A DNA stretch of 64,000 nucleotides. Source: Pseudogymnoascus verrucosus. Taxonomy: Eukaryota. Below the pieces are notes generated by a model, which had not been told where the DNA came from, searched no databases, and saw nothing but the letters and a program-made list of their open reading frames with translations. Shown here piece by piece: positions 1 through 64,000 of the stretch (positions within the stretch are counted from its first letter, which is position 1; each line of letters starts with the position of its first letter). A program made the position numbers and the translations under genes. The stretch is taken from assembly GCA_001662655.1 (NCBI GenBank), contig KV460212.1. The stretch is one strand, 5' to 3'.

Positions 1-2395
1 TGACAACACTGGTCGCTGATGAGATAACGGATGACAAGGTCTCAAGAACTTCCTCGGCGGAGGAAGATACGGTCTCGAGAACCTCTTCCGCGGACGAAGA
101 TGCCTTCTCCAGAAGGCTGCTGGCGCTCTCGCTGACAATGGAGGTCGCCTTCTCTACCGATCCTTGCGAAGTCCCAATGATTGCGCTCGACGCCTGGTCC
201 AGAATACTGCTTGCGCTCTCGCTGACAACCGAGCTCAGGCTCTCCACGGTTCCTTGCGAGGTTCCGATGACTGCGCTCGATGCCTTGTCTGCCAGGCTAC
301 TGGCAGATGCCTGGGCAACTGACACGACACTTTCAACGGAAGCCTGGGCCGCCGACACAAAGCTTTCAGCAGATCCCTTTGACGAGCCACCAACACTATC
401 AGAAACTGAGGATGCGGCACCGACAACGCTATCGGAAACCGAAGATGCGGCGCTGGCGACACTTTCACTGACTTCTGAGGCATATGACTTGACGTTATCA
501 GCCACAGACGATGCGCTCGCAGCTATCGAAGATCCTGCGTCCACAATGGTGGAGCTAGCGGCCTCAAGGGGGGAATCCGATGAGGTTTCGGCAGAGCCAA
601 CAATGGCTTCGCTTGCCTCATGGACCCTCTCGACGACTTTTTGTGCGGCTGCCGCTGCCGCTGGGGGTAAAACATGGGTGCTAAAATCATCTGACGCGTC
701 GCCCATAGCCAGCTTCCATCTGCCAGTTTCCTTTAGTCGTGAAAGTTCTGTGGCAGAATCTTCAGCAATGGCCATAGCCCTGCTTTCGATGTCTTCCGAT
801 GCAGCCCGGGCAGCCTCCAAGCCTGGGTGACCAGTGACTACCTCCTCCACATCTTGTCGCCACTCGTCAAACTTGTTCTTCAGAGCGTGATACTTAGCCC
901 AGTCTTTGTGTGTGACTCCATCAGTCCAAGCCCAGCGCATACCTATCTCTTGGAGTCCGAGGTCGCGAATGTGATCGATGATTTGGAAAGTATCCTCAGA
1001 CGCCTTGGATATCAGGTTGGTGGTCTCCTGGTCGAACGAATGACGCCACTCTCGGACTGCTTGGGCCTTGTCGCGAATTGCCAGCCCAGCCTTGCGAGTG
1101 GCACCGTTGAGGTGTTCTTCTTCACCATGCAATCTGACAATCGCCATGATGGCCATCTTGAAGGACTGTATTTGCGACTTGACGGTTTCTTCGAGTTGCA
1201 TCAAATGAGCCTCTCCCACTCCCTGGGCTTGGGTATTTATGGCTCGGTCGGTAATTTCTGTAATTCTTGCCTCCAGCTCATCCGATCCTTGATCTGCTGC
1301 CTTTGCAAATTTCTCTTGCCACGTCCTTAGGTCTTCCTCGACAACCTTTTGGGCATTGGCTCGCTGCTCCTCCTCCGTAAGAGGAGTGGGAGAGGCTTCC
1401 TCCTGCGTTGTAGTCGTAGTAGAAGTAGAAGTCTCGGATGACGTGCTGGAAACGACGACCGACTCAGTAATAGATGATTCGGTGGAGGCGGTGATTGAAG
1501 CAGTCGAAGTAGTTGTATCTACCTCATCAACGATAGATTGCAGCTTCTTTCCATCGCGATATCTGCCGAGACGCTCGCCAATCCGGATAAGTTGTGGCTC
1601 AACGTTCTCGCCGTACAAAATCCTCGCCTTTGGCCAGATGGTGCGATCGAGGAAAGCCACTCCGGATGTCCATGCCCACTGCGCGTAAGGAATACCTGTA
1701 TTAACGGTGAAAGTTTTGCCGATTTCGTATGCCTGTTGGCCGTATGGCTCAACGGCTGCATAAGCAGGTAAGATAGAGGCGTAGTACGTCTGCAATGCGT
1801 TCTCCTTTGCGAACTTCGCATATGGGACAGCAACATCAGCCGCCTTCTGAACATACGGTGCTAAGGTCTTATCATATTGCTCTTGGGCGAGCTTGTTAAG
1901 CTTGGCGACTTGCGGTTGGACTTGTCTCTCCCATTGCTCCTTTCCAATCGCCTGCGCTTGAGCTACGCGGGGTGCACCGTATTTCTTTCCATAGAAGGCA
2001 GCTGGCGTAATCACATTCTTGTCCAGAACATTATAGTATGGCCTTGCCGAGTCGATGTATGGCGCCGCATACGTGTTATAGTAGGGCGTGGCGTACGGGG
2101 CGAGAGTCGACTTGACTTGGAAGTATGGTTTGCAAATGCGAGGAGACGCGTCGGTAATGAGATCGACTGATTCCGGGCATTGGAATATCACTGTGATGAT
2201 GGAATACCAGGTGAGAAGCCTTGTCTTGTTAGTCAAGCTGAGGCCGAGGAAGCGCAATATTTACCATGTGCCAGTACTGAAGAGCCACATGAAGAAACTT
2301 CTCCGTGGCTTCGCCCTTCGCGCCCGTGGAGTCGCAGAGTGTCCATTAACCCCTTTGAAGTTCTCCAGGGCCTTTCCCTTGGTTTCCCCTGCCAT
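1..2395 (-). CDS. Conserved fungal hypothetical protein (family commonly mis-annotated 'transcription factor hoxa13'); 3' end runs off the window
   Basis: ATG at 2395 (MAGETKGKALENF). One intron at about 2220-2264 (GTAAAT..GACTAAC..AAG), then an open frame to position 1. It contains LTWYSIITVIFQCP..SPRICKPYF and HIRDLGLQEIGMRWAWTDGVTHKDWAKYHALK, followed by a Ser/Ala/Glu-rich repetitive tail. No homeodomain is visible. It is absent from the ORF track because no stop lies inside the window. Confidence 0.8.
35..480 (-). repeat. Degenerate coding tandem repeats in the C-terminal tail of the first gene
   Basis: About 33-bp units encode SSAEEVLET(V/L) twice and ASSVSD(S)VV twice. A longer pair encodes ASSA(I/V)IGTSQG(S/T)VE (about 150-200 and 243-295). 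Confidence 0.6.
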
Positions 2396-3137
2396 CTCGG
2401 CCAGCAGTCTTCCCTCTGTCCGTTAAAGTTTACCAGGCCAGGGTCTGAAGTTGATAGTTGAAGATAGAAAGTAGTTGAATATGTGTGTTTATGAGCGCTG
2501 GCTGGCAGCAACAACAAATGGCATTGAAGAAGATGGTCTAGAAGCGTGTCAAAGGATGCGCTGAGACTTAGTAGAGTCCACGAGCAATCCTGGAAACTTT
2601 AGCGTTCGTAGCGTTTCGAGTAAGTTCCTGTTCTTCGAAATCAGACGGAAGCTTGGGAACTGACGCTAGTACTAAAAGGGGAGCTGAAGCAAGTCAGGAC
2701 GTCAGACGTCATAAGACGGCGGCCTCGGGCCGACAACCTTCCGCCTTGGACAGCCAGCCACCTATTCATATGGCACAAGACCATCGGCGTTTATAACATA
2801 TAAATATTTATAAAGTCCGACATTGACAAGACAATTATATTAATAATTACTGCGATTATAAATTTACCTCAGCCTGAAGATGAGAGATTTATAGCAAGAC
2901 AAGTGAAACTGTAGCTTTGACAAGTATACAACCCGTATTACATCTGGATCTGAAACCCAGATGAGACTAAGTATCCTCTCTACGGATCTGATTGATTACA
3001 ACGCACATTATCTGGCAAATAAAATACGTGTCTTTTGGCTCATAGTAGTTTTTGCTAATGGGTTAGAGTTAAAAATAATTCATCTATTTTGCTCAAACGA
3101 TCAACTTCCTTGTTGGAACGATTCGTCATAGATCCAC

Positions 3138-3147
3138 ATCACGTGAC
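3138..3147. promoter_or_regulatory. Palindromic E-box (ATCACGTGAC) in the divergent promoter upstream of DOA10
   Basis: Perfect TCACGTGA at 3139-3146, about 330 bp upstream of the DOA10 ATG. It fits a bHLH/bZIP-type site, but the motif is short and may be chance. Confidence 0.3.
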
Positions 3148-3472
3148 CAAACACCGGATTTACTTAATCCCATCTCCATCTCAGGCCATATGCTCCGTAA
3201 TTGTGTCCCTCCATCCCAATAACTTTTAGCTCACAACAATCCGCGAGGGAACGCCACTGACTCAACTTGGGCTTTTCGCCAACCGCGTGCCCCTTAGTCC
3301 TCTCCGCAAGATCGCCTTTTACAAAGACAAAGAGTCGTCAGAAACAAAGCCAGAGCCTTGACCGACGCATCCCTGTCGCGCCACTCGCACCTTCAAATGC
3401 CACGATAGTATTCAGTGAAGGGCTCTGCCTAGAAACCTCGACATTTTGACAGCACCCTCCCGTGCCTTGAAT

Positions 3473-6400
3473 ATGGATGCGAATATGGAGGTTGGACCGG
3501 TCAAAGAAGATGAGGTCCGCAACCCAGACCTCATGAACGACCCCGAATATGCCACGAATATAGATGGGGATGATGGTACCGGAGATCAAGACACATGCAG
3601 GATATGCAGAGGGGAAGCGACAGCACAAGAGCCTCTATTCTATCCTTGCAAATGCAGCGGCAGCATAAAGTTCGTCCACCAAGATTGTCTTATGGAATGG
3701 TTGGGACATTCGCAAAAGAAGCATTGCGAGCTGTGCAAGACACCATTTCGATTCACAAAGCTATACGCCCCGAATATGCCGCGGACGTTACCTTTACCTG
3801 TCTTCATAAAACATCTCGCCGTTCATATCCTGAAGAATATCGCAACATGGATGAGAATGTGCCTCGTCACGGTCGTCTGGCTCGTTGGACTCCCTTGGAT
3901 GATGAGACATATATGGGGTCTTTTGTTCTGGTTTGCAGATGGAGGATGGTCTTTCAAGCACTATCAATTCAGCCGCAATATCCCCGAACAACTGCGAAAC
4001 TCATCGGAAGCACTTGCGGTGAATGAGAAGCTAGCAAGCTTGGCTGCGAACGGAACATCACCGGCCAGTCCTCTCCTGGGATATCCGACGACGACACCAA
4101 TAATGTGGGAGGCCTTGACGAAACTCTACGAGCTCGTGGTGTCCCACAGGTACAACATGAGTTTGCCCGAACCGTCCATTATGGGGATTTTCAACTCCAT
4201 TTATAGCACCATGGGGCTTCGCGAGTATGGTCTACCAAGTAATATTTCGAACGGAACAACAGATGCCATGCTACTGGAGCCATACCCTGTTTTCAACCAA
4301 GCGATCGTTATCAAACATCCTTCTCTCCTGAGCGACGTCTACTTCCTCAACAACCTTACTCGTAGCAATTGGATCAACAGGCTTATAGTGACGTGCTTGG
4401 AGGGACAAATAATAACGGTAGTTGTTGTTGTATGCTTCATCCTCATATTCCTAATTAGAGAATGGGTTGTACAGCAGCAGCCTGGTATCAATATGGGAGC
4501 AGGATTCAATGCTGAATTCGCCAATCCCGACGCTCGGGAACAACTTCCACAGGACCCTATAGAAAATTTGCGCCAGGCCGACCGTGGAGACGTTGCTGCG
4601 ATAGATCGAATTATCCACGACTTTGAGGCGATACAGGATGTCATAGATCGAAGAGCTGAAGACAGGGGCGAACCAGTTCCTGCTCGGGCCCGAAGAAGAC
4701 TGGGTGGTTTTGATGAGAACAATGACAATCGCGAGGACTCCTTGGCAGCAGCACGCAACCTCGAACAGCAAGAAGCCCGGGCTTCAGATGATGAAGGAGA
4801 CGAAGCCAATGAAGCACTTTTAGCTGAACTCCCTACCTCGATTGACCAGATTGATGCCACGGAGTTCATTGCTCTGTGGCGTCGTGCCGATGGCGATGCC
4901 GACCAAATCCTTAGACTGATGGAGGAGGAGGGACTGGGCGAGCGCTTAAAGTACTGGAAAAACGCGTTGGAAGCGTTGCGGCAAGGAGATGCGGAATCTG
5001 GCGTTGTTGGGAGCCGTCGGATTGGGGGAATTCCGAGCAAAAGCCCGGAGCCAGAGAATGGCGAAGAGCTTGGCGAAAGTTCCCGCAACATGGACGGCCC
5101 CAAGTCGCGACCAGAGAAATCACGTCTGTTAACTATGGACCCAACACAACAAGAACTGCACATTGGAGACACCCTTTATCAGAAACTTAGGATCTTCATT
5201 CCGGAACTGGCGGGCAAGGTAACAGGAATGCTTCTTGATCTAGAAACTTCCGAGCTACTTGACCTTGTGGATGATGATGATGCTCTTTATGTAAAGATGG
5301 ATGATGCCCTCATCGTGTACAACGGATTTCTGATGGACGAGGGCAATGACCCGATCTTGACTAATGAGAAAGGAAAAGACCAGCTTCTTAGAGAGTTGGT
5401 CCTTCGAAAGGCTAGGAGGATGCATGTAGAGAGAGCAGAAAAGGTGGCGGATATATTTCTGGAAATGGACATTGAAGACCTACTCCACATCATCGAGGAC
5501 GACGTAACGTTCAAAACTAGGACCGAAGAGGTGTTTGCTTTCTACGAACTGCACCTTACTCAGATGCGGAAAGCTTTCCCTTCCAGAAAGGCAAAAGATA
5601 AATATTTGGCCGAGCATCCTGAGTTTATGCCGCCAAAAATTACGCCATCGTCACCAGAATTTTCCAAGGCCGATGCTGCCGATGGCACTGGCACCCGTCT
5701 TAGGTCTCGTTCGGCTTCTGATGGCTCACAAAGGCTTCCTTCGGCGCTTGCCCGCGACTACTGGGATTTCGATGGTCTACCAGATAATGAAGAAGAACGT
5801 ACGAATGCGGACTCTGCAGCCCCACTTCAAGGATCTTCCACCGACAGAAGCGTCGATACCGATGGGCTTGAAACAGACAACGAGTCACTGAAGGACCATG
5901 CTTCCGAACAGGATCGCCATTCTACAATGCAAGATGGGTTGGCCGGTGGGGTAGATGATTCTGAAAGAAGTACTGGTGACGGAGAACAACCTGATGAGCC
6001 CACAGCCCCCCTGGATGTATCCGGTGTAGCCACGCCCCAGGGAGATGATGCGCCACCTTTGGAGACCCCGCCACCCCCTCCGGGCCCTAGTAACGGGCAA
6101 CAACGAAATCCACCAGAAGGCATTATGGGCCACCTAACAGACTGGCTCTGGGGAGATGTGGATGGCGCGGCATATGAAGTTGAAGGCGACGATGAACATG
6201 TCGTTGATGATATCGACGCGGAGGAGCCTTTTGTTCCTCGCAATCGCCGCGAGGCTTTAGACCATGCGATTGATATTGGAGCACTAAATCTCGACGATCC
6301 GCGTGATCTAATGCAAGCTGTTATGGACAACCAAGCTGATGAGCTCGATCCGAATGATCCAAATGAACTGGATGATGCCGAAGACTTTGATGGTATAATG

Positions 6401-9058
6401 GAGCTTATTGGGATGCATGGACCTCTCACGAGCCTGATCCAAAATGCACTATTCGGAGCAGTTCTCATATCGTTAACGGTCGCTCTCGGTGTTTGGCTTC
6501 CATACAATGTTGGAAAACTGACGCTGCTGTTGACTGCTAATCCCATTTCCACCGTGAAGTTGCCACTCAAACTTGTCTTCAAGGCTGCTGCGGTGGTACA
6601 AGACCTCACACTGGTTTTAATCGGCTACATATCATATGCTCTCATCCGCATGGTTTCCATCTTGATGGCTTCTTTCACGATCAAGCCCAACAAATTATTT
6701 TTGTCGACAAGCGATACAGCGAACCTGGCCCTGAATAGCTTAAAATTTGCCTATTCTGCGGGAGAACGCGTCACCGGAGGATTCATCGGCGCGATGGCGC
6801 AAATCCCCGACTCTGAGATCCCCGCATTCTCAGCCGCATCCCACGAATCATTAATTCAAATTCAGTCTTTGTTCTCAAAAATTATAGGGTTCATCACAGG
6901 CTCCACTCTCGCCCAGGCCGTAACTTCAAGCACAGGGTCTGAAGCTTTACCCGCTTTTGATACCTCACATCTCAGAGAAGCTGCAGCGGCTGCCGGTCAA
7001 TCGATTATGGCGTTCCTCTCTGCACTTCCATCGATGTTGGCCAAATCGGAAACCTGGGTTATCAGGCTCAATGCCCACCCTCGAGCAGAGCCCATTGACC
7101 TTGCACTATCATATTGGGATGGCACTGATCGAGCATACGCAATTATAGCGGGATACGCGGCGTTCATTTTCCTCGGAGCTGCCTATATCAGAAAAGGCTC
7201 GCCGTTTTCATCGTCCCAAACCGGCAAGGACTGGGAGTCTACGATTATTGACGTCTTGAACCAGGCTGGTGGAGTCATGAAGGTCATCCTGATCATTAGC
7301 ATCGAGATGCTTGTTTTCCCACTCTACTGCGGTATGCTATTGGACGCGGCAACGTTGCCGCTGTTTGAGAATGCCACCGTTGCGTCGAGGACGATGTTTG
7401 CCATCACATCGCCCCTTACATCAATATTTGTACACTGGTTCGTAGGAACTTGCTACATGTTTCATTTCGCCCTCTTTGTGTCCATGTGTCGCAAGATCCT
7501 GCGATCTGGGGTACTGTACTTTATTCGCGACCCTGACGACCCCACATTTCATCCCGTCCGGGATGTGCTTGAACGGAACGTGGGCACGCAACTTCGAAAA
7601 ATTACATTTAGCGCTACAGTTTACGGCGCTCTAGTTATGATTTGCCTTGGCGGAGTCGTCTGGGGTCTTTCGTTTGCATTCATCGGAGTTTTACCCATTA
7701 CCTGGTCTTCAAATGAGCCGGTACTAGAGTTTCCGGTGGACCTTTTGTTTTATAACTTTTTGATGCCTGTGGCGGTCAAGTACTTCAAGCCGTCCGATGC
7801 CGTCCAGGCTATGTATTCATGGTGGTTCAGACGATGCGCACGACTTTTACGGCTTACGTGGTTCCTCCTTGACGAGAGGATGAATGATGAGGAGGGCTAT
7901 TTCCCTCAATGGAATTACTCGTGGAAGCGCATACGCGGCGACGACCTCTTCAAGGACGGCAAGCCGCATCCCGAAATCCCCTTTGTTAAGAACGGGCGCT
8001 ATGTGAGAACGCCAGACTCGGACATGGTCCGCATCCCCAAATCCAGGAACGCTTTCCTGGAGGTTAACGAGAAGAACCAGCGGATTGACGGCGAGCCCGA
8101 CCCCGAGGAGGGCCTACACGGAACAAAGTCGAAGCTCTTCAAGATGGTCTACGCACCACCGTGGTTCCGTACCCGCATCGCAGGCTTCATCTTCCTCCTC
8201 TGGCTCTTCGCCGCCCTCACCGGCTGCTCGCTCACCCTAATCCCCCTCGTCTTCGGACGGTGGGTATTCAACGCCATCCTCCCCTCCGAAGTCAAGAAAA
8301 ACGACATCTACGCCTTCTCAATGGGCATCAACATCCTCGGTGGCCTAGTCTACTGTCTCATCAACCTCCGCCCCGGCGCCGTGGCCCTGCACACCGCTGC
8401 AGTGGCCAACACCCGCGCTCCCGCCGCCATCCTCCGCAAACTGCTCGCCCTCTTCATCCGCACTCTTCGCCTCTCTTACGCATACGGCGCCTTCGTCGTC
8501 CTCCTTCCCACACTCGCCGCCGCCCTTGTGGAATTCTACCTCCTCATCCCGCTGCACACCTACTTCGCGCCCGGCTCCCGCCACACCATCCGCTTCGTCC
8601 AGAGCTGGACCTTGGGTCTGCTCTTCGTCAACCTCGCTCGTCGCGCTATACTATGGTATGCTGATTCTCGACCCGCGGCTGCACTTCGTGCCGTCGTGCG
8701 TAGGGGGATGCTGGATCCAGATGTGCGACTCGCGACGCGAGCATTCATCGCGCCCCTTACCCTCATCGCGGTGCTAGGACTCGCAGCGCCAATGGCGTGC
8801 GCGTGGACTGTCAACGCGCTGGGTTTGTTCGGGTCGACCGAAGAAGCGAGGACACGGGTGTATCGATACGCCTTCCCGGCTATGACAGCGGCGTTCGCGC
8901 AGGTTCAGGGGCTGGCGGCTGCGGCGGAGGTGGTCAGGGGGTGGAGGATGAGTATTAGGGATGAGGTGTATTTGATTGGGGAGCGGTTGCATAATTTTGG
9001 GGAGTCGAGACGGAAGGGGAGTGTGGGGATTCCGAGTATGGGGAGGATTGAGACGTAG
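3473..9058 (+). CDS. DOA10: ERAD E3 ubiquitin ligase Doa10/Ssm4 (MARCH6/TEB4 family) with an internal tandem MLLE/PABC insertion
   Basis: N-terminal RING-CH (CRICRG..PLFYPCKCSGSIKFVHQDCLMEWL..CELCK), many TM segments, TD-domain text (KVILIISIEMLVFPLYCGMLLD; YFIRDPDDPTFHPVRD) and C-terminal IRDEVYLIGERLHN. Intronless. The first ATG is at 3473; the ORF track uses an upstream TTG. Confidence 0.95.
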   Translation: MDANMEVGPVKEDEVRNPDLMNDPEYATNIDGDDGTGDQDTCRICRGEATAQEPLFYPCKCSGSIKFVHQDCLMEWLGHSQKKHCELCKTPFRFTKLYAPNMPRTLPLPVFIKHLAVHILKNIATWMRMCLVTVVWLVGLPWMMRHIWGLLFWFADGGWSFKHYQFSRNIPEQLRNSSEALAVNEKLASLAANGTSPASPLLGYPTTTPIMWEALTKLYELVVSHRYNMSLPEPSIMGIFNSIYSTMGLREYGLPSNISNGTTDAMLLEPYPVFNQAIVIKHPSLLSDVYFLNNLTRSNWINRLIVTCLEGQIITVVVVVCFILIFLIREWVVQQQPGINMGAGFNAEFANPDAREQLPQDPIENLRQADRGDVAAIDRIIHDFEAIQDVIDRRAEDRGEPVPARARRRLGGFDENNDNREDSLAAARNLEQQEARASDDEGDEANEALLAELPTSIDQIDATEFIALWRRADGDADQILRLMEEEGLGERLKYWKNALEALRQGDAESGVVGSRRIGGIPSKSPEPENGEELGESSRNMDGPKSRPEKSRLLTMDPTQQELHIGDTLYQKLRIFIPELAGKVTGMLLDLETSELLDLVDDDDALYVKMDDALIVYNGFLMDEGNDPILTNEKGKDQLLRELVLRKARRMHVERAEKVADIFLEMDIEDLLHIIEDDVTFKTRTEEVFAFYELHLTQMRKAFPSRKAKDKYLAEHPEFMPPKITPSSPEFSKADAADGTGTRLRSRSASDGSQRLPSALARDYWDFDGLPDNEEERTNADSAAPLQGSSTDRSVDTDGLETDNESLKDHASEQDRHSTMQDGLAGGVDDSERSTGDGEQPDEPTAPLDVSGVATPQGDDAPPLETPPPPPGPSNGQQRNPPEGIMGHLTDWLWGDVDGAAYEVEGDDEHVVDDIDAEEPFVPRNRREALDHAIDIGALNLDDPRDLMQAVMDNQADELDPNDPNELDDAEDFDGIMELIGMHGPLTSLIQNALFGAVLISLTVALGVWLPYNVGKLTLLLTANPISTVKLPLKLVFKAAAVVQDLTLVLIGYISYALIRMVSILMASFTIKPNKLFLSTSDTANLALNSLKFAYSAGERVTGGFIGAMAQIPDSEIPAFSAASHESLIQIQSLFSKIIGFITGSTLAQAVTSSTGSEALPAFDTSHLREAAAAAGQSIMAFLSALPSMLAKSETWVIRLNAHPRAEPIDLALSYWDGTDRAYAIIAGYAAFIFLGAAYIRKGSPFSSSQTGKDWESTIIDVLNQAGGVMKVILIISIEMLVFPLYCGMLLDAATLPLFENATVASRTMFAITSPLTSIFVHWFVGTCYMFHFALFVSMCRKILRSGVLYFIRDPDDPTFHPVRDVLERNVGTQLRKITFSATVYGALVMICLGGVVWGLSFAFIGVLPITWSSNEPVLEFPVDLLFYNFLMPVAVKYFKPSDAVQAMYSWWFRRCARLLRLTWFLLDERMNDEEGYFPQWNYSWKRIRGDDLFKDGKPHPEIPFVKNGRYVRTPDSDMVRIPKSRNAFLEVNEKNQRIDGEPDPEEGLHGTKSKLFKMVYAPPWFRTRIAGFIFLLWLFAALTGCSLTLIPLVFGRWVFNAILPSEVKKNDIYAFSMGINILGGLVYCLINLRPGAVALHTAAVANTRAPAAILRKLLALFIRTLRLSYAYGAFVVLLPTLAAALVEFYLLIPLHTYFAPGSRHTIRFVQSWTLGLLFVNLARRAILWYADSRPAAALRAVVRRGMLDPDVRLATRAFIAPLTLIAVLGLAAPMACAWTVNALGLFGSTEEARTRVYRYAFPAMTAAFAQVQGLAAAAEVVRGWRMSIRDEVYLIGERLHNFGESRRKGSVGIPSMGRIET

Positions 9059-10253
9059 GGGTGGGTGGGGTGGAATGGGAAATGGATGGGAGGAAGGGGG
9101 GGGGTAGGGGGGGTGGGATAGGGGCGTTTGGTGGTGGGAGCGGGTTTGTAGATTGTGTATTCGCATTATACGTGTTATGGCGCTTCGAGTGGTTTACGTA
9201 GGTTTAATATTATAACTTTCGATACATAATCGCGCCGTGCTTGGATGTATGTGTATGTGCGCCACCTTACAAAGTGCGCCGCCCTATATCAAGCCGACAA
9301 TGGCAATTGTACAGATGAGTGAGCTCTTACCACTCGCAATCTTGTATATTCTAGAAGTCATTGGGCCGCTGGTGGTGATATGCGATCCAGGGAAGTTCGG
9401 GTAAGCAGGCTGTATGGTGATGTGCAAGACACGTTTGGCATAACGGGATATTCGGTGATGGGAGGGGGGGAAGATGGCAAGATCGTTTTGTGATAGTACT
9501 ATTGATATGATGACAGGATTGATCTGACGACAGTAATAGCACCTACAACAGGAATGGCAACCACAACAGCGGCGGGGAGGCCAGCATCAACGACAGCTGC
9601 GAAGCTCTGATGGGCGGCGGCGGTTGGATCAACAGGGACAGCATATAGCCAGTTTGTAGGCGACGCCTTGGCCATAGTCAACCTCGGTCTGAGTGCACTG
9701 GTGGAAGTATATTATATCCCATCGGGTATTGCGAGGTGGGTGATTGTCTGGTTCTACTTCTCCTTGGCAAGAGCCTTGACATATGGGGGATTCAATACTG
9801 GCGTGGTGTTCATGCTGTAGTGTCATTTCTAGGAGTGATATGAGAAACAGGGGTGAAGCTAAAGAAGCTTCTGGTGCAGCTATCTTTTTTCTCACATCTT
9901 TCACCTCCTTTTTTTTTATATGAAGCGGCCTGGTGGATATAATCTGATAATATCAGCATTTATACCCATCCGCAGCATTCCCCCAAACGTTCTCGCCAGT
10001 AACCCCCCCGCAGCGCGTACGCCATATCCGTCTAGGGTAGCGTATGTTAGCAGACGCCCCTTCACTTTGGATTTTTCAGTGCCCTTTTATTCCTATCAAT
10101 CAATGCAGTTAACTGGAAACCGTTTATACGTGGAAAAATACGACACACGAAGCTTGTTCATAGCGGATTGCACCCACGGAGCACATAGATGGCTAGGAGG
10201 AGTTCTGGTCGTGGGGTTTGAACTGCTGTCGCCGGTCTGCTGCTGGCGGTTGT

Positions 10254-10338
10254 GAGATGCTGCTGTTGACAAGATGCTGCTGTCAACAAGATGTTGCTGT
10301 CACTAACATACCGCTGTCACCAAGATCCCCCCGTCACG
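10254..10338. repeat. Degenerate ~18-bp tandem repeat (AAGATGCTGCTGTCAAC-like), about 5 copies
   Basis: gagatgctgctgttgac / aagatgctgctgtcaac / aagatgttgctgtcact / aacataccgctgtcacc / aagatccccccgtcacg. Confidence 0.7.
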
Positions 10339-13300
10339 AAACCCAAACCACCTCCATCTCCCCCCTCACAATAACATAGCCTATCAACCACCTATAACAC
10401 TAGCAATCCCAGGGCAGGCACTCACGAGCCAAGGTAGAATCAGACATCGTTAATTTTTCTTTTCATGTATGCTAGGAAAGGAAATCAGATCGCCGCGGAT
10501 ATCTATCACTTTATAAAGGCCTGGGATATTTAATCGAGAGTCGCTGCATACGTCGCGGATATGAGGGCATTCGCGAGTAGAGACACTTCGTTTCGTTACA
10601 CTACCTAATTACTTCTTTAATTGTTTGTGGACTTGCTGTCGTCGGGACTACGTGAAGAGAGCGATCCCCAAGCAACTGGATATATCGTATATCATATCCC
10701 CTCCCCTCCTCATCCCCATCATCTCCCTCCCTCCCCCTCACCCATCTCACCCCCTCCCTCCTCCATCCATCCCCATCCCATCAAAGAAAAAAACCCAGAT
10801 TCCCACATGATCCCCCCTCCTCCCCCATCTCATCCATCATCTCCAAACCCACAACCTCAAACCAAAAATACCCATCGTATACCGTACACCCCCCCCCCCG
10901 CAACCCCGGGAATCCTCGATCCCCCTAACCCCCGATCCAAGCTAAAAAAAAACCCCCCAGCTATCGAAAATTAGTACGCACACCATGGGTCATCCGCCGG
11001 CGTCAGTTTCCCCCGCAGCCGCGCGTGGTGGGGTGTGGTAGCTTGGCTGTTAGCGTTGGTGTGGTTAGTTCCCATACTTGACTACTGTATGGCGTGCCGC
11101 TAGTTTGGTTTGGTGGGTGAGAAGGGGGAGGGTATGAAAGAGGAGGGAGGGAGGAGGGAGGAGGGAAGATATGAGGAAGGTGTGTGAAGGCAGAGGCAGG
11201 CAGACATTCGATCGAGACATTTGATCTGTAGAGTTTCTTCGATCTCTCCTACCCATCCCCCACACACACCCCCACGACTCGCCCTACAAACCACAAAAGA
11301 GAGAAAGTAGAAGCCGATGAGACAACAGACGGGACGGGTGAGACATATCTCACCTACATGAACATGTCTCGTCTCACCCCGATCACTGGGGATGGTGGAA
11401 AATACGAAAGGACAGGCTTGGTATAGGGGATCGGCAAGGGATCTACGGGCGGGTGGTATGGCACGAGGTTGCGGGTGGGTTTTTTGGTGAGTCTGCGGAT
11501 GGGGGGAGGTGTGAGTCTTCGTGTGCTGCCTTGCCTGCCTTGGTATTGCATCGGTCGTAGGCAGCTCCTTTCTTTCTTGCTTTCTCCTCCCTTCGCGACG
11601 ATGACTGATTGATCGATTGCCTTGATTGATTGACTGACCGATTGATTGATAACCCATCCCCATCATTGGCCACCGTCGCGGCGCAGCATAAGCACTCTTT
11701 CGAGGCAGCAGCAGGAGCAAGCAGGGTAACTGAACTTAAGTTAACTTACCCTCCTGCAGCGCACCAGCCGGCAAACAGGCATCCGTCACCTTATCCGTCG
11801 CCCCATCAACGAACGACGACTCTTACTCACCCCCCCTCAAGCCGTAAGCTCAGCTCCCCTCAGCTCTCCCCTCGCTCCCTCGGTGCCGATGATGGGGGAG
11901 GGCTGGAGATGGTGGTTGGTGCTCGGTGAGTTGTGCATGAATGGTGCTACTGCGGGTTGTGGGTGGTAGGGGGGTGTGAGTGGGCGGGTTAGTGTTTGCT
12001 GATTGAGTGTGTATAAGTTGTATCGACGATGAGGATGCGTGTGGGTGTTTACTCGATAATGGGGATGGGGATGGGGATGTTGGCTGGTGGATGGTGGCTG
12101 ACTGAGGACGCCAGGCAACAACATGAGAGCGACTGGATGAGAATAAGAGGGCTGCATGGGGTGTGAGATCGGTACGTGGATAGTACTCGCCCAGTACGAG
12201 TGACTGTGTGTTTCAGAGGGGATGGCAGGTGGGTTGGGGGTGTGACGTGTGGGAGTGTGTGTGGAAGATGGCGAGGAAGAGAGGGTAGAGGTGTAGGTGG
12301 GAGAGAATGGGAGTGGATGGGAGTAGATGCGGGACGTTGAAAGGTTGCAGGGAAGTAGCGGAGGTGTAGTTGTGGAGTACCTATCTCCAAGGTCGACTAC
12401 TGTCTGTATATGCACACTACCTGGGCGTCGTTGATGACTCTTCTTTTTTTTCCTTTGGTGGTCGTTCCTTCCTTCCTTCGTTTCGTTCTTTGCGGTGATC
12501 CGTGCGCGAGGGCGGTGATAATGGATAATCTGCCTCAATATCGTCATCGTCGCTGCCACTGTGGGTGGATTCTTGAGCTAATATTCTTCCCACTAGCTAA
12601 TATTCGGTCTACTTTCATCTCTCGTCTCTCATATTAGTACTGGCGGCTTGGCTTGGCTGTCTTTCATACTGTGCATACTCTGTTCTGTCCATCTCATATA
12701 GCTCGTTATTGTTGGTACTATTACTGCTATTGCTATATTGGTACACAGCACAATCGACGATGACTCCTTCCCTTCCCCCACCATCGGGGATATTTTCAAT
12801 GTCGTGAATATCGTGAATATCCAACTTACCACCACCCCGCCGCCCCCCTTCACTCCCCCTCATCCCCCCTTCCCCGTCACCAATTCCCTTCCCTCCCCCT
12901 CCATCCCCTTCCTATTCTATCCTATCCCCCTTCTACCCTTCCTGTCCCATCCCACTCCCCTCCTCCCCCCCCTCTCCCACACCTACCCCTCCTTCCATGC
13001 ACGCACCATGGCTGCGGTTGCCTGGCCGTCGGCGTCATGATACATGATACCATACGCGCCACAATGCCATTCTGTATGTATGGGTACTGTATACAATACA
13101 CGCCACAATACCATCCGGTATGTATGAGTACTGTATCGATATCGATATACATGATATTCCAAAAGAGGACAGACAGAGCCAAGACACACACACCGGTCAT
13201 GGTGAAATTGATGGCATGACACCCTCTTCTCCCATTTTATCGCATTCACTCCCACTCCCACTCTCACTCCCACTTCCACTACCATCCACTCACACTCCCA

Positions 13301-14523
13301 CTCCCACTTCCCATCCTTACTCACCTCAATCCCCCCCATTCTTCCCAATCCATCACTCCCATTCCCTCATTCGACCCCTCCCCTTCCCTCTCCCTCTCCC
13401 CATTTCCATCTTTAAATATCCTTTTATTATATTAATACATACACCAATATTATTTATACATTTCCCACCACGTCCACCCCCCCCACAACCCCGCCGCCAC
13501 CCTCCCCCTCCCTCTTCCATTCGCCCACCCCCCTCCACACCGGCCAGCACAGCAACAGCCTTGTAACGAGACACAACGCGCCGCATCACAAAATAATAAG
13601 AGAAAAAAACTTCAGCACACAGCACAGCACACAACACAGGATGAGTCGCATCTCAGCACCACTGTAGCCATCCCATCTCGGCCCACACTCACGCGCCGCA
13701 GCAGCCTCTCGTCAATCAGAAACAAGCAATCCGCACGCACCCGCTGCCTGTGCACCATAGAAATCTCACGGTCTCACTGTCTCACTGTTTCACTGTCCCA
13801 CAGCGGGTCGGCACCTGGTGAGTCGTTGTCGGCTGTTGGGGATTAGGGCGTTTAGATGGGGGATACGTGGGCTGTAGGGCGATACAGAGATTATACAAAG
13901 AAAGATACAAAGCTCGCTCACTGCCTTTTTTCGAACGAACGAACTTTCTACAGTACTTACCTACTTACCTCTATCTTCGATCATCGCTGATTCTTCACGC
14001 ACTCACTCACACACTCGACTCGACTCGCATATATATATATATATTATTTTTTTGCTGTATACAATATACACGCAGACAGAAGCGCGCACTCATAGGAATG
14101 AATTACGCGGACACACACACACGCATTACGAACGCACGAATGTACGCACAAATGCACACACACACAAATATACACCTTACAATACAAACACACCCACACA
14201 CGAAATATACACGAAATACACACCCCCATCACGACCAAAACCTAGATACATACTCAGCCCAGCCTTGACGCGCAACCACCAACGCCTCACTATCTATGCG
14301 AATCCGCGACCGGTGTGAGTTGAGTCGAGTTAGTTGAGGGATAAACAGGCGTCAAAGGCGTCAAAAGTGACAAAGAGTGTGACAAGGAATACAACAAAAA
14401 ATACGCCGAATCTACAGTACAACATCCACACCAAGAAATTCGCTATCGATAAGGGAATAAGCTTCGATCATTCGATCACACCCGACGGCGGAAAAAGTTC
14501 CCTTGTCCCTCCCTCTTCAACCC

Positions 14524-14740
14524 ACCCCAGCAGAAAAGTGTCGAAGGTTGTTTTCTCTTCTCACTTTCTTTTTTCCCCCCAGCAACCGACCAAAGACCAC
14601 CATCAACCCTAGCAGGTTGCAACAATCACCCAGCAGAAAAGTCGAAGGTTGTTTTCCCTCTGCTTCTTTTCCCTGCACCAACCGACCAAAGGCCACCAAA
14701 AGACCACCATCAAACCCTAGCAGGTTGTCAACTATCACCC
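14524..14740. repeat. Imperfect ~105-bp tandem duplication in intergenic DNA
   Basis: cccagcagaaaag(tg)tcgaaggttgtttt...aaccgaccaaag...accaccatcaa(a)ccctagcaggttg(t)caac(a/t)atcaccc occurs twice head-to-tail. Confidence 0.85.
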
Positions 14741-15404
14741 TACACCACCCCTACCACCAGCCGCCATTACCCTGCCACCACCGGCCACTACCCTACCACC
14801 CTTACCACCACCGTCAATCACCCTACCCACCATCATCCATCATCCACCATCATCCACCATCCACCATCCATCATCATCCACACCCCCCCCAGTCCCTTCC
14901 CTACCACAAATCCACTCCACCACCCCACATTTATTCTTCGTCCCCCGTGCCTAAATATCCACCCACCTTACACCACCTATATCCACTCAAAAAGTCCCAA
15001 AATCTTTCCCAAAAAGTCCCGCGACCGCAGCCCAACCTACTTTTAGTACTATACCCACCACATACAAAGTACTCTCGAACTGCACTCGAACAACTCCGCC
15101 TACTCTACTCTGCACAGTCTACTCGGCCACAAACCACAAGCCAGTCTGCCTGCCTGCCTGTCTACCTTGCCAGCCTACCTGCCTAAAAACATTTCTCTCG
15201 GCCTTCTACCTTCTTTCTTCTCTTCTCTTCTTCCCCTTCGACATATCTTACAACATCTCACCAACTACCACGTCGACTACCCTCTCGCGTTATCACAAAG
15301 GCGAACATATCATTATCAATACATACATCACAACCCAATACCATTGCGCACGCCGACTACAATAACCACCGTTCCCGCGAAGGCGTCGCCCGCTTGTCAG
15401 AACG

Positions 15405-17357
15405 ATGGGGTCCGATAAGGCCCGCCCCGCTTACGTCGAGGACGTCTTGGGAGACGAAGACAGCGACAACAATCGCACCATACGCAACACCCGAGTGTCC
15501 GCCCGCGCATCGAAGAAGGAAAAGAAACAGAGGAACGAGAAGCGCGTCGCCCAGGAGAAGAAGAAGTCACAATCCGATGATGGATACTCGTCGCTCCCTG
15601 TCTTGACGAGGGCAGATGAGAGGGCGACTGTGAAAGAAATTCGAGTCATACCCGACCGCGAGCCCCGAGAGGGACGGCGGAAATCGTTAAACATCAACCC
15701 GGGGAAGAGCCCGCGCAAGTCGTCACGGCCTCCCACACAGCGAAGCGTCACTTTCGATCACAGCGACCTACCGAGCCGCCCGAAGGATCGGGACGACCCG
15801 AGATACTTCGGCCAGACGAGGGGCGGTCATCCTTTCGTCATCCAGGCACAATCCACGCCTCGGGCCGCCCCATCATCCGCGGCATCCTCACAGTCGCGAC
15901 AGTCGCGACCGATGAGCATAAGTAGCAACAACATCAGCCGACCGCCGCTCTCCGGCTCGGCACATTTCTACGCACCCTCACCCCTCTACACCGCGCCAAT
16001 CATGATCCAACCGCAATACCAGAACCCGATGCAGATGGCGTACTCGCCGAGCCAACCCGGGTCGCCGAGCCGCAAGACACTAGAGGACCGATTCGCGCGG
16101 ACTGGTGCGTCGACGATTGTCAGGCCGTCGTCGGTTTCGGGATATAGGCCGTCTGATCTCCAGCTGGTGCAAAAAGGGGTCTACGACGATGACGACGAAG
16201 AGGACGACGACGACGACGACGACTATGACTCTGAGGAAGAAGAACGGAACCAAGCAGCGATTATGCAAGAAGCGGCGAGAGTGAGAGAGGTGAGGCGGCG
16301 AGCCAAGGAACAGCAGGACGCCCTAGACATGCCCCCGCCACAGCCGATGCAACGGCGAAGGAGCGTGCGTCAGCCCTCCGAGCAGTCTATCTTCCTCCAG
16401 GACAACCTGGATGACGAGCTTCAGCCCCGTCGATCGCGAGACGAACCCCGCGAGACCCGCCGGTCGCGCGACTACGACCATCGCCCTTCTGGGGACTACG
16501 ATCGACGTCCCTCTGGAGACTACGACCGCCGTCCCTCCGGAGACTATGAGCGTCCCAGCCCGCGCCGCCCCAGCCCTCACCGCCGCCTGTCGCACGCCTA
16601 CGAATTCAACGAGCGCGAGCGTCCCGCTCAACCCAAGATCACCTACCGCGGCGATGCTGCCCCACCCTCGCGCGCACGCCGCCAAAGCCTTCCCCGCGCC
16701 CCGGAGTCAAATGAATCACTCTCTTTCGCCTACGACCGCGACGACGCCAATATCCGCATCGAAGGCGCGACGGGGCGCCGCGCGAGCTACTACGGCCCCC
16801 TCTCCAATTCATCAAGCAACTACGAGGACAAGATCCGCGACGCCGCGGGGTACCAAGCCGACGTCTCGGGCGGCGAGCCGATCAAGCTCACCGCCGACCT
16901 GCTCCGCAAGCAGCAAAACACCATCGGCAGCAGCCGCAGCACGCACAGCAGCAACAGCCGCGACGAGAGCGACTTCAAACGCTCCGTCACGACGCGCACG
17001 ACCCGCTCGGTCAGCGGCAACGACGCCGGCACGGGCGGCGACGACGTCACGATCCGCATCAAGGGCAACGCGAAGGTGACGATCGGGGCGGCGGAGATCA
17101 CGAACGCGGACGGCGTGGAGCTGAATATCGTGAATAACCGCCGCCAGAGCATACGTAATGGCAGCGAGGCGTCGAGGTCGGAATATGCACCGTCGCAGTC
17201 GGGGCAGTCGCAGCCTCCCTTGTCGGAGTATGCGCCGACGGCGACGGATGAGAGGGAGAGGGAGAGGGAGAGGAAGGGGCGGAGGGAGATTTTGGGGGCG
17301 CCGATGGGGAGGGAGAGGACGGGGTCGGTGGCGGGGAGGAGGAGGGGGTTTTTCTGA
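15405..17357 (+). CDS. Hypothetical low-complexity (Arg/Ser/Pro/Asp-rich) protein, 650 aa
   Basis: Long ATG-initiated ORF with coding-like codon bias, an acidic run and internal repeats. No domain recognised. Confidence 0.8.
   Translation: MGSDKARPAYVEDVLGDEDSDNNRTIRNTRVSARASKKEKKQRNEKRVAQEKKKSQSDDGYSSLPVLTRADERATVKEIRVIPDREPREGRRKSLNINPGKSPRKSSRPPTQRSVTFDHSDLPSRPKDRDDPRYFGQTRGGHPFVIQAQSTPRAAPSSAASSQSRQSRPMSISSNNISRPPLSGSAHFYAPSPLYTAPIMIQPQYQNPMQMAYSPSQPGSPSRKTLEDRFARTGASTIVRPSSVSGYRPSDLQLVQKGVYDDDDEEDDDDDDDYDSEEEERNQAAIMQEAARVREVRRRAKEQQDALDMPPPQPMQRRRSVRQPSEQSIFLQDNLDDELQPRRSRDEPRETRRSRDYDHRPSGDYDRRPSGDYDRRPSGDYERPSPRRPSPHRRLSHAYEFNERERPAQPKITYRGDAAPPSRARRQSLPRAPESNESLSFAYDRDDANIRIEGATGRRASYYGPLSNSSSNYEDKIRDAAGYQADVSGGEPIKLTADLLRKQQNTIGSSRSTHSSNSRDESDFKRSVTTRTTRSVSGNDAGTGGDDVTIRIKGNAKVTIGAAEITNADGVELNIVNNRRQSIRNGSEASRSEYAPSQSGQSQPPLSEYAPTATDERERERERKGRREILGAPMGRERTGSVAGRRRGFF
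16470..16560 (+). repeat. 24-bp coding tandem repeat (DYD[H/R]RPSG x3 plus a partial copy)
   Basis: gactacgaccatcgcccttctggg / gactacgatcgacgtccctctgga / gactacgaccgccgtccctccgga / gactatgagcgtccc. Confidence 0.85.
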
Positions 17358-19516
17358 GGGGTTTGAACCTCGTTTGAACCTCGGTATTTTGTGATTGGTC
17401 TTTTTTTGTGTTTTGAGCGAATCGAGCGTTGCGTCTGTTTTTTTTGGGGGGTGGGGGGTTGGGTCATTGCGAGTAGCTAGCCTGCGTTGCTATATTTCTC
17501 TTCTTCGACTTCTTCTTCTTCTTCTTATTCTTCGTTTCTTCTGGGCGGGATCCCGTTTTCATATGTTGGCCTTGGGATGGGATGGGAGGCCTTTCTTGGA
17601 TACGTTTTTCTCACTTTACTTTTCCGACGACGACTTTCTTGTACGAGTTTTCTTGTCACGACGGTTTTTTTACGCGGCGGATGGATGGATGGGCATCTCG
17701 ACTCGATGATGAGGATGATGCCGATGCTGATGATGATTGATGGCATGGGATGGTATGGGATTGGATGGATGGATGTTTGTATGGCCACTTTGATTGATGA
17801 TGATGCAGGATACCCCGATTTTTTTAATGTGTTTTTTTTTTCAAATTCTTATATCATGTCTGAGGAGGTTTTTCAAAAGGGGAGAAAGGCCGAGAGGGAA
17901 GAGGTGGGACATGTAATGCTATGCATATAAAAGCGATATCCCCATTTTGCTTTTTTTTACTTGCATTGGCGTCTAAAGAAACACACTTGTATCTCTCTTA
18001 TTGTCTGGGCGGGATATTTCTGTTTTTACTTTGGGCTTGGGACAAAAATCTGGGTTATGGGATTGGGACAGGGAATGGGTATGGGATATGGAAATGGGAA
18101 TAGCCTAGAGAAACTTGGTGGGAGGGTTATTGTTGTTTCGTCCTCGGGGGACTTGTTTGTACGGAAAGAATATTTCGGGGCTCGGAAGGCGGGTTTTCTG
18201 TACAGATAGGTTTTGGGATGAGATAGGATGGGATGGGGATCATCGTGTCTCTGGGGGGGGGGACGGAGGGAGGATATCTGTCTTTGGCCATATCGATACA
18301 TCTGATCGCTAGGATTTGGATGGAGGAGGAGGGGGTAGGATAGATAGCCTTTCAAATCGAGAAAAGCAGTTTTTTTTCTTGTGATGAGATATCGGGTTTT
18401 ACTTCTCGTGACGCATATTAGTGATAATGGTGATAAAGTAGTAGTTGTCTTCGTGATGATCCGTTTTCACTTTCTCGGCGAATCATTGGGGGGGATTGAG
18501 GCATTTGCCTTGTGTGATTACATCCTCACAACAACCTCCCTCTACCCCACCCCTCTTGGGCGCCAAATTCACGAATTGAAAATAAAGCGGGGGAATAGTA
18601 AAAACGTGTCTCTCTCTCAGTTGAGTTGAGTTGATTTCAAATCGGTGAGTCGGTGAGTTAAAACACCACAAGTTAAGACACCGCGTTTAAATTCAAGGAA
18701 AGTATATACCTCTAAAATGTGATAATCTAACTTTCCCTTTTCCCTTAACCAACCAATCTCCCCTCTTCATGCCCAACGCCCGAAAATGAGAGTTTTCTTT
18801 AGCAAGGTGCGTGGAAGTGGAGAAACGGGCCGCGGGACTGATGTCACTTTTTCTCTTTCTTGGCTTGAGTTGAGGACAAGGGTCAGGTCGGGTCGGCGGG
18901 ATCCACTTGTTGCTGGGCAGTAGCGGAACGGGAGGAGATGCGAGTGATGGATGGCCGATGATGGAAGTTTTGATGGGGGATGGGGAATTGGTAGGGGAGG
19001 GGAGGGAAGGGGAGTGGTGGTGGGTGGTGATTGTCTGGTTGTCCGGTCAGCGGGGGAGGAAGGGTTTGTTTACGGGTGGACTGTGCGGGTTACCCTACCG
19101 ACTCGACTCGGGAGGTTGGTTGACGAGAGGGTTTTGTGTCTAGCTGCGTAATTTGGTTTTGTTACTACGAGAACAATAAAGCACACGGAGAGTCACATCC
19201 TTCTGATTACTTGTGGGATTGTTGGTATTATACAACACACCCTTACTATCCTTGAACTTCTTAAAGCGAGGAGTTGAGAATTGGTACGACGATTATACTG
19301 AGAGAGAACGATTGAGACAACGTACAGAGAGAGGACAAGAGACAGGAATACAGTGGCTACGGCTGAAAGCCTACGTCGAAGGGTTTGAGTGAGCTGTCGA
19401 CTTACCTCTACCGAGAGACGGCGATAATACTACTGTCGGAGAGTCGAAACCTACACAATCACGATCACCTCTACGCTTCACGGAACAATAAACTTCACAA
19501 CTCAACCACCTTCATC

Positions 19517-20791
19517 ATGGCACCCATCCCCGACTCCCTCTCAGCCATCCACACCCTCTTCACCACCCTCACCCGCCGCACCACCGCCACCTTCACCACC
19601 ACCCCCTCCCTCCACGCCCGCTCCGACACCACCACCACCACCCTCCACGCCCGCGACGAAGCCTTCCCCCACGGCTCCGGCACCATCCAACCCACCTCCG
19701 TCCCCACCTCCGCCATCTTCGCCCTCATCGGCATAATCTGCGCCGGCTTCGTCATAACCGGGATCTGGTTCTTCTTCATCGCCAAAAACGGGGGCTTCCA
19801 CTTCCGGCAGGGCGACTGGGAGGATTACAAATCCACTGTTTTGAGGAGGAAGGGGCCTAATGGGACGACATTGAGTGGTGCTACGCGCACTACGGATTTG
19901 GGCGGCGGGAGCGTGGTGGGGAAACGGTATAGGGATAGCGAGAGTAGCGTCTTGAGTAGTGCGTATACTGAGCAGACTGAGAGTCTTGTCGGGACAGAGA
20001 CGGTGGTTAGTGAGATGACATCCATCACCCGCGGCGTCAGCGGGCGTTTCCAGAAAGAGAAGACGGAGCGCTCGGCCGCGGCGTCGGCGGCGAAGAAGGA
20101 GCGCAAACGATTCCGCGAGAAGGGGGATAAGCGCGAGAAATCCCGTCTCAGAGACGCGGAATCGGTGGGCGGTGATGAACTCGAAGGCGATGACCTGGGC
20201 GACGCGGCGATAAGATCATACCGCCATGAGAAGCCCGCGAGGGTGGGGGGGATGAACCGCGCGGCTGATGGATCGGCGTTTGAGTCTTCGGTTGGGGGGA
20301 GCGAGGAGAGCGCTACGGGGTTGTTGGCGGGGAGGGAGGCGACGCCGACGAATTCCCCGCAGAAGGTTAGGAGGGTTAGGGAGCGCGGGGGGGAGGGGTA
20401 TGCGGTGGGGAGTCCGAGCGCGAGTCCGACGAAGGAGAGGGCGGGGATTAGGAAGGTTGAGACGGTGAGAGAGGCGGATAGGATTAAGGCTGAGGCGAGG
20501 AGGTTGAGGGAGAAGGGGAGGAGTGCTGCGGGGAGGAGTGGTGGGGGGAGGAGGGACTTTAGTTATACGCCTGGTGATGATTTGGGGAGCTCGGTGGGGG
20601 GGAGCACGGTTAGTGGCGCGAGTGGAAGTGGGAGTGGGATGCCGGGCGGGTATGTGGATAGTGAGGTTAGTGGGGATACGGGGACGAAGAGCTATAGGCA
20701 TGTTATCCCTGGGTTGAGCGGGACGGCGGCGGCGCCGGGGAAGTCGGAGAGTTATGCGGAGGAGAGGAGGAGGAGGAGGGCGGAGCGGTGA
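19517..20791 (+). CDS. Conserved fungal single-pass membrane protein (often labelled 'endosomal SPRY domain protein'; no SPRY domain evident)
   Basis: ATG at 19517 (MAPIPDS). TM segment IFALIGIICAGFVITGIWFFFI is followed by AKNGGFHFRQGDWEDYKSTVLRRKGPNGTTLSGA and YRHEKPARVGG. Confidence 0.8.
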   Translation: MAPIPDSLSAIHTLFTTLTRRTTATFTTTPSLHARSDTTTTTLHARDEAFPHGSGTIQPTSVPTSAIFALIGIICAGFVITGIWFFFIAKNGGFHFRQGDWEDYKSTVLRRKGPNGTTLSGATRTTDLGGGSVVGKRYRDSESSVLSSAYTEQTESLVGTETVVSEMTSITRGVSGRFQKEKTERSAAASAAKKERKRFREKGDKREKSRLRDAESVGGDELEGDDLGDAAIRSYRHEKPARVGGMNRAADGSAFESSVGGSEESATGLLAGREATPTNSPQKVRRVRERGGEGYAVGSPSASPTKERAGIRKVETVREADRIKAEARRLREKGRSAAGRSGGGRRDFSYTPGDDLGSSVGGSTVSGASGSGSGMPGGYVDSEVSGDTGTKSYRHVIPGLSGTAAAPGKSESYAEERRRRRAER

Positions 20792-23093
20792 AGGGGGGGG
20801 AGTGATGTGGTGAGCGGTGAGTGGGAGGGGAGGGGGTACGATGGGATGGATTTGCGAGGGGGGTTTGCATTTTACGATTATGGAAGGGAATGCGCGGATG
20901 GGGGTGCGATATGATTGCTTGTTTGCGATTTCTTGTTTTCCGTATCGGAGTATAGGGATGGTGGATGGGTTTGTCGGAGGTGCGGATAAGGAATGAGTTA
21001 GGTCGAGTTGTGTTGGTGGCTGCGTGTGATAAACGAGAATGGAATGGGATGGGATGAAATGGCGCCATGCTATATCATGTTTTGTTACTGTAGATAGATA
21101 GATAGGTCCTAATCGAGGCAAAGATGACGCAGGTATGTCTCGGATTCGTGATACGAGATTGGGCGAGGTCGTGATGTGTTGGAAAGAGGTCATGGACTTG
21201 TTTTCGAGGAATGTAAGCTAGACTAGGAGTAGGGACGTTAGAGCTAAAATGGGGGTAGTGCTGTATATATTGGTATGCATGTGCGGCGAGGCCAAGGAGG
21301 GGAGGTTTATCAGCCACCCCCCCCAGCTTTCTTACGAGATGCTCGGATCACAGTCATGATTTAGTTTATGTCCGCTCAGGCGATGCGATGCTTGGATCAG
21401 TCAGTCTCTCGTCGGCAAGCGCGGAAGTAGAAATGTATTCATAAACCGATATATCGCGATGGCTGCCCCCCTTCGCAAGTTCATACTCAGCAAAATCGCC
21501 AGCCAGCCAAGCCATTCTCAATCACCACCACCACCAACCACCACGCACAACCACGCACAACCAGGATCCCATCCCCCTTCCCCACCACCTCCTTTCTAGT
21601 CCGCCGACTGGTTCGTCACTCGCCCGCCCTCACCCGCTCCATCCAAACCCCAAACCCCAACCCACACCACCCTTAGCGGCACGCCTAAGTTTATTTTCAG
21701 ACCCCGCCGACCCTGTTTTGCGTCCCGCCGGGCGGTGAGCTGACTACCTGTGGCGGCTGAGCTGAGCGTCACGAGGCTGCGAGGCGGGCGTGGTGGATGC
21801 ATACATCGGGTTGGCCGCGTTGCGTGGAAATGAGGGCGGCGCGGGGTGCGATGGGGTGAGATGAGATGGGGTGAGATGGGGTGGGCGAGTATGGTGGTGG
21901 TGGTGGTGGAGGTGATAGTGGTGATTAGCGATACCGAGATGGGGAGGACGTGCAGGTGGGCGTTCAGCCATGGGGTGGGGGATGGGAGGGCTTACCATCA
22001 TCGTGCATGATCCCTAGGGGTGGGGATCGGCAGTGCGCCGGGTGCGAGCAGCATGCATTAATGCGGATCGTAGGGCCCAACCGTCAAAGTATCGATGATT
22101 TCGACCCCATCTGTCAAACTCCTCGTTCGGGAAACTGCCTCGTTCGCTGAATTAGCCCACGAGAGTCCGGCGTGACGACTATTTTTTTCTCTTTCTCTCT
22201 CTGCCTAGAGCACCGCCCAGGCAGCGGGGACGGGAAGGTACGAGAAACCGAGCGGGAAACGTCACACCGGCACGCGGCTCCAACCCTCCCTTCCCCCCCC
22301 CACGCTTCCCGTCCCCAGTCATCTGCCCCCCAGGCCTCCCATGCCCCGCCCCGCACCACACCCTCCCGCTCGTGGCCATGTCTCACCGCGGCGCCCTGCC
22401 TCGACTAGTTCCGGCGAACGACTCAGCGCTGCTGCTCCTTACTGCGCGATGATGCTCGATACCGGCTCGCGCGGTGGTAGTTGGGTGGCCGGTGTGCTTG
22501 AGTGTGTGCATCCCCAGGAGGCGCGAGGCCAATAGGGATGCGTGGTTCGCTGCTGGGAGGGGATGGTTCGTCCTAGATGAGTCGAGTGCCGGCCGGCTGG
22601 TGATGGGGGACGAGGCAGCGGGGCGGAGGCGGAGGGGGGAGTGGGTGGGTGGACGCGAGGGCGCTGGGTCATACTACCCCCTGCGCTGCGCTGCGGCTGC
22701 GAGAGGGATATCTGGCTACAGCTAGTAGCATGTGGATGAGAGACAGGCGGATGCAGGTGGAGAGGGAGGTATAAGTAGGTTGGCTTTCCTGTGCCTTTGT
22801 TTGTGTTTCCTTCGGTTTTTATTTCCCGTCTCGATTCCGATTTGCTAGGACCTTTTGGAACGACCGTTTTTTTGTGATACATAAGAGTTTTTGAGCTAGT
22901 TGGTTACCTGCGCTGTGCTACGCGGACTGACTCAGGGTATTTCTGGGGTCTGTTCTCATATATTTTCTGTCGCTACAAGCACTGAATAAAGTCGTCGACG
23001 CATTGTCACTCGACGCAGCCGGCCGTGGCCGGTGAATCTTGCTCGTTGAGCACATATACACACACTTCTCACCTCATACAAACCTACCACACC

Positions 23094-23732
23094 ATGCCAT
23101 CCCACCACCTCATCCGCCGGGACTCCTGGCCACCCACTATCCTCCGCCTCGGCCACGACGGCATCTCCGATATCTCAGACACAGACGCAAACCCCTTTGC
23201 TTACTTCCTTGAGCCAGCCATCCCCGCCGACGATGATAACGACGATTACCTCGACCTCAGCGCCGGCATCGAGAGCGACGACGCCAAGATGCCGCAGGTG
23301 CGTGAGGTTAGCCCGAGTTCGCTCCAGCGTCTGCCTATTCTCTCGGACGAGGAGTTGGAGGCTGAGCAGGCGGAGCGGGACATGCATGACTGGCTTTCTG
23401 TGCCGCATCGCGTGAAGGAGCGGGTCAATAGCAGTGGCAAGGGCAGTAAAGTGGGGAGAACTGGAGCGGCGCGAGGGAGGGGGCTCGTGAGGAGTGGCCT
23501 GGTGCCGGGGCCTGTGAGGAGGTCGAGGAGTGCAGGGCCTAGGGGGAGGGCGTGGCGCGAGCCGAGCCCGGAGATTGGGGTTATTGAGGAGGAGGGGGAG
23601 GATGTTGAGATGGAGATGGGGATGGGGATTGGTGGCGAGCCAGGGCCGAGTGGTGCGGGGAAGAAGATGGAGGAGAGGGGGTGGGGTAAGATTAAGAAGA
23701 GGGTGCATTGGGCGATGCCGGTGGAGAAGTGA
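23094..23732 (+). CDS. Hypothetical protein, 212 aa, with a C-terminal KKRVHW (RVxF-like) motif
   Basis: ATG in ACCATG context at 23094. Motifs RRDSWPP, NPFAYFL, VREVSPSSLQR, WREPSPEI and KKRVHWA. Confidence 0.7.
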   Translation: MPSHHLIRRDSWPPTILRLGHDGISDISDTDANPFAYFLEPAIPADDDNDDYLDLSAGIESDDAKMPQVREVSPSSLQRLPILSDEELEAEQAERDMHDWLSVPHRVKERVNSSGKGSKVGRTGAARGRGLVRSGLVPGPVRRSRSAGPRGRAWREPSPEIGVIEEEGEDVEMEMGMGIGGEPGPSGAGKKMEERGWGKIKKRVHWAMPVEK

Positions 23733-24038
23733 GGGTATTTATGGATGGGTCTAGATGGTTGGAGAGAGCTGTATAACATTTTTTTGGCTGGGGACGTTGG
23801 CTACCGCGAGGGATGCTGCGTCTATTTGTCTGTCTATATTTATTTTCAGGTGGTAGTTTGCAGGACAAGGACACTGAAAATTCGGCTGATTGCTTTGCGT
23901 TGCATTTGTATTACAATATATCCAATATACCTGCAAAGGTGCAATAATAATACTATCTTATCGAACTTCGCTCCTGCTTTTATTCTGTAATGCGATATCG
24001 TTTCTGAGGAGCATATTCCGAGCTTATTCCCAGCTCTA

Positions 24039-24992
24039 TCAAAATACCCAAGAATCAACAGTCAAATTTGTCAACGCCCTCTCGCACTCTGACTCCTCTC
24101 GCTACCTATCAGCGCCCAGCTACAACAAAAATCCATGCCACCAAAACCCCTCCCTCAAATACCTCATCGCCGTCGTATATTCCCAAAACTCCGGATACGA
24201 CCCCGCTGCCTCCCAATCCAAGAATCCCGTGACATGCCCCTCCTCATCAACGAGGATATTATGGTGCTTCAGATCCCCATGCGTGAACTTCACCCCCGGT
24301 CTCTCCAACGTACGAAGCTTTCGCGCGCGCTGAAGGGACTCTTCGAAGTCTTATTGCGACTTGAAGCAGCTGGAGTTCCGCGCCGGCGCGAGGAGATAGT
24401 CGTGGAACTCATCGGACGTCTCATACGGGCCCACGATGTGGTTGGGCACGCGGATGCTGCGGATTGGACCACCTGTGATGGAGCAGATCCGCGCGTCGCC
24501 CCAAGGGCTTTTCCACTGGCGTATGGTGGCCAAGTAAGTCTTCAGCTCAGCGAGGGCGGTTGCTTTGGCATCAACGCTGAGGGATTCGTAGACTTGTCCT
24601 ATTTCCTTGCCCGGAAGCCGCGTCATCAGTATTGACACCGGAGCATGCGGAGTCTCTGGGTGATCTCCATAGCAGATGATTTTTGGAGTTGGGAGGCCGG
24701 CGGTGAAGCAGACTTGGGTGGCGAGGACTTCTTCAAGCCGCGTGCCATCCGACCATTTTAGGAGGAGGCCGAAGGGGAGGGGAGCGATTTGGTTGTCGAA
24801 GGGGAAGCCGGCCCAGCGGCAGTAGTGATATGAGAAAGTTTTGAGGTAGGCGTGGGTGTATCCTCAGAAGCGGCGGATGAGAGGGTGGCTGGGTTTGGGG
24901 GTCACGGGTATTTTGGTAGATAATGGCGTGGAAGTTCGAGGAGTCCAGATGAAGTCGGGTTGAAGAACTAGAGGAAGCCAAGAGGAATTCAT
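24039..24992 (-). pseudogene. Aminoglycoside-phosphotransferase (APH)/choline-kinase-like pseudogene
   Basis: One continuous 318-codon frame (MNSSWL..LPFGLLLKWSDGTRLEE..VSILMTRLPG..FTHGDLKHHNILVD..GFLDWEAAGSYPEFWEY..LTVDSWVF*). It is broken by four in-frame stops at 24864 (TGA), 24351 (TAA), 24120 (TAG) and about 24102 (TAG). Confidence 0.85.
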
Positions 24993-25172
24993 TTCGATAT
25001 ATAATGGTGTGTTGTGTGAACTACCGAGATGTGGTAGCACGCGTAAATCTTTGAGGTGGTTGATGTGAAGATTTGAAGATACAGACAGGCAGCAACATCG
25101 ATAATCACGCGTATCAAGCGACAGATAAATATACATGAACAACCCTTCGTACATCAAACAATTAACACCCTA

Positions 25173-26464
25173 CTATGTCTTCAAAAATGTCAGAGCAGCT
25201 AAGGCCAATGCATCCGATCCCGCATTCAAGGTAGGTTCGATAACTGGTGCAAACTTGGCGCTATGGTTATGTGGAAGGAGATTGACAGTGTCATTCTTCA
25301 CCGCATCATCCCACTTCTTCTCATCTGTTCCTCCAAAAAACCAGAATGCGTATGGGATATCATGTGGTGTAGCAAGATCCGAGAAATCCTCACTGCCACT
25401 AACCATCCCGGATGTACTTGGAATATCGCCAAAGACGGGTTTAAACGCATCATGGAGCTTGTCAACGATCTTTGGGTCGTTGACTGTAAGTGGGAATCGC
25501 GACGTAGGCTCGATATCAGGCGGCTGAGTGCAGCCCCCGGCGTCGCACTCGGCCTTGATAATCCGCTTCACCGCTTCAATGACTCTCTTCCGCACATTCT
25601 CACTTTGCGTCCTGATGTTCAGCTTTATCTCAACCTCGTCGGGAATAGCATTCTCTGATTCCCCCCCGTGGAAACTGCCGCATGTCACGACGACGGATTC
25701 AGAAGGCGAAACGACCCTGCTTACAACGGTCTGGAGGCGAACTACTATGGAGCTCGCGATGACGATTGGGTCGATGCAGTTTTCTGGTTGGCTTCCGTGT
25801 CCGCTCCTTCCGTGGATGGTGACCTTGAATGAATCTGCTGCGGATAGAGTGACGCCAGCACCAATAGACAACGTCCCGGTCTTCATGTGAGAAACGTGTT
25901 GTCCTGGCCATAGTTAGCACCGCAGCAAACCGAGTGGTGAAGGGGCTTACCTAAAACAACATCAGGCTTGGGAATTTTTTGGTATAGCCCATCGTCTACC
26001 ATTGCCTTCGCACCAGCTCCATTTTCTTCATTAGGTTGGAATACGCAAATCAGCGTACCTGACCATTCCGACTTCGCATCATTGAGCAATTTCGCAGCCG
26101 CGAGAAGGCAAGTAACATGCATATCATGACCGCATGCATGCATAGTCTTAGAGACAGTGCTTTTATAAGGTAGGTCCGTCTCCTCCTCGACCGCCAAAGC
26201 GTCCATATCAGCTCTTAGCAGCACGGTTGGTACATCGCCCCTGCGGAGCACGGCAGCTATTCCATGGCCGCCGATTTTCTCGTGGACGTCGAAGCCACTT
26301 TCTTTGAGGCGCTTGGCGATGATACCTGCTGTCCTTTCTTCTTTGGTTCCTAGTTCGGGGTGCTTGTGGAAATCTTTGTATATATCTTCGAACTCGGATA
26401 GGTCGGGCCGGTGCTTGTCGATTATTTCAACGATCTTCTCTGGTTGGGATTTTGTCGCGTGCAT
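25173..26464 (-). CDS. Peptidase M20D family amidohydrolase (hippurate hydrolase-like)
   Basis: HPEL, LRADMDAL, MHACGHDMH, FQPNEE, GRSGHGSQP, GSEDF and HNHS motifs. Intron 25904-25950 (GTAAGC..GCTAAC..CAG) joins DVVLG|QHVSHMK. Confidence 0.92.
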
Positions 26465-27029
26465 GGTTTATAAATATTAGTAAATATGAGACTGGCGTAA
26501 AGTTACTTCTTTAATAGAGTGAATGAAAAATAAAGAGAGTTACTTGTGGTTAATTGAGAATTACATATTTGTTTTGTTATTTTGTTGACTTGGTAAATCC
26601 ACCATGACGTCGTAAAAAATTATGACGTAAATAGCGATGTGATAAATATTTAGAACATATTTTGTTTTAAACTTTCCGGTGGGGAAGGGGACCGACCTGA
26701 ATACTAACCATAGAATACCACATCTATATAACAATACTAAAAGTCATCACAAATCACTAATGCACCTTATCTCGTCTTGGCCATACATATCCACGTCAAC
26801 CTAAAAGCTCTAGCAATAGTAGCCAATGGAGTCGGCTGAGTTTGACAAACACCTTTATCCGTGTTGCAGCCCCTCATCAGAGCCAATTCGGGGATGACAT
26901 TCTACCCCTCACTTGACTCTCAACAGCAGCGTATATATACTAGAGGAGAAAACCTACGGATAATTTTGTAGGTGCCCATCGGAACAGACAGCCATTTTTG
27001 AATTGGTCGTAAAAGAGAAATATTAGAAG

Positions 27030-29071
27030 ATGCTTTCCCAACAAGATAACCGCCTTGTATTCCACTACGACGCCGAAGAGCTATGGATAGAGCCATGGGG
27101 AGAAAACGCCCTCCGAGTGCGTGCAACCAAGCAACGCTCGATGCCAACTGAGGGCTGGGCATTGGACGTACCACCCATCTCACCAAAGGCAAAAATCACC
27201 GTCGACGAGACAGAAGCAACCATCACCAACGGCAAGATCAATGCCACCATCTCAAAGCGGGGTAAGCTTATTGTATACAACAGCAAAGGGGAAAAATTAC
27301 TAGAAGAATACGCACGGAATAGACTGGATGTGCGGGATCCCAAGTGCAGCGCCATCGAGGTGGAGGCGCGCGAATTTAAGCCGATTCCTGGCGGAGACTA
27401 CCATCTGACTATGCGCTTTGAGTCGGTCGATGTCAATGAGAAGATCTTTGGTATGGGACAGTACCAGCAGCCGCATTTGGATTTAAAGGGGCATGATCTG
27501 GAGCTTGCACATCGGAATTCTCAGGCTTCGGTGCCATTTGCTCTGTCTTCACTTGGATATGGTTTTCTCTGGAACAATCCAGGAATTGGCCGGGCGGTCT
27601 TGGGGAAAAATACGATGAGCTTTGAGGCTTATTCGACGTCGATTCTCGACTACTGGGTTTGTGCGGGAGATTCTCCGGCTGAAATTGTGGAAGCGTATAG
27701 TGGCGTTACTGGAACCGTACCAATGATGCCTGAGTATGGACTCGGCTTCTGGCAGTGCAAGCTTCGTTATCAGACGCAGGAGGAGTTGCTGGAAGTTGCG
27801 CGCGAGTACAAGCGCCGTGAGTTGCCTATCGATCTCATAGTCATTGATTTCTTCCACTGGGAATTACAGGGCGACTGGAAGTTTGACCCAACCTACTGGC
27901 CCGATCCAGGTGAGCAATTTTCATACGAAGACGACTTCGACAAGGTCAATTCTCACATACTACAGATGCAATGATAGCAGAATTAAAGTCTCTGAACATT
28001 GAGCTCATGGTTTCGATATGGCCTACCGTAGACAAGCGGGCTGATAACTACCCCGAGATGCTTGAGAATGGCTACCTCATCCGCGTTGACCGCGGTATGC
28101 GAACAGTTATGGAATTCCAAGGCAACACCGTACACTTCGATTCCACCAACCCGGGAGCGAGAAAGTACGTATGGGAGAAGGCGAAGACAAATTACTTTGA
28201 TAAGGGAATTAAAGTCTTTTGGCTTGATGAAGCGGAGCCAGAATACACCGCGTATGATTTCGATAACTACCGTTACCATGCCGGCTCAAACCTGGCAATC
28301 GGGAACATCTACCCTGTAGAGTATGCTCGCACATTCTATGAGGGTCAAACTGCCGCTGGGCAAGAAAATGTCGTCAACTTGCTTCGTTGCGCCTGGGCCG
28401 GCAGTCAGAAGTTCGGTGCCTTAGTTTGGAGTGGTGATATTGCTTCATCGTGGGGCTCGTTCAGGAACCAACTTACAGCTGGGCTACAAATGGGAATCGC
28501 AGGTATCCCCTGGTGGACGACTGACATCGGAGGTTTCCACGGTGGCGACCCCAACGACGAAGCATTCAGAGAGCTGTTCGTAAGATGGTTCCAATGGGGA
28601 ACTTTCTGCCCCGTCATGCGTCTGCATGGTGACCGCGAACCGCACAAGCCGCAGCATGGCACTACCGGAGGAGCCACCTGCACGTCAGGCGCCGACAACG
28701 AAGTGTGGTCTTACGGACCTGAGATTGAGATGATATGTAAGAAGTACATGCTTCTGCGCGAGGAAATGCGAGAGTATACCAGAGGGCTGATGCGCGAGGC
28801 GCACGAGATGGGGACGCCTGTGATTCGGACCTGCTTTTATGAGTATCCAGAGGACCCGAAATGCTGGGAAGTTGATGATCAATATATGTACGGAGACAAG
28901 TATCTATGTGCCCCAGTTCTGAAGGCTGGCTGTGTTTCTCGGGCGGTTTATTTTCCGAATGGCAAAAAGTGGAAGTTGCTGGATGGAGTATATGTGTATG
29001 AGGGCGGCCAGACACAGAACATAGACTGTCCACTTGATACAATGCCCGTGTTTATCAGACAGGATGAGTAA
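27030..29071 (+). CDS. Glycoside hydrolase family 31, XylS-type alpha-xylosidase/alpha-glucosidase, cytosolic
   Basis: GFWQCKLRY, IDLIVIDFFHW, nucleophile WLDEAEPE, acid/base WSGDI, WTTDIGGF and DQYMYG. Intron 27910-27965. No signal peptide. Confidence 0.92.
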
Positions 29072-29169
29072 GAACATATTTTAAAATGAAGACTGTTTTC
29101 TTGCTCGTTCACAGATATTACCACCGTGCACCATGAAAGCTAGAGACGTAGAGTGGTTCAATACTATAT

Positions 29170-29833
29170 TCAGCCCAACGCCTTTCCTACCAACTCCTTC
29201 GCTCTATCGCTCAATTCCATCTCCAAAGCCAACTTCTGCCCCCCTTCGCTCATCTTAGCCCAAGTCTTCTTCAAAATACTGATAATCTTCTCTTCGTCAT
29301 GCTCCTTCTCAAACTTCTCGAACTGATCGTCAAGGAAAACCAAGCAAGCGACGTCTTCTAGAATCTGCGACTCAACATTACTCTTCATATCCTCTTTGCG
29401 GATGAGTGCTGCCACAGCCTCCGCCTCATCGGCGCTGTAATTGCAGCGTGTGCAAATTTCGGATGCAAGGTCCGCTTGACGTTTCTTGAGAAATGTCCTC
29501 CACGCAAAATAGCCAACTCTAGTGGCGGGGTAAGTAGTGCGGGGCACCTCCCATCTGCGAAGATATTAGCTCCATTAGCTACCTCTCACCTGAAGTGAGT
29601 CTCTTCATATCTAGTAGATGCATTTCAACTCACCTGCGAAAGTGCTGTGCCCTGACGGCTGTTTTTAAGACAGGCGAGGCGTTTGGCTCGCGGAGCCCAA
29701 GGTAATGCGTTGACTTCTGCGCATAGTGGAGTTCATATGGGATTTCTTTCCCATTAATGGTCACAATGGTAGGGTCTTCGGAATGCGCTTCGTCAATGAG
29801 AGCTATAGCTGCTTCGAAATTTGCGGCCGCCAT
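29170..29833 (-). CDS. DUF4202-family (HD-like) protein
   Basis: IDEAHSEDP, PYELHYA, AVRAQHFRRWEVPR, QILEDVACLVFLDDQF and ILKKTWAKMS. Intron 29555-29633. Confidence 0.85.
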
Positions 29834-30069
29834 TTTAGAGATAACTAGCTCTTCTTCGAGTTTCTGTGATTTTGGTTGAATTCCGGCGAGATACGGCTTT
29901 TGTTAATCTGGAGCATGGTTATCTTCGATGCCGCTAGTGTTTGTTAGCGCCATATTGTGGCTTGCCCAGATATTATTGACCACCTTTATCTGCAGCCCAG
30001 CTATTTTCCTACTGGGAGCACATAATTCCCAGTTTCTAATTTTTGGGTATATATTCCATATGTTTATAC

Positions 30070-30224
30070 CGGGTAAAGCACACGGAGCTCCCCTCCCATT
30101 TCAGTCCACGGACAAGGTTCAGCGCGGCCGCATGCACAAGTGCGGCTGTATCCTTGCAAGGCAAACCATTTCGCTGTATCTTCGGGAGAAGATTCCGGCG
30201 GGGTGTCCCACATGGATCGCGGGG
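30070..30224. promoter_or_regulatory. Candidate Zn2Cys6 (CGG-N10-CGG x2) and CreA-type (SYGGRG) sites upstream of the GH13 gene
   Basis: CGG-N10-CGG at 30070-30085 and 30183-30198; GCGGGG at about 30198 and 30219. The motifs are short, so function is inferred only. Confidence 0.3.
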
Positions 30225-30286
30225 TAGGTAGGTAGCACTCGTTGCAGTGAGGCGTGTCAGCCCCATCGGGTGTTTCGATTATTTAA

Positions 30287-32322
<2,036 letters not shown>

Positions 32323-32588
32323 CTGTGTGGGAAAGGGAGAACAGAATAGGGGCGAGTTAAAATCTTTGATATAAAGCTGCCCGAAGAACTTAATCTGATA
32401 ATAGCAGCATTCATGCTTAATTTGCGCCACAGAATCTCATAACCAAATAGTGCGGCTAATACTGGCAGATAAGCTGATCTTTCTTCACTAAATCCAGTGG
32501 ATTGATATAAACCATCGTAAATACCCCCTTCCACCAAATACAATCAAAAGCATCAAATCAACATCTCTCTCCGCCTACAACCTCAACC

Positions 32589-34184
32589 TTACACCCTTTC
32601 CCCCTCTGCCACGCTCTTCTCATCTCCCTGTTGCGCATGCGCCACCGCTTTATCTACTGCCACCGTCTCATCCCCAAACGCTCCTGCAATACTCTCCAAA
32701 CTGAGCTGATTAGTCTCCGTTAAGAACACCCCATAAAATGCGCTCAACACCACTAGACACCCAATAAACACCGCATAGTACTTCCAGTGGATCGCATCAA
32801 AAGCAAACGGCGTAACCTGCCCCATCCAGATCGCGGTGATGTTCTGGCATAGCGCAGCAATTGAGGTGCCGTAACCGCGCAGATGCTGCGGGAATGTCTC
32901 GGCGGCAATAGTGTAGAGGGTGCTGTTGAAGAAGACGGCGTAGAGGGCTGAATAGAGGAAGATAAAGGCAACGCCTGCGCGGGCACCGGCCATATCTTTG
33001 CCATCGCCGTAGTAGCGGGAGAGAGCCATGAGAATTGAGAGCATAGCGGCGAGTATGAGGCAGCCGAGCCCTGTGAGAGGTTAGTGGAGACCTGGTATGC
33101 AAGGGTAAATGGGGGAGACATACACATAGTTCTCACACGGGGCCAACGGTCAGAAACGCCGTAGAAATTGATGATCTGGCCGACGATGCCCATGAAGCCG
33201 TAGCAGCCACTGATGAGAATGACCTGTCTGCCCTTGAAGCCGAGAGAGCCATAGAGGATGGACTGGTAGTTTTGGATTGCAAGACTTCCGGAGAGGATGC
33301 CCACCTGCATCACCATGATGGCCATGGCGGTGCGTCGGATGTTCTTGCGGTTGAAGATCTCGATCAGTGCATGTCCGACGGTGATGTTGGAGCGCTGAGC
33401 GCCTTCGAGCTGGATCTGCGCGCGGATCTCGACTTGCGAGCGCACGAAGAACTCTTCGTCTTCGTCTTCGTAGATGCGCTTGAGCGATGCATCGAACTCT
33501 TCGTAGCGCTCCTTTTGGGCCACTAGGGGGATGTTAGCTTGGATTTATGAGATGTGTGATACTGTACTTACGCCAACGAGGGGATTCAGGGAGAAACATC
33601 GATAGGGCCATGAGAAGTACCGCTGTAGGTATCTGCATTCCAAGCGCAAGACGCCAAGTCACGTCTCCAGACGCAAAGGAGCACGCATACCCAATCCAGT
33701 TTGCGAGGCAAAACCCGATGGCAATCATAAGTCCAAATATACCACACAGGCGAGCGCGCTCCTCTGGCCTAGCAAGCTCAGAGATGTAAATTGGCATCGT
33801 CGGGTTGAGAATCCCGAGTGCTACGCCAGCGACGAAGCGGCCGACTATCATCAGCGGCACGCCATTTGCGGCTGTCTGGAACGCGGAGCCCACGATAGTG
33901 AAGAAAGTTGAAACGAGAAGAGTCTTTCGGCGTCCCAATTTCTCAAGGAGAAGGCCATTTATCAGACAGCCTATCGCATTTCCAGCTGATCCCATAGACA
34001 CAATCGCGCCGGTGAGAGATGTGACATTTTTAGTTCCAGGCGGGAACATGTAGTTGCTGAAAGCATCTTGTGCGAGGGTAGTCGCGATGATACCCAGATC
34101 AATGCCAACAACTGCTCCTCCAAGGGAGATGGTAAAGATATAGGACAGGAGCCTCCAAGTGGCCTTCATCTTAACGGCGACCAT
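32589..34184 (-). CDS. MFS sugar porter
   Basis: LEKLGRR, IVGRFVAG, YISELA, LPESPRWL and AETFPQHLRG motifs with a 12-TM pattern. Introns 33523-33571 and 33071-33123. Confidence 0.92.
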
Positions 34185-35246
34185 TTTTGGAGTGTGGCAG
34201 CCGCGAGACTGACGGAAGCAGAGCTTGGTGGTGATGAGAATGAATGAATATCTCGCACCATGAAATGAACTGCAGGAAGCACCACAGCCTACTCATGTAT
34301 GACCACCAGCTAGTTAAGGATCGGCGAGGGAATGCCTTCTGACCTTTATAACAAAGCACGAAGCCGAACTTGATTCGCTCTCATTAGCTGTAACGGCATT
34401 AGATGAACCGAAGCCGACACCCTAACTGCCATCTTGGCGTATAGTTGGACCGAGATGTTGGATGGAACGTTCCCTCGGTACTTTTTTTTTAATACGGTAT
34501 TACTAGAGTACAAGGCGGCGACGGCCGAGGTGAGAATGGGTCAGGTGTGTTCCTTTGAGTTTCCGTTATTTGTGATTTGTCACTTTGATATATTACTCTC
34601 ACTATGATAATCATTAAATACCATTCTTTTCTATATGTGTACTTATTATTTTTATTGATTCCCCAAGGTTATAAGTTACTTGCCGCCCAGCTCCAATCTT
34701 GAATTGCGGGGAAAGGCCCGACCTTTGTGACAGCGGCACTGTGGGGTTGCTAGTGTGCAAGTAAGCTCCAAGTGCCCACGCCCAAGCGCCACCTGAGACC
34801 GAGACTCAATGCGGGGAACCTGGGCACGACTACAAGTAGCACTTACACCAACGCGGCTTCTCGCACGTGCATGTTTACATCTATGACGGACATGGAAGGT
34901 CGAATTCTTCAACTTGACGCCTGCAGGGACATGCTTGCGATTTATCTTGGCTTCATGGCGTACTCATCTGCTGTATAGATATGCTTCGTGGTGTCTACGT
35001 AAGACCTACAGATATTCGGACCCAGTTATAGCGAGGGAAGCAACTTATTCAAGGGCAAGTGCTTATGCTTATGTGAGTTGTAAGAGATGGATATAGAATG
35101 GTAAGACAATGTAAGTACGACGCTCCTTCTCCTCTTCTTTTTCCTTTCTCAAAATCTTCACTGTATCAAGTGAACCTCTTGTGTTCTCTCCCTGAAGTTG
35201 TCTACTTCTCTCATTGCATCAAAGCGAACCAAGGCGCATCAAAACT

Positions 35247-37532
35247 ATGCGCCTCCTGGGAAGCTTCGCTCTTTTGGCTGTACCCCTCTTTGGGAAAACC
35301 AGTGCCACTCCTATTGCTCCAAGAAGTGGCACTAGCACTGAGAGTATTACTTACATCACTCCAATATGGGAGGGAGCTCTTGCTTCTCACACGAGGAGCG
35401 ATGACCTTGCCGTCCTTTCAACCATGAAGACCCTACTGGGCCTCGGTGGAACTTATACCAAGCTAGGCTGGTCTTTCTCGTCCTGGGCACTCAGTCGCGA
35501 TATCCACGGCCCGGACAGTGATTACTCCTTTGACCCGACCAACCTCAACCACATGCTTGATCTAGCCGTTTCTTCTGACCTGCCGATTCTCGTCCACATG
35601 AATAATGGGAGATGGGCAGACTGCTGCACTCCGAATTCAAGCGGGGGCTGGGGCGATGTTCTGCTGGATATCATTGCCGCACAGCCCAACACGACCGTAT
35701 TGAACAGCTCTGGTGGCTCGTTGTTTAGCCATAATGGGGGAAACAACTACTTCACTCTTTCGCGCCTGAATACCGTCTATCGCAACTACAAGAAACGCAA
35801 TATCCAGGCTTCTACCGAAGCAATTGTAGAATGGGCGGCCGCACACCCATCTCTCTTTGTGGGCGTCAGCCTCGACTCCGAAACGATCATGCCGAACAAT
35901 GGAGCAGACTATAACCCACTCGCAACGGAAGAGTGGAGGCAGTGGCTCCAGAACATTGGTATCTACGGCCCAGGTGGAGCCTACTTCGGTCAAGGCCGCA
36001 CCCCCGCGTTCTCGGGCATCGAGTCCTTCAACAGTGCAATGGGAACCACATTCGCCTCCTGGAACGCCCTCCAGCCACCGCCCTCTATCACGCCCGGCCA
36101 GACATTCAGTGAAGAATGGAATCGTTGGCGTGTAACTCTCATCAACCACGCCGTCGCTGATGAGACCTTTTGGATTGCTGAGGCTGGCGTCCCCCGCGCC
36201 CTCGTCTACGGCCATCAAACTCCCCGCCTCGATGACTACGGCTTTGCTGACGCCCTTGAAACCGCAACAGCCGCAAACGGCGCGAGCGGTGTCACGTACT
36301 ACGCCTGGACTCCCAGTGATATTGGGCAGGTAGACAATCCCCTACGAGGCACAGGCAAGAACAACTTCGGCGTTTTCGAATTGAACCCGCTCACCACGGA
36401 TGCAACAAGGTCGTATAATACGCTACTCACTCTTGTAAACGACGGCATTAAGGTCATCTGCCCAAACTCGTGGGAATCAGACCAGGCAACCAAAGACCAG
36501 TACGCCCTCTTCGGGTCACCGAACTGGGGCGACACATTTGGACTTGCCCTTAACAAGTTCCTCGCCGACCGCGCCGAGATCCCACGGAACATCCAGCCAC
36601 CGCCTTGGAATCCAGGGAACCGCGTTGTCGATTTCTACGACGCCTTCCCCGCTGCCACCAGCTCGGGGCCGGATAACCATCTAGAACCTGCTGGCTCTGT
36701 CGGAGGTGTCATTCGGAAATCAGTCTACTCTGCTGTTGGTGGAGTTATCAGCTACTCCGTTGCTCTCCCCGCCGTTTCCGGAACACAACGCCTCAATCTC
36801 TGGACCTCAGTCGGAATCCGCGACGGCGCCGGCAACGGCGGTGAATCCACCTTCCAAGTCACTATCAATGGCCAAAACCTCTTCGGCACTGGTCTCCGCC
36901 TCAACAAAAGCTTTTGGGTCTGGAAGCACTGGCTCCCCGCCATGGTCGACGTCACTCCGTGGGCCGGCAGCACGGTAACATTCGCTTTTACGACTACAGG
37001 TGAGAACTACTACGGCTGGACGACATGGGGCGCACCTGCTATCTACGCATCTGCTACTGGCAATGACCTCGCGGCAGGGAAGAGTGTGAGCGTCAGCTCG
37101 TCTGATGGTGCTGGCGCGGGCTGGGACTCGGGGTTCCTCACGGACGGGAACGTGGATGGTGACGTGCGAGGACGCATTGGGTGGTCGTCTGTCTCACACG
37201 CTAGTGCTACTGGGAGCGAGTATGCGAGTGTGGACTTGGGATCTGAGAGGAGTATCGGACGCGTGGTGCTATTTGCGCGTTCTGACCTTGTGGAGGGTAC
37301 GGGATCGGGGTTTCCAGTTGATTTCAAGATTCAGGGGAGTGGAGATGGGGCAGCATGGAGGGATTTGCTCGTGCAAACGGGGTTTCCAGCGCCGTTGGCT
37401 GGGGAGGGATTGGTATTTGCGTTTCCTAGTGCGAACGCGAGGTGGGTGAGAGTTGTGGCGAGTAAGTTGGGTGGGGTAGGGGGTGAGAATTGGTATAGGA
37501 TGCAGTTAGGGGATTTCCAAGTTTACGCGTGA
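35247..37532 (+). CDS. Secreted multi-modular glycoside hydrolase: GH42-like clan-A catalytic domain + NPCBM/NEW2-like module + F5/8 type C (CBM32) module
   Basis: Signal peptide MRLLGSFALLAVPLFGKTSA. Catalytic-like motifs: VSLDSE (cf. GH42 WHVDNE), EEWRQWL..FNSAMGTTFASWNALQPP and FGVFELNP. SVGIRDG..STFQVTINGQ..VDV..WGAP is NPCBM-like. DLAAGK..LTDG..VDLG..FPVDFKIQGS..ARWVRV is CBM32-like. Intronless. Confidence 0.8.
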   Translation: MRLLGSFALLAVPLFGKTSATPIAPRSGTSTESITYITPIWEGALASHTRSDDLAVLSTMKTLLGLGGTYTKLGWSFSSWALSRDIHGPDSDYSFDPTNLNHMLDLAVSSDLPILVHMNNGRWADCCTPNSSGGWGDVLLDIIAAQPNTTVLNSSGGSLFSHNGGNNYFTLSRLNTVYRNYKKRNIQASTEAIVEWAAAHPSLFVGVSLDSETIMPNNGADYNPLATEEWRQWLQNIGIYGPGGAYFGQGRTPAFSGIESFNSAMGTTFASWNALQPPPSITPGQTFSEEWNRWRVTLINHAVADETFWIAEAGVPRALVYGHQTPRLDDYGFADALETATAANGASGVTYYAWTPSDIGQVDNPLRGTGKNNFGVFELNPLTTDATRSYNTLLTLVNDGIKVICPNSWESDQATKDQYALFGSPNWGDTFGLALNKFLADRAEIPRNIQPPPWNPGNRVVDFYDAFPAATSSGPDNHLEPAGSVGGVIRKSVYSAVGGVISYSVALPAVSGTQRLNLWTSVGIRDGAGNGGESTFQVTINGQNLFGTGLRLNKSFWVWKHWLPAMVDVTPWAGSTVTFAFTTTGENYYGWTTWGAPAIYASATGNDLAAGKSVSVSSSDGAGAGWDSGFLTDGNVDGDVRGRIGWSSVSHASATGSEYASVDLGSERSIGRVVLFARSDLVEGTGSGFPVDFKIQGSGDGAAWRDLLVQTGFPAPLAGEGLVFAFPSANARWVRVVASKLGGVGGENWYRMQLGDFQVYA

Positions 37533-37754
37533 TGGAGATGATGCTTGGGTGTGCTTGGATTAAAGAGGGATTGATGATATAAGCGCATTGGAAGAGAGAT
37601 GGAGATACCTATAGTTCTCATAATAATTATATCAGAGCTGCACCGTGTTTTGCGCTCATTGAGGGTTGGAACTACACCAGAGATATGAGAAGTAGTAGAT
37701 TTAAGCATACAGCTAACTATATATTTATTATGCAACACATCATGTCATCCACAG

Positions 37755-38680
37755 TTACAGGGATACAACTATAGGCGGCCTCGTTTCTTCATTACGTCGC
37801 CCTCCAACTACAGCGGCATTCACCAGCCTCGTAACCTTCGGCCTTGACCCAATCCATTTCTTGTAAGTCTTGTCAATTAATAGATGGAATACCATCTTAA
37901 TAAGTGGCACTATCCCCTTCTTGCCAAAAACAATATCGTCATACGCCACCTGCACTTGGTCAAAAGCAACAACATCATAACCATACCCAGCATGTATATG
38001 CCCAAATACAACCAGCGGAAGCTTCGTTGGCTGCAATTCCTTTAGTAGATATTCATTGCCCAGTGCATTTGCGTCGAGATGCCACTTTGGCGGGCCGTGG
38101 GTGAGCAGAATATCCATGTCGGGTGGCACAACTCCCGTCCAAACATTGCGGATTGGAGGATATTGGAAGGCCCAGTTTCCAAATTGCTTGGTGGAGGGTG
38201 CTCAGTATATCTTTAGCTTACGCCCGTTATCGAAGTTAAGATCAACAGAACTATCTTGGAGATAGATAATACTACCCCATTGTAGGTCTGAGCGGCTGCT
38301 ACCAGGTCTCTCAAATATGCGTTCTGGAAAGCCGTCGACGAAGACAGGATCTAGGAGCAGGTCGTAGTTGCCTCCGATGACTATCTTGTGCTTGTGGGGT
38401 TGGGTATTTAACCAATCTAGTTGAGCCTGGATCTCATTGAAGGAGCCGTTTTGAGAGATGTCTCCCGCGTGGAGTAGGAGATCTCCATCTTGAAGTTCGG
38501 GCTGGGTGGTGTGCGTGTCTGATATACAGACGACGGCTATTGGGTCCACAAGTTGCGGTAGTGAGATTGGTGAACGCCATCTATATAATGTCCCAGCCAG
38601 GGAAAGTATCCATCGTCTGTGGAAGGTGCTCCACCGACTATGGGGGTGCAGAGGAAGGCGGTTGTTCGTGTTATCACAAA
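37755..38680 (-). pseudogene. Calcineurin-like metallophosphoesterase (MPPED/239FB type) pseudogene
   Basis: VVCISDTH, LLHAGD, GNYD (the family has GNHD), LLTHGPP and VFGHIH lie in one frame. An in-frame TGA at 38202-38204 replaces the Gly of IYG[S/A]P. No in-frame ATG is seen upstream, so the 5' end is approximate. Confidence 0.8.
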
Positions 38681-39193
38681 TATTCAGCGTTGATGTCCTC
38701 GACAATCAGCTGTCGTATAGTTAAATCTTCCTACATATGTAGAATATGGCGGCACGATTGCACTCATAAGCATTTTTCTGATTGCTGCCTATTCTATAGA
38801 AATGCATTCAAACACGGTGAACTGTTCCAACAGTTGGACCGCCTTCGTTAGTCCTTCAGCCTCGTCGTTGGAAGCTTGCTAATCAACGGCCCCCATTGGC
38901 CCGCCCACCCCACCCAATTCCTCCCGACAGCCGCGGCGGGCGGCGCTCCACCCACCGACGGCCTCCAAAAAAGTTCCCAGGAACCACCACCAATCCAATC
39001 CCCCAATCATCACCATCCAACACAGGATCTCAAGCTCCCACGCCTACCAAAACGAATACTCCCGCGTGGTAAACAAAGCCCAACCCTCAAGCTGCATCCG
39101 CGACGCACTTGTACCGCACCCTCGACCCAAACAGTGGTCGAATTACACATCTCCGCCATCCCAACCACGCTCCGCCGCGAGCTTATAAACACA

Positions 39194-39622
39194 ATGTCAA
39201 CACCACGCATCCTCTCTCTCTTCGCGCGCGCCATCCCCCGCACCTCCCGCGCCATCGCAACATCTCCACGAACTGTCCTCCGCGCTGCCCCCCGCCGTCT
39301 TCCCCTCGCATACAGGCCATACTCCTCCACGCCCACCTCGGCGGCCGCCCCCGCGCAACCCGCTGAGGACGCGCTATCCCACCTCTCCCCCGCCGAACAA
39401 CGCATCCACAACTCACTCTCCGCGGGCCTATCGCCCTCGTCTCTGCACGTTCAGGATGTCTCAGGGGGGTGTGGGAGTATGTTCGCGATCGAGATTGCGA
39501 GTAGTGCGTTTACTGGGGTTGGGATGCTGGCGCAGCAGAGGATGGTTAATAAGTTGCTCAAGGAGCAGATGGATGAGGAGGGGTGGCATGGAGTACAGAT
39601 TAAGACTAGTGCTACTGCTTGA
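39194..39622 (+). CDS. BOL3: Mitochondrial BolA-family protein (Bol3/Aim1/BOLA3 type)
   Basis: Arg-rich presequence from ATG 39194, then VQDVSGGCGSMF..F..QQRMVN..WHGVQIKT. Confidence 0.85.
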   Translation: MSTPRILSLFARAIPRTSRAIATSPRTVLRAAPRRLPLAYRPYSSTPTSAAAPAQPAEDALSHLSPAEQRIHNSLSAGLSPSSLHVQDVSGGCGSMFAIEIASSAFTGVGMLAQQRMVNKLLKEQMDEEGWHGVQIKTSATA

Positions 39623-39979
39623 GTTGGTGGTGGAAGAGATGTATGATAGATTGGGAGGCGGGGTGGTGTACAAGAAAGAGATGGAAAACTGGTGGGCCAG
39701 CAGGGGACGGTTGTATTTATAACTAGACTGTCGAGTGTATGCTGAAATTGTTCATGAATAATGCAGATGGGTACTCTAACAATTGTGAAGTCTGATTTTC
39801 CTTATTACAAATGCTTTTTATGTCGAATGGCGTCCCTTGGACCGCCCTCTTTCCCCGGTCACGGCTTCCAGTACACTTGTCTACAATAACGTGTACTGGG
39901 TGACATAGCTTTTAGAAAGCCCTCAAAGCCTTTCCTCCAAAACTAGCTATATTTTAAACTCACTGTGTCATTGCATCAT

Positions 39980-42152
39980 TTACATGCTGTAATCGTTAGT
40001 ATCTACACACACAGAATCAACATAGAGAATAAACATACCGCTCCACAGGGCTCAATCCCAGCAGCCTCATTCCATTGTTCAGCACAACCCTCGCCGAATC
40101 ATACAGCGCCATCCTCGCCTTCATCAGCTCCGCCTCCGAGCCAACAATGCGGAGGTGATCGTAACTCGAGCTGAGAGTGTGCGTCATCTTGAACAGGTAC
40201 GTCAGAACCGTCGTCGGCTCCAGCGTCCTCAGCGTGTTGTTAACGACATCTGGGTACTGGGAGATGACACGGATGAGGTTCTGCGCGTGCGGCTCCGTCA
40301 GCAGCGACAGGTCCGCGCCGGCAATCTCCTCGGGGCTCAGCGCCGCCTTGCGGGTGATAGAGCAGAGACGGGCGTGCGCGTACTGGAGGTATGGGCCGGT
40401 GTCACCCTCGAAGGAGGTCATGGCCTCCATGTTGAAGGTGTAGTTGTTGATACGCTTTCCGGACATGTCCTGGACCATGACGGAGGAGATACCAAGGATA
40501 TCGGCGACGGCCTCGGGGTCGGCCACTTGCTCGTACTTGGCCTCGTTCTTGCGCATGACTTCGTGCATCTTGTCGCCGACGTCGCGGAGGATGTCGTCGA
40601 GGAACTTCACGGTACCACGGCGGGTGCTCATGCCGAGGACCAGGCCGAAGTTGATGTGCTGCACCTTGGCGGCGAGCTCCTTGTAGCCCATCAGCTCGAT
40701 AATCTTGAAGAGCTGCTTGAGATGCAGGTCCTGCGCCGACGCGACGACGTAGATCATGTGGTCGAAGTTGTATTTATCGACACGCTGCTGGATCTCACTG
40801 ATATCACGGGTGAGGTACAGCGCTGTGCCGTCCTTCTTCTTGATAACAGGTCGCTCCAACGCCTTGCCAGCCTTTCCAGGCACGTGCTTCGCGAAGTCCA
40901 CGATGACAGCTCCCTCCGACTCCTCAGCAATGCCCATCTCCTCCATCTTCTTGCCCGTCTGGGCCATGCGCTCCTCCTTAACCTGAGACTCTCCCGAGTA
41001 GTCGTCGAAGTGGATGTTCAACCTAGCGTACGTCTCCTTGTACCTCTTGATGCTGAGCTCACGGAAGCGGGCCCATTGTGCAATAGCCTTCTCGTCGTTG
41101 TCAGTCATGGCCTTGAAGTATTTGCGAGCCTGCTCATCAATGCCGGTATCTTTGATCTTCTGTGCCTCGTCCTTCTTGCCGGCCTCCTCAAGCGCCTTAA
41201 TCTCGTCCTTCTCCTTTGTCATATCCGTGTTGATCTTAACGTAGATCTCGTAAAGGTGGTTAATAGGATCCGCCTTCAGCGCTTCCTCGTTACCGTACTT
41301 CTCAAATCCGAGGGCCAGTAATCCGTACTGCTTGCCCCAGTCTCCAAGATAGTTTATACGGACAACATCCCAACCCGCGCTTTCGTATAGGTTCGAGAGG
41401 AAGCCACCGATGATTGTGCTTCGGAGATGTCCAGCATGGAAAGGCTTCGCAATATTCGGCGACGAGAACTCCACGATAATCTTCTTCTTTCCCTTCGACG
41501 GGTCCGCCGGGTCCTTCAGCCCATTGTTCGGGTTGCTACCAAACGTCTTTTGGCTCTTGAGAATCGTCGGCAGCAGGATCTGCGCCAGCTTGTCGACCTT
41601 GAAGTAGAACTGCAGGAACGGGCCTCCCGCAACAGGCTTCTGCACCAGTGCCGTCTCCTCAAACTATTCCGCCGTTAGCATCACTCCGTCAGCCCCAAAC
41701 AAGGCCGCGCATACCTTTGCCGCCCACTCCTCAGCAAGCTCATTCGGCTTTTTGCCCTTCACACGCAGCGCGGCGACGGGCAGAACCATATCACCCTTCT
41801 CAAGTGTTTGCGTCCACTGCAGCGAGGGGTACACTATCGAACGGTCCACGCCAGTGATCTCGGACAGGATGGACGTGATGTGCGCCCTGTAGATATCGAC
41901 CGGGTTGATCTCCGGGTAGCAATTCGGGTAGGCATCGAGCGAGCCCTTCAGTCCGAGGGATTGCAGGCTGGTGGCCAGCTCATCGGCGTTGGCGTGTGCC
42001 ATGTTGATGTATGCGCGCTTTGGCGGGGTAGTATAGGCGCGGTGGGCGAGGGGTTTCCAGAGTCTTTTGCGCGTGTACTTTGGCAGATTCGAAAGGGTTC
42101 GTGGGAGTGTGTGTCGTGTAGCGCGCAGGAGGGTTTGGGGTAGGATGTTCAT
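39980..42152 (-). CDS. RRS1: Arginyl-tRNA synthetase (class I) with an N-terminal mitochondrial-like extension
   Basis: VEFSSPNIAKPFHAGHLRS, NYLGDWGKQ, LYLTRD, GMSTRRG, GDTGPYLQYAHARL and C-terminal PVERM. Introns 41664-41714 and 39987-40038. Confidence 0.96.
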
Positions 42153-42439
42153 GAACCCGGAGCTGTTCGAGGCGTGGGGTATTTAAGAGTTAGCGGGCGC
42201 AAAAGTTCTGTGATGAGTCAATTGGTGGTCGTGGGACCCTCCTGCCCCTCTCGTCCAAAAATATTTCGTCGTCACGATTTCGGGTTCGGGTGGTCCGTGC
42301 ATTGTGCGTTGATATCAGTGACGCTTCTTCAGGTTGACTCAAAAACAAAGTATGGAAGAGATTTTATGCGACAGTCACTTAGAGACAGGAAGAAGCCTAT
42401 AGAGATCATTACCGGTTGGAGAGTCTGTAGTAACAGTAA

Positions 42440-42640
42440 TTAAATTTATTATAATAGTCACCTAAAAGTAAGAAAATGCTTTAAGGCTCTATTTGGGGTT
42501 TGATAATTTATAGCGACTATAAAAAATATGAAGCCTTTTAATCATTTAGAAATATAATTATTATAATAGTCACTAAAAGGCAAGAAATAGAGCAAATATA
42601 AATAAAACGGGATATTTTAATTACGGGTATTATTTTCGAA
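42440..42640. repeat. AT/TpA-rich patch with a ~30-bp direct repeat
   Basis: ttattataatagtcac(c)taaaag(t/g)(a/c)aagaaa at about 42447-42477 and 42558-42587, in very AT-rich context. Confidence 0.6.
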
Positions 42641-42736
42641 TTTTTCGAGGTTGGCCTTGATGGGTATAAGCTTCTATGACAGCCCGCCGACCTAGCCTAA
42701 CCAGCACCATATATCCCGCCCAGCTCCCGCCCAGCT

Positions 42737-45050
42737 TCACCGGACGATCCAGAACCCTGGGTCTTGTCGACCAAATCCCTCCCGGTGCCTCTCTGGGAGA
42801 GGTAGAACCACCGGCAGAGGGAGAACGTCCGATGCGATGATACACGGTGTCTTTCGCTTGACACAGCCAGTGCAGGCTATGGCTGGGTTGCTCTGACACT
42901 CGTGTGCCCCGTTGCGCTCGATTGTCAGCTTCAGCGATCTACGGTTAATGCAAGAGTCAACTTTGGTACGCGAGGGTCTTGCCCACCCTGCGACCCCATC
43001 TTCACTGCTGCCAAACCTCCTCCTCCAGGTCAGTTTCCAGTTCTCAACCACCTCGACCATCTGCTGGGGTCCAGTTGCGGTATCGCCGTCTTTCACCCCC
43101 ACTCCTGTTCCAGCGAGGGAAGCAAAGTCTGGCGCGGTTCCGTCAGTCTCCTGGGTGGCATCTTCCACTCGAGCCTCATCCTGCAACGAGGTGAGAGACT
43201 GTTCTCTGGTTGAAGAGATGCCGGAGTTCGATACTATCGAGTTGTCCGGGGTGATCAGAGCAACGAGCTCAGCTTCTTCACGCTCGAGTTTGGCCACCGT
43301 CTCCTAGAGGTTATCGTGCACTATGGTACACGTTAGTAATAAGGGGGATTGCAACGAGAAGACTCACTTACCTGTCTGGAGTTCTGTCTTCTCCGCTTTC
43401 ATGGTATCCACCTCCCCTCCAACCCCAAGATCCGCCAGCGCTGTACGTCCGACTGGTCTTTTGTTGACCCGAGTTGGGACAACTGCTGCTCTTGTGTGGC
43501 AGCGCGTTTCTTTGTCGTCTTGAATACCCTGATGACGCGGGTTATGATCTCATTCGTGGCTTCGAGGAGAGGCTTTCCATCCACCTTGACTTGATCTTGT
43601 ATGGTTTCGCGCCTTAGCAGACTAATTTCGTTTAGCATATCGTTCATGTCAAGATTGAGTATATATTCATACCTTAGTTACTTATATATTTAGTCGCAAA
43701 TAGAATCCAACTCCCCTCGTTATGTATCGCTCGTTGCAGTCAAGGAATCGAGCTTCTTTTTCATACTCGAGATGTCCCGGTCGAGAGCCTAGATTCTCGA
43801 GTTTGCTGCCACAGAGTTTCCCTTCAGACTCTCATCAGTCTTGCTTCGTTAATTCCCTTCCTTGTCGATCCCAGGTTCCTCTTCAGATTGTCATTATCCA
43901 TTCGCAGTTTGTTGAATTAGATCTTTGTATCTGTGGCGTCGCGATCTAAGCTGGCGATTTTCGAGTTGGCTGAGGCTAGATTCTTCCTCAGACCCTCGTT
44001 TTCAATTCGCAGTTTGTCGAATCTTGCACTTGGATTAGTAGCTTCGGTCTTAAGAATCTTGATCGCTTTGTTCGCGTCATCGGTGGTTGAGTTTGCCAAT
44101 TTCAATTCCCCTTTCAGGGTCTCATTCTCCATTTGCAGTCGAGTAAGTTTTGTCTTTGCATCGATGGCTTCGCGCTCGAGAGTTTCCGTTGCTGTACTTC
44201 GATTGCCGATTTTAGGGCTCGCTAATGCCAATTCTCCTTTCATAGTCTCGTTCTCTACTCGCAATTGTGGAATTAGGTCCGCAACTCAGCTGAATTACGG
44301 CCGAGAGTTTCGTTTGTGATGCTCATATTGCCGATTTTCGAGTTTGCCGACGCCAGTTCCCTTCTCGCGGTCTCATTGTCCATCTGCAGCTTGTCGAATC
44401 GGATTTTCGTATCTGCGATATTACGCTCGAGGATCTTGTTTGCTTCGGCCATTTTTTTGGCCGTCGAATTCGCTGACGACAAATCTGTCTTCATACACTC
44501 GTCGTCCACCCGTAATTCGGCGATCAACGAGTTGACCTTGGCCAACTTTCTCTCGAGTCTCTTGACTCTTCTTCTCGAGTTTCCATCTCTTGGTTTCGAG
44601 CTCTTGGTTTTCCGTCGTTATGATGTCGAGGTGCATCTTCAATTCCTCCTTGACATATTCCAAATCTCTGTTTGAAGAGCGAAGGTCTTCGGCGATCTCT
44701 CTCCTGAGGTTGCCTAGTTCCACTCCAAGCATCTAGTCTGTGAGTTCGCGGCTTCTCTGCCGGCATTGCGGCCTCGTCGTCACGAGCGATGTTGCGCTCT
44801 AGTATCTTCTCACGAGCTTTCCTTGCTCCTTCGTTGAGATTGGTTGCTCGCACTGCATCTGAAGTATTCGGGGTGAGCAACCCCTTCAACTCGAATGTCA
44901 TCGAATTGTATCTTGTCACGGGCTCGTGGCGTCTCTCGTACGCATCCCTTTCCTGGGATGGCGAGTCCCGTGCGAAGGTGTTGGTGAAATGGTGTATAAT
45001 CCAGCCAAATTGAGGATTGACGCGACTTGATAGTCTTCCTGCCCCACATG
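42737..45050 (-). pseudogene. Fragmented coiled-coil repeat protein gene with a Cys-containing C-terminal domain
   Basis: Consecutive ORF pieces in different frames (44524, 44421, 44273, 43917, 43399, 42737) share ~42-aa heptad repeats (L..(E/D)NE...ELA.ANS). Intron-like segments lie at about 43627-43674 and 43321-43371. The C-terminus reads HECQSNPAIACTGCVKRKTPC..VLPLP..FWIVR. Several frameshifts and stops; boundaries approximate. Confidence 0.7.
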
Positions 45051-45467
45051 TTGAGCAGAGGAGGTCGGGGCGGTGTGGGTGTTGTGGGAGGTTCAAGTGT
45101 GATGTGTTGTGAAAGTGTTGTGTATTGTGTGAAGTGAAAGATGTTATGTGCAGTAAAGGCGTTGTTGTTTATGGTGTAAGTGGTGAGTTTATCTCGTTGT
45201 GACAGCAAGCGCGAGTGGCACATCTTCACCGACTAGGTATTATCTTGACTAAAATTATAATTAATGGATCTCTGATACAGATAGTGCCACTGATATTAAG
45301 TATCCCCGTACCCGATCTATCTCATATACAGCCAATTCCCCATATGTATATTATAACCCCCCGCCCCCTATACTCAGCAACTTCAAACATCCTCCCAAAT
45401 TCCAAATCCCCAAACCCAAACGCCACCCAACGAATTCAATCACTCACTAAATCCACACACACCCCTA

Positions 45468-47438
45468 CTACTCCCCCTTCTCCCTCCCCTCCGCCCACTC
45501 CTCCATAGCCAACCTCTCACTAAAACTCCTCGCCCCTCCACCCTCAACCCACCCCCCTGCCGACCCCCCCCAGGACGCCCCCCTAGCCCCACTCATCCCA
45601 TCCCTCAAGCTCCCCACAAACGAGCTCACCTCCCCCATCCGCCGCGCCGCCTCATGCATCGCGGGGCTGACTATCGGTTCCGCAAAAGGATGATAGGAGT
45701 TGCGGAGGGAACTGCCTACTACTGGAGCGTACGAAATATCTGCGCCTGCGCCTCTGCCTCCGCCAGTATCTGCATCCACATCACCTGCCTCAGGCGCGGA
45801 AGTCGCGCGTGCTTTCGGCGTCACGATAGCCCGCGCGGGCGACGTGGCGTAGGCTGATAGTGCGGCGGGAACGGGACGCTCAGGCGAAGCGGGGGCGGAA
45901 CTCGAGCTTGACGTCGAGTCCGGGGACTGTGCGCGTGGTGGTTTGGCGCGGCGAGTGCGTGTTGAGGGCGGAGCGTCGTCGAAGGCAAAGAAGTCGTCTT
46001 CGGAGTCGGAGTCGAGGTGGGGGGTTGATGTTGGGGAGGGCGGAGCGGCTGTGGATGCCGCGGTGGTGGCGCCGAGGGGGGGTCTTGTAGGCTGTGTGGT
46101 GGTGGGCGCAGGGGTTTTCGACGGTGGAGAAGGAGACGTGAGGGTGTTGGAGGGGTTGGCGCCGCCGGAGATATCGATGGGCATTGCTGGCGATGTGGTG
46201 TTATTCGTCATGACGCTCCTGGTTGAGTGCATAGGCGCCAGCGGCGTCATCTCGGAGAGTATGTCCTTCTCTTCCTCTGCCTCCTCAATAGACACGTTAG
46301 ATACGTCTTCGTGCAGTTGCGAGACATGTGGTGACGTCGATGGCGACACGGGCCCTGGAATGGCAATTGGCGATGCTCCATTGGGGGACTGCGGCGACAT
46401 CCGCCGCGGCGCAATGCTGATGAAATCCTCTTCATCTGACAACGCGGCTGCCGCATCGTCGATAGATACAGACGCAGACCCATCAGCCGGTGCGCGCACC
46501 TCATCCCACTTCGTGCCATCATCCTCGACAGGGCCACGAGACAGCATTCTCAAAGCCTGCGAGCTCGAGATCCGCCGCGGCGCAATCTCCTCATCCACAT
46601 CCTCCACCTGCTCTATCTCCGCGTGTTCTTCCCCTCCCTCATCGGCCTCGCTCGACATCGCATCTAGCACCGAAGGCATCATCGTCGTCTCAGCCACACT
46701 CGGACTCGACGTCGTCGGGAACTCCTTGCCCGCAAACTCAAACCTAACTCTGCGCAGTCCATTCACCTTCCCCGAGCTCGAGTTCCTTCTCAGCGCGCTC
46801 CTTCGCACCGGATTCTCAGGATCAGACATCGCGCCCGAATCATCCGTATTCCGCCGCCGCGGCTCCGGTTTCCTCGGGGGTGGCGAATACGATGCCGACA
46901 GACTCGCCGCCGCCAGCTCTGCCTTCTTATCCGCCTCCGCGTCCTGTGCCGCCTTCAGCGTGGGCGTCCCATCTCCACTAGACCGCCTCTCGTGCTTATC
47001 GGAGCTATCTAGCAACGGCAGATATCCCTGTGTAAAAACACCCAAAAACTCGGCTTCCCTCGCGTGCGGACTCCGCGGCACATCTGTATCCGCCACACCA
47101 GCTACATCTATCGGTGGCGGCGGCGCCAACTTGCCCTCCTCCTTCAGCCGTCCTACTTCCCGTGCAATCTCACCCGCTGGATTCGTAGAAGGCGGTGTCT
47201 CTGATACCTCCGGCGTCGCTGTGGCGGCTACGGTGTCGACGAGCGAAGGGTAGGCGCCCATGCCCTCTGCCACTGCGGCGGTGACGGAGGCGGCGACATC
47301 GGGGGAGACGTCGCGCAGGAGGGCGTCGGAGTGCTTGGTGAACTCGGCGGCCATGTCGCGGCGGTAGAGCAGGACTTTGTGGTCCAGCTCGCGCAGTTTG
47401 GAGTGCAGAGAAGCGATGAGGGTGGAGGCTTCGTCCAT
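45468..47438 (-). CDS. Fungal hypothetical protein, 656 aa (N-terminal coiled coil, RRVRF motif, disordered remainder)
   Basis: Long ATG ORF with LHSKLRELDHKVLLYRRDMAAEF, PHAREAEFLGVFTQGYLPLLD, LRRVRFEF, SSSQALRMLSR and SFVGS..RSFSERL. Confidence 0.85.
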   Translation of the reverse strand: MDEASTLIASLHSKLRELDHKVLLYRRDMAAEFTKHSDALLRDVSPDVAASVTAAVAEGMGAYPSLVDTVAATATPEVSETPPSTNPAGEIAREVGRLKEEGKLAPPPPIDVAGVADTDVPRSPHAREAEFLGVFTQGYLPLLDSSDKHERRSSGDGTPTLKAAQDAEADKKAELAAASLSASYSPPPRKPEPRRRNTDDSGAMSDPENPVRRSALRRNSSSGKVNGLRRVRFEFAGKEFPTTSSPSVAETTMMPSVLDAMSSEADEGGEEHAEIEQVEDVDEEIAPRRISSSQALRMLSRGPVEDDGTKWDEVRAPADGSASVSIDDAAAALSDEEDFISIAPRRMSPQSPNGASPIAIPGPVSPSTSPHVSQLHEDVSNVSIEEAEEEKDILSEMTPLAPMHSTRSVMTNNTTSPAMPIDISGGANPSNTLTSPSPPSKTPAPTTTQPTRPPLGATTAASTAAPPSPTSTPHLDSDSEDDFFAFDDAPPSTRTRRAKPPRAQSPDSTSSSSSAPASPERPVPAALSAYATSPARAIVTPKARATSAPEAGDVDADTGGGRGAGADISYAPVVGSSLRNSYHPFAEPIVSPAMHEAARRMGEVSSFVGSLRDGMSGARGASWGGSAGGWVEGGGARSFSERLAMEEWAEGREKGE

Positions 47439-48493
47439 GGCCTGGGGCGGGGGGCGTGAGGTGAGGTTGAGTGAGGTGCGTACAGGTGCGGTTCAGCGGT
47501 GTTGAGTCATGCCGGAGCTGACGTGGTGGGAGCCTGGGAGGTAGAGGGTGGGTTTTGTATGAGGCGTGAGGCTGTGCAGTGTTGAGATGGAGGAGGATGG
47601 TGACGATTGAAGGGTTTGGAGATGTGGAGGAGTTGCGGAGGAAGATGTGGAGAAGTTGGTGTGGTTGTGGAGTTACGAGTGTGCGTTTGGGTTGGGGTTG
47701 ATGGAGGGATGACTAGCAGGCAACTATGAACTACCGTACTTCCAGACCGCCGGAGCCAAAGATTAGAGTGCAGCGGAGAGATACAGTTGCTGGATGTACA
47801 GATATTCCGCCGCCGCAACGCCGATCCTTGGCAAGACCAGGCAAGACAGGGCAGCTGGAAGATCAGACGCCGAACTGGTATATTACTGCTGATATGGCTA
47901 TATTACGGTGTATTATGATTAATATAACAGTCTAATCACAACTGAGTGATTTACAGCTTTCTTTTCCAACTGGATTCCTCAATAAATCCCTCTCGGAGTG
48001 TCCGTCGAGTCCACTACAGGTCACGGGGGCTCTACACTGATCAACACTCTAATAGCCCCGTCAACATCATACGAGTGACGTAGGTAGTATCAAAACTCCA
48101 CTTTCATCTGGACCTCTACCTCACACACAAACAACGGTACCTGCTCCCCCATGCACGTATAAGTATAGTATAAACAGTATAATCATCGCTCGACCTCTTA
48201 TCTCCTCGTCCGCCTCATGAATCCCACTCACTGGGTTCATGGAGCTGCCAAGTTGGCGTGGGTTGGAATCCGGGATCGGCGCAGCTTTCTCCGGAGTGAG
48301 GCGGGATGCCTTTCTGGGATGTTGACAGGTTGAACAGCTTCACAGTATAGGGCGAGTAGAGTATTACAGAGCAAGACAGAGGAAAACCTTCAATTCCGTC
48401 TAACACAGTAGTGCCATTTTCGACGTTTCGTGATTGCGTGAAACTATCCGTACAGTACATACATACATGATATCCCCTACCCCTATCCCTCAA

Positions 48494-50135
48494 CTACTCC
48501 TCAATACCCCCAACCTTCTTCTCCTTAAACATATCCAACTCCCCCATACTGCCCACCCCATCCAACAACCTTTTCGCCTCCTTCCACCCCCCCGGCCCCT
48601 CCGACTCCACCTCCGCCCTGGAATCCACATCTCCTCCAAACGCGCGCCTCCCAACCCCCCCACCAACCCGCTCCCCACTAACCTGTTCCTTTGTCCCCCT
48701 AACCGCCTGATCAAGCACACTATGCGCCTTCGCAGCAGCCGCCGACTTCGCACCCTCCATCTTCTCCCCCATCCCCACCGCCCCATCCACCAGCGGCAGC
48801 GCCGTCGCCCCCGCCGTCTTCGACCCCTTCATCCTCTCCGCCGCGCGCTGATACGCGTCCTTCTTCCTCGCTAACTTCTTCGCCTGCTCCGCCGCGCGCT
48901 CGTACGCGTCTGTCTTCTTCACCTCTCCCAGTCCAACTTTGCGATACGCGCTCATGAGAGCGAAGTATAACTTGATGACCCACCCGTGAACTTGCTCCTT
49001 CACAAGCATCGTAATTCCATGACTGAAGAAGCCCTTGAGTACCTCCCCCCCGAGTCCAACGTAGAGCGCCTCTAGCCCCTCATCGCGGTAGATGCGCGCT
49101 ACGGCACTGAATACCGTCGCGTCAGCAGCGCGCTTGAGGTCCTTCCGTCCCACTGCCTTGGCGGCTTTGGCAGAATGCGCGGCCTTGTGGAGGTCGGATT
49201 TCGCCTCCGCCTTGAGTTCAGCACGGGACTGCTTAACTGCTGGTGCGGGTGAGACTTGTGAGCGCGACTTGGCGAGTGAGAAGGGGTAGGTGATACTCGA
49301 TGCGGCGGCCTTGGAAAGCGCAGCAAGGAGGAACGTAAGACGTGCCCCTGGGTCGTCGCGCTTGGAGCGTGGTAGTAGGCGTTTCAGTGACTCGAAGAAG
49401 AAGAATGTGAGGGAGGGGTTGAGTGTCAGTACCAGACTGGCAGAGTACCCGCCCCAGAAGCCTTGGATGCCCTTCTCCTTGAGGATGCGATTCGCGATAT
49501 CCTGCACCGAGGTTGCGCTGCGGGAGGTCTGGGCGCGAGTTGCGATGTTGGATAGGGGTGTAGTGAATAGCTTACTTAGGGCGCCAGCAGCGGCGCCCAC
49601 GGCGAGTTCGTCAAGGGTGCTGAGTTTGTGAGTGCTGTGTGCATCGAGTCGGTGCGTGCGTAGGTAGTTATAGAAGAGGAAGAAGAGGAATGAGTCTGCG
49701 ATACTCTTCGCGGTGTCGGGGATGGCGCCAGCGAAGAAACCTGCAATGCCGTCACGCGCGTAGATCTTCTCGGCGGCGTCGAGGATGCCGTCGTATGTGT
49801 CATCGGAGGAGTCGGTGGAGTTGGAATGCTGGATGCGCTGGACTTGAAGACGCTTAATTATCAGATCAAGGGGGTAGGTGACAAGGTTCGAGATGGCCGT
49901 TCCTGTCGAACCAGAGATAGCGTGGCCGAGTGCGGGTAGGGCGTTGGAGGGAGAGCCATGGTGGTGGTGCTGGTGCTGGTAGAGGAGGGAGTTGGGGTCT
50001 TCTTTCTCGATATGGTAGATGGAGTAGGCGTCCTATGAGTAGACTGTTAGCTACCGTCATTCGTGATTTCTGTGACTCCTAAACGCGCTGAAACAATGAC
50101 TTGCATACCAGTTGGCTATTGTAGATGTGCGCCAT
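48494..50135 (-). CDS. ANT1: Peroxisomal adenine nucleotide transporter (mitochondrial carrier family)
   Basis: Exon 1 50135-50109 and intron 50033-50108. Then LPALGHAISGSTG, YPLDLIIKRLQVQ, TPLSNIATRAQ, ASLVLTLNPS, TYPFSLAKSR and KGFFSHGITM. Confidence 0.85.
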
Positions 50136-50704
50136 CTTGGAGTCTGGCGAAGTGCTCGAGGGCCAATACAAGAATAGGGGCAGATTATCAGAAACGTGGG
50201 AATTCAAATGATATATCGTCAATATGATTTAATGGTTAACATCCATATAATGTAGGTAGAGCCTGTGGAATCGAATCCAAAGGAGAGGACTTGGATGTGA
50301 TGATGGAGTTCCGACGTTCTCGTTCTGGCCAATACGTCATACCCAGGTCCCGATGATCCCTGTGAGTTTCCAAGGTATCACTTTATGGCCCGTGCATATC
50401 ACTTCATGTGAACGCGGTTGTACACGTCGCTCAGGATTAATACCAGCAATTTAAACGCATAGAACTTATCTCTTCAGTTCAACTTTTCAGTATCTAGCTC
50501 ACTAACTGTAGTCCCGAGTAATTAAACGTCTTTACTTGAATTGCAGTTGCTGTAATCACTGTTGTCATGTACAGCCCCTCTTCATGCTTTTTGGTGGCAC
50601 GAGTACTACTTATATTACTGCTATCACATAGAGTTTCATGGCAAACATTACAGGATTAAACCTTTCTTTAATCTGATGGGGTATCTCTATAAGTATGTAT
50701 CGTA

Positions 50705-51843
50705 TCAGCATTGGAATGCAACTCCCAACTTCTCAACTTTATTCATCCCTCCGCTCGCAAATCCCGTTCCCTCGCTCTTGATCTCCACCAGCCCAGGTGT
50801 AACCTTATCCTTCTCGGGTTTCTGTGTCTTCCCCTCCTTGGGTTTAACTTCCGTTAGATCAGCCTCACAGACAAAACAGCGTATTTTATCTGCCTCCGCC
50901 TCCGGTCCATGCGGATCCCCCTTGCCCGCGCTCATGAACTTCTCCGTGCAACTCTTGCATATTACGTGCCCGCAAGGCTTCGTCAGCATGGCTTTCGAGC
51001 TATTGCTCAACGCCTTCTTGCACGCGGGACATATCCGCTGAGTGATCTTCTTGTCTGAGCTCTTCTCCTCGGTGAATGAGACAGTTATAAGAGTATGCAA
51101 CGAGTAAAAGTGCGGCTTATCGGCCTGGGATGACGGGCATACGGGCGAAGATTTCGCCTTCTTCTTGATGTCGTGTAGTGTATTGTTCGTGTTTGAGGAT
51201 GGAGTGATAGACGGTACCCAGAATGACGGTAGAGTCGTCTTCGACGCCTTCTCATCATCAATCGCCTTCCGCGCCTTCGTCCTGTCGTCCTTCGCAATCC
51301 GCAGCAACTCATCCTCATCCAACTCGAATTTCCGCTTCTCCCCACGCTTTCCTCCCACTACATCCTCCTCTACCACGACCTTGCCGCTCTGCCTCCCAAC
51401 AATACTCCGCCCCGCGCCAACCTTGGCCTGTAACCCCATCTGCACCCTCTCAAATTCTTCCACAGCCCTCTTCTTCGCCTCCTCATCATCCTTGAGTGCA
51501 ACATCTTGCGCCTCCGCTAGTTCCCGCTCCGCCACCTTCTCCATCCTCTTGATTTCCTTCTTCTGGGCCAGGATATTCGAGAGGGCGCATTCGCGACAGA
51601 AGATGTGGCCGTGGGAGCAGGACACCGGCGATTGCGCTGGCATCAGGCAGAGACTGCATGATGCGAATGGGAGGAAGGAATCGCGAGATAGGCGGGCGGA
51701 ATTGTTCGACCATGCTGATTTCGCGAGGTCGCGCTCGTAAGATGTGAAGACGCTGCGCGCGGTGTTGCGTTTGCCTTTTGACGTGTTAGATTGCTGGGCA
51801 GTTATGTTTAGAAAGGCGGGGTTTTCAGCTTACTGTGTGACAT
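50705..51843 (-). CDS. NOSIP-like RING/U-box finger protein
   Basis: MSH|SKRNT split by intron 51775-51833. [44 protein letters not shown], and the ending [13 protein letters not shown]. Confidence 0.88.
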
Positions 51844-52148
51844 TTCAGCGTATATATGGTTGAGATATTTGCCGTGAATGATACCTGGCTCGCAAATACA
51901 GGACGTTTATAGAGATGTCTAGATGCGATCTTATCCTTGTCAGTATCCAAAAGTTTGGGGCATCGGATTAAGTAATAATCCGCTCGCCGGCGCAACGGAT
52001 TATGTGTATCAACACGTGCATCTCAATGACCTCGTAACTATTTCTCACACATAGCAGTTGCGCCTTCCTCTTTTCTTTGCTTCGTAAGACAGACGATGAT
52101 TGTTCATTTAATTATCTGAGAAGCTCAGCTGACGCTGGGTATCACGAC

Positions 52149-53511
52149 ATGTCGTCTCTTACTCCCCCAAACCAGCCGTCATTACCTTGGCGAATTGGAT
52201 CATCCGTGACCATCGGAGCGGTCGGGGCCTTTTGTCGGACTTTCCTTTATGGGCTCAATGACTCTCAAGTAGTTGGTCTGGATAGGTTTCTCAAGGTTTT
52301 GGAAGAGAGGCGAGATGTAGGGGCTAGGACTAGGGGACTTCTTACTGGTAAGGGTCTTTGGCGTATCCCCAAGTATTGCCAGTCGCTAATAAGAGAACCG
52401 GACAGTTTCCAATCATGTCAGCGTGTAAGTAATTCGGTGCAAAGCAGCCAAAACTGGCAATTGAAATTTTGAGTATTTCGGCGGCTAACAATGTGAGAAC
52501 AGTATGGATGACCCTTTAATGTGGGGCTTTCTGCCTTATAACATACTGTTCAACCCATCCCTCCAGAGGTGGTCTCTTGGGAGCTACGATATATGCTTTA
52601 AGAACAAGTGAGTCTTGATTGTATCATTTGAGAGAAGTTTGTTTCTGACAAGATCCCGCAGAGCCCTTTCAACGTTCTTCTCTCTCGGCCAAACTCTGCC
52701 TACTCATCGCACCGCCCACTCTGAATTCGGCGGCTTGTTTCAGCCTACTATTACCCAAGCCATCCGCTTACTATCCGCGCAGCCATTTTTAACCCCAGAG
52801 CAAGCCCTGAGTTCCCCGCGGTCCTCACCGTCGGCCTCCCTAAAATCGCCAGACGTCGTCGATCCTTTCTCATCCAACTCGCTGGTTTACCCAATTACCT
52901 ATTCTACCAATGGAACGGATGTGTTTCCAGCCCCGTCAGCTTATGGCTCGCGGAAGCACAGCTGGGTTCACATCTTCCCGGAAGGCCGCATACACCAGCA
53001 CCCAGCACTGGCTATGCGATACTTCAAGTGGGGCGTGTCTCGGATGATACTTGAATCCGAACCTTTACCAGATATAATTCCCATTTTCATTGACGGCACC
53101 CAGCATGTGATGCATGAGAGCAGGACGTTTCCGCGCTTCATTCCTAGAATCGGGAAGAAGATCACAGTGGTGTTCGGCGATAGCGTTGATGGAGAGAAAG
53201 TATTTGGCGACTTGAGGCGCAGGTGGAAGGCCCTCGTTGAGATGCAGCGGGAAGCGTTGGAGAAGAAAGGGCAAGATACCACAATGGAGATGGGAGTGCT
53301 CACAGAGGGTCTGAAGTATAACGCAGAAGCCGTGGCACTGCGGCTGGAGGCAACTCAGCGGATGCGAAATGAAGTTGTGAAGTTAAGGAACTCGCTGGGA
53401 TATGACGCAGAAGATCCCAAGAATGGATTCGTGGAAACGTGGATAGAAGAAGGAAAGAGCGGAGCCAGAGAGGGCCACATGAAAGATGATAGCTGGACCA
53501 AAGATACCTAG
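52149..53511 (+). CDS. TAZ1: Tafazzin (cardiolipin transacylase)
   Basis: RGLLTVSNHVSVMDDPLMWG (HX4D) is assembled over introns 52348-52405 and 52425-52502 with a 19-nt micro-exon. A third intron lies at about 52608-52661. Later motifs WVHIFPEGR and FKWGVSR. Confidence 0.92.
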
Positions 53512-53955
53512 AAGTAGACTGTACAAACATCCATTCGTACCATTAAAAATCACCTGTACCAAGCCAATAATCATCAATTCGTGGGCAAGATACAAACAGG
53601 ATTCTAAGCTGAAGATATGCATCAAAGAGATGTTACCGCTGCATAATCGGGTACCTACATGCCAATAGATCCAATATAAGCTTGTTGTTCCAAGTGACGG
53701 GGCGTGAGGTTTGATCGCTGATCCACTCTAACTGGCTGGGTCCCTGTTCCTAGCGGATTATCGTTAGCCCGACCATAGCTCCGCCCGCCCACCAAGCGTC
53801 GTCATAAGCCGTGGACGATGGACAGCAAGGTTGGAAGGAACATACAGCGCCATCAAACAACGAACAGCGACCACAGCACATATTGCGTTTACAGCGGCAC
53901 TGAGTCATTGTTAAACGATACCCGCCTCACGCTCAGTGTCTTAGAGGGTGCTTGC

Positions 53956-56153
53956 ATGATGTGGAACGACGAAGACAACAATCCGTATGGGACGAGCTTT
54001 GAGCGGCGAGACTCTGGGACGTCATCCTCTGCAAACCAGAGCACAGCGGAGCAAGGTGAGTTCTTTCAGTCCTTCATTATATCATTCATTACAGGACTAT
54101 GTACTCTGTATTTCTTGGAGACTACGACGATAGCGATACTGATTGGCGTGTTGTAGCCCATAGCACCTCCGATTCAGCCGCGCCAGATGCCTTTGCCGAC
54201 CCCCCGGACTTCGCCCAATCGGCAGGCTTTGTGAATGAAAGTGATAGCGAGGAAGGTTATGCCTCTGAAGCGTTGGGGAATTCACGACCGGGGCCAAAAC
54301 CGGGTGGTTATGACAGCCGCGTGGAGCAGCTCCTATACGAGAACCCCAACCTACCCATCCTGATCACGGAAGCTGGGAAAGGCGCGGACGGCACGAAGTA
54401 TATTGCATATACCATCAGGACAGGCGTTAGTATTTTGTTCACGCATTGAGACTTCTTGCTGACAGACACAGGATTTGGAAGTTCGCAGGCGATACTCTGA
54501 ATTCGCATCTCTGAGAGATGCGCTCGCTAGGCTGCACCCGACTCTAATAATCCCGCCAATTCCAGAGAAGCATACAATGGCAGACTATGCTGCAAACCCC
54601 ACGAAGGCGAAGCAGGACCAGCAAATGATCGATTACCGGAAGCGGATGCTGGCAGTGTTTCTGAACCGCTGTCGTCGCATGGAAGACGTCCGCAATGATG
54701 GAGTTTGGTGGAGGTTTTTGGATCCTAATTCGAGCTGGGTTCGTATATTTTCCACTATTGAGGGCTATGGAATGCTGATTATTTGCAGAGCGAAGTTCTC
54801 CACACTCACCCCATTGCATCAATTCCAAAATCTACTCTGAATGCGCCACCACTCGACACCGCAAATCCCACCCCCGCTCATGCCTACCTGCCACGACCAC
54901 CTGCATCTGCGAAACTCAAGGCTGCCGGATATTATAATACTAATTCCCAGGGAATGCTCAGCCAGCCATCGGACTTCAATTCTAGCCCATCTGCTGCGGC
55001 GCACTCTACGCCAGGTCCGCAAGTATTCGGCCGATTCCCTCCTGACACAAAGAACATGAGCGAGCAAGATCTAGATGGCTACTTTGTGAACTTTGAGGCT
55101 TCTTCGAAAGAACTAGAGCTCCTTCTAATGGGTTCGATGGAGAAAGTAAACAAAAGGACACTGACGCATCTCGGCCAATTGTCTTCTGATTTTGCAGAAC
55201 TAGGCGCCAGACTTAACGCTTTGTCATTACCAGAACCGTCCGCGTCTCTTTCGGCGGCGATCGAACGAGTTGGTCGGGCGGTGGACGATTCGTACTTGGC
55301 CACGGAAGAGCTTGTCAACTCAGTAGGCGCTACCTTTGCCGAGCCCATGCGCGAGTCGGCGCAATTCGCAGGTGTCGTCCGCACTGTCCTCAAATACAGG
55401 GTAATGAAGCGAGTCCAGCAAGAAATGGTGATTGACGAGCTCGCCAAGAAACGTGCAACTTTAGACTCGCTCGAACGCAGCGAGGCGGAAGCACAGCGCA
55501 TCGAGCAGTATCTGAGCAACGGCGGGCGCTCAGAGGGTCTACGCCGTTCTACTTCATCGGGCCGGGACGCTCCAAGTAGGAGAGACGCCCACTCTGAAGA
55601 AACAGAAAGCATCGACTCCGACTTCCCACCTACCCATGATGGCACCGCGCCCAGTGCACAGCAAGGCATACCACAAGACCACAACGCCTTGTCTCACAAG
55701 AAGAGCAGCAGCGGGAACTTTATCACCAACAAGATCTTTGGGCGGATCAGTCATGCTGTCCATGGGCTTGCGGACGTGGACCCGGAGAAATCGCGGCGCG
55801 ACAACATCGGGAAGACCCGTGAGGCCATTGGACACCTCGAGCAGGGACAGGTGGCTGTCGCAAAGGACGTCACGGATGCGAGTGCAGGTGTGCTTAAGGA
55901 TCTGAGGAGGTTCCAGGATGAGAAGGAGGATGATTTGAGGAGGTATATGGTAAGTGTTTGGATTTTCAATGTCTATTCTGCCCCGCGATTACTATGTGCC
56001 GGTCTATTTCTATATACTGTGTCCCTATACCAAATATCTTGCTAACTCCTCTACCAGCTCGCGTACGCCAAGTCGCAGATCGAATGGGCAAAGAAGAACA
56101 AGGAGACGTGGGAGGATGCGAAGGTTGAGATCCTCAAGATTGACGAGTCGTGA
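53956..56153 (+). CDS. SNX41: Sorting nexin Snx41/Atg20-type (PX + BAR)
   Basis: MWNDEDNNPYG and a PX domain (VRRRYSEF..LHPTLIIPPIPEKH..RKRML..FLNRC), then BAR helices. Introns about 54056-54156, 54426-54471, 54739-54788 and 55950-56057. Confidence 0.88.
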
Positions 56154-56530
56154 CAAGATTGGGATATGTGGTGATGGTTCTTTGAGAGCCAGGTAATATG
56201 TGACGTGTTGCAGAACACGTTGCGTTTGGGTGATCCTCATATTAATATGGGGTTGTCGTAGGCGTTTGAAGTCGAGCGCTGAATCAAAACATACATCTAA
56301 ACCGTATCCGTCATTGCTTCCATTGGCTGGAAATCGCATGTGCTGAATTTGCTGGTGAGGCTGCTGTATAACGCCAAAAGTTCCCAGTTTCGCCAATGCC
56401 GATTCTCGTCATTATTTTTCACGGGGCAGTACTATCATGCACAAGCCCCCCGCTTTGCTCTATTGCAGCGCGGTGTGACAATTAACCCACCATCTTATCC
56501 AAAACAGTAATCAGTCCATGTGGCCGAGGC

Positions 56531-57352
56531 TCAAGAAGACTTCCTGCCCTCCAAGGTCCTCACTGCCTCTCCTAGCCACCAGGCATGGATTCTAGCATCG
56601 CCCGTTAGCTCCGGGTGGAAGCTAGTACCAAACACATTCCCCTGTCTCACAGCTACTATATCGCCCGCTTCATTGTTGGTCGCGCTATCTTGACCTTTGA
56701 CAGCTGCGGTGCGGCCTTGCACTGTACCCAGGATCTCCACTGGCTGCTGCTTGATCGAAGGGTCAATTCCTTCAGCAACATCCTTCGATGGCGCAATAAC
56801 AGTCTCTGGCTTCTGTGCCTCGTCCTCCTGTGCGCCATCAGATGCCTTCAGCAGAGTCTCAACAATCGGCGCTCTGATGAAGATCGCGCGGAACGGGTCC
56901 GCCTTGCCACCCTCAGCGCCCAGGAATTTGAGATCCAGATCCGCCTGGAAGGACTCCGTCTGTCTCCCAAAATGGTTGCGGTTGACACGCACGTCCAGAC
57001 CGCCAATTAGCTCCTGTCCGCCGGCCTTTGTGCGGTTGGCCGACTCGGCGAGCAGGATAAGCCCCGCACATGTGCCCCACGTCGGCTTGCGCTGGACTTT
57101 GACGAAGTCGCGGAGGGGTTCGAGGAGGTTGCAGCGCTCGGCTATGAGAGAGATGGTGGTGGATTCGCCGCCGGGGATGACGAGAGCGTCACAGCTTGCG
57201 AGTTGGGCGGCGGTGCGGACTTCGAGGAAGGTGAACTGGGTGGCGGGGTGAAATTGGGCTGCTGAGCGCAGGAGTTGGGTGTGTTCGTTAAAGGCGCCTT
57301 GGAGGGCGAGGACGCCGACCGTGAAGGCGTTTGAAGTGCCGAGGGAACCCAT
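56531..57352 (-). CDS. SNO1: Pyridoxal 5'-phosphate synthase glutaminase subunit (SNO/PDX2)
   Basis: GVLALQGAFNEH, IPGGEST, WGTCAGLI, RNHFGRQ, FIRAP and SFHPELT. Confidence 0.96.
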   Translation of the reverse strand: MGSLGTSNAFTVGVLALQGAFNEHTQLLRSAAQFHPATQFTFLEVRTAAQLASCDALVIPGGESTTISLIAERCNLLEPLRDFVKVQRKPTWGTCAGLILLAESANRTKAGGQELIGGLDVRVNRNHFGRQTESFQADLDLKFLGAEGGKADPFRAIFIRAPIVETLLKASDGAQEDEAQKPETVIAPSKDVAEGIDPSIKQQPVEILGTVQGRTAAVKGQDSATNNEAGDIVAVRQGNVFGTSFHPELTGDARIHAWWLGEAVRTLEGRKSS

Positions 57353-57766
57353 TATTAGAGGTAAGTGAGGTTAATAGTATCAATTGTTGAGAGTTGATGC
57401 GTTGAAAGATCGAAGATTTTTGACTCATGGTAAATAAGCTTTATGGGGGATCGGCCGTGGGGGGTCGGATAATCGTTTCTCCTCGGCGTTCCTATCCCGT
57501 TGACACTAAATTGTTGCCAAATGCAGGGTTCCGCAGTACGTACCAATCAGAGGGTCACATGAAAGGTCGCACCTGCACCGGCGTAATGACCAAGTCCCAC
57601 CAAAATGCTGGAAATCTTGAAAACGGTGACGACCTCAAAGAACCCCACGTCCCGCTTTCTCTCTTCTCCATATGCTTCTCTGTCTTGCGTCCCGGGAGGG
57701 TTATCAACAATAACGACAAGAACTCACTCTTGCACCCCGACAGCGACATAGAAACTACCGCCCATC

Positions 57767-58746
57767 ATGCACGCCATACTCGTCTGGATCTTGTATCCCT
57801 TCCTCTTCACCGCCGCCCTCGCCATGTTCTTCTTCGGCCTGTCTCTGGTGCTCCCCCAGGCTGGCTTCGTAGCGCGCATCCTCGTGTCATATCTTGCCCT
57901 CGTTGCGTGCGCCATATACGGTGTCACAGTCTCTCTCATCGCCCGGCCGTTCGGGCTCCAGCACTCTGCCCAATACGCCACCGGACGGGCCTTCGAGTTC
58001 GTGATGAAATACGGGGCCGGCATAAACGTTATCATTGAGGACCCCGAGAACTACTTGAACACCGTTCGCCCCGCTGTCTTCATCGGTCCTCACCAGACCG
58101 AGCTCGACATCCTCATGCTCGGCGCCGTCTTCCCGACCCACTGCTCCGTGACTGCCAAGGCCAGCTTGAAGCGTATTCCTGTCCTAGGCTGGTTTATGGC
58201 CCTGTCCGGGACGGTTTTCATTGACCGTGGCAACTCGAAGAGTGCCAGAGGCGCGATGCAAGGCGCTGCGGACGAGATGAAGCGCAAGAGCCAGAGTGTG
58301 TGGATGTTCCCTGAGGGTACCAGGAGTTACGCCGAGGAGCCAGGGCTGCTGCCTTTCAAGAAGGGCGCCTTCCACTTGGCTGTACAGGCCGGAGTACCGA
58401 TCGTACCGGTTGTCGTCGCCAACTACTCCGATGTGCTGTTTGTGAAGAAGTACCGGTTCAACGGTGGCAACCTACGCGTGAAGGGTAAGACATACCTCCA
58501 CTTCCGCTGGGGAGAATTTATACTGACTTTTCCACAGTGCTCAAGCCTATTGAGACGAAGAACCTCACATCCGAGGATGTCGACGAGCTGGTTATCAACA
58601 CCCGCAACACCATGATCACGACAATGGCTGAGTTGACCGCCAAACAACGCGGAAAGCCAGTCCATATCGACCCAAAACTCGGACTATCAAATGTGGGCGT
58701 TGTGAAAGCGAGCGGTGTTGAGGCGACAACGTCGGCTCTGCCATGA
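57767..58746 (+). CDS. SLC1: 1-acyl-sn-glycerol-3-phosphate acyltransferase
   Basis: HQTELD, VFIDR, FPEGTRS, PFKKGAF and VPIVPVV. Intron 58485-58537. Confidence 0.93.
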
Positions 58747-60819
58747 TAGACATTATGATTCATGTTTAACTATACAATGACGAATTATTAAGAGGGTTGG
58801 CGCAAGCATACGTCGGGACGCCAATACCTGGGGTCGGGATACAGTGGGAAGGGGGATGAGGTGGTAAAGGGGTTAGATGGCCGGAAACATAGACCATGGG
58901 AGGCGATGGGGAATGTGGCTGGGACTACCATAGAGGTGCATCATGACAATGATACCCGAGCAGGTTGAGGCGAGCGGAGTATAGGTTAGATCACAGTTTA
59001 TTAAAATCAAGTACTTATTCACCAACCAGCCGCGACTATAGTTTCCAAGGCCCTTTTAGGCCCGCCGGTTGTCCAGTTATGGGAAACGTGATATTGAGAC
59101 TTGTTATTAGGATTATTTCTAACCTCCTCCAAGGCGTTCTGGGGGGTTCCACAACCGTTCATACGCCCTCAACTCCTGTTCTGAGGACAGACACCGACGC
59201 CGCATATTGGAACTATTCGCACTTGTCACTTGCGAAGTTTACGGAGGAGCGCTATTGAACAAACAAACGTTAGGACCCGAGTAGATGTAAAACCCTACAC
59301 CATTGCTTTCCTGTTCTTGCCGTCATCTCGTTCTTACCATCACCTTATTCCTCCTGTCATCTCATTCCTGCCATCATCTCATTCCTCCCGCCATCGTTTT
59401 CTCACAGTCATCTGTTCCTACTACACAACCTCAAGCGTACCAAACCTTATCCCGCCAGCCTGATCACCCGGATTTCGACATCCCATCCCCATACTGTTTC
59501 GCACTTCTTTGCAGAAAAGCCTGTCTTATGCTCGCCGAATTAGTCCTTCGCACCTCCTTTTGTAGTAAGGAGAGGGAAGATCTGTAGCGGAGATTGTGCA
59601 AGTTGTGCCCACCAAATCCCGTCCTCTGGCTACAAAGTTGACCAGGAGCAAGATGGAAAGACAAGACTATGAGACAGTAGACAGCAGAGAGTATACACAT
59701 CACATAACATCACATTACATCACAGAAGAACCCAAGACACAAAGATATTGAACGAATCCATTCGATTCAAGTCCAAAAAAGTTGGACGATTTGGTAGCAC
59801 TGATCAGCCCGTAGCATCATCAAGCATCCCACAACGCCTAATTACCCAGTCCAAACATACATACAACCACCTCCAACCCCCTTCATTGTAACCCTTCCAC
59901 CCCGGCGCCCCGTTCGGGGCGTCCTGTAGTCGTTACTTATTCACAGTCCCCCGCAATTTTCATTACCCCCAGCCAGTCTGCCAAACATCCCCCTAGCACA
60001 CCACACCAGCCAACTGAGCCGAGAGAGTCCCCCTCCCACCCTGTGCAACAAAAAACAACCGTTACAAGCCATGCTTTTAGGATCCCAAAACAAAATCAGT
60101 GAAAGAAGCGCTTCCTCCCAAGTATCCATGCCCGAGCACACAGCACAAATAAAAACGCCCGTGATAAAAACGCCGCTGCAAAAAGAGCAGAAAAAGCAAA
60201 AATTCCCCCTTTCTCAAAAAATAATGCCCGAGAAACCGACGATTTCCCGCCGCCCATAAAAACCATGATGCCAAATCTGTTGCGCACTTTGGAAAAGACC
60301 GCTAGCGCCTCGCTCAAGATGTGATTTGTGAGCAACCCAAACAAGAAAAATTGGAGAGAAAAAGAACATTAAAAAAGCAAGTTTCATGCTATGCCGATAT
60401 GCCGGTTGGTGTGCCGGTGATGTGAAGGGTGAGTAAAGATTTCAAAATCCGCACGAATTCCATTTTCGGGTCCAGGACGAAACCCGTTCTGCTGCTGTCG
60501 CATGTGGTGGAGGAGAGTACGGGATGTTGGTTCAAAAGACATGCAAGAAGCGCGCAAGTGCATCAAAAGTAGGAAGTGCGTCTCCCATACGAAATGCCTG
60601 TCGTAGCCCGTGAATGAGTTGCGGGTTTGTTTGTGGGACACGAGTCCCGAGTTTACTGTTTCGTTGTTCCAGAAAAGAACGGCGTCGAGGTACCATCAGT
60701 GAAGAGGTCCCTCGAATTCGGATCATCGAACGTAGATAGCACGCTGGTACCGGCGGTTGCAACTGCCCGGGGTCATTTGCAATTGGCCAGTCCAATTTCA
60801 CACCGTCTTCGTTGATCGA

Positions 60820-63139
60820 TCATCCTCGGATTGCTGTCGGTGTATGAGCTTCGTTGAACACAGAGGCGCTGTGAGCGTCATAAGGATACATCCGAGACGT
60901 ACTCGTGACAAAACCAGTCATAGGAGCTGGAGAAACAGAGCGTTGAATGGTCCCAGATCCGCTCCTACTCGCCATAGCAGGCCGCTGCACCATTTGCATC
61001 ATGAGAGGCGAACTATTGTCTGGGGAAGAAGTCTCGGAGTCGACCACGTAGCCAGTGTTGCTATCATTGTTTCCATCATACTGGGCAGGACGCGAATTTA
61101 AAGTCCCATCCTTCAATGGCGGAGAGTTCTTCGCAGATCCAAACTAGAACAGTCAGCGTCTAAATTCCTTCCTGGTCGCGCCGAATGGTACGTACAAAGC
61201 AATACTTGTCGAGGAGTTCGTTGTAGGATTGGGATGCCAATGGAGGCTGCTCAGCCCCATTAAGTCTGAGAGAGCTAGATCCGGTGTGGTGGCCTAGAGG
61301 AGCCCCAACGGGCCGGGATGATGCCAGCTCAGCGGTCGACTTGGTAACAGGGGATGCGAGAGGCTTCAGAGGCTGCCTATGCTGCGTTGGCTTTCGACGA
61401 ATTTCAGGTCGGTCACCTCTATTGGCAGCCTTGATAGCAGCTGATATGGACACGCCAAAATCATAGCGGTTGGAGAATGCCTGGCCACTTGGGCTTGGAG
61501 CCTTCTTCGCTAGACTATTGGTGCTCAGAGTGACCTCAGACCGCACCCCCTTTAACCTTCCATTCCCGGCTCCAAAGTTGCTGGACTGTGTTGAATAGGG
61601 GAATCGGTACTTCGTAGCAGGGTTATCAAATCCATCTGCAAAATCATCCTCGAAGGTAGTTGGAGTTCGTCGACTCGACGGTCTATTGCCACTTCTGGGA
61701 AGACCGGTAGTTTGTCGGGAAGATGAGCCTTGGGTAACCTTCTTGCCGTTCATCGGCTTCATCTTCTTCCTGAAGTCAACTTGGAAGTTGGTATTGTTGT
61801 TGTTGTCCCAATATTCCACGCCGTTGACGCAGTACTTGACGCAGAAGAACATTGTCTTTGCTTCCAAGTTGGCCAGGTCGGCGAGCTTAATTGTGAAGTT
61901 GAACCGATCATACCCGTCATTCTGGAGTTTCCGACGCACGTCGTTGGTGTATTCTGCGAGGACTTCGGAGGTTGTCTTCCAGTAGTCGAGAGTGAAACGA
62001 GCGACGACGGACTTGTTGAATGCTAGGTTGGCAACAGCAACTGAACCGATCAGCATCTTGTTATCACTCGACAGGTAGAACCTTTCCACGCGGACAGGGA
62101 GCTGTAATCTATCGTATGTCTCTGCGGGGAAATTGGCCAGCGTGATCTCCCACTCGAATGGAAGACGGTCTTGGCCCTCCTCGTCACTAAACGGAAACTC
62201 GGAGTCGCTGGCGTAAGATTCAACAGGTGACGATCCAGCACTGACGGCAAGAGGTCGGTCAACCTGTAGGAAATGGCGGATGTGTTCGAGGTGAGAATCG
62301 AAATGAACGGCTTTGGAGAACGTCGGTGTGCCGGGCATGCTAGAAGGCCTCCGTCTTGATGATGGTCGAAGTGCGGGGCGAACGAGCTCACCAGACTTCT
62401 TGCGAACCATTGGAGGTTTCAGAGACAGGCTGCCTTCGCTATCGTCGGTGTCATCATCGTCAGTCTCGGTGATGGGTGTCTCGGCCTGCTGCTGGTGCCT
62501 CATCTCGTTGAGGTATAGAGAGGTGTCTGTGTTAGAGCGGGAGTGGGAGATCTTGATAGCCGATTGTGAGAGCTTCTGCCCAGGATTCCCATTTGTAACT
62601 TCCAAGTTGTCTGGCTGTGGCCGCACGATGAGACTCAAAGATTTCCCTGCATGCTTGGCCTCTGTATCGTCATCACTTGGTGAGCTGGCTCGGTGTTGCG
62701 CAAGGTTCCTGATCGCAGCCTGGAGTTCGGAAAGCTTCTCGATCTGCCTTCCTCTCGGCTTTTCCGACTCCTCATCATCACTCGAGTTCTGTGCAGACTC
62801 GGGCGGGGACAGTATAACCCCAGATGGCAACTTAGACTCGTCAGTCACTGGAGGCGGAGACTTGCGGAGGTTGAGGTTATGTTGCAAGCTGTTCCTCTCT
62901 CGGTCAGTCATAGGAAGTGCAGTGTCGGCGCCGTCGTTGGTTACGAATGAAGCTGACTTGACTGAGGGTGTCCTGCGGTGACGGGTCAGGTATGATGCCG
63001 ATCGCGGTAATTCCGGTCTTTGGGAGACTGGTGATGAAGGAACCGGCTGGCCCGGTAAACATGAACCTCTCCGGCTGGTTGCGGGAGAAGACGGGCCAGA
63101 GGACGCGGGGGAACGCTGGCTGGGGGGTGTGTAAGGCAT
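60820..63139 (-). CDS. GAC1: Protein phosphatase 1 glycogen-targeting regulatory subunit with CBM21 (Gac1-like)
   Basis: MPYTPP, VRKKSGELVRPAL, RVxF-type SKAVHFD and CBM21 (VANLAFNKSV..RFTLDYW..DRF.F..YWDNN..NF). YNELLDKYCF|FGS spans intron 61144-61195. Confidence 0.92.
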
Positions 63140-63919
63140 TCGTACGGCTGATATGGGCAATATCAAAAGGGCGAAGGGGGGGTTATAGGAAGATGTTGAT
63201 TCTAATCGACGAGGTTTGTCGAGAAGATTGTCTAATTCGTAACAAGCATGGGGGGTTTATGTTCGAATATATATAGGACCTCGAGTCGTTGAACCTAGAG
63301 AAAAGAAGCACTTCGCGTCAGCCAAGAAGTGCCATTATAGGGAAGAATATATTTGAGGGGCAACGGGGGAACAAGGCGAGGAAATGAAAGGATGATAAAT
63401 GTGTTATGCGCGCGAGGTGAGAGGTATGTGGCGAGGATACTTACGACGAGTCCCAAATTTATCGCTCGACGGCGAGTTGTTTGCTGCGTAAGAGAGAGAG
63501 AAGGAAGGTTCGACCGGAGAAGTTTTAAACACGGCGTATTCCAGCTACGTGCAAACTTCCGGCGAGGAAAGAGCGAGGGGCGGCGATGCCGGAGAGTCGT
63601 GGGTGTTCCAGAGACTCGGTGTTGACGCGGGCAAAGACACAACCTGGGGAAAGGTTTCAAATGAACTTTTATAGGACCAGTTTTATTGTCTTGCCTGGCC
63701 CTCCAGAGAGCGTGGGGAAGACTCTTAATAGAAGCGTTGGTGGGAATTGATTGGAGGCGATAGTGTCTCAGCGGCGATGACGTCTACTCGTGAATAACCT
63801 CGCTTGACCTCTTTTTCTGGAACACTGAATGACAAGAGAAGTCAGATGAAAGAATCAGATGAGGAATAAAATATTTCAACGTGGGAGGCTGGCGATGGCC
63901 TAGATAATAAGTATGGCCA

Positions 63920-63980
63920 GAAGAAGAGGAGGAGGAGGAGGAGGAAGAGGAGGGGAAGTTGAGGAGGAGGAGAAGAGGGT
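63920..63980. repeat. Purine-rich (GAG/GAA)n microsatellite
   Basis: gaagaagaggaggaggaggaggaggaagaggagggg...gaggaggaggagaagaggg. Confidence 0.7.
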
Positions 63981-64000
63981 AGGTAATTATTGGAGAGCAA

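Follow-up and report, generated by a model that had tools for sequence, protein, structure and literature searches.

A clade-restricted tandem of MLLE domains in a Doa10-type ubiquitin ligase of Pseudogymnoascus, with a predicted PAM2 pocket in the first copy

Does a ubiquitin ligase of the endoplasmic reticulum (ER) membrane carry docking domains like those found in poly(A)-binding protein and, if so, what could they do there? The question is raised by a 64,000-nucleotide stretch of Pseudogymnoascus verrucosus DNA (the window), in which the original prediction had read two tandem MLLE domains inside a gene for the ligase Doa10/Ssm4. An MLLE domain has about 70 residues in a right-handed bundle of short helices, four or five in number, and binds PAM2 peptides (xxLNxxAxEFxP) at micromolar affinity. 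Doa10/MARCH6 ligases, for their part, have E3 activity with Ubc6/Ubc7, and substrate recognition by Doa10 has otherwise been attributed to degron features and to the ligase's membrane domain. According to part of one study, PABP, UBR5 and Rrm4 are the only protein types for which MLLE domains have been published (PMC9249222). The literature that we searched held no paper describing MLLE in Doa10 or pairing the two, and the Doa10 structure literature searched does not describe an MLLE-type domain; within that literature, the novelty claimed for the fusion stands.

The frame in question is free of stops from 3419 to 9058 on the + strand, and its first ATG opens a protein of 1861 residues (Table 1). 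A Pfam scan of this full protein returned RINGv, DUF7889, PF00658 and MARCHF6_C. The RING-CH domain matches the Doa10 RING structure 2m6m (E = 9.7e-16), and a search of PDB sequences matched yeast Doa10 chain 8pd0_A to the protein (E = 4.4e-40), only outside the MLLE region. Hydropathy gives many hydrophobic segments from residue 992 onward, while the invariant residues of the orthologue alignment form a dense block at 1260-1430. With the 8pd0 match, the RING-CH and MARCHF6_C, the gene product is, as predicted, a Doa10/MARCH6 RING-CH ubiquitin ligase of the ER; by analogy with yeast, it may also reside in the inner nuclear membrane. It shares with Doa10 of S. cerevisiae and human MARCH6 the RING-CH, the C-terminal element and probably the membrane domain, as well as a TM2-TM3 loop predicted to be cytosolic. 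The membrane domain of yeast Doa10 is large and polytopic, with 14 transmembrane segments.

Table 1 Features of the Doa10-type gene; positions are those of the window.
Feature	Position	Strand	Description
Doa10/MARCH6-type E3 ligase gene	3473..9058	+	Uninterrupted; 1861 codons plus stop
RING-CH (RINGv) domain	3596..3736	+	Residues 42-88; PF12906, E = 9.9e-17
TM1, first hydrophobic segment	3839..3913	+	About residues 123-147; from hydropathy
TM1-TM2 loop, probably lumenal	3914..4399	+	6 N-x-S/T sequons
TM2, second hydrophobic segment	4400..4465	+	About residues 310-331; from hydropathy
DUF7889 (PF25417)	4850..4984	+	Residues 460-504; conserved helical element of Pezizomycotina Doa10 loops
Inserted module	5078..5620	+	181 residues (536-716) in the TM2-TM3 loop
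MLLE copy 1	5111..5338	+	Module residues 12-87, forming five helices; canonical in its helix-2 Gly and in KVTGMLLD
MLLE copy 2, diverged	5369..5545	+	Arg at the helix-2 Gly position; helix 3 EKVADIFLE
Conserved helix extending copy 2 (YELHLTQMR...)	5543..5620	+	Within the module
Loop motif W893...DDEH.V.D..AE.PFVP	6149..6238	+	(Near-)invariant in 24 of 24 aligned orthologues; candidate in-cis ligand
TM3 start through main membrane domain	6446..8422	+	From hydropathy and orthologue alignment
MARCHF6_C C-terminal domain	8423..8959	+	Residues 1651-1829; PF23113, E = 2.8e-51

Two hydrophobic segments follow the RING ahead of the TM2-TM3 loop, six N-glycosylation sequons fall in loop 148-309 versus one in the 659-residue loop 332-990, and the TM3-TM4 link of yeast Doa10 is lumenal in the part of the structural work drawn on here (PMC10928120). 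Based on these three lines, the loop carrying the MLLE module is predicted to face the cytosol.

Both peptide strings named in the original prediction are present in the + strand frame, copy 1 from 5147 and copy 2 from 5375. The full protein matches PF00658 in two stretches (E = 3e-24, 85.2 bits). Each copy scanned on its own exceeds the gathering cut-off of 27 bits, copy 1 with 67 bits (E = 1.5e-18) and copy 2 with 31.5 bits (E = 1.8e-07). In a phmmer search against PDB sequences, the best 24 of 25 matches are PABP or UBR5 MLLE domains, headed by PABPC1 (E = 1.1e-10, about 35% identity to copy 1). These matches are far beyond chance.

The fold was compared on predicted models rather than solved structures. 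The tandem model reaches a pLDDT of 83.6 and a pTM of 0.73, and its copy 1 superposes on PABPC1 3ktp_A (Z 13.3, rmsd 1.6 A, 77/78 residues), on UBR5 1i2t (Z 10.7, rmsd 0.8 A, 61/61 residues) and on Rrm4 MLLE2 7pze (Z 8.6, 13% identity). Copy 2 folded alone (pLDDT 79.5) returns MLLE domains at all of Foldseek ranks 1-28, with a TM-target of up to 0.83; against 8smo_A it is 0.81, with an rmsd of 1.7 A. By profile and by modelled fold, then, both copies are assigned as MLLE domains, and copy 2 is the more diverged, as anticipated: it has the lower bit score and has lost both the helix-2 Gly and the helix-3 signature. The closest relative of copy 1 in sequence and structure is the MLLE (PABC) domain of PABPC1/Pab1, with which it has five helices and the signature residues in common. 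That domain, however, ends an RRM protein on poly(A) tails, whereas the one described here is embedded in a membrane ligase without RRMs.

We then considered whether the segment is present in the mature protein at all, since the same picture could arise from an intron, from a chimeric assembly or from a mistaken gene model. Of 24 sequencing runs found, only one is recorded as RNA; four were aligned to 3300-9200 at a likeness of at least 80%, and six short contigs could be placed there. None of the six spans the tandem, which leaves such an artefact some room, but none contains a joint. A soil metatranscriptome supplied one that agrees with the window throughout 4783-5035, and a run for which RNA is only a guess supplied another, at 4944-5204, which extends 58 bases into copy 1. 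The uninterrupted frame of 1861 codons also speaks against an artefact, as does the frame of an independent relative, 51% identical over the module, which is open for all 1172 codons of its locus. Moreover, the same module occurs without indels in 12 carrier proteins from separate assemblies.

The codon comparison points in the same direction. A metagenome scan with a single-protein query gave no match, while an alignment query recovered two identical loci, not independent of each other, which were used in the open-frame and codon tests. Between the window and the relative L001, synonymous differences amount to 0.775 per site in MLLE1 and nonsynonymous ones to 0.199; the values are 0.789 and 0.370 in MLLE2, and 0.672 and 0.589 in the twelve-codon lead-in. 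Likewise, protein identity between P0001 and P0013 is 60% over MLLE1, which aligns without a gap, but only 17-27% in the flanking loop, where gaps are needed. These sequence comparisons show the module to be under purifying selection, and together with the open frames and the shared module the strong suppression of nonsynonymous change makes an artefact extremely improbable.

How widely is the module distributed? No MLLE signal was detected in 108 of the 125 fungal Doa10 orthologues examined. The tandem carriers form one strongly supported Leotiomycete clade around Pseudogymnoascus, within which one nested member (P0163) no longer has the module, while in one branch (P0133/P0271) it has eroded too far for Pfam to detect it; that branch keeps the two-bundle layout and the linker but not the MLLE signature. 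The module is therefore dispensable in some lineages. Four proteins of the lichen fungi Gallowayella/Xanthomendoza have just one MLLE, which lies upstream of DUF7889, the landmark used for locating insertion points, at a distance of about 85 residues, whereas the Pseudogymnoascus tandem lies downstream of it. This single insert is absent from the related Teloschistaceae Doa10 proteins examined; its helix-2 Gly is replaced by Ala, and its conservation (64-68%) does not stand out from that of the flanking sequence (61-68%). Judged from the alignments, the lichen-clade MLLE was gained independently, at another site within the loop, and the tandem is a lineage-restricted insertion acquired in the ancestor of the Pseudogymnoascus clade. 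The predicted lineage-specific fusion is thus borne out with a correction to its range, which is not Pezizomycotina-wide but covers one Leotiomycete clade, besides the separate lichen gain.

The MLLE pocket for the PAM2 Phe is formed by helix 3 (KITGMLLE) and the helix-2 Gly, and Ser or Arg at this Gly position accompanies absent PAM2 binding, according to the sections of PMC9249222 used here. In copy 1, I-G-[D/N/E] and KVTGMLL[D/E] are found in nine of ten aligned carrier rows, the exception being the eroded P0133. Helix 3 reads KVTGMLLE or KITGMLLE in most carriers and KVTGMLLD in the window, whose copy 1 thus ends in MLLD, not MLLE. Copy 2 has Arg, Lys, Glu or Thr at the Gly position, and its helix 3 (EKVADIFLE) departs from KITGMLLE. 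These residues suggest that copy 1 keeps the features of a canonical PAM2 pocket and that copy 2 probably lacks one. Of the PAM2-binding tandem originally proposed, the first half therefore remains plausible, while two PAM2 binders is too strong a claim.

The loss of the pocket in copy 2 can also be read the other way, namely that the whole module is a functional helical insert shifted away from PAM2 recognition, serving as a spacer, as a means of oligomerisation or to bind an unrelated partner at the ER or nuclear envelope, with conservation reflecting folding constraint only. The persistence of two bundles and linker in P0133/P0271 without the MLLE signature fits this, and the pTM of 0.73 suggests that both bundles pack as one unit. 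We nevertheless consider it unlikely, because copy 1 retains its ligand-contact signature (Gly and KVTGMLL[D/E]) across lineages only 43-57% identical over the module, and maintenance of the fold alone does not need that signature.

On balance, and largely by analogy, we regard it as probable that copy 1 is a PAM2-type docking site on an ER-bound E3 in a clade-specific, selected module, and that copy 2 has another role. An ancestor of the Pseudogymnoascus clade acquired the 181-residue two-MLLE module in the cytosolic TM2-TM3 loop, where purifying selection has kept it. In the proposed mechanism, copy 1 would dock PAM2-type short linear motifs and so recruit the proteins bearing them to the E3 at the membrane, to be ubiquitinated or to act as adaptors. 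Among fungal factors, Pan3 and Pbp1/ataxin-2 bear PAM2 and would be examples of such bearers. Copy 2, its pocket lost, would probably have a scaffolding role or receive another ligand, comparable to the three-MLLE platform of Rrm4, of whose domains only one binds the known peptides. A loose PAM2-like regular expression run over six frames of the 64-kb window gave a single match (57929-57958), and this one does not have the appearance of PAM2.

Two known systems resemble this arrangement. UBR5 (EDD/HYD) is likewise a ubiquitin ligase with an MLLE inserted in a larger functional region, and its MLLE recognises PAM2 in Paip proteins as well as a PAM2-like peptide within UBR5's own HECT catalytic domain, as reported in the parts consulted of PMC9249222 and PMC11572963. 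In contrast to the polytopic ER-membrane RING-CH ligase of the window, with two MLLEs of which the first is five-helix and PABP-like, UBR5 is a soluble HECT ligase with a single four-helix MLLE. The host proteins are not homologous and the HECT family is absent from the Pfam matches of the window protein, so the likeness is one of principle, not of membership. It also draws on an incompletely understood case, because what UBR5's own MLLE does biologically is still described as unclear in the portion of PMC11572963 drawn on. Rrm4 of Ustilago maydis, in turn, has several MLLEs, only one of which keeps the helix-2 Gly and binds the known peptides, while the non-binding MLLE1/2 have Ser or Arg there (PMC9249222, in part), the class of substitution seen in copy 2. 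Rrm4 also attaches to a membrane compartment. However, it is an RNA-binding endosomal transport protein and not a ligase, and its binding domain reads PAM2L (FxY core) whereas copy 1 looks PAM2-canonical. Pfam found no RRM in the window protein, and the resemblance is confined to the mixed array of canonical and non-canonical MLLEs.

The binding of UBR5's MLLE to its own HECT peptide raises a further alternative, in which the module binds a peptide of Doa10 itself and thereby regulates access to the RING or to the channel for substrates. As this peptide, the invariant acidic AE.PFVP motif is the strongest candidate; it lies in the same loop, some 200 residues further downstream. It is the best-conserved feature of the loop, with W893, E908, E917, P919 and F920 invariant among 24 orthologues and D907, D913, V921 and P922 conserved in at least 90%, and it shares an acidic run and an F-x-P core with PAM2. 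Orthologues without MLLE, however, conserve the motif equally, so that it has another primary role; it predates the insertion. In addition, PAM2 and PAM2L regular expressions gave no match over the whole Doa10 protein; the motif itself fits neither PAM2 nor the PAM2L core [DE][DE]-F-x-Y, and its hydrophobic-to-Phe spacing falls one residue short of that in the PAM2 consensus. Regulation in cis is thus distinctly unlikely.

The original prediction had also linked the ligase to mRNA through the naming of yeast SSM4 as a suppressor of an mRNA-stability mutant. Suppression of this SSM4/rna14 type is usually explained by a stabilised mutant protein. A title linking the two genes does exist in the reference list of PMC3237617, but its subject is Ssm4 of S. 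cerevisiae, for which the PDB search showed no match in the MLLE region, and it therefore lends no support to an mRNA role.

If copy 1 does dock PAM2 motifs, it would be, for the ERAD field, a rare dedicated modular docking domain for substrates or adaptors on Doa10. The fusion and its separate lichen counterpart hint that mRNA-tail factors and protein degradation at the ER are connected in a way not yet described. Being a genetically tractable fungal E3 anchored in the membrane, with one canonical and one degenerate MLLE, the ligase is also a natural experiment, in which clades with a gained, eroded or lost module could show how an E3 benefits from reading PAM2 motifs.

The two independent gains argue that this position in the loop is permissive and useful for added recognition modules. 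A bolder and rather doubtful reading is that two unrelated ascomycete lineages independently placed a PABP docking domain in the same Doa10 loop, which would point to a hitherto unknown pathway. In it, the ligase of the ER and nuclear envelope would directly recognise PAM2-bearing proteins that regulate translation and the poly(A) tail, namely deadenylase, termination or ataxin-2-type factors. These regulators would then be degraded by Doa10 or held at the ER surface, which would couple the fate of ER-localised mRNA to ERAD-C. The PFVP motif, invariant in Pezizomycotina Doa10 loops, could be an older and weaker element of the same PAM2 circuit.

The window encodes, in a stop-free plus-strand frame (3419-9058), a Doa10/MARCH6 ubiquitin ligase of 1861 residues (P0001) that starts at the first ATG (3473). 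In a PDB sequence search P0001 matched two Doa10 structures, yeast chain 8pd0_A (E 4.4e-40) and the RING 2m6m (E 9.7e-16). The closest named relatives are Pseudogymnoascus species (Leotiomycetes, Thelebolales), with 73-90% identity across the loop in a word-indexed search. The original prediction had placed tandem MLLE domains within this ligase, and both peptide strings that it quoted are found on the plus strand at their places, copy 1 from 5147 and copy 2 from 5375.

Domains of the Doa10 protein P0001 and other genes of the window
Feature	P0001 residues	Window position	Strand	Pfam E
RING-CH finger, PF12906	42-88			9.9e-17
DUF7889, PF25417	460-504	4850-4984	+	1.9e-15
MLLE, PF00658	two stretches, after DUF7889			3e-24
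MARCHF6_C, PF23113	1651-1829			2.8e-51
GH31 glycosidase		27027-29071		
Alpha-amylase fragment		31405-32322		
F5/8 type C lectin-domain protein		35196-37532		
Arginyl-tRNA synthetase		40017-41663	-	
Mitochondrial carrier		48494-50032	-	
NOSIP-like RING protein		50705-51829	-	
Vps5-like protein		54762-56045		
CBM21 protein		61160-63256	-	

Profile scores and, in predicted models, the fold identify both copies as MLLE domains. Taken alone, copy 1 (window 5078-5332) scores 67 bits and copy 2 (5333-5620) 31.5 bits against PF00658, for which the Pfam cut-off is 27 bits. PABP or UBR5 MLLE domains make up 24 of the 25 PDB sequence matches (E up to 1), the best being PABPC1 (1.1e-10). A model of the 181-residue module, built from ten aligned carriers (A1), consists of two helical bundles (pLDDT 83.6, pTM 0.73), and its Foldseek ranks 1-31 are all MLLE domains. 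VIA-align superposes the predicted copy 1 (model residues 12-88) on PABPC1 3ktp_A (Z 13.3, rmsd 1.6 Å, 77/78 residues), UBR5 1i2t (Z 10.7, rmsd 0.8 Å) and Rrm4 MLLE2 7pze (Z 8.6). Since copy 1 occupied the Foldseek list of the module, copy 2 was folded on its own (alignment A3, pLDDT 79.5). Here too every Foldseek match from rank 1 to 28 is an MLLE domain, with a TM-target of 0.81 both for 8smo_A (rmsd 1.7 Å, 69 columns) and for UBR5 3ntw (rmsd 1.5 Å); the shortness of the domain keeps the Foldseek E-values modest (about 1e-2).

We compared P0001 with P0013, another carrier. Both copies align gap-free, MLLE1 at 60% and MLLE2 at 28% identity, and the helix following copy 2 is 42% identical; the linker ahead of the module has 17%, the loop past it 27% with 37 gap columns, and the membrane domain 66%. 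In the metagenome locus of a relative (L001, the same in sequence as L002) the module is 51% identical and the frame is open over 1172/1172 codons. Synonymous and nonsynonymous changes per site between the window and L001 are 0.775 and 0.199 in MLLE1, 0.789 and 0.370 in MLLE2, and 0.672 and 0.589 in the 12-codon lead-in, with no dN/dS ratio given because synonymous sites are saturated. From this contrast in codon changes it is evident that the two copies are translated and under constraint, which is strongest on copy 1. That the module is an artefact we regard as extremely improbable.

Sequence features and published topology place the module on the cytosolic side. By hydropathy, P0001 has two hydrophobic segments separating the RING from the loop (about 123-147 and 310-331) and the next one at 992. 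N-x-S/T sequons number six in the 162-residue loop 148-309, one in the 659-residue loop 332-990 and none at the N-terminus, a pattern expected if the first loop is lumenal and the second cytosolic. A passage on the yeast Doa10 structure puts the TM3-TM4 segment on the lumenal leaflet and the RING in the cytosol (PMC10928120), which implies a cytosolic TM2-TM3 loop, and a statement in a MARCH6 paper mentions a "conserved long cytosolic loop" (PMC10776854).

According to passages of PMC9249222, binding of PAM2 (xxLNxxAxEFxP) is centred on MLLE helix 3, KITGMLLE, and the PAM2 Phe enters its pocket via a helix-2 Gly; Rrm4 MLLE1 and MLLE2 have Ser and Arg at that position and bind neither PAM2 nor PAM2L. 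In alignment A1, helix 2 of copy 1 reads I-G-[D/N/E] in all main-clade carriers and helix 3 reads KVTGMLL[D/E], which in the window ends MLLD. With these residues kept, copy 1 looks competent for PAM2. Copy 2, which has Arg at the Gly position in the window (Lys, Glu or Thr in other carriers) and EKVADIFLE as helix 3, does not look so. A drift of the module to a non-PAM2 role is conceivable, if unlikely. The analysis establishes the identity and fold of the domains, the residues of the pocket, their cytosolic side, the constraint on them and the recurrence of the insertion. As for peptide binding, the identity of the ligand and the consequence for it, we infer as the best reading, and a rather probable one, that copy 1 would dock PAM2-type motifs, bringing their bearers to the ER-bound E3 as substrates or adaptors, while copy 2 would serve as a scaffold or bind a different ligand.

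About 200 residues past the module (P0001 893-922, window 6149-6238) lies the motif W893...D-D-E-H-x-V-x-D-x-x-A-E-x-P-F-V-P. It is invariant or near-invariant in 24 aligned Doa10 orthologues from Leotiomycetes, Lecanoromycetes and Eurotiomycetes, with W893, E908, E917, P919 and F920 invariant whether MLLE is present or not. No description of this motif turned up in the Doa10 papers examined. The module could contact a peptide in Doa10's own loop, with this motif as candidate, and so act in cis. The UBR5 MLLE binds a PAM2-like peptide in its own HECT domain, as stated in part of PMC9249222, which makes such contact a rival to be weighed, and the motif has a PAM2-like acidic run and F-x-P core. 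However, pattern matching on P0001 shows that it fits neither the PAM2 patterns nor the PAM2L core [DE][DE]-F-x-Y, as that core is given in a passage of PMC11572963, and we consider regulation in cis doubtful. The stretch W..WG…DDEH.V.D..AE.PFVP is the most conserved part of an otherwise fast-evolving loop.

Using the loop as query, the word-indexed search returned 12 proteins, each with PF00658 and PF25417. An exhaustive HMMER search of 1.84 billion representatives returned 988 matches (E up to 1e-3). From the 150 listed we scanned 17 for domains, together with two proteins from the word-indexed search. Among the 17, P0013 was the only Doa10 with a Pfam-level MLLE, P0039, P0093, P0102 and P0115 matched through DUF7889 only, and P0133, a Doa10 by its MARCHF6_C, matched in the tandem region below the Pfam MLLE level. 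With the conserved C-terminal 662 residues as query we obtained 1589 proteins at E up to 1e-20; precomputed PF00658 is present in 13 of the 120 listed, namely 12 of the Pseudogymnoascus clade and P0268 from the lichen fungus Gallowayella. A custom MLLE profile, built from 274 domains of non-Doa10 matches and run over 125 Doa10-type proteins, detected a pair of domains in each of the same 12 proteins, a single one in P0268 and, faintly, two in P0133 (E 0.26 and 11); 108 of the 125 gave no signal. Three further matches (E above 40) were judged spurious. There may be more carriers among the remaining HMMER and C-terminal-search matches.

When 17 full-length orthologues are aligned, the module stands out as a clean insertion directly after DUF7889; it is missing from Claussenomyces, Leptodontidium, Cadophora, Sclerotinia, Glarea, Blumeria, Lasallia, Blastomyces and the module-less member P0163. 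It is 181 residues long in 12/12 carriers, without indels. In a tree of 49 orthologues (last 900 residues, insert excluded; IQ-TREE quick, LG+G4, SH-aLRT only, unrooted), the eight included carriers, P0163 and the P0133/P0271 pair form one clade with support 100. P0163 groups inside it with the carriers P0011/P0012 (support 93), and the P0133/P0271 branch is long (0.92). This pair has a two-bundle segment at the same position, with the carriers' linker D-P-x-L-T-x-E-x-G-K. A single gain at the clade base, with erosion in P0133/P0271 and loss in P0163, is the simplest history, an order of events we infer because the tree is unrooted and "quick". In the fast-evolving Doa10 lineage P0133/P0271 the tandem MLLE is eroded, no DUF7889 reaches Pfam level, and a His/Asp-rich run (HGHHEHHHDHRHDHDLDHDH) is inserted directly after the PFVP motif.

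A second, independent gain is found in lichen fungi. A single MLLE (PF00658 E 6.6e-11, residues 385-450) upstream of DUF7889 (534-581) is present in P0268 (Gallowayella concinna) and in P0276 (Xanthomendoza sp.), which belongs to the same cluster. A further search detected the domain in P0277 (Xanthomendoza sp. 2) and P0278 (Gallowayella weberi), with 63-65% identity; the other 11 of its 14 proteins lack it, including those of Xanthocarpia, Usnochroma, Caloplaca, Flavoplaca and Gyalolechia. By the custom profile, carriers are four of ten lichen proteins tested. All four are gene models from metagenome-assembled genomes. The insertion is clean in alignment, about 75-80 residues, and lies between hydrophobic segments 294-312 and 844; it therefore falls in the same TM2-TM3 loop as the Pseudogymnoascus module, at another point. 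The 49-orthologue tree places P0268/P0276 in Lecanoromycetes with an MLLE-free sister group. Here Ala replaces the helix-2 Gly, and at the sampled divergence conservation is no higher than in the flanks (64-68% vs 61-68%). Most Pezizomycotina Doa10 orthologues listed have DUF7889, a conserved helical element (…EF..LW.RA…LR.IE.EG…), in their TM2-TM3 loop, and the two insertion points flank it, one on either side.

In PMC (8.1 million papers) and bioRxiv, with subscription-only literature outside this scope, no paper pairing "MLLE" with "Doa10" was found, and a broader term search showed MLLE/PABC in no paper among the matches listed. When MLLE/PABC was paired with ERAD terms, the papers containing both, among the matches listed, were reviews on Huntington's disease and on tumour immunotherapy and a bioinformatics paper on ataxin-2. 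Public precomputed Pfam annotations already show the architecture, which is thus undescribed, not undetectable. Within the passages of PMC9249222, MLLE is described only in PABPC1, UBR5 and Rrm4-type proteins, Rrm4 being the first multi-MLLE protein. UBR5 is likewise an E3 ligase with MLLE, but the Doa10 case differs in its new host protein, its tandem arrangement and its two gains. The original prediction also invoked the SSM4 name, given for suppression of an mRNA-stability mutant; this is correct of S. cerevisiae Ssm4 but lends the finding no support, because that protein gave no MLLE-region match in the PDB sequence search.

Domain scans revealed MLLE architectures beyond the three in print (P0014, P0016, P0020, P0026, P0037). 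Mollusc proteins (Octopus, Babylonia, Mytilus) have 3-7 MLLE repeats each, a Nucella rhodopsin-type 7TM receptor has four, and a protein of the plant Kingdonia combines four with an F-box, another ubiquitin-ligase component, and a beta-propeller. In the window, a Ser/Ala/Val-rich open frame of 753 codons (2-2260, minus strand) runs past the window end, with repeated "ASS..S.." units toward its C-terminal part, and matches no Pfam family at E up to 1e-5. Downstream of the Doa10 gene (about 9000-12600), six-frame ORFs are Pro/Ser/Thr/His-rich on both strands, which suggests low-complexity, pyrimidine/purine-skewed intergenic DNA. By Pfam, the genes from 27027 to 63256 are ordinary fungal housekeeping genes, functionally unlinked to the Doa10-MLLE finding.
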